From positions 124,001 to 188,000 of the forward strand of contig BROI01000010.1 of NCBI GenBank assembly GCA_027923505.1: a DNA stretch of 64,000 nucleotides, in the 5' to 3' direction. Positions 1 through 64,000 of this stretch are shown here, one piece after another. Both the position numbers and the translations under genes were made by a program. This DNA is from Mayamaea pseudoterrestris (Eukaryota). The notes under the pieces are model-generated. The model ran no database searches. It was not told where the DNA came from and was given only the letters and a program-made list of their open reading frames with translations. Positions within the stretch are counted from its first letter, which is position 1, and each line of letters begins with the position of its first letter.

Positions 1-73
1 TAGCTTGTTTAACTTCGTCCGCTACAAGAGCGTCTTCCGTCGCACTGGCTGCCGCTGAGACCGCCGCCGTATC

Positions 74-1160
74 TCATTCTTCAAAGACCGCTCCAATTGC
101 TTGATCCCAATCAACCTCCGACTCGCTATCGTTTGCCTCTGTAGCTTGCACTGGTTCCTCTGTTGTAACATCCACTATCATGTGCTGGTCTTCGTCAGCT
201 TCTTGAGCGGCTCCGCCTCCATTGTTGCCGCCTCCATTGTTTTTCTTTTTCAATTTCGACTTGTCGAGTTTGAAACCCGGCTTGTAGCGCGGGCCCTTGG
301 GGTTGCCGAAACACTGCTCCCAAGTGTGGCCGCCATGGTATTTGCACACGTTGGCATCGTTATTTGCTTTATGCTTCTTTCTCGATCCATTCCCATGGTT
401 GTTGTTTTGGCCGCCGCCGTTGCCACCGTTGCGACGCGAGCGTTTGCCGCTCCGACGGCTGCCGCCATTGTCGTTCGAGTCGACTGGAGTCCTGTTGCTT
501 GCTTTTAGATTGATCATGTTATCCAACCAACGAGCAAATTGAATCAGAGAAAGGTCTGCAAGGCGACTCGTTAAAGATTGCTCCTCAAACTTGCTTTGCA
601 GCCAAGTAGGGACCATTGCGAGCAGGAGATCCTTGATGTCCTCGTCCGTATACTGGACCGCCGTTGGGTAGACCGCTTGTCTTCTTGCGGCATATAAGCC
701 ATCAACTTGAACATGTTGCGCAGTAGACTGATCGATTGAGTAACCGTGTATCCATCTGGCAACTTGAGGTTCTTGAGGTACTCTTTTTGTCGACGCAAAT
801 CGTCGTCGACGACCATGAGCTCAGAGAGGAAAGCTGGTTCCACGCTGCGATTGTATCGTCTGGTAGAACTGATTGATCCCAAGTATCACGAGGCGCTCCA
901 AGGAGACAAAGGCGAAAGGATTCCTTGCGGACCCTCATGCGATGGGCTGCCTGTCCATCAAAGGCGAGCTGCTCCATTGCACCAATCACCTCCCCGATGA
1001 CACGAAGGACGGTCACGACGTCTTCATCACTAGCAATCTGTATCTTGCGCTTGTGCTTGGATCCATCTTGCTTGGTGAACGTGAGATCTTGTTTCGGTAG
1101 CGACTCAAACTTGACGCGAGGCACCAAAGGGATCTTGACGTCGACTCCTCTAATCAACAT
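74..1160 (-). pseudogene. Retrotransposon Gag, split over three frames (702-1160, 571-882, 74-616)
   Basis: The three ORFs join into a Gag-like protein: helical capsid-like region, then an N/G/R-rich basic linker, then a CHHC-type zinc knuckle. The frameshifts are either decay or assembly indels. Confidence 0.65.
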
Positions 1161-1931
1161 GTTGTTTCGTTTCCGTTTTTGATAGACAGTTGTCTATTTT
1201 GAATTCAAAGTGAAGTACCTATCGTAGGATGATATGTAAATGGAAATTATAATGGTATTTTAAAAGACTGCAATTGAAGATTGCCTCCATGGCGAGCCAT
1301 CGCTTTAAAAGAGCGAGGATCGCAGATGTCGCAACAGGATCGCCCATCTTCGCTAATACCCGACGGGCGTGTCCGTTGACTGTCCGGCTCGCCGTTGAGG
1401 ACGGGCCGGTGCATGTGAATCGTGTCAGATAGCACAATCATGGCGGCAGCTTCATGAAAGCGATCGTTGCTTTCCTGCGGCACCATGGTGGCCATCAGTC
1501 CTTGTCCAGCTTTAATTATGAACGTATGAATGCTAATTACAGTAGCGGACAGCGCAGGAAACGGCAGACTACATACAGCTTTTCTAGTCGAGCAATAATA
1601 TCGCGCTCTCTGGCGTCGAACGAAGCATCGAAAAGTTATTTTCTGCGTGCTGTGGCGGTGCCCTTTCACTTGAAGAAACAATAGAATGTACAAAGATCCT
1701 CTCGTGTTCATCGCTTGCGCCATAATGGATTGGAAGGATGCGAGATTCAAGGAATTTTGACTGACGGCGGTGCCGCTTGCCTTCTGCTCGAATTGTCCAT
1801 TTTGCAAGCGAGGCATTACTCGACGACGCGATAGACGACGCAGCAATTTACAAAGTGGGTGAAGATCACAAAGTTGGAAAGTTGCGAAAGTTATTGCTCG
1901 TGGCTCAAGGACTTCGAATTTTAACTTGGAG

Positions 1932-2527
1932 TGTAACGACTATAGACAATTAATCAACGTCTTTCTTCGGTCGGAGAGGCAGCCGAGCCAGGACAAAACG
2001 ATACGAAGCCGGCCGATATCTCCAGTCGGGGAGGAATGCCGAGCAAGCGCAAAACGATGCCAGCACAACACGATATGAAGCCAAAGCCAGCGCAAAAACG
2101 ACACGAAAGCCCGCGCACTGACAATGATAAAACTCCGGTCGGAGGACATGCAACAACGAAACGACGCCCTGCCGATATGGGCAGCCGCAAAGCGCTATAC
2201 AGCCTGCCGATATGAAGCTCTTCGACATGTATATGCAATGATATGAAGCGACAAGGCAAAAACCAGCAAATTGCAAGCGGTTAATCTCAAACGGCAAAGT
2301 ATAAAGTATAAGTGGCAAGTGCAAACGGCACAAACAGCATACGACCAGACGGCAAATTGCAACGGCAAGATGCAGATGGCGAAGTGCAAGCGGCAAAGGC
2401 AAGCGGCAAAAGACAAACAGCAAAATGTACACGGCAAAATGCACACGGCAAGTTGCGAACGGCAACAGCAAGTGACAAACAAAGCTTTCAACGGACGTCA
2501 CAAGCGACGAGTATCCCCTTGATTACA
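1932..2527 (-). repeat. Putative 5' LTR (~596 bp)
   Basis: TG...CA termini with 5-bp inverted ends (tgtaa at 1932, ttaca ending at 2527); internal CGGCAA motif array; correct position upstream of gag. The second LTR is outside the window. Confidence 0.6.
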
Positions 2528-4789
2528 ACGTGATCCGTACGCATCAAGACCTCGACGGTCCCTCATCAGCAGCTGCAAACGCCAACGATATTCTATCGAT
2601 ATAATGGAAGTATCTCAGGGATGTACAGCTTGTTGTCTTTGTTCCATCAGAGCGGCCACAAGGCGCAAAAAATGTAAAGACGTAGCATTCGTCAGGGTCA
2701 GTCTGTACTTTCGCATTGGTCGACAAGGACGGTGTGGGTGAAAGTGTATATATTGCGCAAGTCGGAGGGCATCTTGGAACAAGATATTTAATCTTTGGGA
2801 AACGAGTCTCGAAATGTTGCCGTGCTTTTCGGAACGTTGTTGAGGAGTGCATGCGACGCTGAACATTATAGTGTTCGAAACTGCAGCTTTTGTTGAGACT
2901 AGGCGGCAGACTGACAGTAAGGCGCTACAAATGATACCTAACTGCGCCTGTTTCATTATACCAACGCTATGAAAATGGAACATAGTGCCACTATAGTGCA
3001 GGCGCATGCGACTAAGTCAGCCATTGGCTGAACACACTTACTACATGGGCGAGCTTGCGGAGCATTTGCTAAATTGATACGCATTGCTGTTACCAATGGT
3101 CGAACTAATGCGTGTTTTGTTTAATGCAATATCGAACGCATCAACGACGTTGAGCCATGCACGAAAAGTTGTTGACGGAGATAATGGTGGAAGCGTACTC
3201 CAATTCTGTCGACCGTATTGTTCCGCGTCGCTTTCTAGGCTGACGTTCGGGTGCCGCTTCATGCTTGCAATCACGGGATGGGCGTCAAACCTCCCCGCTA
3301 TTTCAAACATCGCGTCCTGATGTATTTGCGATGGCAGCGTATGCTCCGGGACACATCACCCGGTGTGTGCATCAGTAGGTCTCAATAATGTGGCACTGTA
3401 TCCGTGACAAGAATGGACTTGTGTGCAGCAATACGTGAAGGACGGAAGCAGTGATGCTATTCGCGCTGCGCACAGAAGCAGAGTTCCATGTCGCGTTCGG
3501 AAGTAATTCGGTTATATTGTAACTTGCGTTGAGCATTTCCTCGCAATAAGAGCAATTTCATATTTTTGGAACTGTGGCAGCCACTTCATATTTCCTAAAA
3601 GCAACGAACATAATCTTGTCAAATTCACTCTGGCAATGACCGTTCTACCCTTGCGCACGACGTTGTCTTCAAAGTGCGGTTGCGAACGACGAAGCAGCCA
3701 AATGATGGCCATCTATTGAGGTGCGTTCTGCTACTTTTTCTGTCAATCAAAAGCAGCTGTAGCCAAAACCTTGCAGTTGAACAAGCGAGCGCATAGTGCT
3801 GTCGCCCAAGAATATCATGATACCAGGCGGAGCTTTCGGGGTCATGCTTCAATGTACTGGCCAGTCTTTGTGCACTTTTTCGGATTGATGAGAGGGTCGT
3901 GTACAAAGAAAGCTGAAGAGCGGTAAGTGGACTGCTCCGCCACAACTTAAATGAGCGGGGCATTGGCACGTTTGAAAACCCCTTTGTTGCCATCCTTTGT
4001 GATCTCGACTAGACCTTCTCTCTCTATCTTTGGGACAAGCTCCTCACTAAACTGAAACATAAGGTCTGCGCGTCGAGACGGTGGTATGCAACACGCGGAT
4101 GCACTGTCGTCGGCGTGAAAAAGCGTTTCAGATGTACGCTTGACATTGTGCGACTGGTCAAACGCAGCAGAAACGAAGCAGCTAGCTAGCCTCTGTGTGC
4201 CTGTGCTTTGAGCTGCTCGTTTATGATAGCAAATAGACGAAACCTATGTCCCATCAACATGAGCTCTGATCAGGTTTCTCTGGCATTGTCCCTAGCGGGG
4301 CCGTGATCGAAATATGGACAAGAAAACAATGTCGGATTGATTCGCTAGATGGCCCACACCAACATAATTGAACGAAGTGTGCAAAGATAAATTTACGTAA
4401 CGTTAATTATTATAGTGTGTACGGATAGCGAAGTCAAGCCTGCCACACCGCTCATACATCTCTGCCTGCAGGACACTCTAATGGAAGACGAGGCATGTAC
4501 TAGGCCACCAATGCAAACGAAGTAGTTGGAAGTTGGGAGGGCACTCAACTCGTCCGTCCCATAGATCGCTGGGCTATCCTGAATGACTCAATGGATGAGG
4601 TCAGCAAGCTTCTCCGATTATCTATGGGAAATTACCTTTGCATCAATGGCGCCAAACTGTTCAAGGAGCAGTCAGCTATACACAAGCAAGTGGTTGGCGT
4701 TTGGCGATGGATGCAGGCCTCTATCAAAGCCATAAAGCTCCTGCCTAGCGCCAACAGCACCAGACAAAGAAAAAAAATGTGGCCGTCCG

Positions 4790-6620
4790 GCACTGCACCA
4801 AGTAGCTCAGTAAAGGCGAGAAGGAAATACCTTTTAAGCGCCAGTTGAAGGGTCACCTGCCTAAGAAGGTGCCACAGTTGCACCACCTAGAAGGTGCCAC
4901 AGTTGCACCAGTCAACCATTCTATGAGCACCTGCATGGCCAGACGCTTGTTCCATATGTTCATTTGGCGTTATGAAACCCTTCCATGGCATCCAAGTAGC
5001 TCAGTAATGGCGAGAAGGAAAAACCTTCTTAGCGCTGCTTGAAGGGCCAAAAGAGGTGCAACTGGTGCACCAGTGGAGCATCAGTGGAGCATCCAATGAG
5101 CACCTGCATGGCCAGCCCTTGTCCCATGTGGTCATTTGGCGTAACGAAGCCCCTCCATGGCATCCAAGTAGCACAGTGATGGCGAGAAAGAAAAACCTTC
5201 TGAGCGCTGCTTGAATCATCTGCCAAAAACGGTGGCACAGGTGCACCAGTGGAGCATCCAATGAGCACTTACATGGCCAAATCTTTGCCTATATGTTCAT
5301 TTGATGTAGTGAAAGCCCTCCATAGTATCCAAGTAGCACAGTGATGGCGAGAAGGAAAAACCTTCTGAGCGCTGCTTGAAGGGTCATCTGCAAAAAACGG
5401 TGGCACGGGTGCACCAGTGGAGCATCCAATGAGCACTTACATGGCCAAACCTTTGCCTAGATGTTCATTTGATGTAGTGAAACCCCTCCATGGCATCCAA
5501 GTAGCTCAGTGATGGCGAGAACGAGAAGGAAACACCTTCTTAGCGCTGCTTGAAGTGTCATCTGCCTAGAAGGCGTCACTGGTGCACCAATGGAGCATCC
5601 ATGAGCACCTGCATGGCTAAACCCTTGTCCCGTATGTTAATTTGGCGTGGTGAAACCCCGCCATGGCATCCAAGTATCTCAGTGACAGCGAGAAGGAAAA
5701 TCCTTCTGAGCGCCACTTGTAGGGGCATCTGCCTAGAACGCGCCATTGGTGCACCAATGGAGCATCGAATGAGCACCTGCATGGCCAAACCCATGTCCAA
5801 TATGTTCATTTGGTGTGGTGAAACCCCTCCAAGGCATCAGCGTAGCTCAGTGACGGCGAGAAGGAAATACCTTCTGAGCGGCAGTTGTAGGAGTATCTGC
5901 CTAGAAGGCACCACTGGTGCACCAATGGAGCATTCAATGAGCACCTGCATGGCCAAACCCTTGTCACATATGTTCAATGGGTGTGGTGAAACCACTCCAT
6001 GGCATCCAAGTAGCTCAGTGACGGCGAGAAGGAAAATCCTTCTGAGCGCTATTTGAAGGGTCATCTGTTTAGAAGGCGCCACAGGTGCACCAATGGAGCA
6101 ATCAATGAGCACCTGCATGGCCATACCCTTGTCACATATGTTCATCGTGTGTGGTGAAACCCCTCCATGGCATCCAAGTAGCTCAGTGACGGCGAGATGG
6201 AATACCCTTCTGAGCGCCAGTTGAAGGGGCATGTGACTAGAAGGTGCCGCTGGTGCACCAATGGAGCATCCTATGAGCATTTGCATGGCCATATCCTTGC
6301 CCCGAATGTTCAATGGGTGTGTTGAAACCCCTCCAAGGCATCCAAGTAGCTCAGAGACGGCGAGAAGGAAATCCTTCTGAGTGCCCCTTTAAGGGTCATC
6401 TGCCTAGAAGGCGCCACTGGTGCACCAATGGAGCATGGCGAGAAGGAACACATTCTGAGCGCCAAATTTGAAGGGTTATTTACCAAGAAGGTGCTACTGG
6501 TTCCTTCGAGTTGACCACTCTATGATCATTTTATAACCAGACCGTATCCCATATGTTCAATGGGCTTGGTGAGACATCTCGATGGCATCTAAGTGGTTCA
6601 GTGATGGCGAAAACTAAAAA
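4790..6620. repeat. Tandem satellite array, ~168-bp unit, about 10 diverged copies
   Basis: Anchor ggcatccaagtagc (or close variants) recurs near 4987, 5159, 5325, 5492, 5665, 5834, 6001, 6169 and 6337; the last two spacings are exactly 168. Confidence 0.92.
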
Positions 6621-6879
6621 TTCTTGAGTGCGCCCAAAATTAAATACGCAAAAAACCCAGGCGTTGATCACTGCAATGACACCTACTCGTTCCCGCTTGC
6701 TCCCCAAATTAATAATCACTTATTTTAAATTGCTTGAGGGCATTATTGGTTTTAATTATCCCCTATGAATACATGCTTAACATCCCTATACCTTCTTAGT
6801 AAATATTAAATGATTTTCAAAAAAAGTGATGTAAAAGATTGTTGGGATCAATACAGCGGAATGGCAGTCAAATGGCACG

Positions 6880-8720
6880 AAAGAATCGGAAAAGCGGATT
6901 AATAGGTTCACAACGTGCAATTGCTGTCCTCCCGCAATCGCTGTTCTTGGGGAGCGTCTTACATCCAACATGCAATTGTGTATTGGGTAGCGATGTAGAC
7001 AGCGGCTGCAATCTCATCGATTGCCAACAGCCCGGACATCTTTATTTTTTCTGAAAATTGTGAGTGCTGAAGTTATTCATGCCAAATATCGGCTGCTGGC
7101 TCCATCGCATGTTAGCACGTTTAAGCATCTGGTGCCTGTAAAAAGGCTCCGAGAATTGATCTTGTATGTAGCCGGGGAAGCAGGTCATGTCTTTGGTTTA
7201 ATGGGTATTTGTCTTTATACGAACACGCTTAAACACCCCGTTAGGCAGTCAAATCTCAATGGCATCGGCACCATTGGGCAAGCTATCTGAGAGCCAGAGC
7301 CAACTGAGAGCCAGTAGCGCACAACGGCTTCAAAACTACATTGAAGATGGTTAAGAAGACAATGTCTCCCTGAGTGACTCAAAGAGCCTTCCATGATAGC
7401 CACCCAGTCGCGAAACCACCTGCTGCTGCTCCCAGAAATTGCATAGGAGTTGGATGACCGCTGGTCCAACGCCATAGCCCTCTAGGATTTATAGAGTGCC
7501 CTCGTGACTGAGTGTGTCATACGTGTTTTGTAGATCTTTGAAGATCTCGTTCAGCGGGACCTGCTCGTTTGCAGCTAAAGGAGCTTCGTTTCAAGTACGG
7601 CAGTTTTGGTGCCCCGGTTGGCCCGAAAGCCATGGAGAGAGTCATGGAATTGCCCTATCCCCCGGTGCCCTCCACTGCTCTTAAGGATGAGTACCAGAGA
7701 TGACCACGCCAATTCAGTTGGACTTTCTCTTGTGCTGAACGCATGTTGCACCAGGGACACTAAGGTCTCTCAGTTGTGCCATTCTGGCAACTCCTCCTGT
7801 AGAGCTGCTGCTAGTCACGCCTTGAATCCTCCGAGCGCTTGCTGTAGGGTCCTGATGACGTACTGGCTCGAAGACGAGATACTGCCGCAGATACCTGTTC
7901 AGATGGCGCATTGTCAGGCACGTGAATAGGTTGACAACAACTGGAATAAGGTCCCCTGGACCACCTTCCGAATAAGTCCCTATATTATCGTTTGACAACA
8001 TGCACATCCGCGCGAGATGGCTTACTGGGGCAGTCACCCACATGTTTATACCATGCTTGTAGCCGATTCCTGGCACCCTGGAGATCATGAGCACATAGCC
8101 GGGCTTCAATGGCAGCTGTGCTTTTGGTCATTCTTAAATGCGTCGCGCTATTCTCCATTCTTCTGTTTGTCCAGAGTTGGGTTGGCGGCGGAGCGAGGCT
8201 CTCTTTTCAATCATCTTCCAGGTAGAGTTAGAGAACCAGGATGTCCTTGAGCCGGTTTCCTGAACAATAGGGGCTCTGTTCTCTTTCAGCTTCCCAAGCA
8301 AAGCATAAGCTTGCGTCTGCGGCCCACCAGGGTGTATCCGTAGGTGAAATTGCTTTTTACCATGAATTTAACGTCGGTTACTCCATAAAGGAGCAGACAT
8401 CCATGCCCAGAGAGGCAAATGCTCTGAATCTGGTTTGGGATATGCACGGTATTATGCGATCAATCCATAGTCATTCCCATGCATTTGTCTGGCTCCTGAT
8501 GGTGGTGAATCCATTGTCGCTGTTAGGGGGCTTTGTATGGTGTTCCTCCTCCATCTTAATCTTTGGGGTTGCTCTTCCGACGTGTTTCTAATTTGGCTGA
8601 TTTCTCTTGTCTTAAGACAACAAGAACTCTGTTGCTTCTTCTGGCAAATCCACATCTTGAGATCCTTCAAACGCTGGACCAAGGGGTCTGGCGATATAGC
8701 GGCTCTAAGGAACAAGTAGT
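6880..8720 (-). mobile_element. Decayed non-LTR retrotransposon (APE endonuclease + RT LINE)
   Basis: Minus-strand RT fragments LVLILKSSGGHRGIG, FHDSLHGFRANRGTKTAVLETKL, DLQNTYDTL..EGYGVGP..FWEQQQVV..GGYHG and FKRVRIKTNT*TKDMTC; APE-like remnants near 8300-8430; many stops, frameshifts and deletions. Ends approximate. Confidence 0.8.
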
Positions 8721-9287
8721 GGATGAGCTAGTTTTAAGGAAGTGAAGTGTTACTGGTGGGTACATGTCAGATGAGCTTTATCGTTTACTGATAAAATAGT
8801 TCTTTCCAATGAAGGCCGCTACGTCGCATGTAACAACACGCACATCAATGCGGCGTGACGCAAGCACAGTGGTGCCCATGTTTAAATGCATGTCTAGCTA
8901 ACTAACTCGCTTGCTTAATCGTTGTCGGGTTGTCGTGACAGGTTTTGTCAGATACCTACGCACATTCGCCGCTACATGATTAGCTAAGCAAGACTTTAGC
9001 TAAGCAAGACTTGCCTTGTGAAGCCATCGCATGTGAGCCTAGGTTCGACTGTGAAGGAAAAACCATTACACACTGACTTGTCGCATGTTGTCGGTTGATG
9101 GTGTCAGTACTTGATCGACAGAGCAAGCTTAATTGACTCAGTTTTTATGACGCTCTTATCTTACATGCGAAAGCGACAAATTGCCACGCGTATCTACTAT
9201 TTCGGAATGGCTGGACAAAGGAGCTTTCAAAAGCACTTCCTCAATGGCACTGTGGCAATGTTTACCAAACAGAACCGAGGAAATGTT

Positions 9288-9537
9288 GATTGATTGCACG
9301 GCATGGGTCCCTCTTCCAGAATTTTAAATGTAGTCGTGGTCGATTGCTTCCTTCGTTTCAGCGTTGCATAGCAGCAATCATGGAAGCCATAAACGTATCG
9401 GCAGCAGGCGGAATTGTTGATTGATTGCACGGCATGGCTCCCTCTCCCAGAACTTTTAAATGTAGTCGTGGTCGATTGCTTCCTTCGTTTCGGCCAATTC
9501 CTTCTTACCTGCGTTGCATAGCAGCAATCATGGAGGC
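9288..9537. repeat. Local tandem duplication (~100-120 bp, two copies)
   Basis: gattgattgcacggcatgg...gcgttgcatagcagcaatcatgga occurs at ~9288 and ~9419; the second copy has an ~18-bp insertion. Confidence 0.85.
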
Positions 9538-10142
9538 GAGAATGGCGGCAGGCAAGAAGACGAGGCTTGGTGATTTCACGGATGCATAATCTTGCCCCGA
9601 CAGCAGTCTGGTAATTGTTAACCTCGACAATCATGAGAAGCTGTCCCGTCCCTGGTGCAGAACCTGGTTCCTTTGCTAGGCAGTTGATTGTGATCTACCG
9701 AGAACACGATGATTTTATGTGACCTCTATGAGTAGGTAGCGCTGGCCAGCTTAAAAGCGAGGATCTTCTGAACGTCTTCGTTACCGAGTCGTCCATCTTC
9801 TGCGTCATGTTGCTCGGCCATTTCCCTTCATCGCCAACAACTTTTCCGGAAAGTAAGAAAATCACATGTATCAGCCTATTCCTCGTTAGTTCTGGAAGTT
9901 TGGGCGAACAGGAGCAATCGTAGTATGATTGAGCTTGCCACCAAACACCATGTCGACTTTTAACCAGTCAGTGCCTTATTCACGGACGTCAAGTGTCGTT
10001 CGAAAAGGAATCGGGGAGATGGAGCGTTGGGCGTTAACAGGAAAGAATGAGCTTGACCGACTTCCTTCAATGCGAATGTCGCAAACGTGCATCGAGAGTA
10101 TTTCAACGCTACCCTTATAAATCATTTGTCAATCTGCACTTT

Positions 10143-11435
10143 CTAATTCATCTCCAACACCACGTCATCCTCCGGCGTGAAGCCGTCATGGTCTTCCTCG
10201 TCGCTGGAATCGCCACTATTGTCGTCGTCCTCATCTTCGTCCTCCGTTGGCACTTTGGAGGCATTCCTTTGATTCGACCCAACGTAAACGCCAATCCAAG
10301 CGCCGACCACGACTGCGACACAGCAAACTGCAGTTATTGTAACTTGCAGCCCGTTAAATTGAGCTTGATATGCCTCTCGGTCACCCTTTCCATCCTCGGC
10401 TTGGTCAATGAATTCCAAAAAGTCGCTCTTGCGCAAGTCCAAAAGCTGCTGCGCGAATGCAGAGCCAATTTCAAGCATGGCAAGTGGTTGACGATGATAT
10501 ACAATGTACTCGTCCGGGATGTTCGAGGCAATAATATCATCATCATTGACGAAACAATGCGTTGTGACGAATCTCAGATGCTGCTTATCGTGCGCACTGT
10601 CAACGACAATTCGTTGATCAATCCGAAACTGTTGCTCCTCCAGTGAGACGTTGCGAGTCCCTTGGCCGCCCATTTCTCCAATGATGACCTTGAGGTCAGT
10701 CAGCTTCCATTCCTGTTGAATGACACGTACGAGCTGTTGCAGATTACGTCGATAATCAAGTCGCAGGCTTGGAATCATGTAATCCGAGTAGCCATGCCAC
10801 CAAACCATTCCAATCATCTCGTATTCTCGCGACTGACTTGAGAAGTACCCGATAGTGCGAAGCAAACGTTGATATAGAGGGCCGCCGCTAATCAGCGACT
10901 CATTGTTCCTTTGACTTTTCATCATGGTAGGTGCACGAAAATCAATTCCTAGCGTTGCATTTTGATACGCTAGCTTGACAATCAACACGTCTTGCTGGTA
11001 GACATTGCCAAGCAAATGGCCAAGACCAAGTTCCGGTCCAAATGTATCCGCAGTAGCTCCTAGTCCAACTATCAACGGCGTCAAAGCCAGGCTGCTCATG
11101 GTGGCAGTCGTTGAGTCACCATCATCACGGACGACTCGCACATCGTCTCGAACGACAAAATCGGTAGAATTTTCGTCTTTTAAGACATACAAGTACTTTT
11201 CATGAAGTTCCGCAGAGTTTTGCAAGGATTGTTGTAGCTCCTTTACATTAGCGTGACCGAGACAGGCGTCATCTCCCACCAATAGAACCACCTTGGTTGC
11301 GCTGCTGGCAGCTTTGACTGCAGCAAGATGCGTAATAATGAGATGCCATATGACAAATATTCTATGAAATGCATGTCTTGGAAAAATCATTGTTGCAGTT
11401 GTGCTTGTTGGCTTGTTGGTCGTGTTTAGCGTCAT
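10143..11435 (-). CDS. Sialate O-acetylesterase (SASA/SGNH)-like type I membrane protein
   Basis: Signal peptide; FGPELGLGHLL, LIVKLAY and GMVWWHGYSD motifs; C-terminal TM helix and acidic tail. Confidence 0.8.
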   Translation of the reverse strand: MTLNTTNKPTSTTATMIFPRHAFHRIFVIWHLIITHLAAVKAASSATKVVLLVGDDACLGHANVKELQQSLQNSAELHEKYLYVLKDENSTDFVVRDDVRVVRDDGDSTTATMSSLALTPLIVGLGATADTFGPELGLGHLLGNVYQQDVLIVKLAYQNATLGIDFRAPTMMKSQRNNESLISGGPLYQRLLRTIGYFSSQSREYEMIGMVWWHGYSDYMIPSLRLDYRRNLQQLVRVIQQEWKLTDLKVIIGEMGGQGTRNVSLEEQQFRIDQRIVVDSAHDKQHLRFVTTHCFVNDDDIIASNIPDEYIVYHRQPLAMLEIGSAFAQQLLDLRKSDFLEFIDQAEDGKGDREAYQAQFNGLQVTITAVCCVAVVVGAWIGVYVGSNQRNASKVPTEDEDEDDDNSGDSSDEEDHDGFTPEDDVVLEMN

Positions 11436-11616
11436 TGGATGTTACGACGGAGAAAAGGGAGTCGAAACCGATGCGACATCAAATGCGCGCCGTCGATGCA
11501 CATCCGCCGCGCCACAGCACCAATGCGAAACAGAAAAGCATCCTATCCATCTGACCTGTTCTATACCACCACTGTAATCTACCGTAATCATACATTACAC
11601 CGATCCTTGTTAAGAA

Positions 11617-12584
11617 ATGCTGCCGGACATAATTGGATCGCTGGAATACTGTGCAGAGCCGTTGCAAAGGGATCTCGTGGAGCGACGTCCAACAGATGTT
11701 CTGCTGCGATTATTGGTACGTCTACAATCGTTGCATATGCGCTACACCAGAATAAACGCTTGCCAATCGAGTGACTGTGCTCACACAACAATAATATATT
11801 ATAATTATTTCATGCACAGAAAAGTGGGAGCGCCGATGAGATTGCAGCGTCACCTGGCAATATGAAATTTCACTCCATGGCATGGAAATTCGGCGCTGGA
11901 TTCTCAAAAGCCAATGAATTATGCAAGAGTCAGAGAATTGATAAAATAATTAAATTGATATCGCTGCAGGATCCTCCCGGGCGCTTTCTCTTGGAAGTTG
12001 AGGATGAAAGCGACGCTGCTTTGCATGGTTCTGGTGATATTGAACCGACTCTAGATGCTCAAGCAACCAAAACAAGCACACGCTATCACGTTGCTCCCCA
12101 ATTACAAGTGAAGGAGACTATCCGGCGGCTACTGGTGGAAATAAAGCGTTTCAGTCCTCCAGCGGCTAGCCTATCCGTTGCGGAACAAGCGTTAATATAC
12201 TCTCAGTTGGTCGCAGCAGCGCGCAATCAAAAGAAGCGACAATCATCCCAGTTGAAAGACTCTCCAGGCAATGACTTTCCAATCTTGGATACTCGTACGC
12301 GACCAAAAAAGCCACGCGTTAAAGTGGCAACACTAGTGTCACCCGAAAAGCGGAATCAGGCTGCGAACGAGAGTTCTTGGAAACCGCAGGGCATGGACAA
12401 GTCCAAAGAACGTCTGGCACCAAAAGTGATGCAAACGACCAAAGTTAAACCTCAGCGACACAATAAGCAGCTGCAGCAAAACATGCCAGTAGAAGCAGTA
12501 CTGGAGAATTACAACTATGATCAATGGAGCGAGCTCATCTGTGAGGCCAAGGCCTACCTGTCTCTTCAGCTCAACTACCGGTAG
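11617..12584 (+). CDS. DUF6824-domain protein (intron 11716-11819)
   Basis: Spliced product reads PTDVLL...SPGNMKF...IIKLISLQDPPGRFL; the GT-AG intron keeps the frame. Confidence 0.7.
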
Positions 12585-12780
12585 ATAACGAGAAGCGGAA
12601 CTAGTTAATCGACTGTATGCTTCGTCATACACAAAAATTTAAGCTAAATGAAGCCTGTCTGCTTATACAAATATTCCATCTCTTGGCGCAGTTGTCTGTT
12701 GGATTTTTACACGAATGGCCTGGAAGCTCGCCTCATCGTTCGTTACGCAAAAAAAGACGATGCTCTGTCACATACAATAC

Positions 12781-13841
12781 CTATAATCCAATGGATATCC
12801 TGACCAAAGGAATCAACCTTTCATTCAGTATTATGGTCGACAGATCGGACACTTCCTCCGATCTCGCCGTGGCGGCGTCGGTGCGGTGACATTCATGTTG
12901 CAGTGGTTCACGTTCATCATTTTCATCTTCGGAATCGTCTAGAATACTCTCCCTCCTCAGTTTGTCGTAACTACCACGATGAAGGCTAGGAGAATGCTCG
13001 CAAGCTTGTCTTGTTGTGGATGAAAAGGCTACAACGGTTCGAGGAATACCGGCCGGCAATGAATCATATTCGCGACGACCGTCGTGCAAATTCCAAGCAA
13101 TTAGACGAATGCGAGTATGATGCAGTAGTCGCCTCACACATTCGTCATGATCGAGTGATGGATGGATTGCATGCTTGGCCTTTTCGAGTACAGAAGTGAC
13201 AAGATTTTGAATTTCGCTTGTCGATAGACTCGCGTCTCCAAAGTACCAGAACGTGGCATTCATACCTGTGCAGCGTACAGCGCGCAATAAGCATACGTAG
13301 AATTTAGTATACTCTCCCTGCGATTGACACAAAACCATACGCTTTCATACTTACTGGTCAAAATCATTGTCAGTCGCGCCGGAGCCAGTCGTTTGGTTTC
13401 GTTTACATTTGCAAGCTCAAAAGCCAATCGCAAAATACCTTCTTTGGTAGTATTTGGACAAGCCAGCGGCACCAAGCTCATGAGAAACTCTTGTCCAGTG
13501 TCCACACGATCCTCCACATCGCCTTCCCACATGGTAAATAGCAAGTCCATGACCTGACGGTCGGGATCCTTGCGTATATTGGCAGTTTTAAGTGCTTGAT
13601 GTAATGTGCGTCTGCTGATACTGAATTGCGAAAGCATTGCTTTCGTCGTAACCCCACGGTGCAGTTGATGTCGTTGTTGATGATGTTGAAGTCGGCTGTA
13701 GTCAGTGGAGTATTTTTGAAATTCCGCCAGCAACTGACGAAGCTGATGCGGTTTGATGCACAAATACTTGGCCATGGCCAGAGTGGCAAGCTGGTCGCGA
13801 TTGACGCGATGAAGGCGGTTGCTGCTCTGATGGTTGCCCAT
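12781..13841 (-). CDS. N-myristoylated EF-hand / calcineurin-B-like protein (intron 13266-13354)
   Basis: MGNHQS myristoylation motif; degenerate EF-hand-like segments (LFTMWEGDVEDRVD, LAFELANVNETKRL); gtaagt...cag intron joins the two ORFs in frame. Confidence 0.65.
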
Positions 13842-14244
13842 CTTGTTGCTAATGTTGACTGCTGCACAATGATTTCTGCTCTGCTGTTACTAGTGCTGCT
13901 ATCAATAAACGCTGTTCGTTTCTTTCCGTGCGCAAAGACGAAACATGAAGGAAATGCGTTGCATGTTTAAATAACCTCACAATGACATTTCATACGTGCA
14001 AGGCGGCACGCATTGACAGCCAGCTGTTTCAGTTAAATAGGCAAATTCTGGCGTTGCGACGACTGAAACCGTGCGTTCTTAATCTCAACGGATGATATCT
14101 TCGCTTGGTGGGTGTGCTCCACCGTCACGTTTCGCGGTGCGAATCTTATGATGGCGCATCTGCCACGAGCATCCTCTCGCTTCCATTGTTCGCAAGCAGC
14201 AGCTTCGTTATTCATACTTGTAGTACCTTTATACCATTTTGTCC

Positions 14245-15888
14245 ATGTCTCCAATTGACGCTCCAACTTTTACTGAGTCAGCTAGCAGCAGTAGCAACAA
14301 GAAGGCCAAGACGACGCAGGAGGAGCAGCAAAAGATTCTTTCAGAGTTCGAAGCGTTGACACTCTTCATTCAGCGTGCACCAATCCTTTCTCCCAGTCAT
14401 CCTGCAGTCCAAGCTGCGCTGGAAGGTATTTCCAAAGAACGACAGAAGCTGCAGCGCGACTGGAAATTGCAAGAAAAGTTCAAGCAGCAACAAGAAGGGC
14501 GTAACTTGCATCTACCGCAGCAGCAGCAAGAAATTGGCAGCAGCGAACCGCTGGAAGGTGATTGGGACGCTTCGCTCGTAACAAGTCAGAATCACGAAGC
14601 TTCTTTGTCGTCGTCATCAATGAACCAAAATAACGATAACGATTGGCAGGATTTGGCTGCCATGGACGAAGAAGAAGACAATAGCGAGAAAGCGGCTGCT
14701 AATGCTGTCGGCTCGCAGCAGAGTGGGACCTTTGGCGTTATTCTTGCGCAGCAAGCAGTTCTGACGATTTCTCAAGCTCGCATTCGTGTCAGCAGCCCGC
14801 TGCAAGCCATTGCCGTTGTTCTTCATGCAGCGCTCCAAACTGGTGCACTTGGGTTTGTTGGAACAACGTCTTCGTTTGCATCCTCCAGCGTCAAGCTGTT
14901 TGCCGAACCAATTCGCGAGTTGCCTCGAGATCAATTCTTGCCGCAGGACTTTTGGGAGCAGACAAGAGACGCTGAAGCAAACGGAGTGACTTTACGATAT
15001 CGCAAGGATGGTTTAGGAGCCATGTTGCTGCGAGTTGAGCAGTATACTGCCGAGTTGAACGAGTCGAGTAACAATCACGGAAAGGCTGACTTTGTTTCCT
15101 GTATGCGCGTTTCGATGCTTCCAGAAGTAGGCTCAAGTGACCATGAGCAGCGCTGGTTAGAATTTGCGCTTGATCGCCATTTTAATATGGAGTCGTTTCA
15201 AAAAGCGCTGGCCCAAGCTGGCAGCGACAGCAAGGCGGAGCCAGCCTTGCATTATAAAGCATTGGCGGATTTGATGACAAACTTTTGCTCCACGTTTGAC
15301 GTTGGGCCAGTCATTGATAGTGACGGTAAGATGGAAGAAAATGAGCGCAACAACGACGGTAGCAATCCTCCAAACATTGGGGTTACAGCATCGGAGGCGC
15401 TGCCAAGCAATCGGGATGGCCAGCAAGATCCATCTCCGTCAATTCCTGCACATCGATTTCCAGCCACGATTGATCAGGCTTTTCCGATGCTGCATCAAGG
15501 AGGTGGACAGTTTGATGGCGACTTGCTGCCCCATCTTGACTCAATAATCGGTCGTGGCGGGCATGGACGCCCCGATTTGCCAAACACTGGACCAGGCAAT
15601 CTCATGGGCCCGGATCATCCAATGTGGACGACGGGAGGTGGTGCTCCTCTTCATCGCATCGGCCAAATTGGTGGTCCAGGGACCATGCAACCAAGATACG
15701 ACCCGATCGGACCGCCGTTTGGACCTACGGATCCAAATAATGACGACTTTGACGTCGATCCTTTGCGAGTGCCAACGCGCCGCCGAGATCCTCCTGGCGG
15801 CTCGGGTATTCCAAACAACTCTTTGCTCCAGCCACCCAATATGCGCAATAACAATAACATCTTTCCTGGTGGTAACATGTACATGTAG
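14245..15888 (+). CDS. PSMF1: Proteasome inhibitor PI31-like protein
   Basis: FP-domain motifs (AVVLHAAL, LRYRK) and Pro/Gly-rich tail with DLLP, GNLMGPDHP and PRYDPIGP; C-terminal MYM (HbYX). Confidence 0.85.
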   Translation: MSPIDAPTFTESASSSSNKKAKTTQEEQQKILSEFEALTLFIQRAPILSPSHPAVQAALEGISKERQKLQRDWKLQEKFKQQQEGRNLHLPQQQQEIGSSEPLEGDWDASLVTSQNHEASLSSSSMNQNNDNDWQDLAAMDEEEDNSEKAAANAVGSQQSGTFGVILAQQAVLTISQARIRVSSPLQAIAVVLHAALQTGALGFVGTTSSFASSSVKLFAEPIRELPRDQFLPQDFWEQTRDAEANGVTLRYRKDGLGAMLLRVEQYTAELNESSNNHGKADFVSCMRVSMLPEVGSSDHEQRWLEFALDRHFNMESFQKALAQAGSDSKAEPALHYKALADLMTNFCSTFDVGPVIDSDGKMEENERNNDGSNPPNIGVTASEALPSNRDGQQDPSPSIPAHRFPATIDQAFPMLHQGGGQFDGDLLPHLDSIIGRGGHGRPDLPNTGPGNLMGPDHPMWTTGGGAPLHRIGQIGGPGTMQPRYDPIGPPFGPTDPNNDDFDVDPLRVPTRRRDPPGGSGIPNNSLLQPPNMRNNNNIFPGGNMYM

Positions 15889-17343
15889 GGTGAATTATGA
15901 CGGTTGACAGTCGATATTAAGGACTGCGGGACGGTGGACGTGTTGCGGATCTTAAACGAATACTCTTAGTCTTTATGAATGTAAAGTGATATATCTATAA
16001 AATGCACATGCAAAGGATTTTTACATCCTATCATACCTTATGTAGTATGTAGTGTCGATACGTCGATCGGGTGCAGTGAATCGGTAGATGACTGACAGAC
16101 CTGCATCCCTCCTGCATTGAAGCGCAGGAGGCGATCATCTATTGTTTCAATGTCCAATCGACCAATGCAAGAGCGGGCCACGGGCCACCTATCGAGTAGA
16201 AAGCGCATGAGTGTGAGGTAGGACTACGGTAACGACGAAAAAGGCGAGACTCAAACTTGCAATAGCCACAAGTTCATGTAGGGTTAGAACTACCAATGGC
16301 ACTATAGATCAAAGTGTACTGCCGCCTCCGAAACGGCAATGTTGCCATTGGAATCGCCACCGTCACCATGGCATCAGCGCTCGCTGCCGCCTGGTCAAGT
16401 ACCAAATGCGATTTGCTTGTTTCAACCAACTTCATCATAATACGCAAATATCAAAACAATGGACGCCATTCCAGGTTGCAAAAAGCGAAAATTGTATTCG
16501 CAAGCCCTCGTGCAGTGACAAACCAAAAATGTTCGGCGTCAAATGTCAAGCATTCCATCGAGTCAATTGCTGTTTGACAGAGCGCGAACATGCTGCGTCA
16601 CTTTCACTAATGCGGACCGCAGGACATGCAGCATAGTTGCAGTTTTTCGCTCTCTGATTCATGCTTGATTGGATGCAATAAGAGTCGAACGTCGACGTCC
16701 CACTAGCCAGTAGCCTAGCAGCGTGCTTGATCCTGGTATTTCGCGACGCCAGACAAATTCGTATTGATTGGTGATTGAAGAACTTCTTCCGAAAGATACT
16801 TGCTCCTTTCTCACTGGTCGTAACTTCATCTTGATGACGCCTCTCCTCTCTACTTGACTGCCATCGTTCGGATGCGGAAGCCCATCATCGCTAAGTATCA
16901 CCTTAAAAGTACACAGCGTGTACAGTGGAAGACACACAAATGTTGGTCAAGTCGTGACTGGTGAGGATGACCAGGTGGATGTTTAATAGTTCCGAAACGA
17001 GCACTACTAGCCAATCAACGATCGAGGAACAGTCCAGTCACTGTATCAAAATTCTCACTGGTCTTCTTCGGTTTTGGTCGAAGTCCAACTACTATCGCCT
17101 TCCGATGGTGGCATATGTTATTGGCGTTCGCTCATCCCCGACTACGCACCAGAAATAGAGTCATTAGGCTTATCAAATTTGCCTCGTAGAACAGTGCAAC
17201 GAACCAGTTTCTGCTTGTGACCAGTGTCGGCAATTGAAAGTGCGTCCACAAGAAGGCCCTACCAACTTGGTGCCAAAACGTCGAATGTTGATCATCTTCT
17301 CACTTTGCTGATTCTTCCTCCATCACAAACGTTTACCAACAAC

Positions 17344-20300
17344 ATGACTGTTATTCCAATTACCTGCAACCGTATCACGGCAATCCTCCTATGCTTGCTC
17401 TGCCATGCACTCTTAGTCAGCTCGGCGACTCTGTCCACCCAACGCAAGGGCATGATGAACATGAATATGCGTGCCTCCAAGCAACGTGAACCAGCCCGCA
17501 GAAAACCCAACAACGCCAATGCTCGCAAGCGCTGCAGCTTGTGCGAAACATTGTTGAGTATTACCCAAACCTGTGTCGAGCGCGGACAAGGTTCCACCTT
17601 TTTGAAGCGCACACGCAAGGCTGAGAAACTCGGCCAATGCGTAGCAAAGCTCAACCACTTTGTCGGCAACGTTTCAACTGGCCGTCGTCGCGAAATCTTT
17701 ACTCCCAAGAATGCCAAGGCACAGGCATCCGTCTTGAATTACTTTTCGTCGTTTTGTTTCATCGACAACACTGCCGACACTAGTACAACTACATTTTTCA
17801 ATCGTTTGGACAAAGTTGGCGGCGAATCGTCATTCCTTCCACTTTCGACGGCTCCCACCAAGGCTCCTATCCAGGCTCCCACCAAGAAACCATCATTGAC
17901 AATGTTCCCGACGCGCAAACCTACGAAAATGCCTACGCGCAAACCAACCAAGGTAAGTGGAATAACATCCGTCATACTAAACGGCGAATTGAATATGTAT
18001 CTCACACAAACTCTATCGAAAACAGAGACCAACAAATAGGCCCACGCTAAAGCCTGTAACGATGAAACCCACCAAGGTATGTTTTGTTTGTTTTCACTGC
18101 AATTTTTCGGCCTTGCAGCAAAAATCTCACTAATTTTTTTAACACCAAGCGCCCAACACTAAAACCGACCAAACGCCCAACAAAGGCACCAACTCGCAAA
18201 CCAACCAGGCGCCCTACTTTTAAACCAACTAAGAAACCAAGCAAAGCTCCAACTCGCAAGCCAACCCGCAAGCCAACTGTCAAACCGACGAAACGCCCGA
18301 CGCTTGCCCCGACGATGAAACCAAGCAAAGCTCCAACACGCAAACCGACTAAAGGACCAAGCAAAGCTCCAACGAAAGCCCCATCCAAGGTTCCCACAAT
18401 GGCTCCAACTAAAAAGCCTTCTCGAGCTCCAACCATTCGACCGACCAAGATTCCAACTGTCGCTCCAACTAAGAAGCCAACAAAAGCTCCAACCCGTAAG
18501 CCTACCAAAGCACCGACCATGAAACCCACAAAGCGTCCAACTGTTGCTCCTACCAAAAAGCCAACCAAAGCTCCAACGCGCAAGCCGACAAAAGCACCCA
18601 CCAAATCACCAACTCGCCGACCTACGAAATCCCCAACACGACCGCCAACACGCAAACCTACACATGCACCAACGATGAAGCCAACGCGAGCCCCAACATT
18701 TCGGCCAACTAAAGCACCGACCAAAATGCCAACTCGCAAGCCTACCATGCTTCCAACTGCCAAACCAACCATGGCTCCAACAAAGGTTCCAACGATGAAG
18801 CCGACAAAAGCTCCAACAAAAAGGCCAACAAAAATGCCTTCCAGTTCACCTTCTGGGCAACCATCAAGTGAGCCAAGCAGTGCACCTTCTAGTGAGCCCA
18901 GCATGGCACCTTCAGGGTTGCCAAGTGCGATGCCGTCAAGTGCGCCTAGTCTAAGTCCATCAAGTGAGCCCAGTCTGAGTCCATCAACATCGTTTTCACC
19001 AAGCAGTGCCCCTAGTTCCAATCCAAGTGAGTCTCCAAGTTTCACTCCAAGTTTGCTACCAAGCGCCGAGCACTGCACCCAGCATTTCCCAGTACAAAGC
19101 GCCACAAGCTCTTCACCATCCCGTCCCCGAGTTCCCCAACTTCCAAGTGTTGAACCAAGCTCAATGCCGAGCGCTGCCCCAAGCATTTCACCCAGTGCAT
19201 CACCCAGCCTTAGCCCAAGCAGCAGTCCCAGTGCAGCTCCATCTGCTGCTCCAAGCGCTTCACCCAGCACCATGCCATCTGCTGCTCCTAGCTCATCTCC
19301 CAGTGCTGCACCATCCGGTGGCCCAAGCCCATCTCCAAGTGAAACGCCAAGTGGATCACCAAGCAGCGCCCCAAGCTCCGCACCCAGTGCCTCACCCAGC
19401 TCATCACCAAGCGCCAGCCCCAGTGCATCCCCAAGCAGCTCACCAAGTGCAACACCCAGTGGTAGCCCAAGTGCATCCCCCAGTGCCAGCCCAAGTGTGT
19501 CACCAAGCAGTGCTCCAAGTGCGAGTCCCAGTGCCTCACCAAGTGCAAGCCCCAGCTCTACCCCAAGCTCATCACCCAGTGCATCTCCCAGTGCGAGCCC
19601 CAGTGCCTCACCTAGCAGCCAACCAAGTGCAGCTCCAAGCAGCAGTCCCAGCTCAACCCCCAGTGCAGCACCCAGCACAAGTCCAAGCTCTTTGCCCAGC
19701 GCTGGTCCAAGTGCTTCACCCAGTATCTCCCCCAGTGCTTTGCCAAGTGCTTCTCCCAGTGCCCAGCCAAGTGGTGGACCAAGCTCTCCCCCCAGTGTTG
19801 AACCAAGCTCAATGCCAAGCGCTGCACCCAGCATTTCACCCAGTGCATCACCCAGCTCCAGCCCAAGCTCCTCACCAAGTGGAACTCCCAGTGCCACACC
19901 AAGTGCATCGCCCAGTGAGTCTCCTAGTGCTTCACCCAGTGCCTCACCAAGCAGCAGTCCCAGTGCAGCACCGTCTGCTGCTCCAAGCGCTTCACCCAGC
20001 ACCATGCCATCTGCTGCTCCTAGCTCATCTCCCAGTGCTGCACCATCCAGTGCCCCAAGCTCATCTCCGAGTGAAACGCCAAGTGGATCACCAAGCAGCG
20101 CCCCAAGCTCCGCACCCAGTGCCTCACCCAGCTCATCACCAAGCGCCAGCCCCAGTGCATCCCCAAGCAGCTCACCAAGTGCAACACCCAGTGGTAGCCC
20201 AAGTGCATCCCCCAGTGCCAGCCCAAGTGTGTCACCAAGCAGTGCTCCAAGTGCGAGTCCCAGTGCCTCACCAAGTGCAAGCCCCAGCTCTACCCCAAGC

Positions 20301-23300
20301 TCATCACCCAGTGCATCTCCCAGTGCGAGCCCCAGTGCCTCACCTAGCAGCCAACCAAGTGCAGCTCCAAGCAGCAGTCCCAGCTCAACCCCCAGTGCAG
20401 CACCCAGCACAAGTCCAAGCTCTTTGCCCAGCGCTGGTCCAAGTGCATCACCCAGTATCTCACCCAGTGCATTGCCAAGTGCTTCTCCCAGTGCCCAGCC
20501 AAGTGGTGGACCAAGCTCTCCCCCAAGTGTTGAACCAAGCTCAATGCCAAGCGCTGCACCCAGCATTTCACCCAGTGCATCACCCAGCTCCAGCCCAAGC
20601 TCCTCACCAAGTGGAACTCCCAGTGCCACACCAAGTGCATCGCCCAGTGAGTCTCCTAGTGCTTCACCCAGTGCCTCACCAAGCAGCAGTCCCAGTGCAG
20701 CACCCTCTGCTGCTCCAAGCGCTTCACCCAGCACCATGCCATCTGCTGCTCCTAGCTCATCTCCCAGTGCTGCACCATCCAGTGCCCCAAGCTCATCTCC
20801 GAGTGAAACGCCGAGTGGATCACCAAGCAGCGCCCCAAGCTCCGCACCCAGTGCCTCACCCAGCTCATCACCAAGCGCCAGCCCCAGTGCATCCCCAAGC
20901 AGCTCACCAAGTGCAACACCCAGTGGTAGCCCAAGTGCATCCCCCAGTGCCAGCCCAAGTGTGTCACCAAGCAGTGCTCCAAGTGCGAGTCCCAGTGCCT
21001 CACCAAGTGCAAGCCCCAGCTCTACCCCAAGCTCATCACCCAGTGCATCTCCCAGTGCGAGCCCCAGTGCCTCACCTAGCAGCCAACCAAGTGCAGCTCC
21101 AAGCAGCAGTCCCAGCTCAACCCCCAGTGCAGCACCCAGCACAAGTCCAAGCTCTTTGCCCAGCGCTGGTCCAAGTGCTTCACCCAGTATCTCACCCAGT
21201 GCTTTGCCAAGTGCTTCTCCCAGTGCCCAGCCAAGTGGTGGACCAAGCTCTCCCCCAAGTGTTGAACCAAGCTCAATGCCAAGCGCTGCACCCAGCATTT
21301 CACCCAGTGCATCACCCAGCTCCAGCCCAAGCTCCTCACCAAGTGGAACTCCCAGTGCCACACCAAGTGCATCGCCCAGTGAGTCTCCTAGTGCTTCACC
21401 CAGTGCCTCACCAAGCAGCAGTCCCAGTGCAGCACCCTCTGCTGCTCCAAGCGCTTCACCCAGCACCATGCCATCTGCTGCTCCTAGCTCATCTCCCAGT
21501 GCTGCACCATCCAGTGCCCCAAGCTCATCTCCGAGTGAAACGCCAAGTGGATCACCAAGCAGCGCCCCAAGCTCCGCACCCAGTGCCTCACCCAGCTCAT
21601 CACCAAGCGCCAGCCCCAGTGCATCCCCAAGCAGCTCACCAAGTGCAACACCCAGTGGTAGCCCAAGTGCATCCCCCAGTGCCAGCCCAAGTGTGTCACC
21701 AAGCAGTGCTCCAAGTGCGAGTCCCAGTGCCTCACCAAGTGCAAGCCCCAGCTCTACCCCAAGCTCATCACCCAGTGCATCTCCCAGTGCGAGCCCCAGT
21801 GCCTCACCTAGCAGCCAACCAAGTGCAGCTCCAAGCAGCAGTCCCAGCTCAACCCCCAGTGCAGCACCCAGCACAAGTCCAAGCTCTTTGCCCAGCGCTG
21901 GTCCAAGTGCTTCACCCAGTATCTCACCCAGTGCTTTGCCAAGTGCTTCTCCCAGTGCCCAGCCAAGTGGTGGACCAAGCTCTCCCCCAAGTGTTGAACC
22001 AAGCTCAATGCCAAGCGCTGCACCCAGCATTTCACCCAGTGCATCACCCAGCTCCAGCCCAAGCTCCTCACCAAGTGGAACTCCCAGTGCCACACCAAGT
22101 GCATCGCCCAGTGAGTCTCCTAGTGCTTCACCCAGTGCCTCACCAAGCAGCAGTCCCAGTGCAGCACCCTCTGCTGCTCCAAGCGCTTCACCCAGCACCA
22201 TGCCATCTGCTGCTCCTAGCTCATCTCCCAGTGCTGCACCATCCAGTGCCCCAAGCTCATCTCCGAGTGAAACGCCAAGTGGATCACCAAGCAGCGCCCC
22301 AAGCTCCGCACCCAGTGCCTCACCCAGCTCATCACCAAGCGCCAGCCCCAGTGCATCCCCAAGCAGCTCACCAAGTGCAACACCCAGTGGTAGCCCAAGT
22401 GCATCCCCCAGTGCCAGCCCAAGTGTGTCACCAAGCAGTGCTCCAAGTGCGAGTCCCAGTGCCTCACCAAGTGCAAGCCCCAGCTCTACCCCAAGCTCAT
22501 CACCCAGTGCATCTCCCAGTGCGAGCCCCAGTGCCTCACCTAGCAGCCAACCAAGTGCAGCTCCAAGCAGCAGTCCCAGCTCAACCCCCCAGTGCAGCAC
22601 CCAGCACAAGTCCAAGCTCTTTGCCCAGCGCTGGTCCAAGTGCTTCACCCAGTATCTCACCCAGTGCTTTGCCAAGTGCTTCTCCCAGTGCCCAGCCAAG
22701 TGGTGGACCAAGCTCTCCCCCCAGTGTTGAACCAAGCTCAATGCCAAGCGCTGCACCCAGCATTTCACCCAGTGCATCACCCAGCTCCAGCCCAAGCTCC
22801 TCACCAAGTGGAACTCCCAGTGCCACACCAAGTGCATCGCCCAGTGAGTCTCCTAGTGCTTCACCCAGTGCCTCACCAAGCAGCAGTCCCAGTGCAGCAC
22901 CGTCTGCTGCTCCAAGCGCTTCACCCAGCACCATGCCATCTGCTGCTCCTAGCTCATCTCCCAGTGCTGCACCATCCAGTGCCCCAAGCTCATCTCCGAG
23001 TGAAACGCCAAGTGGATCACCAAGCAGCGCCCCAAGCTCCGCACCCAGTGCCTCACCCAGCTCATCACCAAGCGCCAGCCCCAGTGCATCCCCAAGCAGC
23101 TCACCAAGTGCAACACCCAGTGGTAGCCCAAGTGCATCCCCCAGTGCCAGCCCAAGTGTGTCACCAAGCAGTGCTCCAAGTGCGAGTCCCAGTGCCTCAC
23201 CAAGTGCAAGCCCCAGCTCTACCCCAAGCTCATCACCCAGTGCATCTCCCAGTGCGAGCCCCAGTGCCTCACCTAGCAGCCAACCAAGTGCAGCTCCAAG

Positions 23301-26300
23301 CAGCAGTCCCAGCTCAACCCCCAGTGCAGCACCCAGCACAAGTCCAAGCTCTTTGCCCAGCGCTGGTCCAAGTGCATCACCCAGTATCTCACCCAGTGCA
23401 TTGCCAAGTGCTTCTCCCAGTGCCCAGCCAAGTGGTGGACCAAGCTCTCCCCCCAGTGTTGAACCAAGCTCAATGCCAAGCGCTGCACCCAGCATTTCAC
23501 CCAGTGCATCACCCAGCTCCAGCCCAAGCTCCTCACCAAGTGGAACTCCCAGTGCCACACCAAGTGCATCGCCCAGTGAGTCTCCTAGTGCTTCACCCAG
23601 TGCCTCACCAAGCAGCAGTCCCAGTGCAGCACCGTCTGCTGCTCCAAGCGCTTCACCCAGCACCATGCCATCTGCTGCTCCTAGCTCATCTCCCAGTGCT
23701 GCACCATCCAGTGCCCCAAGCTCATCTCCGAGTGAAACGCCAAGTGGATCACCAAGCAGCGCCCCAAGCTCCGCACCCAGTGCCTCACCCAGCTCATCAC
23801 CAAGCGCCAGCCCCAGTGCATCCCCAAGCAGCTCACCAAGTGCAACACCCAGTGGTAGCCCAAGTGCATCCCCCAGTGCCAGCCCAAGTGTGTCACCAAG
23901 CAGTGCTCTCCAAGTGCGAGTCCCAGTGCCTCACCAAGTGCAAGCCCCAGCTCTACCCAGCTCATCCTCCAGTGCATCTCCCAGTGCGAGCCCCAGTGCC
24001 TCACCTAGCAGCCAACCAAGTGCAGCTCCAAGCAGCATTCCCAGCTCAAACCCCCAGTGCAGCACCCAGCACAAGTCCAAGCTCTTTGCCCAGCGCTGGT
24101 CTCAAGTGCATCACCCAGTATCTCACCCAGTGCATTGCCAAGTGCTTCTCCCAGTGCCCAGCCAAGTGGTGGACCAAGCTCTCCCCCAGTGTTGGAACCA
24201 AGCTCACGCTGCACCCAGCATTTCACCCAGTGCATCACCCAGCTCCAGCCCAAGCTCCTCACCAAGTGGAACTCCCAGTGCCACACCAAGTGCATCGCCC
24301 AGTGAGTCCCTAGTGCTTCACCCAGTGCCTCACCAAGCAGCAGTCCCAGTGCAGCACCGTCTGCTGCTCAAGCGCTTCACCCAGCACCATGCCATCTGCT
24401 GCTCTAGCTCATCTCCCAGTGCTGCACCAGTGCCCCAGATCTCGAGTGAAACAGTGTCCAACACAGCTCAGCTCCCAAGTGCAGCAGCTCACCAGTGCAA
24501 CCCCTCCCCAGCCAGTTCGTGCCCAGCACAAGTGCATCCCCAGTGCGGAGTCTCACCGCCGCCCAGCCCAGCTGTCCAAGTCAGCTCTCCAAGTACCCAG
24601 TATCTCACCCAGTGCTTTGCCAAGTGCTTCTCCCAGTGCGCCAGTGGTGGGCCAAGTGTTGAACCAAGCATCAGCTGCACCCAGCATTTCCAGTGCATCA
24701 CCCAGCTCCAGCCCAAGCTCCTCACCAAGTGGAAGTCCACACCAAGCGCATCGCCCAGTATCCCTAGTGCTTCTCCAAGCAGCAGTCCCATGTGCTCTGT
24801 GCTTCACCCAGCACCATGCCATCTGCTGCTCCTAGCTCATCTCCCAGTGCTGCACCATCCAGTGCCCTGCTATCTCCGAAGAAACGCCAAGTGGATCACC
24901 AACCCCACTCACCCAGTGCCTCACCCAGCTCATCACCAAGCGCCAGCCCCAGTGCATCCCCAAGCAGCTCACCAAGTGCAACACCCAGTGGTAGCCCAAG
25001 TTCATCCCCCAGTGCCAGCCCAAGTGGTCCAAGCGTTCTCCAAGTGCAGTGCCTCACCAAGTGCAAGCCCCAGCTCTACCCCCAAGCTCATCACCCAGTG
25101 CATCACCCAGTGCGAGACCCAGTGCCTCACCTAGCAGCCCACCAAGTACAGCACCAAGCAGCACACCCAGTGCAACCCCCAGTGCATCACCCAGCACAAG
25201 CCCAAGCTCTTTCCGCGTGGTCCAAGTGCTCATCCCCAGTATCTCACCCAGTGCATTGCCAAGTGCTTCTCCCAGTGCCCAGCCAACGTGGTGGACCAAG
25301 CTCTCCCCGGTGTTGTGAACCAAGCTCAATGCCAAGCGCTGCACCCAGCATTTCACCCAGTGCATCACCCAGCTCCAGCCCAAGCTCCTCACCAAGTGGA
25401 ACTCCCAGTGCCACACCAAGTGCATCACCCAGTGAGTCTCCTAGTGCTTCACCCAGTGCCTCACCAAGCAGCAGTCCCAGTGCAGCACCGTCTGCTGCTC
25501 CAAGCGCTTCACCCAGCACCATGCCATCTGCTGCTCCTAGCTCATCTCCCAGTGCTGCACCATCCAGTGCCCCAAGCTCATCTCCAAGTGAAACGCCAAG
25601 TGGATCACCAAGCAGCGCCCCAAGCTCCGCACCCAGTGCCTCACCCAGCTCATCACCAAGCGCCAGCCCCAGTGCATCCCCAAGCAGCTCACCAAGTGCA
25701 ACACCCAGTGGTAGCCCAAGTGCATCCCCCAGTGCCAGCCCAAGTGTGTCACCAAGCAGTGCTCCAAGTGCGAGTCCCAGTGCCTCACCAAGTGCAGGCC
25801 CCAGCTCTGCCCCAAGCTCATCACCCAGTGCATCTCCCAGTGCGAGCCCCAGTGCCTCACCTAGCAGTAAACCAAGTGCAGCTCCAAGCAGCAGTCCCAG
25901 CGCAACCCCCAGCGCAGCACCCAGCACAAGTCCAAGCTATTTGCCCAGCGCTGGTCCAAGTGCTTCACCCAGTATCTCACCCAGTGCATTGCCAAGTGCT
26001 TCTCCCAGTGCCCAGCCAAGCGGTGGACCAAGTTCTCCCCCAAGTGTTGAACCAAGCTCAATGCCAAGTGCTGCACCCAGCATTTCACCCAGTGCATCAC
26101 CCAGCTCCAGCCCAAGCTTCACTCCAAGTGCAGCTCCAAGCAGTTCTCCCAGTGCCTCGCCCAGTAACCCTCCAAGTTTTGCTCCAAGTAGCTCGCCAAG
26201 CAGCAGTCCCAGTTCATCACCGAGTGCGTCTCCCAGTTTTGCACCGAGCAGCAGCCCCAGTGCCCATTGTCACGCAGTGCAATAGCCAGCTACTGCAAGC

Positions 26301-27783
26301 CCACAGCTCTGGCCCAAGCTCGTTACCCAGTGTATCTCCCAGTGGCCTCCAGTGCCTCTACCTAGCAGCCAACCAAGTGCAGCTCCAAGCACCAGTCCCA
26401 GCTCAACCCCCAGTGCACAGCACCCAGCGTCCAAGCTCTTTGCCCAGCGCTGGTCCAAGTGCTTCACCCAGTATTTCACCCAGTGCATTGCCAAGTGCTT
26501 CTCCCAGTGCCCAGCCAAGTGGTGGACCAAGCCCTTGAACCAAGCTTCAACCAAGCGCTGCACCCAGCATTTCACCCAGTGCATCACCCAGCTCCAGCCC
26601 AGGCTCTCACCAAGTGAGTGCCACCCAAGTGCATCACCCAGTGAGTCTCCAGCTTCACCCAGTGCCTCACCAAGCAGTCACCCAGTGCAGACGTGCTGCT
26701 CCAAGCGCTTCACCCAGCAGCATGCCATCTGCGCCTAGCTCATCTCCCAGTGCTGCACCATCCAGTGCCCCAAGCTCATTTCCAAGTGAAACGCCAAGTG
26801 GTTCACCAAGCAGCGCCCCAACTGCCAGTGCCTCACCCAGCTCATCTCAGCGCCAGCGCCAGTGCATCCCAAGCAGTTCACCAAGTGCAACACCCAGTGG
26901 TAGCCCAAGTCCCAGTGCCAGCCCAAGTTGTCCCGCAGCTCCAACGAGTCCCAGTGCTCACCAAGTGCAGGCCCCAGCTCTGCCCAAGCATCACCCAGTT
27001 CATCTCCCAGTGCGACTCCAGTGCCTCACCTAGCAGTAGACCAAGTTCAGCTCCAAGCAGCAGTCCCAGCAACCCCAGCGCAGCACCCAGCACAATCTTG
27101 CCCAGCGCTGGTCCGGCCCCCAGTATCTCACCCAGTGCATTACCAAGTGCTTCTCGTGCAGCCAAGCGGTAGCCCAAGTTCTCCCCAAGTGTTACCAGCT
27201 CAACCAAGTGTGCATCACCCAGCTCCAGCGCCAAGCTTCACCAAGCTGCTCCAAGCATCACCCAGTCTCCAAGTGCCACACCCAGGCAGTCCCAGTTCAT
27301 CACCGAGTGCGTCTCCCAGTTTTGCACCGAGCAGCAGCCCCAGTGCATTTCCCAGTGCATCACCAAGTGCTTGCAACCAAGTACTCCCAAGACCAAGTAC
27401 TCCCAAGTTCTGCACCAAGCAGCACTCCCAGCGTTTCTCCAAGCAACAGTCCGAGCTCATTGCCGAGCACATCTCCTACTCTTGCTCCAATCTTGAGTGG
27501 ACGCAGACTCTTGCATGATCCACTCACTTCAAATAGCAATGAAAATGACGCAATTACGGCATTACCAGCCTTGAAGGAGGCACGCACACACCGTCCTAAC
27601 AATCAAACAAAAGCATCGCGTCGCCGCTCATTGTGTGCAGACGGAAGCAAAGGAAAGAAGAACTGCAAAGATGCTAATCTGCTTTTTGACAAAAATGGTG
27701 ACGAAACCTTGAAAACCATTAAATCACACTACATTAACGATGCCTCCGCACACAAGACAGGCAACTTGCGGAAACGGCAATAA
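17344..27783 (+). CDS. Giant secreted mucin/silaffin-like repeat protein (~3,400 aa if frameshifts are errors); introns 17953-18025 and 18077-18149
   Basis: Signal peptide, Cys-containing N-domain, KPT/RPT block, ~8.5 kb of PSxx tetrapeptides, then GRRLL and a basic tail. Apparent frameshifts at ~19060-19140, 22585 and within 23900-27400. Confidence 0.8.
19140..27200 (+). repeat. Coding higher-order repeat: 732-bp (244-aa) unit built from 12-bp PSxx monomers
   Basis: Identical antisense ORFs recur at 19288, 20020, 20752, 21484, 22216, 22949 and 23681 (period 732, one step of 733). Confidence 0.92.
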
Positions 27784-28653
27784 ACATAGAATATATAAAA
27801 CACACTGTAATTTCTTTGAACAAAAACTTTGTCTGATAGTAGAAGCTTTCATTACATTTTTTGGAACAGCCCTTGCATCTTCAATGAGAAAAAGAATGGC
27901 AACCACTACAGGCACTATATGCATGCTACGGCCCGCTATACAGGGTGGATTGAGTCCATGAGGTGGAAGGGGCATGCGAATGCTACCGCTAGAAGTGAGG
28001 ACATTATATAATGTCTGCTTGGTATTCTATGACATGGCTCATGTTACAACAATTTCAATATTTGCACTGGGCAAGTGCCCCACGTGAACTTTAGCTACCT
28101 GTGTTATTGACTCACTGTCCAGCATTTCCGTAGATTTGACTTTGAAACGTACTTCCATAGCCATGAATATTCTAATCTAGACAAAAATTACATTTTGAAT
28201 GTATGAAGTTTATATAAGCTACTCGTACAGTTGCGTATGATGTACAAACCTTTGCATTGCCTTAACCCAGATGGTTGGAACAGATTCCGAAAGAATTGTC
28301 GGTATTGCGTTGACATGATATTGCGTGAATAGAGCATCCACCGAGTCGCGTAATGTTCACTGGGGCAGAGGAGAATGCCTTGCCGCCTTGCATTGCTCGT
28401 CGCCGCCCTAACTTGATCTCAGCATAGAAACTTGATCCGTTTGCCGTTAAAGCAACATTGTTTGCACAATCATGTCGCACTTGCTCGAATTCTCGGTGGA
28501 ACTTGCCAAACCATTTGCAAGTCGTCTTGAAGCCAAAGCGTCCGCACATCATGCACAATCATTCATTGTAGGAAAAATGGGAAGTCGATAGAAAATGTAA
28601 TAGTGTAGAGGGTGATGTGTGAATGTCGTGCGTAATGGGTGCTGACGCTTTTG

Positions 28654-29376
28654 CTAGTACCAGGTAATTGAGCCTTGCCAGAACGAGTCATTGTCAAACT
28701 CGTCCATGCTGCATGTCAAGGTTTGGAGCGCGTCATTGTGCAAGACAACGACGCGCGAAATCAAAAATGAAGCGGAGGCGTCGTCCTCGTCGTCAAGCAA
28801 TTGCGTTTGCTTGGATGATGGAGCCTCGTCAACAACGTCGTCGTCGCTGGACGAGTCGGATTGCAGCCTGCGTTCGAGTCTGTACTCGGAACGAAATCTA
28901 TAAAAGATAATGAGTGGCAAGAAGGTGAGACAATGTTATTATTACAAGTAACCGCAAAGCATAGTCAACGCAAGGATCGAGCAGTTCCAAGCAGGCTGTA
29001 GTCGTATCAGCCGCGCCGTTGAACGGTACTCACGTAGAGCCACTACTGCATCGCTACTAGCGACTCACCTTGCAACGTCTTCCACCGAGTAGTAGAGGTC
29101 CTCAACGTCGGCCATGGGTGTGTACGGCCGAAACCATGTATCCGTCACGACATGTTCGAAGAAGGAGACTCGTCGCTCACACTCTGACATGGACGACGAG
29201 TCGCTCAACGAGGTCGTGGAAAGGGTATCCGCATCGTCGCCGCCCGAACACTGGTGCAACTGACACCAATCGCCTTCATTGACGAGCACAAATCCTTCAC
29301 ATGACTCTATAGGCGTCCTTATTGACTGCGAGTCGAATACTTTTAGTATACTTTCATGCTGTAGTGTGATTGTCAT
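28654..29376 (-). CDS. Hypothetical diatom-type protein (intron 28898-29068)
   Basis: RRVSF..VVTD.W.RP.T....EDLYYS.EDVAR|FRSEYR motif spliced through a gtgagt...tag intron. Confidence 0.7.
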
Positions 29377-29476
29377 GGTCTCAAGAGAGCAAACAAAATC
29401 TTGTTGGGTTTTTGTGCGTGACGCTCGGCCTGGCTGGATCGTGATCGCGCGTTTTCTCGCCGCGACCCTTGCGCTA

Positions 29477-29869
29477 CGAATTGCGTTTCGACTGGCTAAA
29501 ATTCGGCAAAATTCGTCTTCAGGCGGCACGAAGCAACATAATGTTGCTTCGCTTGACGCTACCGAAAATCACTCATCCACGACCAACATGGCGGCCATGC
29601 CAGCATTTACAGCTCTATACTACTCTATACTAGTTATCTATCAGTATTTTATCCATGTAAATGTAGCAGTTAGAGCATGGAGGATCCATTTTTGCCTCTT
29701 GTTTGTTCGTTCCATTGGAATTGCCACGCCGTCAGGTAAAGATCCGGGTTCTGGTGCGCTTGTGTGGTTCGACGCGTAGACGCGCGTAGCGAAACGAGGC
29801 TGCAAAAAGTCGCTTCGTGCCGCCTGAAGGCAAATTTTGCCGAATTTTAGCCAGTCGAAACGCAATTCG
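29477..29869. mobile_element. MITE (Tc1/mariner-like, TA target duplication)
   Basis: ~60-bp terminal inverted repeats (cgaattgcgtttcgactggctaaaattcggcaaaatt...) with few mismatches; TA on both sides (29475-76, 29870-71); no transposase. Confidence 0.75.
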
Positions 29870-30941
29870 TAGCGATTCCGAGGGCATCCGGCAAGTGACT
29901 GTTTGTCGTGAAAAGAAGGTTGGCGTCAGCGCGTTGTCAACGAATTCCGTTAAGTAATTGAGTGATGCTACGACATAAAGTGTCATTCCCAAGAGATCAC
30001 GGGCGAATGGGAGCGCCTCCACCACGTGGACAAACGTCAATGGCTTGAAGTACTCCTCCAATTCAGGCATGGCAAATACCGCGGAGTCGGCCACCATGTT
30101 GTCGCGGTGCACGTTCGCCATCAATCGATGAGGAGTGCGTTGATTCCACTCTTGGATGGGAATCGCCTCTATTGTCCGTCCGTGTGGCTATTCGGCGGCA
30201 AGACGATGGTCCCGCATGACTGCACCGTGTCGGAGGCTCTTGCAGAGTGTCGGACCCAATCTGCATGATGTCAAGGAATAACATCTTCAGCTAAGAGTCA
30301 GTCATCTATTTGTATGATGCGATGGCATGCATGTCAAACAAACCAGTCATATTAACACATTCTGGTAGTACTGTCATAGCTAGTATTGCCTGTCCGCTTG
30401 TCCGTCTCGTCCAAGAATGACGCGAGCGATCAAGGCCACATGGCCACGTCAGTCGCGCTGGTCCGTTGCGGCGCCGAAACGCCAGCGGTCGACGATTGCA
30501 AAGCAGCGAGCGTGTGATGTGTCTCCTTCGAGTCCACATCTGCTCCAAAAACACATTCGCGGGGCGGGGAGGTGGTAGGATCAATGGTTTCACAACGCTT
30601 ACAAAGACTTTGCGCGCTCCGCGCGCACAAACACTGCTAAGTAGTATATACAGTCAAATTGACACTGGCCTTCAAAGCAACCATTTGATGGCTTGTGCCA
30701 ACAATTCTGTCTATATAGAACACAAGGAGAGGCGAGATATAGCCGTAATTGAGTGTATAACTCTTTGAGAGCATACTCCTAACAGAGGCATTGTGTTTTG
30801 GGATAGCTAACACGGTCATTGTGAGGGTCATTGCATGCGCCAAAAGCGAAACGTCATGCAGTCGCAGTGGCAGCGCACCAATTAATGTCGTGAAGCATGT
30901 TCGGATAGATCCTACCACAATAAAGGAAACATCACATCAAA

Positions 30942-31718
30942 ATGACTTTTGTTCGCTCTCTACTTGTCTGCGTCTTGCTCGCGGCGGTTCCAGTTTCCGC
31001 CTTTACTGCTTCGTCGTCTCGTTCAGCTGCACCGTTGAAGTGTCAGCCCCTTTTATCCGCAACCCTCGCTGCTCCATCAACTGCCGACGACCATGATCAG
31101 GTCAATCTCTACACCATTTTGGGCGCCACTGGAACCGAAACGCGCCAGGAACTCAAGCAACTATATCGAAGTTGCGCCAAGCGCCTTCATCCGGATGCCG
31201 TTGCAGCAGCAGCAACGAGTAAATCATGTTCATCAGACGATTTCTCCCAAGTCGCCCACGCTTATAATATATTGAGCAACCCCAGGGAGCGGCGGAACTA
31301 CGATCGAGCGCTACTGGCCGAGCAATTCACGCAGCAAGCTTGTCAAGCGGTCGAGCGCGTGGTGGAACAAGCCGCCAAGAACGTGGCGAGTGCATTGGAT
31401 TGGATGAATGATGCAATGCAGCAGCAGCAACAACAAACGAGAAATAATGTACAATGTCGAAGGCAGCAGCAGAAACAAAAGCGCAATCCATTACAAATGC
31501 CATGGATGAAGCAGATTCAAAAACAAGCGTCGTCTACGTGGTCGGACGCTGCCCGCAAAGTTTCGTCCGCCACGAGCAGCAGCAGCCGTACCTTTCGCAC
31601 TCCATCTATTGACTGGCAGCGTTTGCTGCACACGCATCTAGCAATGACGGCAACGGCAGCCTTGGTGATAAGCGTGCAGCTACTGAGCTGGAACGATGCG
31701 GCGGCGACGGCGGCGTAA
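30942..31718 (+). CDS. DnaJ-domain protein, predicted plastid-targeted
   Basis: Signal peptide + VSA-F; LYTILG...HPDA...AYNILSNPRERRNYD; C-terminal hydrophobic segment. Confidence 0.85.
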   Translation: MTFVRSLLVCVLLAAVPVSAFTASSSRSAAPLKCQPLLSATLAAPSTADDHDQVNLYTILGATGTETRQELKQLYRSCAKRLHPDAVAAAATSKSCSSDDFSQVAHAYNILSNPRERRNYDRALLAEQFTQQACQAVERVVEQAAKNVASALDWMNDAMQQQQQQTRNNVQCRRQQQKQKRNPLQMPWMKQIQKQASSTWSDAARKVSSATSSSSRTFRTPSIDWQRLLHTHLAMTATAALVISVQLLSWNDAAATAA

Positions 31719-32026
31719 AATAATATTGAGCGACGCAACATGGAGACACGCGCTGCAAACAGTTGAAAGCCGCATTCCGCATATGCAATCAAACAAAAGT
31801 ATACCAGTAGACTGTGAAGATCGTATCTTCGGTCTCGCTCGATTGGCATCCCATGTACAACTATCACTACATATACAGTCAAGTAAAGTATTTCAAAATG
31901 GTTTAAAAATGTCATGTATTTCAGAATGGTTTAAAAATTGTCATGTAGCGCCGATGGCGTATAAAAATGTAGTCAAAAATGACAAAATAGATGAAAAAAT
32001 CGTCTCGCATCACGCAAGCAATCGCA

Positions 32027-33435
32027 TCAACCTTGCACACAGACCAAGTCGCTCACGTTGCTCACGTCTCCCTTTCGCAGCCGCAATATTTCGTCGCGCA
32101 GCATGCATTGCATCTGCCGCATGCTGCAGCGCTCCTGAATCGAGGCAGCCCAGCCGCGCTGCAGCATTTCGCGAATGGATGGGCTCCAAAATGGCTTGAC
32201 TGGTGGGCGCTGGTGGTTGTGGCAGACGCGCTGGATGTGCTGCGAAGCATAGTCAATGGATGTAGCTGATGGTGTCTTTATGGATGCTGTGAAAAATCCC
32301 ATTTTATAAGGCTGCTCGAGTGCGAGCATTTCCCACAGCACCAGGGTAAAGCTATAGACGTCTGCCTTTTCGTTGTAGTGCTGGCCAAGCAAGACTTCTG
32401 GTCCCATGAAGCGCATGGAGCCAGTCATGTGCGTCAAGCAATAGGTTTCGTCGGCACGCATTTCGTTGGGGTTCAAAACGCGCGCCAAGCCAAAGTCAAA
32501 CAGCTTAATGTCGTCGTGCTAATATTGTGAAAGAAGTGAACAATTGATTGAGTGGATGATCAAGCAGGCGAACAGAACGACTGACATGACACTACACCAG
32601 CTACAACAAACACAAAACTCACCTCATCAAACGCCATGTTGCTCGGTTTAATGTCACGATGCATCATGTTCCGGTCGTGCATGTATCGAATGGCATCGCA
32701 AATGTCGTAAGCAATCAGCAGACGATGGGCGCGCTGCTGGTTGGCTTGGCCCGTGAGCAAATGGCGAAGTGATCCACCCGCGTGATGTTGGTGGCGCCAC
32801 TTGCATACGCGCTGGCGCAGCGTATCATACAAGCGATCCATGATTAAAAAGTAGTCCGAGTTACTATTCAGGCGGGCAGTGCCGCGGAGTTTGATAATGT
32901 TGGGATGCGCCAACGCTTGGAGGCACGTTGCTTCCTTATGTAGGTCCGCCACAAAAAGCGCTTTATCTTCATTATGCACTGCTTGGTGCAACTGCTTGAT
33001 GGCGAAGCGGTAGGCTCCAGCCCATAGTAGCAGTTGCTGCATCGCAATCTTGTTGGATCCGCTTCCTTGCATGGCTCGAATCTCGTGCACGTTGCAAAAG
33101 TTGCCGCGACCAAGCAGTCGTCCCAGCACAAGGTCGTTGCGATCAAACGAAGCGACTGGATAGGCGGCTGGGAGAGTCGTTGCGTGTCTTGCGGCGTCGC
33201 TGTCGCCAACATCCTTTGGTTGCTCATCCCCATGACACTCCTTGACGGCCCAATGATCGGATCGCAACGACGTCATGGAATCGGTAAAGGAAATTACTTC
33301 GCTGCCGTTTGCGCCAACACACTTGGAGCAGCCATCGTCGGCCGCAAGAAGTACCTCGGGCGGAATGTAAATGGCTTCGCGGCGAGATGGAGAAGTGTCG
33401 GTTCGTTGCCACGTATTATTGTTGCGCCTCGCCAT
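32027..33435 (-). CDS. Ser/Thr (TKL-like) protein kinase (intron 32519-32622)
   Basis: LGRGNF, AIK, HRDIKPSN, DFGLA, GSMRFMGPE and DVYSF motifs; start codon uncertain. Confidence 0.9.
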
Positions 33436-33883
33436 GTTGCTGCGACTCCACCACATGTCTTTGATGGCAACGATCAAACTTGATTTTGTTTTGAATGGCA
33501 AGAGAAGCACGAGCAAACGGTCCATTGCGAGGTTGATTGGTAGTCGTCCTTTCGCAAGCGCCTCGTGTATTGCCACGCATGTGCCCCGTATCTTTCAAGA
33601 AAAAAAGTCCGGAGTTTCATGTGAATAGTGGCTTTTGATTGGACCATGGCAGTGATGCACGAGGTCCTGAAAAGTCATGGGCAATGGTGATACGAACGAA
33701 AATGACTGTAAGTCTGGCGTGTCGGTCACCTTCAAGCGCCAAAAAAGCAACAAGTGTGAATGAAAACGAATGGCCATTGGACAAGGTCGGCTGCCGCCGT
33801 TGGCACTGACCCAGCCTTTGGAGTTAGATGGCAGGTTGGCCTATCAGTGGGCGGTTGCAATGGATAGGCAGTCACGTGTTTCA

Positions 33884-34082
33884 CTGTTCGCAAGAGACAG
33901 CAATTGGGTAGCTATCCGACTATGGCCTGCACACAACTGCCGTAGCTAACAGCCTTTTGCGGGACCTGTTCGCGAGGCTCTTCCTAACTGTTCGCAAAAG
34001 ACAGCGGTCGGGTAGCTATCCATCTACTGCCTTCACAAGCGCCACGCCTACAGTTCGCAAGATACAGCGGTCGGGTAGCTAT
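33884..34082. repeat. Three imperfect ~34-bp direct repeats upstream of the kinase
   Basis: ctgttcgcaaRagacagc..tgggtagctat at 33884, 33988 and 34051. Confidence 0.75.
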
Positions 34083-34510
34083 GTGACATATTTTGTCGCA
34101 CTGGGTTACGCACGCACAGACTCACACACGCAGGGACGCGTAAAACTTTTAACTCACTGAGCCCGTTCCGGGTCAGTGAAAACCCTGCATAGGGAATTGT
34201 TTGGCATCTGCGCCACGCTTGACATGCGACAGTGCGATGAATAAGTCTTATATGCGTGCGATGCGTAAAAGCAGTATCACTATCGTGGACAAGTCGTGTC
34301 ATTTATATGTTTAACTGTCTTATTGCTCTATTCACATTAATATCATACTGCACTTTGTTTATCGACTGATGCATCACAGTGAGGGGGTTCGTACCGGTAC
34401 CGATAGCTTTACCTCGTTGACAACAGTTCACTTGGCAACCAAAGGTAGAGTGAATGCCCAAGTCGTGCTTTTTATAGTAGCACATTATACCACCACGACG
34501 AGATACAATC

Positions 34511-36067
34511 TTACGCTTGCTTCCACTCCTGTGCGCGCTGTGTCAGCACGTTTGCTCGTGATGTATATCGCGCTGCCGTTGCCTCTAGCTGCTCGTACTC
34601 GGCTGCCAGTGTTCGCTCCTCGTTCCTGAGTCGTTCAATCTCCTGCAAGTACTTGTCACTGTCGTCATGGTCCATGTGATTACTGACATCCGACAAGATG
34701 TCTGCTGCTCCACGCACTTCCGTCTTTTCCTTGCGCACCAAGTGTCTACGAACCCGCTCCGACTGCGTCGCCAAAAAGTGGCTCCGTCGCTCCATGCGAC
34801 TGCTCGTGGTTTCCAGTTCCGTTTTGGCAAAGCAGAGTGCATCCGCCACCTTGTTCAGTGACGCTTTGGTGACTGCCACTTGCGCTAAAGCTCGCTCCAG
34901 TGCCAGTCGGGCGTTTGCTTCGGCAACCTTGGCACGCTTGAGTTCCATTTGGAGCGTGACTTGCTGCTGCAGCGTTTTTTGATACGCGGCCTGTGCAACA
35001 CTATCCGCTTGCTGCGACTCTACATATTCGTTTTCAGCCTTTTTCAAACTTTCAATCTCATCCTTGACCGTGTTGCGCAGCAGTAAGCGATCCATCATGG
35101 TCAATTCATCGAGTCGCGTAACATTAAACTCGGAAAGACAATACAAGGCATCCTCCGCCGTCAAGCCCGACTGCGGAACGTGAATGGCCAGTTGGATGCG
35201 CCGCTCGGCGAGCTGGCGACGTTTCTCATGTACGGCTCGAGCTTGAGCGAGCGTTTCATTGGCGCGAAGGTACAATTCAGCACTCTTTTCGGTCAGCTCC
35301 ATCGAGTCCACGCACTTGCCGGCGCGCTTGGCGGCGGCCATGGCCTTTTCAAAAGTTTGCCGCAAGTCCGTGCTTCCGCCACTACTGGTGAATGTAGCGT
35401 TCGCATCATTTGTCGTGTTGCCGCTACTCAGCGTCGTCGCATTATTAGACAACTTTTGCATATTGTTGTTGTTCGCATAGTACTCTTGAGACACTGCTTG
35501 GAGACCCGCCAATGTCGTCGCCGTGGTGCGTCGCAAAAACGGCACGGCCACTTGATCCAAGACTTGCGTCATGGCCGGCGCCGCCTTGCGACCCAGTCGG
35601 TCGGCCCAACTGACCACATTTCGACTAAACCGGGCCGCCTGCAGCGAGCGGTCGTACTTGATGCGTTGCTTGGGGTCCGCCAAAGTCTTGTAGGCGGCGG
35701 CAATCTCGGAAAAGTCGGTGCTTGAGAATGGTATAGTAGTATTGGTAGTAGCAGTCATGTTGTTGTCGTTGTCGCTAGTGGCATTCTTTCGCAATGCATC
35801 AGGGTGATGCTGCTTGGCCAGCGTCGTGTAGAGCAGCTTGAGCTCTCGCTTGGTTTCGGAACCATTGGCGCCGAGGATTTCGTAGAGTGTTCGTTCAGTG
35901 GCATGTAGTGCAAACGAGTGTCTCCAATGATTGCGACAAGGTGCATGTGGATTGGATTGGAAGGCAGTCGAAAAGGCTGTTGCTGCTCTCCTCTTCGTTG
36001 ATATTGTAGCGACAACTAGCAAAAGACGCCATATTCGATAGTGACGTTGTGAACATTTGTTTGGCAT
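34511..36067 (-). CDS. DnaJ-domain protein with long coiled coil, predicted plastid-targeted
   Basis: Signal + ATA-F; LYEILG...HHPDA...AYKTLADPKQRIKYD; coiled-coil C-half. Confidence 0.88.
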   Translation of the reverse strand: MPNKCSQRHYRIWRLLLVVATISTKRRAATAFSTAFQSNPHAPCRNHWRHSFALHATERTLYEILGANGSETKRELKLLYTTLAKQHHPDALRKNATSDNDNNMTATTNTTIPFSSTDFSEIAAAYKTLADPKQRIKYDRSLQAARFSRNVVSWADRLGRKAAPAMTQVLDQVAVPFLRRTTATTLAGLQAVSQEYYANNNNMQKLSNNATTLSSGNTTNDANATFTSSGGSTDLRQTFEKAMAAAKRAGKCVDSMELTEKSAELYLRANETLAQARAVHEKRRQLAERRIQLAIHVPQSGLTAEDALYCLSEFNVTRLDELTMMDRLLLRNTVKDEIESLKKAENEYVESQQADSVAQAAYQKTLQQQVTLQMELKRAKVAEANARLALERALAQVAVTKASLNKVADALCFAKTELETTSSRMERRSHFLATQSERVRRHLVRKEKTEVRGAADILSDVSNHMDHDDSDKYLQEIERLRNEERTLAAEYEQLEATAARYTSRANVLTQRAQEWKQA

Positions 36068-36370
36068 GGTATATAGCTAGCAAGTCTGCTTAAGGTATTG
36101 GATAAAGTAGATTCATGTTCATTGAACCATGGGTGCGGTTTCGGATGCAAACGACGGAAGCCTTGGCAGAAGGTAGCATTCGTTGGCGTTCGTTATATCG
36201 ATCGTGCATGACTCGATGTGACGTTTTGCGCACCATGGTGAGTGATACGAGTCGTGCACATGAGTCACGACCTTAACGTCAGCACGTTTGCGACGTCCGT
36301 TTCCACCATGGCACGACAGCTCGCTTATATGAACCAACGCTGTATAGCTTTTAATCCAACAAAACTTGCG

Positions 36371-37465
36371 ATGGAACCTAATCTTACATCCACGGTGGAC
36401 GACTCACCAAGCGAAAGACAGTCAGTGCGAGATGCTATCGCAAATGATGCAGCATCGCATCCAGCAGTGCGACCATCAACTTCGCATGGTGCTCCTGCTT
36501 CTTCCATCTTGCAAAAAACAGTCCCAATTCCATGGCAGCATCCTGCTCTACCAGCTAATACTGACACTACCAGCAGGAGCAAGTCCCTGCGTCTGGCTTT
36601 ATTGGGATGCGAGCCAAACCCTCCCTACGGTCCCAATGAGCATACGGCGCAGCTGTTCCTCGACTTATTTGCACTCTGCTGCATGCGTCACGAGGAGCAG
36701 CAGAAACACAATGGTTGCAACATCAATACAACGTTATCATGGACATTGACGCTGGAAATATTCAACGTACAACTGAACGAGTATCCAGTCGACTATGCAA
36801 CATATGACGGCTTCATCATTCCAGGCAGTTTCGCGGCAGCCTACGACGCGACGGATTGGATCACCAGACTGCAATCTGTCATTCAAGACGAACTAGTCGC
36901 GCACTCTCGTCCAACGCTTGGGGTTTGCTTTGGTCATCAAGTCGTAGCTCATTCGTTTCGAAACAGTGGACGCGCCGTGAAATCGCCGAGCGGTGCCCGA
37001 GCAGGTCGGCAAACCATGCAGTGGACGGACGCGGGCAAGCGCTTGTTTCAAACTGACTCAAACACGGTTGACATGTTTGTCACGCATGGAGATGTGGTGG
37101 ATCAGCTGCCGCCAACAGCAGTGAATCTGGGAGGGTGCGATCACGTTGAAATTCAAGCGGCAGCCTACTTTGACACGATTGAACAGGCCGAAGCAGTTCG
37201 CAGCGAAAGCAGCACCAATTCGCATGCAACATGTAGACCATACGCCATTACCTTGCAGGCGCACCCCGAGTACGCGTGCGACAGAGAGCTTGGCGTCCAG
37301 CGCACCTTGTTTGACTGCGTGGCGGCCATGGTCCAGCGAAACGTTGTGGATGAGACGGTGGCCCAGCATCTCCGGCAAGACGCCTTGGATAGTTTCGACG
37401 CGGTCCAAGCGCAAAGCGTGGAAATCATGACGAAAGCATGTCGGTTGCTGGGGTGGTTTGACTGA
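36371..37465 (+). CDS. Class I glutamine amidotransferase-like (gamma-glutamyl peptidase-type) protein
   Basis: IIPGS, LGVCFGHQ (nucleophile Cys) and QAHPEY (His-x-Glu) motifs. Confidence 0.88.
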   Translation: MEPNLTSTVDDSPSERQSVRDAIANDAASHPAVRPSTSHGAPASSILQKTVPIPWQHPALPANTDTTSRSKSLRLALLGCEPNPPYGPNEHTAQLFLDLFALCCMRHEEQQKHNGCNINTTLSWTLTLEIFNVQLNEYPVDYATYDGFIIPGSFAAAYDATDWITRLQSVIQDELVAHSRPTLGVCFGHQVVAHSFRNSGRAVKSPSGARAGRQTMQWTDAGKRLFQTDSNTVDMFVTHGDVVDQLPPTAVNLGGCDHVEIQAAAYFDTIEQAEAVRSESSTNSHATCRPYAITLQAHPEYACDRELGVQRTLFDCVAAMVQRNVVDETVAQHLRQDALDSFDAVQAQSVEIMTKACRLLGWFD

Positions 37466-38914
37466 CTATTTTAATAGCGTTCGACTTGGCTGCTGCATTG
37501 ATGAAGCGAAAAAGAGCAAGAACGCATGTCGCATGTTTCTGTACCAAAGAGTTGCATCAACATTGGAGCGATTCAGGCGTCGGACTCATTGCCCTTGCAT
37601 CAACGTGAAAGCAATGACAAGTACCTTCACGGACGAGTCTCCACATGGACGCTTGCCGCGCCTTTCATTCAAGGAGCCTCAAGGTCCGCAGTCCGCATAC
37701 AAGTGTCACGGCGTCATTGTTTCGCTCGCCCGACTCGGAACGCATCTTATATCAAGTCTACTCTGGAAACAGGGCACCTGCTGGAACCAAGCCTTGTATT
37801 CACGATCGGCGCAGGATGATGTATCGTTTGTGGATGATGGCATGCTTAACGAGGCGAAACGAATTTATTTCATTAAAATTGCAACCAAATGCAAGCTAGG
37901 CGATAAGTTCTTGACAGTGATTAACCGGCTATCGTATTGGCCTTCAACGACGCTCCGCTACTATTGAGAAAAACAAGCAGAATGAATGCGAAGCTGGATT
38001 TCTGCTGCCGCAGTGGCGTAGGCAATTGAGTTTACCAGCCCGCAGAGCGAGGTACTTGCTTGGAGAAACATTCATTTCCTGCTGCGAGTGACTGGATATT
38101 ATATTCTTTATGTAAATTACAAGGGCCGCGAATGGTAGAAGGAGATTTTCGTCTGTTTTTTTATATGCTCTGATTTTGTGATACAAACCAAGCCACTTTC
38201 GATGTTAGTCAGCCACAGTTTTAATGTGTTTGGCGAAGCGCAAAGGTCTTTGAAAAGGTTCAACATGGCGGCTGACTTCTACAAACAGATATCAAAACAT
38301 TATGCGCTATCTATCAGCGACTTGAATGACAACTACATCGCTTTATACAACGCTTGCAGACTTGCCTTGTTCTTTGTGATTATTCAACGCCACACATTGC
38401 GCCTCATCAATGCGAAACCGTTTGGACATGGGCGCCAAATTTGCGCACCGCGTACCGTGAGCGAGCCGAGTTTGATCTGGCCAAAAGATTGAGTCGGCCT
38501 GGCCTACTGTGACTTGCCAAGCTTGATTGACACACTGATGAAAGTCGGTGGGATTGGTTTTTCGGGCAAGTCTCGGTGCAAGCCGCAAGCATTAAAATCT
38601 TTGTATCGTAAACATCCCTTTACTTGCGAGGCACTCATGTATGCCTGTAGAGCAAAGACAACCGAGGCTTGTTGCACCAGAACTTTTGTGGAAGCGAGAC
38701 GGTTTCTACAATTCCCGTTCCAACCAAACAAGGGCGGAATATGCGTCGAAGAAGGAGAATGTCGTGGACAGTGAGTGCCGGAACGACGCTAGTCTACGTG
38801 AGGTTTTCGCGCGCGCGGAACAGCTCTCGTCGTTCCTTCATACAGTAACGCGCAACAGCAAGATTCGCAACCGCAGCAACAACAATAATAACAACAGACA
38901 CAACACTCTAGACT

Positions 38915-39096
38915 ATGAACGATAAACTGAAAGCATTATTTGGCTCCCTCGTGGAGCAAGGCGTGCATCCGGATCAACGGGCGCAAGATGTGTTATTGGC
39001 TGGTTTTCAAGACCGCGTCCCGCTTCCGAAAACAAAGAAGCGGGAAATTAACAAAAGGTATCGTGAAAACCAGAAGAAGCTTAAAGCTGAGACCTC

Positions 39097-39129
<33 letters not shown>

Positions 39130-40009
39130 CGGTACCGATCCTTTTGATGCAACTGGCGGAGCAGCAACCGACATCACGCAAGGAGCTGACTCTGCTGCTG
39201 ATACTCCGGCAAGCAATACAACAGCAACAACGACTCCAGTTGTTCCGACAATTAATTGCGGACAAACTACTGCGTCTGAGGGAGCCGATCCTGCTACGAC
39301 TGGCGGAGGATTAAGTCTCGGCGCACCAACCGGAGCGCCACTGTCGTTTGAAAGTCCTCCTCCTCCGTCTACTACTACTGCCGCGGCGCATGCAACGATT
39401 GGAGGAGGATTTTCCATGCCTCCAGCACCTGCCGCCACTGGATTTGGTGGACAAGCTGCCGCTGCACCTGCTGCTCCAGCTACTGCAGGTGGCACGACTC
39501 CAGCCTTTGGTAGTCCGCCAGCGACTGCACTGGCTCCGGCAGCTCCCTTTGCCGGATTTGGAGGAGGCGCTCCCTCCGCGGCGACTGCTCGCGCTCCAGC
39601 GACTGGAGGGTTTGCTCTTGGTGCTGCAGCTGCTCCAACGGCTGGAGTTTTTCAATCAGCTCCATCGACAGACTCAGCCGCACCCGCTACTGGAGGAGCA
39701 TTTAGCTTTGAAAGTTCTACGGCAGCGGCCGCGAATGCATCGGCGCCGAAACCTCTCATTGCTCCAGTCTTTGGTGCAACTGCTCCTGCCACGACGACGA
39801 CGGTTGCTCATGCGGTGACTGCAGCTTCTTTCTCCGGTGCAACTACTACTGCAGCTCCAGAATCAGCGCCTGTCACAACTACGGCTGCACCTGCAACTCA
39901 AGCCAACGACTCTCTGATGAACAACAATTCCATTACGTCACCAACTCCAACAAAAACGACGACGACGACGATTGTGATGCCTGCTTCTCAAGGTTGCAAC
40001 ATCAGCTAA
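38915..40009 (+). CDS. Ala/Thr/Pro-rich protein with FG/FS nucleoporin-like motifs
   Basis: GFSM, GFGG, AFGS, GFAL, AFSF and VFGA motifs in low-complexity sequence; N-terminal basic helix. Confidence 0.55.
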
Positions 40010-40472
40010 TGAAGCGGACACTCAAGAGGGGAGGCAAAATAACCAAATGTTGCCAAGAAATAGCACGGAGATCACAATGTTTGCAAAAATTGACAAATTG
40101 GCCTCGGCCGGTTCGATCAGTAGTGTGTTTCAGTGAGCAGACTTTAGCTTATTCAACGCGTCCGTGGAGCGTGCTTGTAATTTATAAAGTAGTTTGATAG
40201 ATTTTGGAACAGAAGAGTAGACGTACCACTTGAAATAGGAAGATGCGAGGATAATAATTTGCTGTGTACTGGATAAGGAAAAAAGGACTCGCATGATGGT
40301 GTTGATGGATCTTGTCGCACCATCAATCGCGACGACAGCATCAACCGCGCCATCCATCACCGCCATGGAGGGATCCCAAAGTCTTTTGCCAACGGCAATC
40401 GAATGCGGCAAAAGGAAGACTTATTCACTAGACAGTAGTATACTTGCGCCATCGTTAAGATATTTTTGTAGA

Positions 40473-41420
40473 ATGCCCAAGTCAACAAGCCGACGGCGAG
40501 CGGTAAGGCTACAACTGCCGCTTCTGCTTCATCTTGCTTTCTTTCTGCAACATGCATGCGGCTGGATGCCAGCAAGTCAACTACATTGTCAGCAGCAATT
40601 CAAATTTAGAGTATCATCACTACAAGCTTCCGTCTCGGATGATGTGACGGAGGAGCAAAGCATCACTAAAGCCGATGACAATGATGAGCGATCAGACAGC
40701 AAACCAAAACGACTCGACTATCCTTGGAGCAGCGCTGCGCATCAAGCCTTGACGGACAATGTCCCCAAGTATTCGTTTTCACTAATGCTGCCAGAAGAGT
40801 CTGATGCAACACCAATAACGGTGACGCTCTGGAGAACCATGTCGCAAAATACAGTGGAATTGGCAGGCTACCCGCTTGATTTCTTGGCGCAGCAGTACGC
40901 GCGGGCGGTGCAAGACGAAACAGAGTCTGCAGCAATTGACCAAGTACTTCCCGCCTATTCAACAACTGTTTTGCCATATCTAGACAATTTTTACTTTACG
41001 CAAGGAGGCGGCATGCGTGGCAACGTGTACGGTTTGCCGGGCGTCGCCCCCGGCACGCTTTTGGAAACGAGTCGGCTGGTGAATGTGGCGCGCACGCTGC
41101 CGCATGGTTACGTGGTGGCGGCGAAAGACGATGGACTGCAGGATGTCATTGCGTACGAGCTGGGAAAACCTCAGAGTGAAGCGGGGCGCGTCAGTGCTGG
41201 CAGTCGGCAAGCAGACGAGCCGTCCTTGTTTTCGCTCAGCGGCTTGACCTCCAAGTTACCATCTGCTCTGGCAGCAGCAACGACTGACAAGCAAACCACA
41301 CCCGCGTTGCTCGATCCCGACTTAATGAACCTTGGTGGTCTCACCGTGGCATTATTGGGAGGCGCCGTGGCGCTCGAAACCCTGTCGCATCACTTGACCA
41401 TCAACGTGTTTTGGGTGTAA
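40473..41420 (+). CDS. Hypothetical protein, likely plastid-targeted, C-terminal TM
   Basis: Signal-like LLLHLAFFLQHACG-W; globular core (GNVYGLPGVAPGT); hydrophobic C-terminus ending LSHHLTINVFWV. Confidence 0.7.
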   Translation: MPKSTSRRRAVRLQLPLLLHLAFFLQHACGWMPASQLHCQQQFKFRVSSLQASVSDDVTEEQSITKADDNDERSDSKPKRLDYPWSSAAHQALTDNVPKYSFSLMLPEESDATPITVTLWRTMSQNTVELAGYPLDFLAQQYARAVQDETESAAIDQVLPAYSTTVLPYLDNFYFTQGGGMRGNVYGLPGVAPGTLLETSRLVNVARTLPHGYVVAAKDDGLQDVIAYELGKPQSEAGRVSAGSRQADEPSLFSLSGLTSKLPSALAAATTDKQTTPALLDPDLMNLGGLTVALLGGAVALETLSHHLTINVFWV

Positions 41421-41849
41421 CGCTTCACATGTTAAACGAAGTACAAAGCTAAGCAAATGCATGTTACAGTACAAATGTACTGTCTGTAGTCAAGGCAGCA
41501 TTCGCTAGTGTGCGGCTTCAATCCAGCCGACATCGTGCTGGCCTTATTGGCAGCCGCCAAAATAGAAGGGTTACTTTTGTTGGAACGATTCGACCAACTT
41601 TGTCCAGCGGCAATGAAAAAGTGTATGCTCGCTTTAGGTCTATGTGTTTGTTATAAAGCTAAAGAGTACGTTCCTTATTCTCTATTCACGCACTGAAGAC
41701 GAGCGAGTAATACAGTGAAGTACCTGCAAGCCTGCAATTGAGTAACCAAGCAATGATACATACAGGCCACTGAAACTCGTCATAATATGATCTACATTCA
41801 CGACTGCCAGCTTGACAATGATACTTGTATTGCTGTAGCGTTCCATGTT

Positions 41850-41852
<3 letters not shown>

Positions 41853-41886
<34 letters not shown>
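41853..41886. repeat. (TGC)11 microsatellite
   Basis: Read directly from the sequence. Confidence 0.95.
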
Positions 41887-42252
41887 ACATACTCGATAGA
41901 TAGCTAACAACCACTACACCACCTTTCTTCCGGGTTGCGACTTTCATTCGAGCGGCTTCGAATTTTGACGGTTCCCTAAGTGACAAGCGCGCCGGCCGGC
42001 ATGGCGCACCCAAAATTTCCATCCAACCGACGTGCGCGTTGAGTGAAACGCATGAGCACCACCATACCATTTTTGATTGTTTCCAGCAAGTCGAGTAGTA
42101 CTAGTATTGCGACTACAATATAATCATCACAGAGACAACTTGCTAGTCTCGACGACGACCGAAAAACAGATTTGCAATAAGTTTGCGGCAGCCGAAACGA
42201 ACCGTTTTCACAGAATTTAAAAGCCGGAACGAATTGAATTCTTCAAAGCACC

Positions 42253-44607
42253 ATGCCAACCGGAGTCCATGACAACGAAAAACATGAATGCATCTTGCTA
42301 GAGCCATTGAATAATGCTTCTGCTGCAGCTGCGAATAATGACGAAGTGAATGGCGGAGGAGGCAACGACGCGGTGCATGACGCCCATGTGGACGGAAGCG
42401 ACGAGGATCAAGGCGTTGAGGTTGTCTTGGGCAGCAGCGGCGAAGGCGATGATGAAGCAAATCATGATGGCGAGGGCAACGAATGCAAGGAAGCGAACGG
42501 TGCTGCAACTCGACCCGACGATCAAAACGTCTTTCGCGGCCCCGTTCGTCCCCGCGTGCTGCACCGCGGACCTCCTCCTCCTCAGCAGCATCACGCGCAT
42601 CCCTACAGCACGCATGGCTCCGGTTCCTGGGGCTACGGACCTCCGCACTACCAGCCGCAGCAGCACTATCACGGCGACTACCCGCCGCCCCGCGCCTATC
42701 CACCATTTTCGTACGCACCATCCAATTCCTTTGACGCGAGTGATCCCTACCGAACGTCACACTACTACAGTCCGGGACCGCCGCCGCAGCAACAACAATA
42801 TCATCAATATCCGCCAAGCAGTCGCAGTCGATACTCTGATCATGTCAATGTCATTTCGCCGCATCACTTGACGCCGCGACCCCGCCGCATGGTGCCGCCA
42901 AGTCACAAATACCCGCCATCGTCGCCCGTCCGACGACCCAGTGGAAGGGTGCGCGACTATGCCATTTCGCGAAGGGGACAACAGCCAGTGTTGGAGGCAG
43001 AGTGGAATGTGGCGCAATCGCCGCAAGCGGGAGTCAAGGCAACTGCGACGGATGCTACTACAACAACGACAACACCTCGCAGCACGAAACAGCAGCAGCA
43101 GCAAGTCCCCATGGTGACGGACCCGTCGTTTGAATCGTCGCAGCAGCCGCAACATCCAGCCACGCCGTCGAGTGAAATACCGGAAGCTGGAGTTGCGCCC
43201 TTTTACTATGGCGCGCCGTCCTGGGGATCGTTCGACACTGGTTCACTGCCTCCGCCGCCGCCGCAGTATCATGAACAAGGCTACTATGGTCCGCCGCCAC
43301 CCGAGTCGCCCTACAGTGTCTACAACATGCATCCGCCGGCCATTACTAGCTCCAGTAACTACTTTCCGCAACACTCGAGCAACTTGTACTACTCGGAATC
43401 CTTTCCACCGCCGGCGCAGTATGGACCAAACGGATCCTTTTCCTACTCGTACGATGACCATGAGGATCGCATGGGGCAAACCACGTCGAGAGACTACTAC
43501 CATCATCATGCAACTGCAACTACCACCGAACAGCAACAACACTCTCATCCAGCAAAAGCCGTGACGCCAAACGCCTCTCGCAAGAAAAAGAGTGGCGGAA
43601 CAGCCGCCGCCCGCGACTTGCTCCCCAAGGCGGCCCAAGAGATTGACTTTGACGTGGCCAGTCCGCCCATGCAGCCAATCGAACCGGAAGGCGTTGAACC
43701 ACTGTGCTGCTCGCTGTCCGATGTCAATGGCTACGACGTACTGTGCGGCCGCGGCGGTGGCACCAATTCGCAGATTGGTAACCGGCGGTTCCGCAAACTG
43801 GTGCAGGACTTTCAGCCAATTTATCTACTGGCGCGGCGCAAGGAAAAGCCACTGCTGGCGCGCACCATTGTATTGATTATACGCAAGCGGGGTGGAAGGT
43901 TTTTGAAAAAGGATGATGAGACGGGTGAAATGTTTGAAGTGGGTGACGTGAAGGCGGAAGCCAAGACGAGTCAAGCGTTGCGTGAGGGATTGGATGTGCG
44001 AGCAACCAAGTCGGCGGCAGGTAGTTTGATGGACAAGAAGAAGAAGGACAAGAATGATTGCGAAGGCTACAGTCCCGATGATGTTTCGTCGCCAATGTCA
44101 GTCGACAAGGAGACGTGCAGTCCAACGAGTCGAGCATCATCGACGCGATCACCCAAGCAATCGTCGTCATTATCCTACGCCGCGACGAGTCGACCACAGC
44201 CGGAGAGCCCGCCGCCACTGCCTCGCTTGGTGGTGGAGGATGCCAAAAGCGTCAGTGGCGTGGTGCATCCCCACTCGCCCGACCAGTTGGAGTACCGCAA
44301 GCGTCGCCGCATGCGCGTTCCATCGGATCGCTTCTTTCCCGAGTTTTGTCCGCCGCGCGCCGATTTGGCGGGCCGACCGCCAAGTCCCATTGGAGGATGG
44401 AACGTGTCGTGTGGTGGTGGTGAATCGTCGTCGCAGCAGCTACATCATTCGGCGAGTCAGGATGATGATATTCGCTACCATGGTGATGAGGATGACACGT
44501 CCATGCCGGATGCTCGCGGTTGCGCTGGCGCCGCACTGGACATTGTGCAGGGTGCCGTGGCGGCGAGTGGGTTTGCCTGTCTCGCTCCGGCGAATTGGAG
44601 ACGATGA
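42253..44607 (+). CDS. DUF6824-domain protein with Pro/Tyr/Gln-rich low-complexity region (putative transcription regulator)
   Basis: DVLCGRGGGTNSQIGNRRFRKLV...GGRFLKKD...KTSQALRE. Confidence 0.88.
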   Translation: MPTGVHDNEKHECILLEPLNNASAAAANNDEVNGGGGNDAVHDAHVDGSDEDQGVEVVLGSSGEGDDEANHDGEGNECKEANGAATRPDDQNVFRGPVRPRVLHRGPPPPQQHHAHPYSTHGSGSWGYGPPHYQPQQHYHGDYPPPRAYPPFSYAPSNSFDASDPYRTSHYYSPGPPPQQQQYHQYPPSSRSRYSDHVNVISPHHLTPRPRRMVPPSHKYPPSSPVRRPSGRVRDYAISRRGQQPVLEAEWNVAQSPQAGVKATATDATTTTTTPRSTKQQQQQVPMVTDPSFESSQQPQHPATPSSEIPEAGVAPFYYGAPSWGSFDTGSLPPPPPQYHEQGYYGPPPPESPYSVYNMHPPAITSSSNYFPQHSSNLYYSESFPPPAQYGPNGSFSYSYDDHEDRMGQTTSRDYYHHHATATTTEQQQHSHPAKAVTPNASRKKKSGGTAAARDLLPKAAQEIDFDVASPPMQPIEPEGVEPLCCSLSDVNGYDVLCGRGGGTNSQIGNRRFRKLVQDFQPIYLLARRKEKPLLARTIVLIIRKRGGRFLKKDDETGEMFEVGDVKAEAKTSQALREGLDVRATKSAAGSLMDKKKKDKNDCEGYSPDDVSSPMSVDKETCSPTSRASSTRSPKQSSSLSYAATSRPQPESPPPLPRLVVEDAKSVSGVVHPHSPDQLEYRKRRRMRVPSDRFFPEFCPPRADLAGRPPSPIGGWNVSCGGGESSSQQLHHSASQDDDIRYHGDEDDTSMPDARGCAGAALDIVQGAVAASGFACLAPANWRR

Positions 44608-44728
44608 GCAGCAGCGTTATGAAGCGGCTTATTGGCTATTGAATTATGTATCATATCAATGTAAAATGTAAACTAGCTATGTTAAGTAATATATCACCTT
44701 TATAGTAATCAAGTTTACTACTGCAATT

Positions 44729-45783
44729 TTAAAAGTCCATGTCATCCAAACAAAAGACTGGTTCCTTGACGCTCGTCGGCGAATCTCCATCAGTCGCACT
44801 GTCGACTGCATCGGCAAGCTTGCTGCTAGTATCGACAGAATCAATGACCGTTTCATTCTTGTCTATACTAATTGCTGGTACCTGCTGGGTTTGCTCCTGC
44901 GTTACGAATGCGTCCTGCACCACTGTTGGTTCGTTTTTCGTCACACTCGTCGACTCGTCTCGCACCAGCAGCAGCACGTTCCAGTCAATGTTCTTGTTTC
45001 CCATTTGCACAATACAACCATTTGCATTCAAAATGACATAGAATGGAACCTGCGTAAATTTCAATACGCGCTTGGCAGTCTCCTTGCTGTCAACGTCCAT
45101 GTAGTAGTGCACTACGTGGGGCCAGCGATTTTCTCCCACGTCGCCCTGCTCTATCAGGCTGCGAGCCACGTCGCTCGAGTTGCCGCAGCAAATACTAAAC
45201 ATGTTCGTCTTGTGATAGGGATTTGTTGCTGGTGATGATGACTGGTTGCTGGTATTGTTGTCGAAATCCATGTCCATGTTGAAGTCGTCGTCATTGAACA
45301 GCAAGGTTTCGCTTTCCGTCTGTTTCGTCGCTGCAGCCTCCGCCATGATCTTTGCTCTCGCGTTCAACGCATCGAGGGCCGCTGGACAGCGAGTGCATTT
45401 CGTCGTCCAAAAGTCTGTCGTAATAAATGAATAGAGTTTATGTGAGACGAGTCTTTGTTAAGCACAATTAAACAAGACTCTAGCAAGCAAACAGAACTCA
45501 TCCAACAGACTAGCTCCATGCAATCTCTTACAATGCCATGATATTGTTATGCATATTCACTTGCTCACCCCTACATACCAATGACGGTCCATGTATCCGC
45601 CTGCAGCAAGTCGTGCGTCGTGACTTGTTTGGCGGAATCGTCGAGGCAAAGGAGTGGCAGCAATGGAAATTTGATTGTTTCTGCTGCTGGTAATGATTTA
45701 GCATCGTTGTTTGATATTGTAGTAGTCATGATCAGGAAGCGATGATGCGGAGAAGGAGAGCAGGAGCAGTGTTTGAGGTCCAT
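44729..45783 (-). CDS. Thioredoxin-fold (CxxC) protein (intron 45415-45578)
   Basis: Spliced WTVI|DFWTTKCTRCP and downstream QVPFYV (cis-Pro loop); start could be 45783 or 45729. Confidence 0.75.
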
Positions 45784-45944
45784 GGTCAAAAAGCCGATGA
45801 ATGATGATGCCGATCAAACATGTCGTTCCGGTACTCAGTAGTCATCATTCGGCGCCTGCGCTTTTTAACACGTCACCAAAGATCGCACAGAAATCCAACG
45901 ATGCCATATTTCTCGCGCATCATCCATCCATCCACTCATACAGC

Positions 45945-46871
45945 ATGAGGACGATTGCAACGACCACTATTACAGCCATGCTTTCCCTACTCGCATCGTC
46001 GTCTGCCTTTGCGCCGCGGGTTGGAGCAAGAGCCTTTTCTCGTTCCACTGCTGCCATGGCGGGGAATCCAAAAGGTGAGAGTGTTATAACGAATCGAGAG
46101 ACGGAGAGACTGGCCGATCGGATGGAGGATTCAGAATCTTTAGCGTCGGTTTCGTTCATTAGACTGAAATATATACTCACTATGTCTCATATATATACTC
46201 AATACTTTATACAATTCTCGCAACAACACAGTCTTTTTCGACATGGAGGTTGGCGGCGAGGATGTCGGACGCATCGAGTTTGAGCTACGCGCCGACGTTG
46301 TTCCCAAGACGGCGGAAAACTTTCGGGCCCTTTGCACGGGAGAGCAAGGGTTTGGATACAAGGTACAGTAGGATTGACTGTATTATTGATTGCAGCTAGA
46401 TTGTTTGATGACTAGACTGAAGAGTCGAACGACGAACGAGCGAAATCATCGAATATGCTCACTCGTACGACGACGCCTCCTAACCCATCCATTCATCCAC
46501 TTGATACATGCTGCTATTCACAGGGCAGCACGTTTCATCGCGTCATTCCTAGTTTCATGTGCCAAGGAGGCGACTTTACCAACCACAATGGCACGGGCGG
46601 CAAGAGCATTTACGGACAAAAGTTTGAGGATGAAAACTTTGAGCTCAAGCACGAGGGCAAGGGCATCTTGTCCATGGCCAATGCCGGGCCTGGTACGAAT
46701 GGATCGCAGTTTTTTGTCTGCACGGCGGATACGCCGTGGCTGGATGGAAAGCATGTCGTCTTTGGCAAGGTGACGGAAGGGTTGGATGTCATTGACAAGA
46801 TTGAATCCGTCGGCAGTCAGAGTGGAAAGACCTCCAAGAAGGTTGTCGTCAAGGACTGCGGAGAGCTTTAA
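45945..46871 (+). CDS. Cyclophilin peptidyl-prolyl isomerase (introns 46075-46231, 46363-46523)
   Basis: PKVFFD...[15 protein letters not shown]...[14 protein letters not shown]...NGSQFF...[10 protein letters not shown]. Confidence 0.97.
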
Positions 46872-46987
46872 AGTATATAGACGTATTACTTGAGTAACGG
46901 TAAAGATTTTATATACGTTGTTAATGTGCGCAATACTATCGTGACCACTGTGCGTTGCAGTGTCCACGTATTGACTTTGCTCTCAGA

Positions 46988-48496
46988 TTATCCCTGCCGA
47001 CGAGACTTGCAGCTCGCAGACTCGTCGCTCTCTGTTGATTTGCGCTTCTGACCAGCAACAACCGTCGCCGTCCGTACCTTGCACACCAGGGGGTTCTCGC
47101 GAATATGGGCGAAAAGGCAATCTGGATCGTCCTTGACTTGCGCCAAGACTCGGATCCCTTTGCACTGGTTTGCGCTGTCAGTCGCCATGTATGCTCGGCC
47201 CGCATTGTTCAATTTGACAAAAATTTGCGCCTGATTGCTAAGTGGGTCGAGAACAACGTTTCGCAGACAATAACTGCCTTCTATTACTTGCGAAAGTAAA
47301 GGATAAAATATTGGGCCCGCATGGTCAGCGCTCTCGAATCGTACACAGTTAATTCGCAAGGTCTCAAGCAAAGGAGAGCTTCGAACGCAGCTTGCTAGAA
47401 CTTGATCCATATTGGAAGAATAAGTGAACCAGTCGAGGTCAAGAGACGTGAGCCGAGGGCAACGAGCAACAGCGTGAACAACAGCAAGGAATGCCTCGTC
47501 CCGGCTTATGCTGTGATCGCGAACTCCATAATTATCAATTCGGAGCTTTTCCAATTGAGACATTGATGTGACATTTGTTGCAAAGGCGTTAAAAAATGTT
47601 TCAGTCTCAAGTCCAGTACTTCCAAAGAACTCGAGTGCTGACAAGGTAATTTCTGTCAATCGCGAGCGAGGCAGAACGGTAGGCAATGTGACTGCATTTT
47701 CCAAAAGGCACTGACATAGTTCAAGCGACTTTATCTTTGTCCGTGCGATGGCATCACACAGGACCGCATAAGAATCACCTTGAAAAGCAAAATTCGTCAC
47801 GTCCAGAAAATGCATTGAAGTCTCGGCTAGAAGCAAGTCCGCGATGGCTTGCGTAACTAGCGGTTCGTCAATCATATCCTCCGGCATCGTTTGGCTACTG
47901 CAGTGAAGCTTGACAGAGTGCAATACCGGCATCGTCTGCAGTGCAGGTAGCAATATAGAATACTGCTCGTAGGGGACAGCAAGGGTGACATTCTTCAATT
48001 CATTATGTCCGCAGAGACATCTCGCCACTTGGCGAAGGATGTGCCATTCTTGATCATTCGTATTTTGAGTTGACCGAAAGATATACATAGATGAAATTTG
48101 CTTCAGAGACTCTAACGCAACGCCATGCATTGGGCTCCATAGATGACGACTTGAAATCATAATATTTCCTAAAAGAAGCGTAGGAATAGTCCCAAGAACC
48201 TCGAAAAACCTGCGGCACTGCGTTAAGCGTTTCGTACCCCTTCTCGTCCGTGCATCAAGACTGAGGTGTGGAGGAAAGTCTTTTATGCTGACACATGTAA
48301 AGGGAGTTTTGCGCAACGCAGTGAGGAACTGGTTCGCGGTATTTTCATCCAACAAGAAGTATTGACGCAGCAAATTTTCGTCGACAAGTAGATCAACAAC
48401 GTCTGTATCCTCGTATTCCCTCTGAATCTTCTCAATCTCATTGATAAATTCTGTGTGACCAGCGGTCAGCGGCCAGTGTGATCTAACGATTGTCAT
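46988..48496 (-). CDS. RNI/LRR-like hypothetical protein
   Basis: 502-aa ORF with LxxLxL repeats (LEKLRI, LTSLDL, LETLRI) and C-terminal LNNAGRAY...CLFAHIRENP. Confidence 0.7.
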   Translation of the reverse strand: MTIVRSHWPLTAGHTEFINEIEKIQREYEDTDVVDLLVDENLLRQYFLLDENTANQFLTALRKTPFTCVSIKDFPPHLSLDARTRRGTKRLTQCRRFFEVLGTIPTLLLGNIMISSRHLWSPMHGVALESLKQISSMYIFRSTQNTNDQEWHILRQVARCLCGHNELKNVTLAVPYEQYSILLPALQTMPVLHSVKLHCSSQTMPEDMIDEPLVTQAIADLLLAETSMHFLDVTNFAFQGDSYAVLCDAIARTKIKSLELCQCLLENAVTLPTVLPRSRLTEITLSALEFFGSTGLETETFFNAFATNVTSMSQLEKLRIDNYGVRDHSISRDEAFLAVVHAVARCPRLTSLDLDWFTYSSNMDQVLASCVRSSPLLETLRINCVRFESADHAGPIFYPLLSQVIEGSYCLRNVVLDPLSNQAQIFVKLNNAGRAYMATDSANQCKGIRVLAQVKDDPDCLFAHIRENPLVCKVRTATVVAGQKRKSTESDESASCKSRRQG

Positions 48497-49466
48497 GGCT
48501 CAAGAAGCAAAGAGGATCGGTTCCAAATGCTATGCTTGAACCGCCTCGGCTTTAAGAAATTAAAAGCAAGAAACTCCGACAAATTTTCTCAAAACTCGAC
48601 AAGGCGGCAAGTTTCAGGTCGGCTCCAATGCTTTCTTCGTCGATGAAAATCTACCACTCGCAACTCGCAAATGGCTCCTGCGAATCGTTCTCAATGACTG
48701 CAAATTGCGATGATGCCGTTTTCGTGCCTTACGCCCTTGCCCTTTGATACGTGACGAGCGCGGCGATAGAATTCTGGTGCTGCTATGCGTTTCAATGAAG
48801 GTAACCCTTGCAGCAGATGACTTCCTGCGCCTGTTTTCAACGTCGCAGCAAGCAATATACGTCAATGAATTTAAGCAAACGGTTGCTTTCCTATCTCGCC
48901 GCGTTTCAATAAATAGATATCAGCTGTCAGTCGAGCGTCAGTGACGGAGCGGAGAAGCAAATCGTGGCTGGTGCGAGATCGGTCCTCTACTATATTCAGT
49001 TTCCTAGCCAAGGCTGCAGCTATAATTCTTCGACTTGTTCGTTTAGCGATTACAAGTCTCTCTCTCTCGGTATCGCACGGAGCAAGCGGAAGCGATTGTT
49101 TTGCGCCTCCCATTTTGATGCTTCATCGCGCAGTTGCCGCGCCATCCGGCATCACAATGTCGCACCACGAATGAAGTCACCGATGCGACACGTTGAGCGT
49201 TATCCGCCTCGCGCCATCGCGATCACAACTCACAACAGCGCGAGGAGACTACGATGCCAAAGCTCGGTGACGACGGCTATGCAATCCTCTACAATTTTAT
49301 ACGAAATAAATATACAACGGCAGCAGTGATAGCATGATCAAATGGACCAACTCTTTCCATATTGCTAAATTTCAGTGCTCAAATCGCATGAATTGCAAAA
49401 CCAGACCCTTGACCCTTGACCTTCACCGTTTCAGCAAGCAACTGGAATAAAAAAATCTAGCGAAAC

Positions 49467-51242
49467 ATGCTATCTGCAGCACGAATGGCAATTTTATCAT
49501 GGCTTGTTACAATAATCTTCCTATCCTTCACTAGATGGTATCATGGTGAGACGAGCAGCCCTGTGACGACGCTTCCAAATCATGTTGCCGATGCTGAACA
49601 CCACTATCATGTCATTATCTATCGCGCCACTCCAGCCGGAATCGCCGCCGCCATTGCCGCCAAGCAAACCAGCTCGACTGCCAGAGTCTTGATACTGGAG
49701 CCGACGGCTCGCATTGGCGGCATGGCCACGGAAGGAGGGATTGGCTTGCGCGATGCCTTTACCAACGACTTTCGCTACGCAAACGAAAACAGCTCGCAGT
49801 ATCAGTGGGGAAGACTTAACGCCAAGCATTATGGAATTAAGTCTCTCGTTTGGCAGCGCGACAATTGGGTCGGAGAGCAGTCCTTTTGGATATTGTTGGA
49901 GCAAGCTGGTGTGGAGGTGAAACTGAATAGCAACTTTATCGAAGGCAGCGCTGGTGTCGTGCTGGAGCGCAACAGCGATGACAGCTACAGAATTCAAGCC
50001 TTGCTACTGCAAAACAATGCAATCACCATACTCTCCGCCGACTATTTCATTGACGCCTCCTACGAGGGCGAGCTCATGCAGGCGACTCGCGTCGTTGACT
50101 GGACGCATGGTCGCGAGAGTCGAGCGAAATACAATGAACCCTTTGCCGGCGTTGGCAATTTCAGCGCGGCGCAGTTTCCTGGAAACGTCAATCCCTTTTT
50201 GCCGAATGGCAGCTTGCTCAAGTATCTCACGTTTGGTGACAATCCCAATTTGCGACTCGGTCAAGCCGACGACAATCTCATGGCGTACTCGTATCGAGTG
50301 TGCTTGACCAAGGATCCACTAATGGCCGTTCCAGTGACGCCACCACTCAATTACAACCCCGACGATTTTGAACTGGCGCGTCGCCTCATTCGGCTGGAGC
50401 TTTCATTGAACCGCACGTTGAGTCAACCGTGGCTGTACATGGACTACACTGGATACGACGCACGCAACCAAACCTTTGTCAAGTACGATGCCTGCTGCGG
50501 CCAAGGTGCGTTTGGCATTGACGCCGTCGGACTCGCCAAAGGCTACGTGAATGCGACGCGCGCCGCGCGAGCCACCATGGCGCACCAACACTTGTATTAC
50601 ACGCAGGGGCTGCTTTGGTTCTGGCGGACGGATCCAGTGGTGCCGGCGCAAGTGAGAAGGCAACACCAGGAGTATGGATTGTGCGGCGACGAGTGGATTG
50701 ACCATGGTCACTATCCGCGACAAATGTATGTCAGAGAAGCGGCGCGACTAGTGGGAGATCAGGTATTTACGCAACGCGATCGGACTCCGATCTGTCGACC
50801 CGACTCGATTGCAGTGGGTGCGTGGGGGCTCGACCAGCATGACATGCAACGAGTCACGTACTTTGACGGAGAGCAATGGATTGTCATGAACGAAGGGCTC
50901 CGCGGAGATGCAATGCAGCAGGGAGGTGTCTTTCCGTTTGAAATACCGTGCTGGATTATTCTGCCAAAGCGAAAGCAAATGACGAACCTTGCTGTGGTCA
51001 ATTGCCCGTCGGCATCGCACGTTACATTCTCAGCCATTCGTTTGGAGCCGACGTTGTGGCTCTTGGGACAAGCTGCCGGAGCTGCTGCCATGCTTGCCTC
51101 GACTTTAGAGTTGGGATCGTTGCATAATGTCAATTTTGGCCTGCTGCAACGAACGTTGAAAAGGCAAGGATCGAGAATACATATTCGCAATATAAGTGTT
51201 TGCGAAAGGTCGTCAATGGATCACTTATCCACGGGTTATTGA
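49467..51242 (+). CDS. Secreted FAD-dependent oxidoreductase (PF12831-like)
   Basis: ATPAGIAAA, IGGM, FIDASYEGEL, YVREAARLVG and SASHVTFSAIRLEP..LGQAAG motifs; intronless; N-terminal hydrophobic segment. Confidence 0.85.
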   Translation: MLSAARMAILSWLVTIIFLSFTRWYHGETSSPVTTLPNHVADAEHHYHVIIYRATPAGIAAAIAAKQTSSTARVLILEPTARIGGMATEGGIGLRDAFTNDFRYANENSSQYQWGRLNAKHYGIKSLVWQRDNWVGEQSFWILLEQAGVEVKLNSNFIEGSAGVVLERNSDDSYRIQALLLQNNAITILSADYFIDASYEGELMQATRVVDWTHGRESRAKYNEPFAGVGNFSAAQFPGNVNPFLPNGSLLKYLTFGDNPNLRLGQADDNLMAYSYRVCLTKDPLMAVPVTPPLNYNPDDFELARRLIRLELSLNRTLSQPWLYMDYTGYDARNQTFVKYDACCGQGAFGIDAVGLAKGYVNATRAARATMAHQHLYYTQGLLWFWRTDPVVPAQVRRQHQEYGLCGDEWIDHGHYPRQMYVREAARLVGDQVFTQRDRTPICRPDSIAVGAWGLDQHDMQRVTYFDGEQWIVMNEGLRGDAMQQGGVFPFEIPCWIILPKRKQMTNLAVVNCPSASHVTFSAIRLEPTLWLLGQAAGAAAMLASTLELGSLHNVNFGLLQRTLKRQGSRIHIRNISVCERSSMDHLSTGY

Positions 51243-51399
51243 ATTATTGGTGATCCCCAATTGATCATTGCCAGAGATAAACCCTTTCATCGGGCTACTG
51301 ATGTCGGCCCTTTCTGGCATGTCTGTCTGCTGCTGGTTGTCTATAGGTGCCGCTGCCCGCGCGATGGCGATACCTTTTATCTTTCTTTTGGTCGATCAA

Positions 51400-51990
51400 G
51401 CTGCTTCTGGATTTTACGCAATCATTGGACGATGCCTCATGCAGCTATTTGTACAAGTACCAGATTTGAGCAATGGGGTGGATTTAATCGTTCCCACCTT
51501 TCACCGCATCAACAGCCGACGTTACTACGCGGGCATCAATGCTTTGAAGTGTTCCTGTTCCATGTGATCCATTTTCGTCTCATACTTACTGACAAGAATT
51601 TTGATCTTCTGGATACCAGCGCCCAAGCTACTAACATTGCCTCGATACATCTGATCGATAATCGTTGTTGCATCAATAAGAAACGTATTCGTTAAGTTGA
51701 ATAATGGCGTCATTCTCTTCAATCCACATCGTGCGGGCCTAAGATAGTCAACCACACTCTCGCCAGTCGCTTTAGAGTGAAAGGAGGACGCGCAACCCTT
51801 CATCACTCGTCCATTCTTTTTTCCAGAGGCTTACGAAAAGACCATAAAGAAGGAAGTGAGCAGACTCGAAGAACCTGGAGTGTTACGGTGAGTAACGGAA
51901 AGCGAATGGAGATCGCCAACTTAAATCATCCCGAAGAAGAACACCCAGTCCGCATCATTAACGATTTCGCAAGCTTAAATGAAGCCATAT
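51400..51990 (+). mobile_element. Decayed Ty3/gypsy pol fragment (protease end to start of RT)
   Basis: YAIIGRCLM, then KEDAQPF..RP..FPEAYEKTIKKEVSRLEE.GVL..ESEWRSPT*IIPKKN..RIINDF; interrupted by stops and frameshifts. Confidence 0.75.
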
Positions 51991-53018
51991 CCTATACCAA
52001 ACATACAAAACACCCTTCTGATGGGTCACTAGGTATGCTTGGTCCGCAGTCGGGGCCTACCTTCTGAGCGAGCAGACAGACGACCACTTCAAGGAAGCAC
52101 TCAAAAGAGGATGGATGCAACAACACGCGCTTATGCAGAAGTTGCACAAGCCGCATGAATGTCAATCGGGTACTTTGCAATGCGCTTACTCCAAATGTAT
52201 ACATGCACTTCGTATTTGACTGGTCCGCAGCTTACGTTCGGGAAGACGGAATTGAAGTATTATCTGCTTCGAGCGATGCCTCAAGTCTTTATCACGGCCT
52301 TTGGGGTTACATTCAAAGCAGAGATTGAAACATTAGAGTCACGTCGCAGTCAATTTGAGCAAGCAGAACGAAACGGAATCGGTCGAACGGTTGAACGTAA
52401 AATGGACGTACTCGTGAGCGAAACAACAACGCTAGAGCGCGAATTAATCGATCGGAGGCGCAGGATCGCGACAGTCAGCAGCGACGCAACAGCAACAACA
52501 ATATCGGAACACCAACCAGTGCAATAGAAACAACACGCGACCAACATGCCGAGTCATTAAGCGTCGTCGCGAAGAGAAGCGCGGCGGCAACGGCAACAAT
52601 CGAGCAATTGAGACGGTGACAGACGCGCGGGAAACAACTACACGCAAACACGGCGCAAGGATCAACTTGAAATCGTCAGAACGAGAAGATGCGACAGTGA
52701 TAGCGACGTGCTTGTCGAGCGCCTCGAGGAAGAAACGATGAGTGAAAAGCCTTTGTTTCGTTAGAAACCAAAAAACTCTTGACTTAAACTCTCGACTGTT
52801 ACAGGTGACGCTATAGTGAGTTGCAAATTGCAAGGCAAAATAAATGTGTGCTGGCGTCGTGGCGAGTTTGGTCAATTCTCACTCTTCTACATAGCAGGGG
52901 AGTGAAGTTGCCCACAGCTACTGCAACGACTCACAATAGCATTCAAGTGTGCATACGTTAATAATCATTCATTCGATAATCCATTTGGTATGTATAGATT
53001 GTTGAGCGCTCGTACGCA

Positions 53019-53983
53019 TCAAATAAAATCCTCTCGAATCGGTTTCGATGGGTCAGCAGCATTCGTCTCGGCGTAGTTTCCCTCTAATCGCTCTACTTCC
53101 CTCTGCAGGCTTTTTACTTGACGAGCATAGTCATCGCGTTGGGTTTTAAGCATCCGCGCCTTTTTCTTGTACCGATGGAGTTTCTTCAGAAGGTCTTCAC
53201 GAGGCACAAGGTAGTCTTGACTGACAACTTCGTCTAGCATGTGAGACGTGTTCGCATGTCGCTTTCGAGGCTGAGCGCCATTCTGCGAGACTGAAGCATT
53301 AGGATCAAATCGGTGGGTATTTGTGTCGAGTGTCGCAGGTGGGCCAGTAGTATCAACATTTGCACTGGCGTCGACCTCTGTGTTTTTAAGCTCGTGAAAA
53401 ATGTCGCCAATCTCATTCGCATTTAGTTCCGTCTCGTCGCAGCGATTCGCATTTTCCAAATGGCTCTCGGAATTGTTGCTAATACTCGCCAATACTGCAT
53501 CCTCGTTGCCCTTATGGTTGTCGTCATCCTCCGCCGTTGCAAAATTGTCTACCGGTACAATGACACACTCATGCTCGTTATCAGTATTAATCACTTCGAT
53601 ATCGATATGTCAATCCTTATAGATGAATTTTAAATTGTCGATGCGTAAAGATGAGTGGTGAGTCGTTGATTGGCAAAGAACGTCCTATACACGCATAACT
53701 TACGTGACACGTCAAGTGGTGACGGCAATGCTGTTGGAGTTACAGCAATTTCAATGGCGGCTGATCCACTCTCTACTTTCCAGTCGTACTTGTAAGGATT
53801 TTTCTTGTACTGATAATGATAGGTGTGAAGATAAGTACTGTACTTTTGGGCGTTGGCTGCACAAAAACCTTTGGATTCGAGGAACTGCGCAGCAGTCATT
53901 TTCTCTTCATCTCGAATGCATTCTGATAAGTTATGATAATGCCACTCGATTGCCAACGGCATCCAGTATTCAGCGCCTTTCAT
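53019..53983 (-). CDS. Hypothetical protein with MORC-like C-terminal coiled coil (intron 53594-53703)
   Basis: A gtaagt...aag intron joins ORFs 53630-53983 and 53019-53594 in frame; the tail resembles that of the neighbouring MORC. 5' end uncertain. Confidence 0.65.
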
Positions 53984-54624
53984 GTTTTGGTTGTATTCGG
54001 TTGCTGTTTCCGTGGCTCCCCTAGCGGATGATTGCTGTTACTTGTACAAGTTTTTCTGTGGAAGTCGTTCACGTCATTGTTCCTCGTGCAGCACGAAGAA
54101 AATGTCACACTGAGTTACGGTACGATACGACAGACAGATTTTGCTAACTTCCCCATCCTTCCACTTACTGTTAACCGCGGGTTCGTTTCTTGTAAGGCTT
54201 ATAGCTTGAACCTCATCTGTGTCTACAGCTTATGAACAAGCGGATCTTGCGGTCTGTGACACTGATCCCCTTTCTCTGGGGGCTGGGAAGGCTTGATGAG
54301 GCAAATGAATGATATAACGACCTTAAGCACTTCGTCATATAGAAGTTCTATTGTCGTAGTATACAAGCGTCATTGACGGACAAACGGACACTCCCTCAAG
54401 ACTATCATATTATGGCCGCCAAAAAGCAAAGCAAGAGCCTGCAAATTCTTCTGTGGCTCGCCAAAACGACACCAAGCGCGTTTCAAAAGACTATCATTCG
54501 CCGCATCCTCTCCGCGCCGCGCCGTCGCGGACCCCGCCCCGCGCACCAGTCGTCACAATCCCACGATACCCATCCAATCCATTCGTTGCAAGCCTCGCTG
54601 TCATACTTGTACTACATTAGCACC

Positions 54625-57072
54625 ATGGCATCCATGAACGACGCGAGCGATCCGTTACCTGACGCTCCCATGGAACAAGACGACGATGAAGACGCGAACC
54701 TGCAAACGCAGCGAACGAACGGTGGAGGAGACGATCCTGCGGCTGCCGTCCGTGATGCGAGCGTCCAGTCTCCATCCACGAAACCCGTCACGCAACCATT
54801 TTCGTCTCCACACATTAATAAAACGACGACCATTGACGGCTGCAATCTATGGAGCTCGTGGACGCGCAACTACTCGACGCCGCTGTTGGCCTTTTGGGAC
54901 TTGATGGATAACTCGTTTGACGCGAGTTGTTCGAGTCATGGGCGCATAATCATTGAGGCGGATTATTGTAGCGAAAATAGTGATCATGATGGTAATGGAA
55001 AAGCAATGCCTGCAACCAAAAACGTTTGCGGCATGGTGGTGACCAATTCCTGCAAGCATCCCATTGCCGACTTGAAGGATATTTTGAAGGCTTACAATTC
55101 GGAAAAGAAGCGAAGCAGCAATGGTGAAAATGGCGATGGCGATGATCATCACGCGACTAGCATTGGCGAGAACGGCGTTGGATTGAAGCAAGGATGCGCC
55201 ACGCTGTCGGATCTGTCTTTCGTCTTGACCAAGAGTCGCTCGGGCGACGTATTTTGCAAATTTTCGCTCGGAGTCATTAGCAAGGATTTGCAAAAGTCGT
55301 CGGGCGTGTACTTGCCGTCGTTTGATTTATTGGAGCTGAGTCACGCGCAACGGAACGACTTGCTCGAGCGAGGAAACAACATTGACAACTCGCTCCATTC
55401 TCTCGTCTTCGCCAAGCTCCAAACGTTGGTCGAAACGGATCCGGATGTCAATCACGTGCTGCAAGTCTACGGTCAAGGCAGCGTCAAGGCTGGCATACAC
55501 AGTTTGGCCAAGCACTATGAGCGCATGCTGCTCGATTGGCGGAACGACGCGCACGTGTTCACGCTGGTGCTGCATCACCTCAAGCATTCCTCGAGTTCGA
55601 GTAGTGCAAGTAGTCATTTGGAGCAAGTAACACATGACAATGACGACGACAATGCTCCGTCTCCAGACAATCTCAAGCGCATTGCCGTTGGCTTGCGCAC
55701 CAAGCCGGAGCGCATGGATCAGGCCAAGACGGTGGGCGAGTTTTTGGGAATGATTCGCGAGGACTTGCCCAAGCGCTATCTTCACATTCAGAATTCCTTT
55801 TCTGTTCTGGTGGGTAACGTCAATGCGAATGTCAATGACAACAAAATGCAAGTGGAATTTAACTACTGGCAGCGCCGCTTGGTGGAAATGACGCACTTTC
55901 AGGTAATTGTCAATACGCAGCAACCACTATCGAGTGAACAAATGGCGCAGCGCAGTGTTGTTGCAAGTGAGAACAATGGCTACGCTACTGCACTAGGCTC
56001 CAACGAGTACTTGCTCAACGTGTACCTTGGCTTTGACGCGGATCGCTGCGCGAGCGACACGGAGCACAAGACGGCGGCCATGCACTGTCACTCGCGCAAG
56101 GCGGGGCGATTGATTAAAACGTTTCGGGATGCGCGGAATGACTTGTTTCTGACGAGTGGTGGCACCCAGTACTGCCAAGGCTTGACGGTGATTGTGGATG
56201 ATGTCAATGGCATGCTGCCGCTCAATCCGACCAAGCAGGACTTTGCCTTTGGCGAGCGGGCTCATGGTGAAGTGCATCGTGATAACATGGTGGCCATGGT
56301 TGGTGCAGTCACCAAGGTTTACTGGACGTATCACTTTGAAGTGACGCATGCTAACAGAAAGGAATTGTTGTCCAAGCAAATCAAGTCACTGGCCAAGGAT
56401 GTCAAGCGCTGGAAGAAGAATGATAGTTTCATGCCGTCGATTAGTGAATGCAACTTTTCCACAATTTCAGGCTTGGCCTGGAAGCTGTTCAAGAAGAAGG
56501 AAGGTCCGACGGCACTTCAAGTCAAGAACAAGCAAGTTCTCAAGCTGGTTCCTGGCAAGGACACACTCATCAAGTTCCCTATAGGCATTGCCAAACCAGC
56601 AAAGCAACCAGCCAAGAAGAAGAAGGCTCCAGTTGAAGCCGAGTTTGAGGAAGACGATGATGAACCCGAGCCCGAGGAAGCTGTTTCGTCGCCCTTGGCG
56701 GCTCGAGGATCACAGAAACGCAAGTCGGCCCCAACGAACACTGCACAGGCGGCTCCAAAACGTGCTGCGCAAGCATCGACCACCACTCGTGAACGTGTCG
56801 ATGCTCCCATGTCGCCCGAGGCGGAAATTGGTGGCATTCATGGTGAAATGGTCCCTTACACGGACTATGCGTTCCAGTTTGAGCGCGTGCAAAAGTACAA
56901 GGACAAGGCGCGCAAGTACCACGACGAGCGCAACGAAAGCCGTAAACGTGTCACGGAACTTTCCGCCGAAGTGGCATCGCTAAAGCAGCAGTTGCGAACG
57001 CTGGAAGGAAATAGTAATGCCAATGTTGACGACGGAAATCATGATGGTCCAATTCGAGAGGACAATATTTAG
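54625..57072 (+). CDS. MORC-family GHKL ATPase
   Basis: AFWDLMDNSFDA (motif I), SIGENGVGLKQG (motif III), LPLNPTKQDF (MORC S5 signature), C-terminal coiled coil. Confidence 0.8.
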   Translation: MASMNDASDPLPDAPMEQDDDEDANLQTQRTNGGGDDPAAAVRDASVQSPSTKPVTQPFSSPHINKTTTIDGCNLWSSWTRNYSTPLLAFWDLMDNSFDASCSSHGRIIIEADYCSENSDHDGNGKAMPATKNVCGMVVTNSCKHPIADLKDILKAYNSEKKRSSNGENGDGDDHHATSIGENGVGLKQGCATLSDLSFVLTKSRSGDVFCKFSLGVISKDLQKSSGVYLPSFDLLELSHAQRNDLLERGNNIDNSLHSLVFAKLQTLVETDPDVNHVLQVYGQGSVKAGIHSLAKHYERMLLDWRNDAHVFTLVLHHLKHSSSSSSASSHLEQVTHDNDDDNAPSPDNLKRIAVGLRTKPERMDQAKTVGEFLGMIREDLPKRYLHIQNSFSVLVGNVNANVNDNKMQVEFNYWQRRLVEMTHFQVIVNTQQPLSSEQMAQRSVVASENNGYATALGSNEYLLNVYLGFDADRCASDTEHKTAAMHCHSRKAGRLIKTFRDARNDLFLTSGGTQYCQGLTVIVDDVNGMLPLNPTKQDFAFGERAHGEVHRDNMVAMVGAVTKVYWTYHFEVTHANRKELLSKQIKSLAKDVKRWKKNDSFMPSISECNFSTISGLAWKLFKKKEGPTALQVKNKQVLKLVPGKDTLIKFPIGIAKPAKQPAKKKKAPVEAEFEEDDDEPEPEEAVSSPLAARGSQKRKSAPTNTAQAAPKRAAQASTTTRERVDAPMSPEAEIGGIHGEMVPYTDYAFQFERVQKYKDKARKYHDERNESRKRVTELSAEVASLKQQLRTLEGNSNANVDDGNHDGPIREDNI

Positions 57073-57132
57073 TCAACGATAGGATCTTAATAATAGTATG
57101 AATACGTAACTGACGTGCTATACATTGTCTTC

Positions 57133-58647
57133 CTACGTGTTAGTGTGTTGAATGTACTGCTTCATGGCAGCCTCCACGCCATTGTCCGCAATGACCTTGA
57201 CCCATGTTGCAAAGTTTTCGCGGAAACCCTCATCATTTCCAACAGTCTTGCCATACACATTCTCCATGCGCAACCACGCATTTGGGTTTTTAGTGAATGT
57301 TTCCTCCGCCACCTTTTGCAAATTATCCCAGTCAGGGTCGTTGGACGGAATGGTTTCACCAGACTCCGTCTTGCCCTGGCAGTAGCGACACCAGAGCGCG
57401 CACACAAGCGCCAATCCATTCGTTCGTTCCACATTGCCCTCCTTGATGGCCTGCGCAACGCACGGAACAATAAACTTGCCTTGTCGATTCGATCCATCGA
57501 AGCAAATGCGATGAATCCGATCCTTGATTGCCGAGTTGGAGAATCGATGCTGAATCGTCTCCCAATACTCGATCAAGTCCGTGTCAGGCACGGGCGGAAC
57601 GCATGGCACAAGCTCGTGGCGCTCGAGCGCATTCAGAAACGGTCCAATGACTGGATGTTGGACCGCCTCGTGCACGTACTCGACGTTCAGCAAGGCCGCC
57701 GGATAGCAGAGTGACGCGTGTCCACCGTTCAGTAAGCGAATCTTCATGGTTTCGTACGGCGCCACGTCTTGCACAAACTGCACGCCCACTTGTTCGAGCG
57801 GCGGCCGTCCCTGCGAAAACTTGTCCTCCAGCACCCACTGCCGGTACGGCTCGCAAAAGACGGGGTAAACGTCCTCGTAACCAAACTGGTCCAAAACGTA
57901 TTGCCGCTCGTAGTCGGTTGTTGCGGGTGTGATGCGATCGACCATGCCGTTGGGAAACTGCACATGTTCGTCAATCCACTTGGCCAAGTCGGAATCGATC
58001 ATGCGCGCGAGTCCCACCACAACGTGGCGACAAACGTTGCCATTGTGCGGCACATTGTCGCACGACAGCACGGTAAAGGGCTTTTGATTAGAGTCGCGAC
58101 GCTTGCGCAAGGCTTGCACGATCAAACCGAAAATCGTGGTGGGTTCGTTAACGTGTTCCACGTCGTGAACAATCTGCGGATGCTCTTCGTTGAAATCTCC
58201 ATCCGCGTCTAAAAAGTAGCCGCCTTCCGTGACGGTCAGTGACACAATTTTGATATTTGAATCCAGTAGTTTCTCCTTGAGCATGATAAACTGCGGCGGA
58301 TCCACGGGCAAAAAGTCGATCATGCTGCCAACGATGCGCGCATTGACGCCGTCTTGGTCGTCGCGCTCCACCACGGTGCTCAACCAATTTTGCGGTGCGA
58401 GCATGTCGCGTTTGGTCTTGTCAAACGGCAAGACGCCGGCTCCCACCAAAGCCCAATCTGCAAAAAGTTTTGCGTCCATGTGAAACAAGTCGTCCATGTA
58501 CGTGGCCAAGTGGGCGCGGTGAAAATTGCCCACGCCAATGTGCAGCATGCCGGGTCGAATGTTGTTGGCGTTGTCCAATAAGTACTTTGGCACTTTAACA
58601 TTGGCGGCGGCAGCGGCAGTCAGCAAGTTGGATCTGGAAAGTTTCAT
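57133..58647 (-). CDS. Mannitol 2-dehydrogenase (long-chain mannitol dehydrogenase family)
   Basis: HIGVGNFHRAH, SLTVTEGGY, SCDN, FPNGMVDRITP, QWVLED and KIRLLNGGH motifs. Confidence 0.93.
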   Translation of the reverse strand: MKLSRSNLLTAAAAANVKVPKYLLDNANNIRPGMLHIGVGNFHRAHLATYMDDLFHMDAKLFADWALVGAGVLPFDKTKRDMLAPQNWLSTVVERDDQDGVNARIVGSMIDFLPVDPPQFIMLKEKLLDSNIKIVSLTVTEGGYFLDADGDFNEEHPQIVHDVEHVNEPTTIFGLIVQALRKRRDSNQKPFTVLSCDNVPHNGNVCRHVVVGLARMIDSDLAKWIDEHVQFPNGMVDRITPATTDYERQYVLDQFGYEDVYPVFCEPYRQWVLEDKFSQGRPPLEQVGVQFVQDVAPYETMKIRLLNGGHASLCYPAALLNVEYVHEAVQHPVIGPFLNALERHELVPCVPPVPDTDLIEYWETIQHRFSNSAIKDRIHRICFDGSNRQGKFIVPCVAQAIKEGNVERTNGLALVCALWCRYCQGKTESGETIPSNDPDWDNLQKVAEETFTKNPNAWLRMENVYGKTVGNDEGFRENFATWVKVIADNGVEAAMKQYIQHTNT

Positions 58648-59007
58648 TGTATTAATGATGATGATGAAATTTACTGGGAAAGGAAAATATGACGAGGATG
58701 AAGATGTACTTGTGGATCCAAAATCTTGTTCGCGCAGCTTGGATGGGACGAGTCTCGACGAAATTCTTCGAAAGTAAGTTGGTCGTCAGAGCGGTACTCA
58801 ACGGACTTGTTTGAAGAGCGCGGCAGCTATTGCGACCATGGCAACGCTCTCCCGTTCCAAATGTTCACAGTGAATGAAGAATGGCATGGCACTTGCATAG
58901 GCAAGTGGATTATTTCCTCTGGCTTACAAAGCAATACCAATATACTTCAAAATGATTGCTTACTAAGATTGGAAAATTATGAATCTCTAAACAAACATAT
59001 AAACATT

Positions 59008-61488
59008 CTACGACAAGCCGCACAGTTGCTTGTACTTTGTCAGGACCCGACTCGTGTACGCGCGGGCGGACGGCGGGTTGCACCGCGTTGAAATGGCCAG
59101 CGTTTGGCAGCTGGAAACGTTGGCGCTGCAACCACACTGCCGCTTGACAAGTTTGGCGCAAGTATTGGGCGCCACTGAAACCGGTAGTGTTGACTGCGGG
59201 GCACTGGATGGAAGGTTCGTCGTGACGGACTCGAATTTGGCGATGGATGGCTTTCTTACCGGAGTTCGGGCGGGCTGGTTGGTGGGAGGTTTTACCGGCG
59301 ATCTCGTTGGTGGCTTTCTGGTGGGTGATTTAATTGGAGACTTGACTGGAGCAACAGTAGGTAATTTTGCTGGAGCGCGGGTCGGTGGTTTCACTGGCTT
59401 AGCTGTTGGTTTCCTTGTCGGAAGTTTGGTCGGAGGTTTCACAGGCGCAGCTGTTGGCTTCTTTGTGGGAATTTTGGTCGGTGGTTTCACTGGCGCACCT
59501 GTAGGCTTTTTCGTCGGAAGTTTGGTTGGAGGTTTCACTGGCGCAGCTGTTGGTTTCTTCGTCGGAAGTTTGGTTGGTGGTTTCACTGGCGCCACAGTTG
59601 GTTTCTTTGTTGGAACCTTTGTCGGTGGTTTGACTGGTGCACCTGTTGGTGTCTTTGTCGGAACCTTGGTCGGTGGTTTCACTGGCGCATTTGAAGGAGG
59701 TGGAACTGGAGCAAGAGACGGCTTACTTGTTGGCACCTTGGTTGGAGACATAACTGGGGCGACCGATGGCTTTGTCGTCGCATCTGGAGCGATTGTCGGC
59801 CTACTTGTTGGACTCCTTGTCGGAGCCGCAATTGGAGCCACAGAAGGCTTTTTCGTAGGTGTCTTGGTTGGCTGCGGCGCAATTGGTGCTTTTGAGACTG
59901 GAGCAATACTGACGGGCGATTTTGTCGGAACCGGCGCAGAAATGAAAACGTTGCATGGGGACTCGATCGGATTGCACTGGCCGCATTGCGCTGGGAAGTA
60001 ATATGCGGCATTCAAACATGCATTGGGCTCATTCTTGGTAAGTAAGTAATTCTGGATGATGCTTCGACATGTACTAGTTCCCGATACAACCCTGTCCAAA
60101 ACTGACGACAAGAAGCGCGCGTGAGCAAGAGAAAATGCAGGCGGTTCATGTTTGGCGATTCTGCTCGTACCTTCGTCAGTGCAAATGTACTGGCATCCAC
60201 AAGTGACGTCCCTTTTCGAATCCCGAAAGCCTTCCCACTGGTTGATGTAAATATAAGGGATGTGAAGAATGAGATTCCAAGTTCAGCGAATGTCGAGGAT
60301 ATTAGCGAATGAACTTACATGCGCCACCATGCGAGCAACTTGGCCCGGTGTAAACTCTCCGTACTTGGCCGTGCAAGTGCTGGAAATGTAATTCCTGAAA
60401 GACAAAGGTGGAGGTAATGTGAGCGCCATCGTTATATTATGCAGTTCGTCACATTGAAACATCTCAAACATACTCACATGTGGTTCTTGACCGGATCTAA
60501 TCCGACGTCAATGCCGGGGATACTGTCACTGCAGGTATCGAGTGGAGGAGTGGTCATCCAGCATTTCGAGTATCCAGCCAAATTTTGCGTGGGACCTGCA
60601 TGACTTGGTGTGTCAGCCACCGAGTCCCCTGAAATTGTGTACTGGTAAAATTCGGCTCCTGTTACGTTGCATCCACCTTCAAACGTGTGGAGCTGTAGAG
60701 TTGAGCGCGTGTTAGCGGACGATAGCGAAACAACATCATCATGAATCATCCAGCAAACGTGTACGTACCAGTCCCAACCAGTGTCCTGCTTCATGAATCA
60801 TTGTTTGATAGCTCACTACGGGGTCGGAGAAAACGGGCGAGTACCTCGGATTGGCGACAAACATGGCATCCTGCGCAAGGTTCCACCAGACTTGCGGCGG
60901 ATAGTTGGCCCAACCAACCACATAGCTTTTCGCTTGCATACTTGTGTCGCAGACAAACACATTGAGGGCTTCAGAACCGCCTTTGCGCATGGCCTTTTTG
61001 ATCGGCAAGTTGCCATTGAGGTTTTGAGTCGTCTGGCAGTCGTAGTAGGTTGCATTGATGGTCACATCTGTTGCGGCATGCACAAACGTAAACCCAGTTC
61101 CAGCGAACCCCTTGTTCAATGCAATTACCATGTTGTCGCGATCAACGTTCGGAAGGACACCGTACGTTTCGTTCTTTTGAATGACGTGAAAGTATACTGG
61201 AATGGTTGCCGCGAAGCTTTCCAATCGGCGCGTTTGGTTATCGGCGTTTGCTTCCTCCCACTGTTGCACAATCTCGGCGGAGAAGAGCTTTTCCTCATCA
61301 GTCATGTGTGGAGCGGCGCATTCTTCTAAAATATTGGAGCCGAGCATCCTTTCATGTGAAGAAGAAGCTTGGGATCGAAGGAAAGACTTGTCCAAGGAAT
61401 GCGAGTGAGAATGATGGTGTTGGTGATGATGCCCTCCATGAGCATACGCTCCAATCGCCAAGGTGGTTGCAAGGATGAAGGAGTTCAT
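59008..61488 (-). CDS. Secreted M43 (pappalysin-like) zinc metalloprotease with Cys-rich module and KPT-repeat stalk; 4 introns
   Basis: Spliced HEAGHWLGL|LHTF, Met-turn NHM|NY, FTPGQVARM; CGC..CT..C..AC..CGQCNP module; PTKKPT repeats. Confidence 0.88.
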
Positions 61489-61781
61489 TTTTGACTCGAA
61501 TGATGTTTTTGTGGCATCAAACTATTGTTCGCCATTCGCTTGGCATCGAACTTTAGGGCCTTTAAAAATGACTATGACCAAGCATCTTCAAGGTATGATC
61601 GTAGTTGTACGATCTTTTCAAGCCAAAGTCCCTTCACATTTCAAAATAAGTATTGCCCGATCTTGCTCGACCGAATTTTCACGACCAATCTAGTCACAGA
61701 TTCTCCGAGACACACGAAAGATACTGGTTTCAAGCAAGACTAATCTTGACAGTGAGACGAAGTCACTGTCATTCCGAGCCA

Positions 61782-63019
61782 GGTACTTCAGCTCACTCTG
61801 TCTAGACTCCTTGATCGAACTACACTCTCATATCTCTAAAAGACGAAACGACTCCTCAATAACATATAACAAAGACCACTAGTGCTTTTGCACCTAGTTT
61901 GGGGTTAAGTTCACTTCCGGGTCCGCCTCGCATTTGAAGCGCCCAGTAGGATTCCACCTTGCAAACTCTTCGCCAGAGCCCGGCTGGGATTCCTACTGTG
62001 AGCCCCCTCCTTAGACCACTCTGTAGTGGCTTCTTTCCCCTGGCGAATCCGGTCAGGAACTCAACGCTTCATCCTTGGCTCTTTGGTGTTAAGAATGCCA
62101 AGCCTATGGCCGCACGAACGGACAAGCCAGGGAGGATCATTTACAAACTGTGGCTGCCCCACAGAGTGCACTGACGCGAAGATGTAAGCACTGCCGTTCC
62201 CCCAGCGGTCTGAATTAAAAGAAGCGGGTCAGAGCCTTCCATATAAATTAGAAAGCTCCGCTTTCCTGCGGTGGGTGGGTGGGAAATTTAAACAAGTAAA
62301 GCCTTTATGCTGCTCCCAAGAGAGATCTCTTTTGGTTCCTGGGTCGACAACGTTCGAGCCTTCCTTGCAACAACTGATCGTTTCTCGTCTCCTTGCAAAT
62401 TGGATGGCCTCAATTGCCAATGCCATCAATTTGCTCCAGATTGCAAGTCCGTTGGTAATCGAGTGGTAGCCCTTTCAATCCGTCTGTCCAGTGTTCGTTC
62501 CATACCAGCTTGGCTTGTGTGCTTGTCGTGGTACTTCAGCTCACTCTGTCTAGACTCCTTGATCGAACTACACTCTCATATCTCTAAAAGACGAAACGAC
62601 TCCTCAATAACATATAACAAAGACCACTAGTGCTTTGGCACCTAGTTTGGGGTTAGGGTCACTTCCGGGTCCGCCTCGCATTTGAAGCGCCCAGTAGGAT
62701 TCCACCTTGCGAACTCTTCGCCAGAGCCCGGCTGGGATTCCTACTGTGAGCCCCCTCCTTAGACCACTCTGTAGTGGCTTCTTTCCCCTGGCGAATCCGG
62801 TCAGGAACTCAACGCTTCATCCTTGGCTCTTTGGTGTTAAGAATGCCAAGCCTATGGCCGCACGAACGGACAAGCCAGGGAGGATCATTTACAAACTGTG
62901 GCTGCCCCACAGAGTGCACTGACGCGAAGATGTAAGCACTGCCGTTCCCCCAGCGGTCTGAATGAAAAGAAGCGGGTCAGAGACTTCCAATAATAAAATA
63001 GAAAGCTCCACTTTCCTGC
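61782..63019. repeat. Near-identical ~490-bp direct repeats 61782-62269 and 62530-63019
   Basis: Both copies start ggtacttcagctcactctg and end gaaagctcc.ctttcctgc; few differences. Confidence 0.95.
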
Positions 63020-63108
63020 CCCCCTCGGTCTCTGCATTCTCCTTTATCCGGTGTCGCTTGTGATCGTGTATGGTTCCCACAGCTTTGCGTTGTCAGTCAA
63101 AGCCGCTG

Positions 63109-64000
63109 CTACAACGACTCCGAATAAATCAAAAGGGTTTCAATGGAGGCGGCGACGTCGGAATAGTGTTCCATCATTCCAACTTTCACCTGCCTACCTT
63201 TCGCCCGTTCCACTTTCCTCCATCTGTTGCTCTGCAAATCACGCTTCCTTGGCTCCGCGTCGTCTGCTTGCGCTGTCGATCCTGCGCAAGTGGATCTTTC
63301 AACAGAGCCAAACTCCGTTACGTCTAACCGCCGAGCTTGTAACTTCAGGACACTGCGCCTGTACTTCCATCTTGGCTTTGAGTCTTGGAAAGTCAGGACA
63401 CATAGATCGCCTTGCCCTGCCGTACTTTCAGGCTCGAACACTGGCCCACGGACGATTCCTCGTTTACTCGCATGATCCGACAAAACGACAGACGCACATG
63501 CAGCCCGAACGAGTCTCCAGTGCCAGCGGCAACAGGTGGCATCGCTCGCCTCGCTCACCCTTCACGCGCCCCTGCAATGCAAGTGTAAAATGGCGGTGTC
63601 GAGGATGTGACAAGCTTTCATCAAGATGAGCCATTGTTCCTTCAAGCTCAATCTTGGGTACTTCTTCTCCTCGCAGTCCACCTGCGAACCCCGCGAGAAG
63701 AAACCCCGCCAGCAGACACACATCAAGCTTCTCACTGACACTCGCTCCTATCCAGTCTCGCTCAAGCAACTCCTGCAGCTTCAACATCATATCGATTGTC
63801 ACCGCTCGATCGGGCTGCACGTTGTCACCCATGCGCTTGTGACACCCTTCCAGAAAGCGCTTGAACCAGTAGGAGTGCGTCGGGCTGTCGCTAAAGTGCT
63901 GTGCTCCTTGCATTCCCGTAATGGTCGTCAGAGTCACACCATCGGGCTTTGTCAATGCCACGTTGGTGAAATGGGTTCGCAAACGCCGCATTGTTCCAAA
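63109..64000 (-). pseudogene. Tyrosine recombinase ORF, frameshifted near 63500
   Basis: WFKRFLEGCHKRMG, GFAGGLRGEE (catalytic Arg), LQGRVKGE (Lys), NRWRKVE...MEHYSD (Trp, catalytic Tyr). Confidence 0.8.

Follow-up and report, generated by a model that had tools for sequence, protein, structure and literature searches.

A two-source Mayamaea gene beside a MORC-like ATPase gene with which it shares a C-terminal coiled coil: a candidate ATPase-less partner

Layout of the locus and transcripts across it

The window analysed here is a stretch of 64,000 nt from a Mayamaea pseudoterrestris contig, in which a large gene on the + strand (gene A) and a small gene on the - strand (gene B) are arranged head-to-head (Table 1). 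The ORF of gene A is 100% identical to the deposited protein P0005, and its frame is open further upstream, to an ATG at 54412 (886-aa frame). The stretch from this ATG to 54625 is probably not translated, since the deposited start is at 54625 and the RNA-like contigs over gene A, which cover 54564-57035 without joints, begin at 54564-54568. The distance between the two starts, put at about 640 bp in an earlier note on this DNA, is 641 bp provided that gene A begins at ATG 54625, as in the deposited 815-aa form. The C-termini quoted in that note were likewise found in place: the gene A ORF ends at 57072 with LEGNSNANVDDGNHDGPIREDNI and the gene B ORF (53019-53609, - strand) ends with LEGNYAETNAADPSKPIREDFI, each followed by a stop codon. 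The frame of gene B is open over both exons (284 codons) and is interrupted by a canonical in-frame intron. The boundaries proposed for it earlier, 53594-53703, do give a GTAAGT...AG intron that keeps the frame, but the deposited model has 53549-53703 instead.

Four contig runs of unrecorded kind (X1-X4) match the locus, and X2-X4 were taken as RNA-like because they show genic coverage and GT..AG joints, which X1 does not. These contigs leave 53467-54563 uncovered, that is, gene B exon 1, the intron and the intergenic region, a gap that was not used as evidence and within which neither gene B acceptor (53549, 53594) is backed by them. As for a transcript of gene B, the RNA-like contigs include no sense contig and are antisense only, over the tail exon. 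Their orientation follows from three joints that are all GT..AG on the + strand; these introns occur in two of the three RNA-like runs, and the one at 52988..53108 covers, in antisense, the stop codon of gene B and the 29 codons before it. The spliced + strand RNA over the tail exon holds no long ORF. Nearby, a retrotransposon relic suspected from the sequence at 51.8-52.1 kb was rejected, Pfam giving no reverse-transcriptase match there.

Table 1. Coordinates of the features in the window
Feature	Position	Strand	Description
Gene A, MORC-like (by fold) GHKL-S5 ATPase	54625..57072	+	Intronless CDS, 815 aa, deposited form P0005
GHKL ATPase and S5-like module of gene A	54814..56586	+	591 aa modelled (AF2)
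C-terminal tail of gene A	56848..57072	+	Predicted coiled coil (residues ~818-868, 886-aa frame), then PIREDNI
Divergent intergenic region	53984..54624	.	641 bp separating the start codons of genes A and B
Gene B	53983-53019	-	Two exons, 269 or 284 aa
Gene B exon 1	53705..53983	-	93 codons plus 1 base at 53704; predicted three-helix N-terminal domain
Gene B intron	53549..53703	-	GTAAGT donor at 53703; deposited acceptor 53549 (P0004, 269 aa)
Gene B intron, alternative in-frame acceptor	53594 (intron 53594-53703)	-	Model of the earlier note, 284 aa
Gene B exon 2	53019..53548	-	Acidic, predicted-disordered middle, then tail
Gene B tail	53019..53210	-	Predicted coiled coil, residues 131-177 of P0002, then PIREDFI and stop
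Antisense transcript intron 1	52816..52897	+	GTGAGT..AG; joint in X2 and X3 contigs, not X1
Antisense transcript intron 2	52988..53108	+	GTATGT..AG; joint in X2 and X3 contigs
Antisense transcript intron 3	53313..53426	+	GTGGGT..AG; joint in one X2 contig; inside exon 2 antisense

Gene A is MORC-like by fold

Gene A is MORC-like by fold only, as judged from an AF2 model of its core (pLDDT 86.3, pTM 0.87). The best Foldseek rows obtained with this model were all MORC3/2/4, with E values from 1.3e-10 (MORC3) to 8.4e-09. VIA-align comparisons with 11 MORC entries (MORC2/3/4) gave Z 15.2-18.6 and rmsd 3.6-5.3 over 321-379 aligned residues, within model residues 6-555, the highest match being 5ix2_A (Z 18.6, rmsd 3.6, 322 residues). 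Outside the MORCs, Z reached 15.0 for SMCHD1 and at most 13.9 for Hsp90 and TRAP1. The MORC2 alignments pair model residues 6-555 with chain residues 12-551, so that GHKL and S5 domains are both covered, and the S5 assignment rests on this whole-core alignment, in which the two were folded and compared together. An S5-fold domain directly after GHKL is described as a MORC hallmark (PMC5651269), GHKL, CW and coiled coil as common MORC domains (PMC8627505), and MORC2 as dimerising via its C-terminal coiled coil (PMC6892150).

The MORC identity given to gene A in the earlier note is thus borne out by fold (Foldseek and VIA-align) but not by Pfam, whose HATPase_c_3 model scores 16.1 bits, under the cut-off of 25 (E 0.012). 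Among PDB sequences, MORC3 matched the gene A family profile best (E 0.0055). Moreover, the GHKL family is absent from the precomputed Pfam domains of all 110 gene A relatives, most of which have no domain. Gene A shares with animal MORC2/3/4 (PDB 5ix1/5ix2, 5of9, 6o1e, 7k7t, 9cdf-j) the two-domain fold of the core, followed, as in MORCs, by a long linker and then a coiled coil at the C-terminus, although identity is only 10-16%. It differs from them in its HATPase_c_3 score below the cut-off, in the lack of a zf-CW match among Pfam matches with E up to 1, and apparently in having Asp and Asn at catalytic positions. The CW-type zinc finger is found in animal MORCs and not in all MORCs, and in its place some members of the gene A family have a bromodomain, PHD or TAZ domain.

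According to the single profile alignment to MORC3 (E 0.0055), the motif I Asn and the G-x-x-G-x-G lid (IGENGVGLKQG) are invariant or nearly so across the family. In this alignment, the position of the catalytic Glu is occupied by a nearly invariant Asp, and that of the DxGxG Asp by a nearly invariant Asn. The C-terminal ends of most relatives are heptad-like, charged and helical. Furthermore, the terminal residue is I, L, V, F or M in 54 of the 109 family proteins, as compared with a background frequency of 24%, which suggests that the C-terminal motif is a family feature in its own right.

Two sources and the coding status of gene B

The earlier note was right in that gene B lacks GHKL and S5 domains, Pfam finding neither in it, but its N-terminal segment, regarded there as unrelated, is a copy of, and paralogous to, the beginning of the protein MPSEU_001006700 (P0116, GKZ00543.1), encoded on another contig of M. 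pseudoterrestris. That is, exon 1 is 52% identical to it over 66 aa; the P0116 match at exon 1 had E 6.3e-08 in a gene B search of 1.84 billion proteins, and the Smith-Waterman score of 157 (26.7±4.9 for shuffles) was equalled by none of 2000 shuffles. Exon 1 thus copies another Mayamaea gene, a point new relative to the earlier note, which makes gene B a chimera of two sources, more than a simple duplicate cut short. P0116 itself had no Pfam match and no usable match in the ESM Atlas. A poor model of the whole gene B protein (mean pLDDT 52.9) consists of helices and disorder only, with predicted helices at residues 4-19, 31-37 and 42-61 in the N-terminal domain and residues 69-208 at pLDDT <50, predicted disordered. 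Foldseek returned nothing for this model at E <=0.001; several homeodomains and other helix-turn-helix proteins are among the weak rows (E 3-10), as a lead only.

Gene B appears, as far as can be seen from protein searches, to be restricted to Mayamaea. Relatives over its whole length were found neither among 1.84 billion representative proteins nor among 5.8 billion word-indexed ones, and searches with exon 2, with the deposited protein and with exon 1 (against longer proteins) matched only gene B itself, P0116 and P0115. The last of these, an EF-hand repeat protein, was judged a spurious relative (33-40% identity over ~45 residues, repeated 10 times). The middle of gene B is not significantly similar to the linker of gene A (271 of 2000 shuffles reach the score), and similarity between exon 2 and the remainder of P0116 is marginal (13 of 500 shuffles).

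The tails of genes A and B are, judging by their alignment, truly homologous. BLASTP aligned them up to the last residue of both proteins, with 23 of 74 columns identical (31%), 11 gap positions and E 5e-05 in a single comparison, and the Smith-Waterman score of 74 was reached by none of 2000 composition-preserving shuffles (29.1±5.6, maximum 58), so that the significance of the resemblance pointed out in the earlier note is upheld. It is already very improbable that two unrelated coiled coils resemble each other here by chance. Coiled coils are alike in composition, identity is low and gaps are many, and P0115 also gave a spurious-looking match to part of the same region; against this stand the shuffles, the anchoring of the alignment at both C-termini with PIRED-I identical, and the fact that each tail has the other as its best match among 110 family proteins (gene B tail to gene A, E 2e-4, next 0.012; gene A tail to the gene B protein, E 4e-4, next 0.016). 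Chance would also have to explain the inverted DNA islands beneath the conserved blocks, which pair 53155-53172 with 56895-56912 (89%) and 53021-53042 with 57049-57070 (22 nt, 82%). Identity is concentrated in the blocks VP, YK-KAR, LEGN and PIRED-I, and the largest gap measures 7 residues, i.e. one heptad. Exon 2 probably ends in an ancient partial copy, in inverted orientation, of the gene A 3′ end, presumably duplicated in that direction, with the copied part comprising a coiled coil of ~50 residues and the short terminal motif PIRED-x-I. With exon 1 as a copy of the 5′ end of MPSEU_001006700, gene B is a clean example of a new gene made from pieces of two existing ones.

Codon-usage log-odds are positive in the proposed frame only, where exon 1 scores +8.7 bits and exon 2 scores +44.7 bits. 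The exon 2 score, 0.235 bits per codon, was taken over 53022-53591, which spans 15 codons of the 53594-acceptor form, and the five other frames are negative; exon 1 is weak at 0.094 bits per codon, and the training genes score 0.25-0.36 bits per codon in four of five cases and 0.04 in the fifth. Between the two tails, synonymous sites are saturated (pS 0.81 over 41 sites) and nonsynonymous sites are not (pN 0.43 over 148 sites), but the dN/dS argument is suggestive only, since pN is high and the alignment was chosen for maximum similarity.

These signals bear on the reading that gene B is not functional coding sequence but an annotated open frame lying across a patchwork of ancient gene remnants, and that the locus, if used, makes a + strand spliced non-coding RNA. 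We consider this unlikely, though a serious contender. It would fit the splicing of the RNA-like contigs on the + strand only (three GT..AG introns, in two of the three runs), the lack of an orthologue in either protein collection, the middle 140 residues, which are predicted to be disordered and resemble nothing, and the weak codon score of exon 1. It would leave unexplained 284 open codons over two pieces of different origin, joined across a canonical in-frame intron despite the saturation of the tail, and such an intact frame counts against neutrality, since neutral sequence that old should have acquired stops or frameshifts. Coding-like codon usage confined to the proposed frame, and an uneven decay that kept tail similarity in blocks, also argue for a coding gene. 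We infer that gene B is translated.

A possible partnership between the two proteins

Complex prediction with the tails of A and B, an assay proposed in the earlier note for a heterodimer, gave a parallel, in-register coiled coil that passed its controls, scoring 0.63 (runs 0.62-0.64) against 0.01 for the best control, where the controls are unrelated proteins and not other coiled coils, and where proteins closely related to a genuine partner pass as well. In the tool's own calibration on microbes, 51 of 78 solved complexes attained this mark, as did 2 of 108 mismatched pairs. At least 82% of the contacts agree between runs and the pLDDT of the partner does not fall below 70. On the gene A side, residues 818-868 (886-aa frame) make up the helical interface of the model, and its contacts run at a constant offset of 688 (836 with 148, 850 with 162, 854 with 166), which equals the homologous register of Y829/Y141 and A833/A145. 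The model thus supports a predicted parallel, in-register coiled-coil heterodimer of the two tails.

The constitutive dimers of MORC proteins form through a C-terminal coiled coil, as established for MORC2, which is the kind of element presumably copied into gene B, and the clamp model hinges on this dimer. The gene B product may pair with the gene A product through the parallel coiled coil predicted here, and the resulting heterodimer, having one GHKL head only, would be unable to close the ATP-driven N-terminal clamp by itself. With a single head in the complex, gene B would act in a microProtein-like manner, as a poison subunit or as an adaptor, the latter possibly through its own three-helix N-terminal domain. 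Furthermore, the spliced + strand antisense RNA over its tail exon may restrain its expression. We infer an effect of gene B on gene A from this scheme, with the proviso that the clamp logic of animal MORCs may not apply to gene A, since its ATPase motifs appear atypical. Our tentative reading, which we hold to be possible but short of likely, is that gene B is a Mayamaea-restricted coding chimera and a candidate ATPase-less, microProtein-like partner of MORC-like gene A; such a partnership is plausible but unproven.

Gene B could also be a real, translated chimera without being a partner of A, its coiled coil now homodimerising or pairing elsewhere, which seems to us rather improbable yet credible. 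What the two proteins share would then be ancestry and perhaps PIRED-x-I, through which each might bind a common third protein, either on its own or as a competitor of the other. Identity of just 31% and saturated synonymous sites indicate that the tails have long been apart, and the best-conserved block (the last 7 residues, with DNA 82% identical over 22 nt) lies outside the predicted interface, in a C-terminal motif that, from the excess of I/L/V/F/M ends noted above, looks like a family feature; the coding signals of gene B (codon usage, pS/pN) are in keeping with it too. The complex model, on the other hand, sets the helices in homologous register with a high score, and the head-to-head position is simpler if the pair cooperates, yet local duplication alone also gives adjacency.

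Under the partner reading, gene B may be compared with microProteins, such as LITTLE ZIPPER, Id and miP1a/b, which are defined as related to a larger multidomain protein but retaining only its interaction element, without catalytic domains (PMC7534434, PMC9638782). Gene B likewise has a tail related by descent to that of a larger protein, here A, and no ATPase. The microProteins miP1a/b link their target to a third protein (PMC4807768), and this bridging parallels the adaptor reading of the additional N-terminal domain of gene B. MicroProteins are described as single-domain proteins under 20 kDa (PMC9638782), whereas gene B has 269-284 aa, an estimated mass of about 31 kDa and a second domain of separate origin. 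Most known microProtein targets are transcription factors or photoreceptors, unlike MORC-like gene A, and no MORC-directed microProtein was among the matches listed in a literature search on microProteins and MORC. Similarly, nothing relevant was among the matches listed for MORC in diatoms or for microrchidia in Phaeodactylum. MORC partners can arise by duplication, Arabidopsis MORC6 reportedly pairing with MORC1/2; in these heteromeric plant MORCs the partners are full-length ATPases, whereas gene B has no ATPase.

Across animals, plants and parasites, it is still being asked how MORC ATPases are directed to their targets and how they are turned off. If the partner reading were true, an evolved tail-only partner would offer a simple handle on the MORC clamp model, with one head versus two. 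It would also provide a first entry into the study of how chromatin is silenced by a GHKL family that occurs across diatoms and goes unlabelled in present domain libraries. A more far-reaching version, decidedly unlikely in our estimation, would have a large unnamed diatom MORC-like family from which, in Mayamaea, exon shuffling gave rise to an ATPase-less subunit that docks on the MORC tail, brings along a possibly DNA-binding three-helix domain and is held in check by an overlapping spliced antisense RNA. Gene B would then be a switch, or an adaptor for targeting, that is encoded in the genome, acts on silencing of the MORC type and was born de novo beside its target. Should gene B prove unexpressed, the modest remainder would be an antisense RNA and a MORC-like family that deserves annotation.

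A second tail copy beside a family gene, outside the gene itself, was found in none of the 40 metagenome loci scanned; these were picked by eye from 80 as the longer ones with flanking sequence, and since many flanks are short this is a weak negative. Two of the metagenome loci, L064 and L065, have flanking paralogues of a different, downstream gene.

The shared tail and its predicted pairing

Genes A, encoding a large MORC-like protein, and B, its small divergent neighbour, have start codons 641 bp apart (see table). The 815-aa form of A that begins at the second ATG is 100% identical to the deposited database protein (P0005), and the deposited B product is the hypothetical protein MPSEU_000551500 of Mayamaea pseudoterrestris (GKY95909.1, 269 aa), for which the acceptor at 53549 is used. 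The frames, intron and starts that an earlier note had placed here, and the peptides that it quoted, could all be located in the sequence. The neighbouring ORFs are ordinary (42238-44604 and 49461-51239 on the + strand, 57136-58785 and 59011-60282 on the - strand; a DUF6824 protein, an FAD-dependent oxidoreductase, a mannitol dehydrogenase and a PT-repeat protein), and no transposon domains were seen among those scanned.

Coordinates of features of genes A and B, of the antisense transcript and of two metagenome loci
Feature	Positions	Strand	Remarks
A open frame	54343-57072	+	ATGs at 54412 and 54625
A modelled core region	54814-56586	+	
B exon 1	ATG at 53983, donor at 53703	-	93 codons, ends at GTAAGT donor
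B intron acceptors	53594 or 53549	-	AG; either restores the frame
B exon 2 end	53019-53021	-	TGA stop
Antisense transcript	52239-53466	+	three introns, through B's second exon
Antisense intron 1	52816-52897	+	GT..AG joint, donor GTGAGT
Antisense intron 2	52988-53108	+	GT..AG joint, donor GTATGT; spans antisense of B's last 29 codons
Antisense intron 3	53313-53426	+	GT..AG joint, donor GTGGGT
Flanking paralogues, locus L064	4244-5296 vs 2-430		
Flanking paralogues, locus L065	11106-12158 vs 6345-7292		

In BLASTP the final 74 residues of A aligned with the final 63 of B, with 23 identical positions in 74 alignment columns (E 5e-05). The Smith-Waterman score was 74, and none of 2000 shuffles, which averaged 29.1 with an sd of 5.6, scored as high; the two tails were also mutual best matches among the 110 members of A's family. 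The tail sharing proposed earlier was thus borne out by pairwise significance; that the resemblance is a chance similarity we consider highly improbable. Identity is clustered in blocks (VP, YK-KAR, LEGN and PIRED-I), two of which are also visible as inverted DNA repeats, and the main indel is of 7 residues, that is, one heptad. Over the 63 aligned codons pN was 0.43 and pS 0.81, the same codon being used at 13 of the 23 identical residues; because pS is saturated, the tail copy is, on this comparison, old. A coiled-coil ending is also typical of most relatives of A, and the last residue is hydrophobic (I, L, V, F or M) in 54 of 109 family proteins, the background frequency being 24%. The family sequences suggest a conserved short C-terminal motif distinct from the coiled coil. 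Given the coiled-coil ends and hydrophobic termini across relatives, the tail is ancestral to A's family, and the copy most likely passed to B, a direction that we infer. The hydrophobic termini often follow acidic residues (e.g. ...REDF, ...VEEF, ...DLLQF, ...RQVSL), and some may belong to truncated gene models.

The C-terminal 92 residues of A and 86 of B were modelled as a complex in three runs, alongside three controls. The score was 0.63 (0.62-0.64 across runs) against 0.01 for the best control, in a comparison whose controls were unrelated proteins rather than coiled coils or homodimers, and in which relatives of true partners tend to pass; in a calibration on microbes, 51 of 78 solved complexes and 2 of 108 mismatched pairs scored as high. 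Contact agreement between the runs was at least 82% and partner pLDDT at least 70. The predicted interface is a parallel coiled coil of A residues 818-868 (886-aa frame) with B residues 131-177. Its contacts keep an offset of 688 throughout, the register given by the homologous residue pairs Y829/Y141 and A833/A145. The prediction supports tail binding, as in the A-B heterodimer put forward in the earlier note, but a prediction does not show binding. It is rather unlikely, in our judgement, that B is a real gene no longer pairing with A, perhaps with the terminal motif alone in common.

The most likely reading, still a tentative one, is that B is a chimera of young lineage and old duplication which continues to dock on the dimerisation helix of A. 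Such docking would yield a one-headed MORC dimer or would bring in B's own N-terminal domain. Dimerisation through a C-terminal coiled coil is reported for MORC2 (PMC6892150), and microProteins work by docking of this kind on a target (PMC7534434, PMC9638782, PMC4807768). B's proposed action is like theirs, but by size and by the single-domain criterion it falls outside the microProteins. Searches of open-access papers on diatom MORC, microProteins and MORC coiled coils brought up neither the diatom MORC-like family nor any tail-only partner of a MORC. The A/B pair offers a tidy and testable case, based on one species and one prediction, and no sense-strand transcript of B was seen among the contigs examined.

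Composition and coding status of the small gene

The N-terminal segment of B, described in the earlier note as unrelated, turned out to have a counterpart: over residues 2-67 it shares 52% identity with the N-terminus of MPSEU_001006700 (GKZ00543.1), a 534-aa Mayamaea protein encoded on another contig, outside the window. The exon 1 match had an E value of 6.3e-08 against 1.84 billion proteins, and its Smith-Waterman score was reached by 0 of 2000 shuffles. GKZ00543.1 has no Pfam family and no Atlas match, and a search through its N-terminal module found no relatives; its gene is a putative donor-like paralogue of B's first exon. Since exon 1 and the tail are copies from different genes, B is, judged by sequence, a chimera in which an intron links two gene fragments. 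The stretch that leads from exon 1 to the tail is acidic and predicted to be disordered, and no resemblance was found for it. Three helices are predicted in the N-terminal piece, for which fold searches returned weak, non-significant matches, mostly to homeodomain or helix-turn-helix proteins, a likeness that may serve as a lead only.

The frame of B is open across both pieces, which differ in origin, and of the six frames codon usage is coding-like in the proposed one only. Exon 2 scored +44.7 bits. Its 0.235 bits per codon comes near the values of four training genes (0.25-0.36, with 0.04 for the remaining one of the five), and exon 1 is weaker, with +8.7 bits. The block-wise tail similarity, kept although synonymous sites are saturated, was also counted toward B being a gene.

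Contigs from four sequencing runs of unrecorded kind were matched to the window. Run X1 covered the whole stretch at even depth and without joints, whereas runs X2-X4 covered A's ORF (54564-57035, no joints) but not the A/B intergenic region, and so behave like RNA. Three joints over B occur in X2 and X3 contigs but not in X1; their + strand GT..AG boundaries indicate a spliced transcript antisense to B. It has stops in every frame and no long ORF and, from record offsets, is continuous with contigs starting near 52239. It could represent natural antisense RNA, or else a spliced and long 3' UTR belonging to a + strand gene, lacking a model, at ~51.8-52.5 kb. That B is a non-functional ORF beneath a + strand non-coding RNA is, in our judgement, also rather unlikely. 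B's own intron and sense strand appeared in no contig of the four runs, an absence that counts neither for nor against it. Database protein searches found no B orthologue; the closest relative of A shares only 39% identity with it in the core, so the databases seem to contain no close relative of Mayamaea, and the orthologue's absence therefore says little.

The MORC-like protein and its diatom family

The MORC identity claimed for A holds by fold but barely by sequence. Pfam HATPase_c_3 scored 16.1 bits, below the cut-off of 25, and MORC3, the best PDB match of a 60-member family profile, reached only E 0.0055. A core model of 591 residues, built on the 60-sequence alignment (pLDDT 86.3, pTM 0.87), gave MORC3, MORC2 and MORC4 as all the top Foldseek matches (E 1.3e-10 to 8.4e-09), with Hsp90, TRAP1 and SMCHD1 behind them. 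With VIA-align, 11 MORC entries reached Z 15.2-18.6 (rmsd 3.6-5.3, 321-379 residues aligned, covering GHKL and the next domain), against 15.0 for SMCHD1 and at most 13.9 for Hsp90 relatives. Going by the modelled fold, we call A MORC-like, subject to two caveats: a CW finger was looked for in it and not found, and motif residues are altered.

That is, in two family alignments and one weak profile alignment to animal MORC3, the diatom proteins differ from the latter in having a nearly invariant Asp (LDLxDN) at the position of the GHKL catalytic Glu, and a nearly invariant Asn (IxNNS) where motif II has its adenine-contacting Asp; both the Mg-binding Asn and the glycine-rich lid are retained. 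In Hsp90 and GyrB, Asp-to-Asn at the motif II position abolishes ATP binding; the diatom family may thus consist of atypical or of inactive ATPases. It comprises at least 110 proteins, only from diatoms where named and almost all lacking a Pfam label. In a few there is a bromodomain, PHD or TAZ domain (e.g. P0091, P0096, P0098, P0099 and P0101), fusions that point to chromatin; taken together, they appear to form a family of chromatin proteins that has gone unannotated. At two near-identical metagenome loci, L064 and L065, the family gene has paralogous copies (~55% identity) of another gene on both sides.
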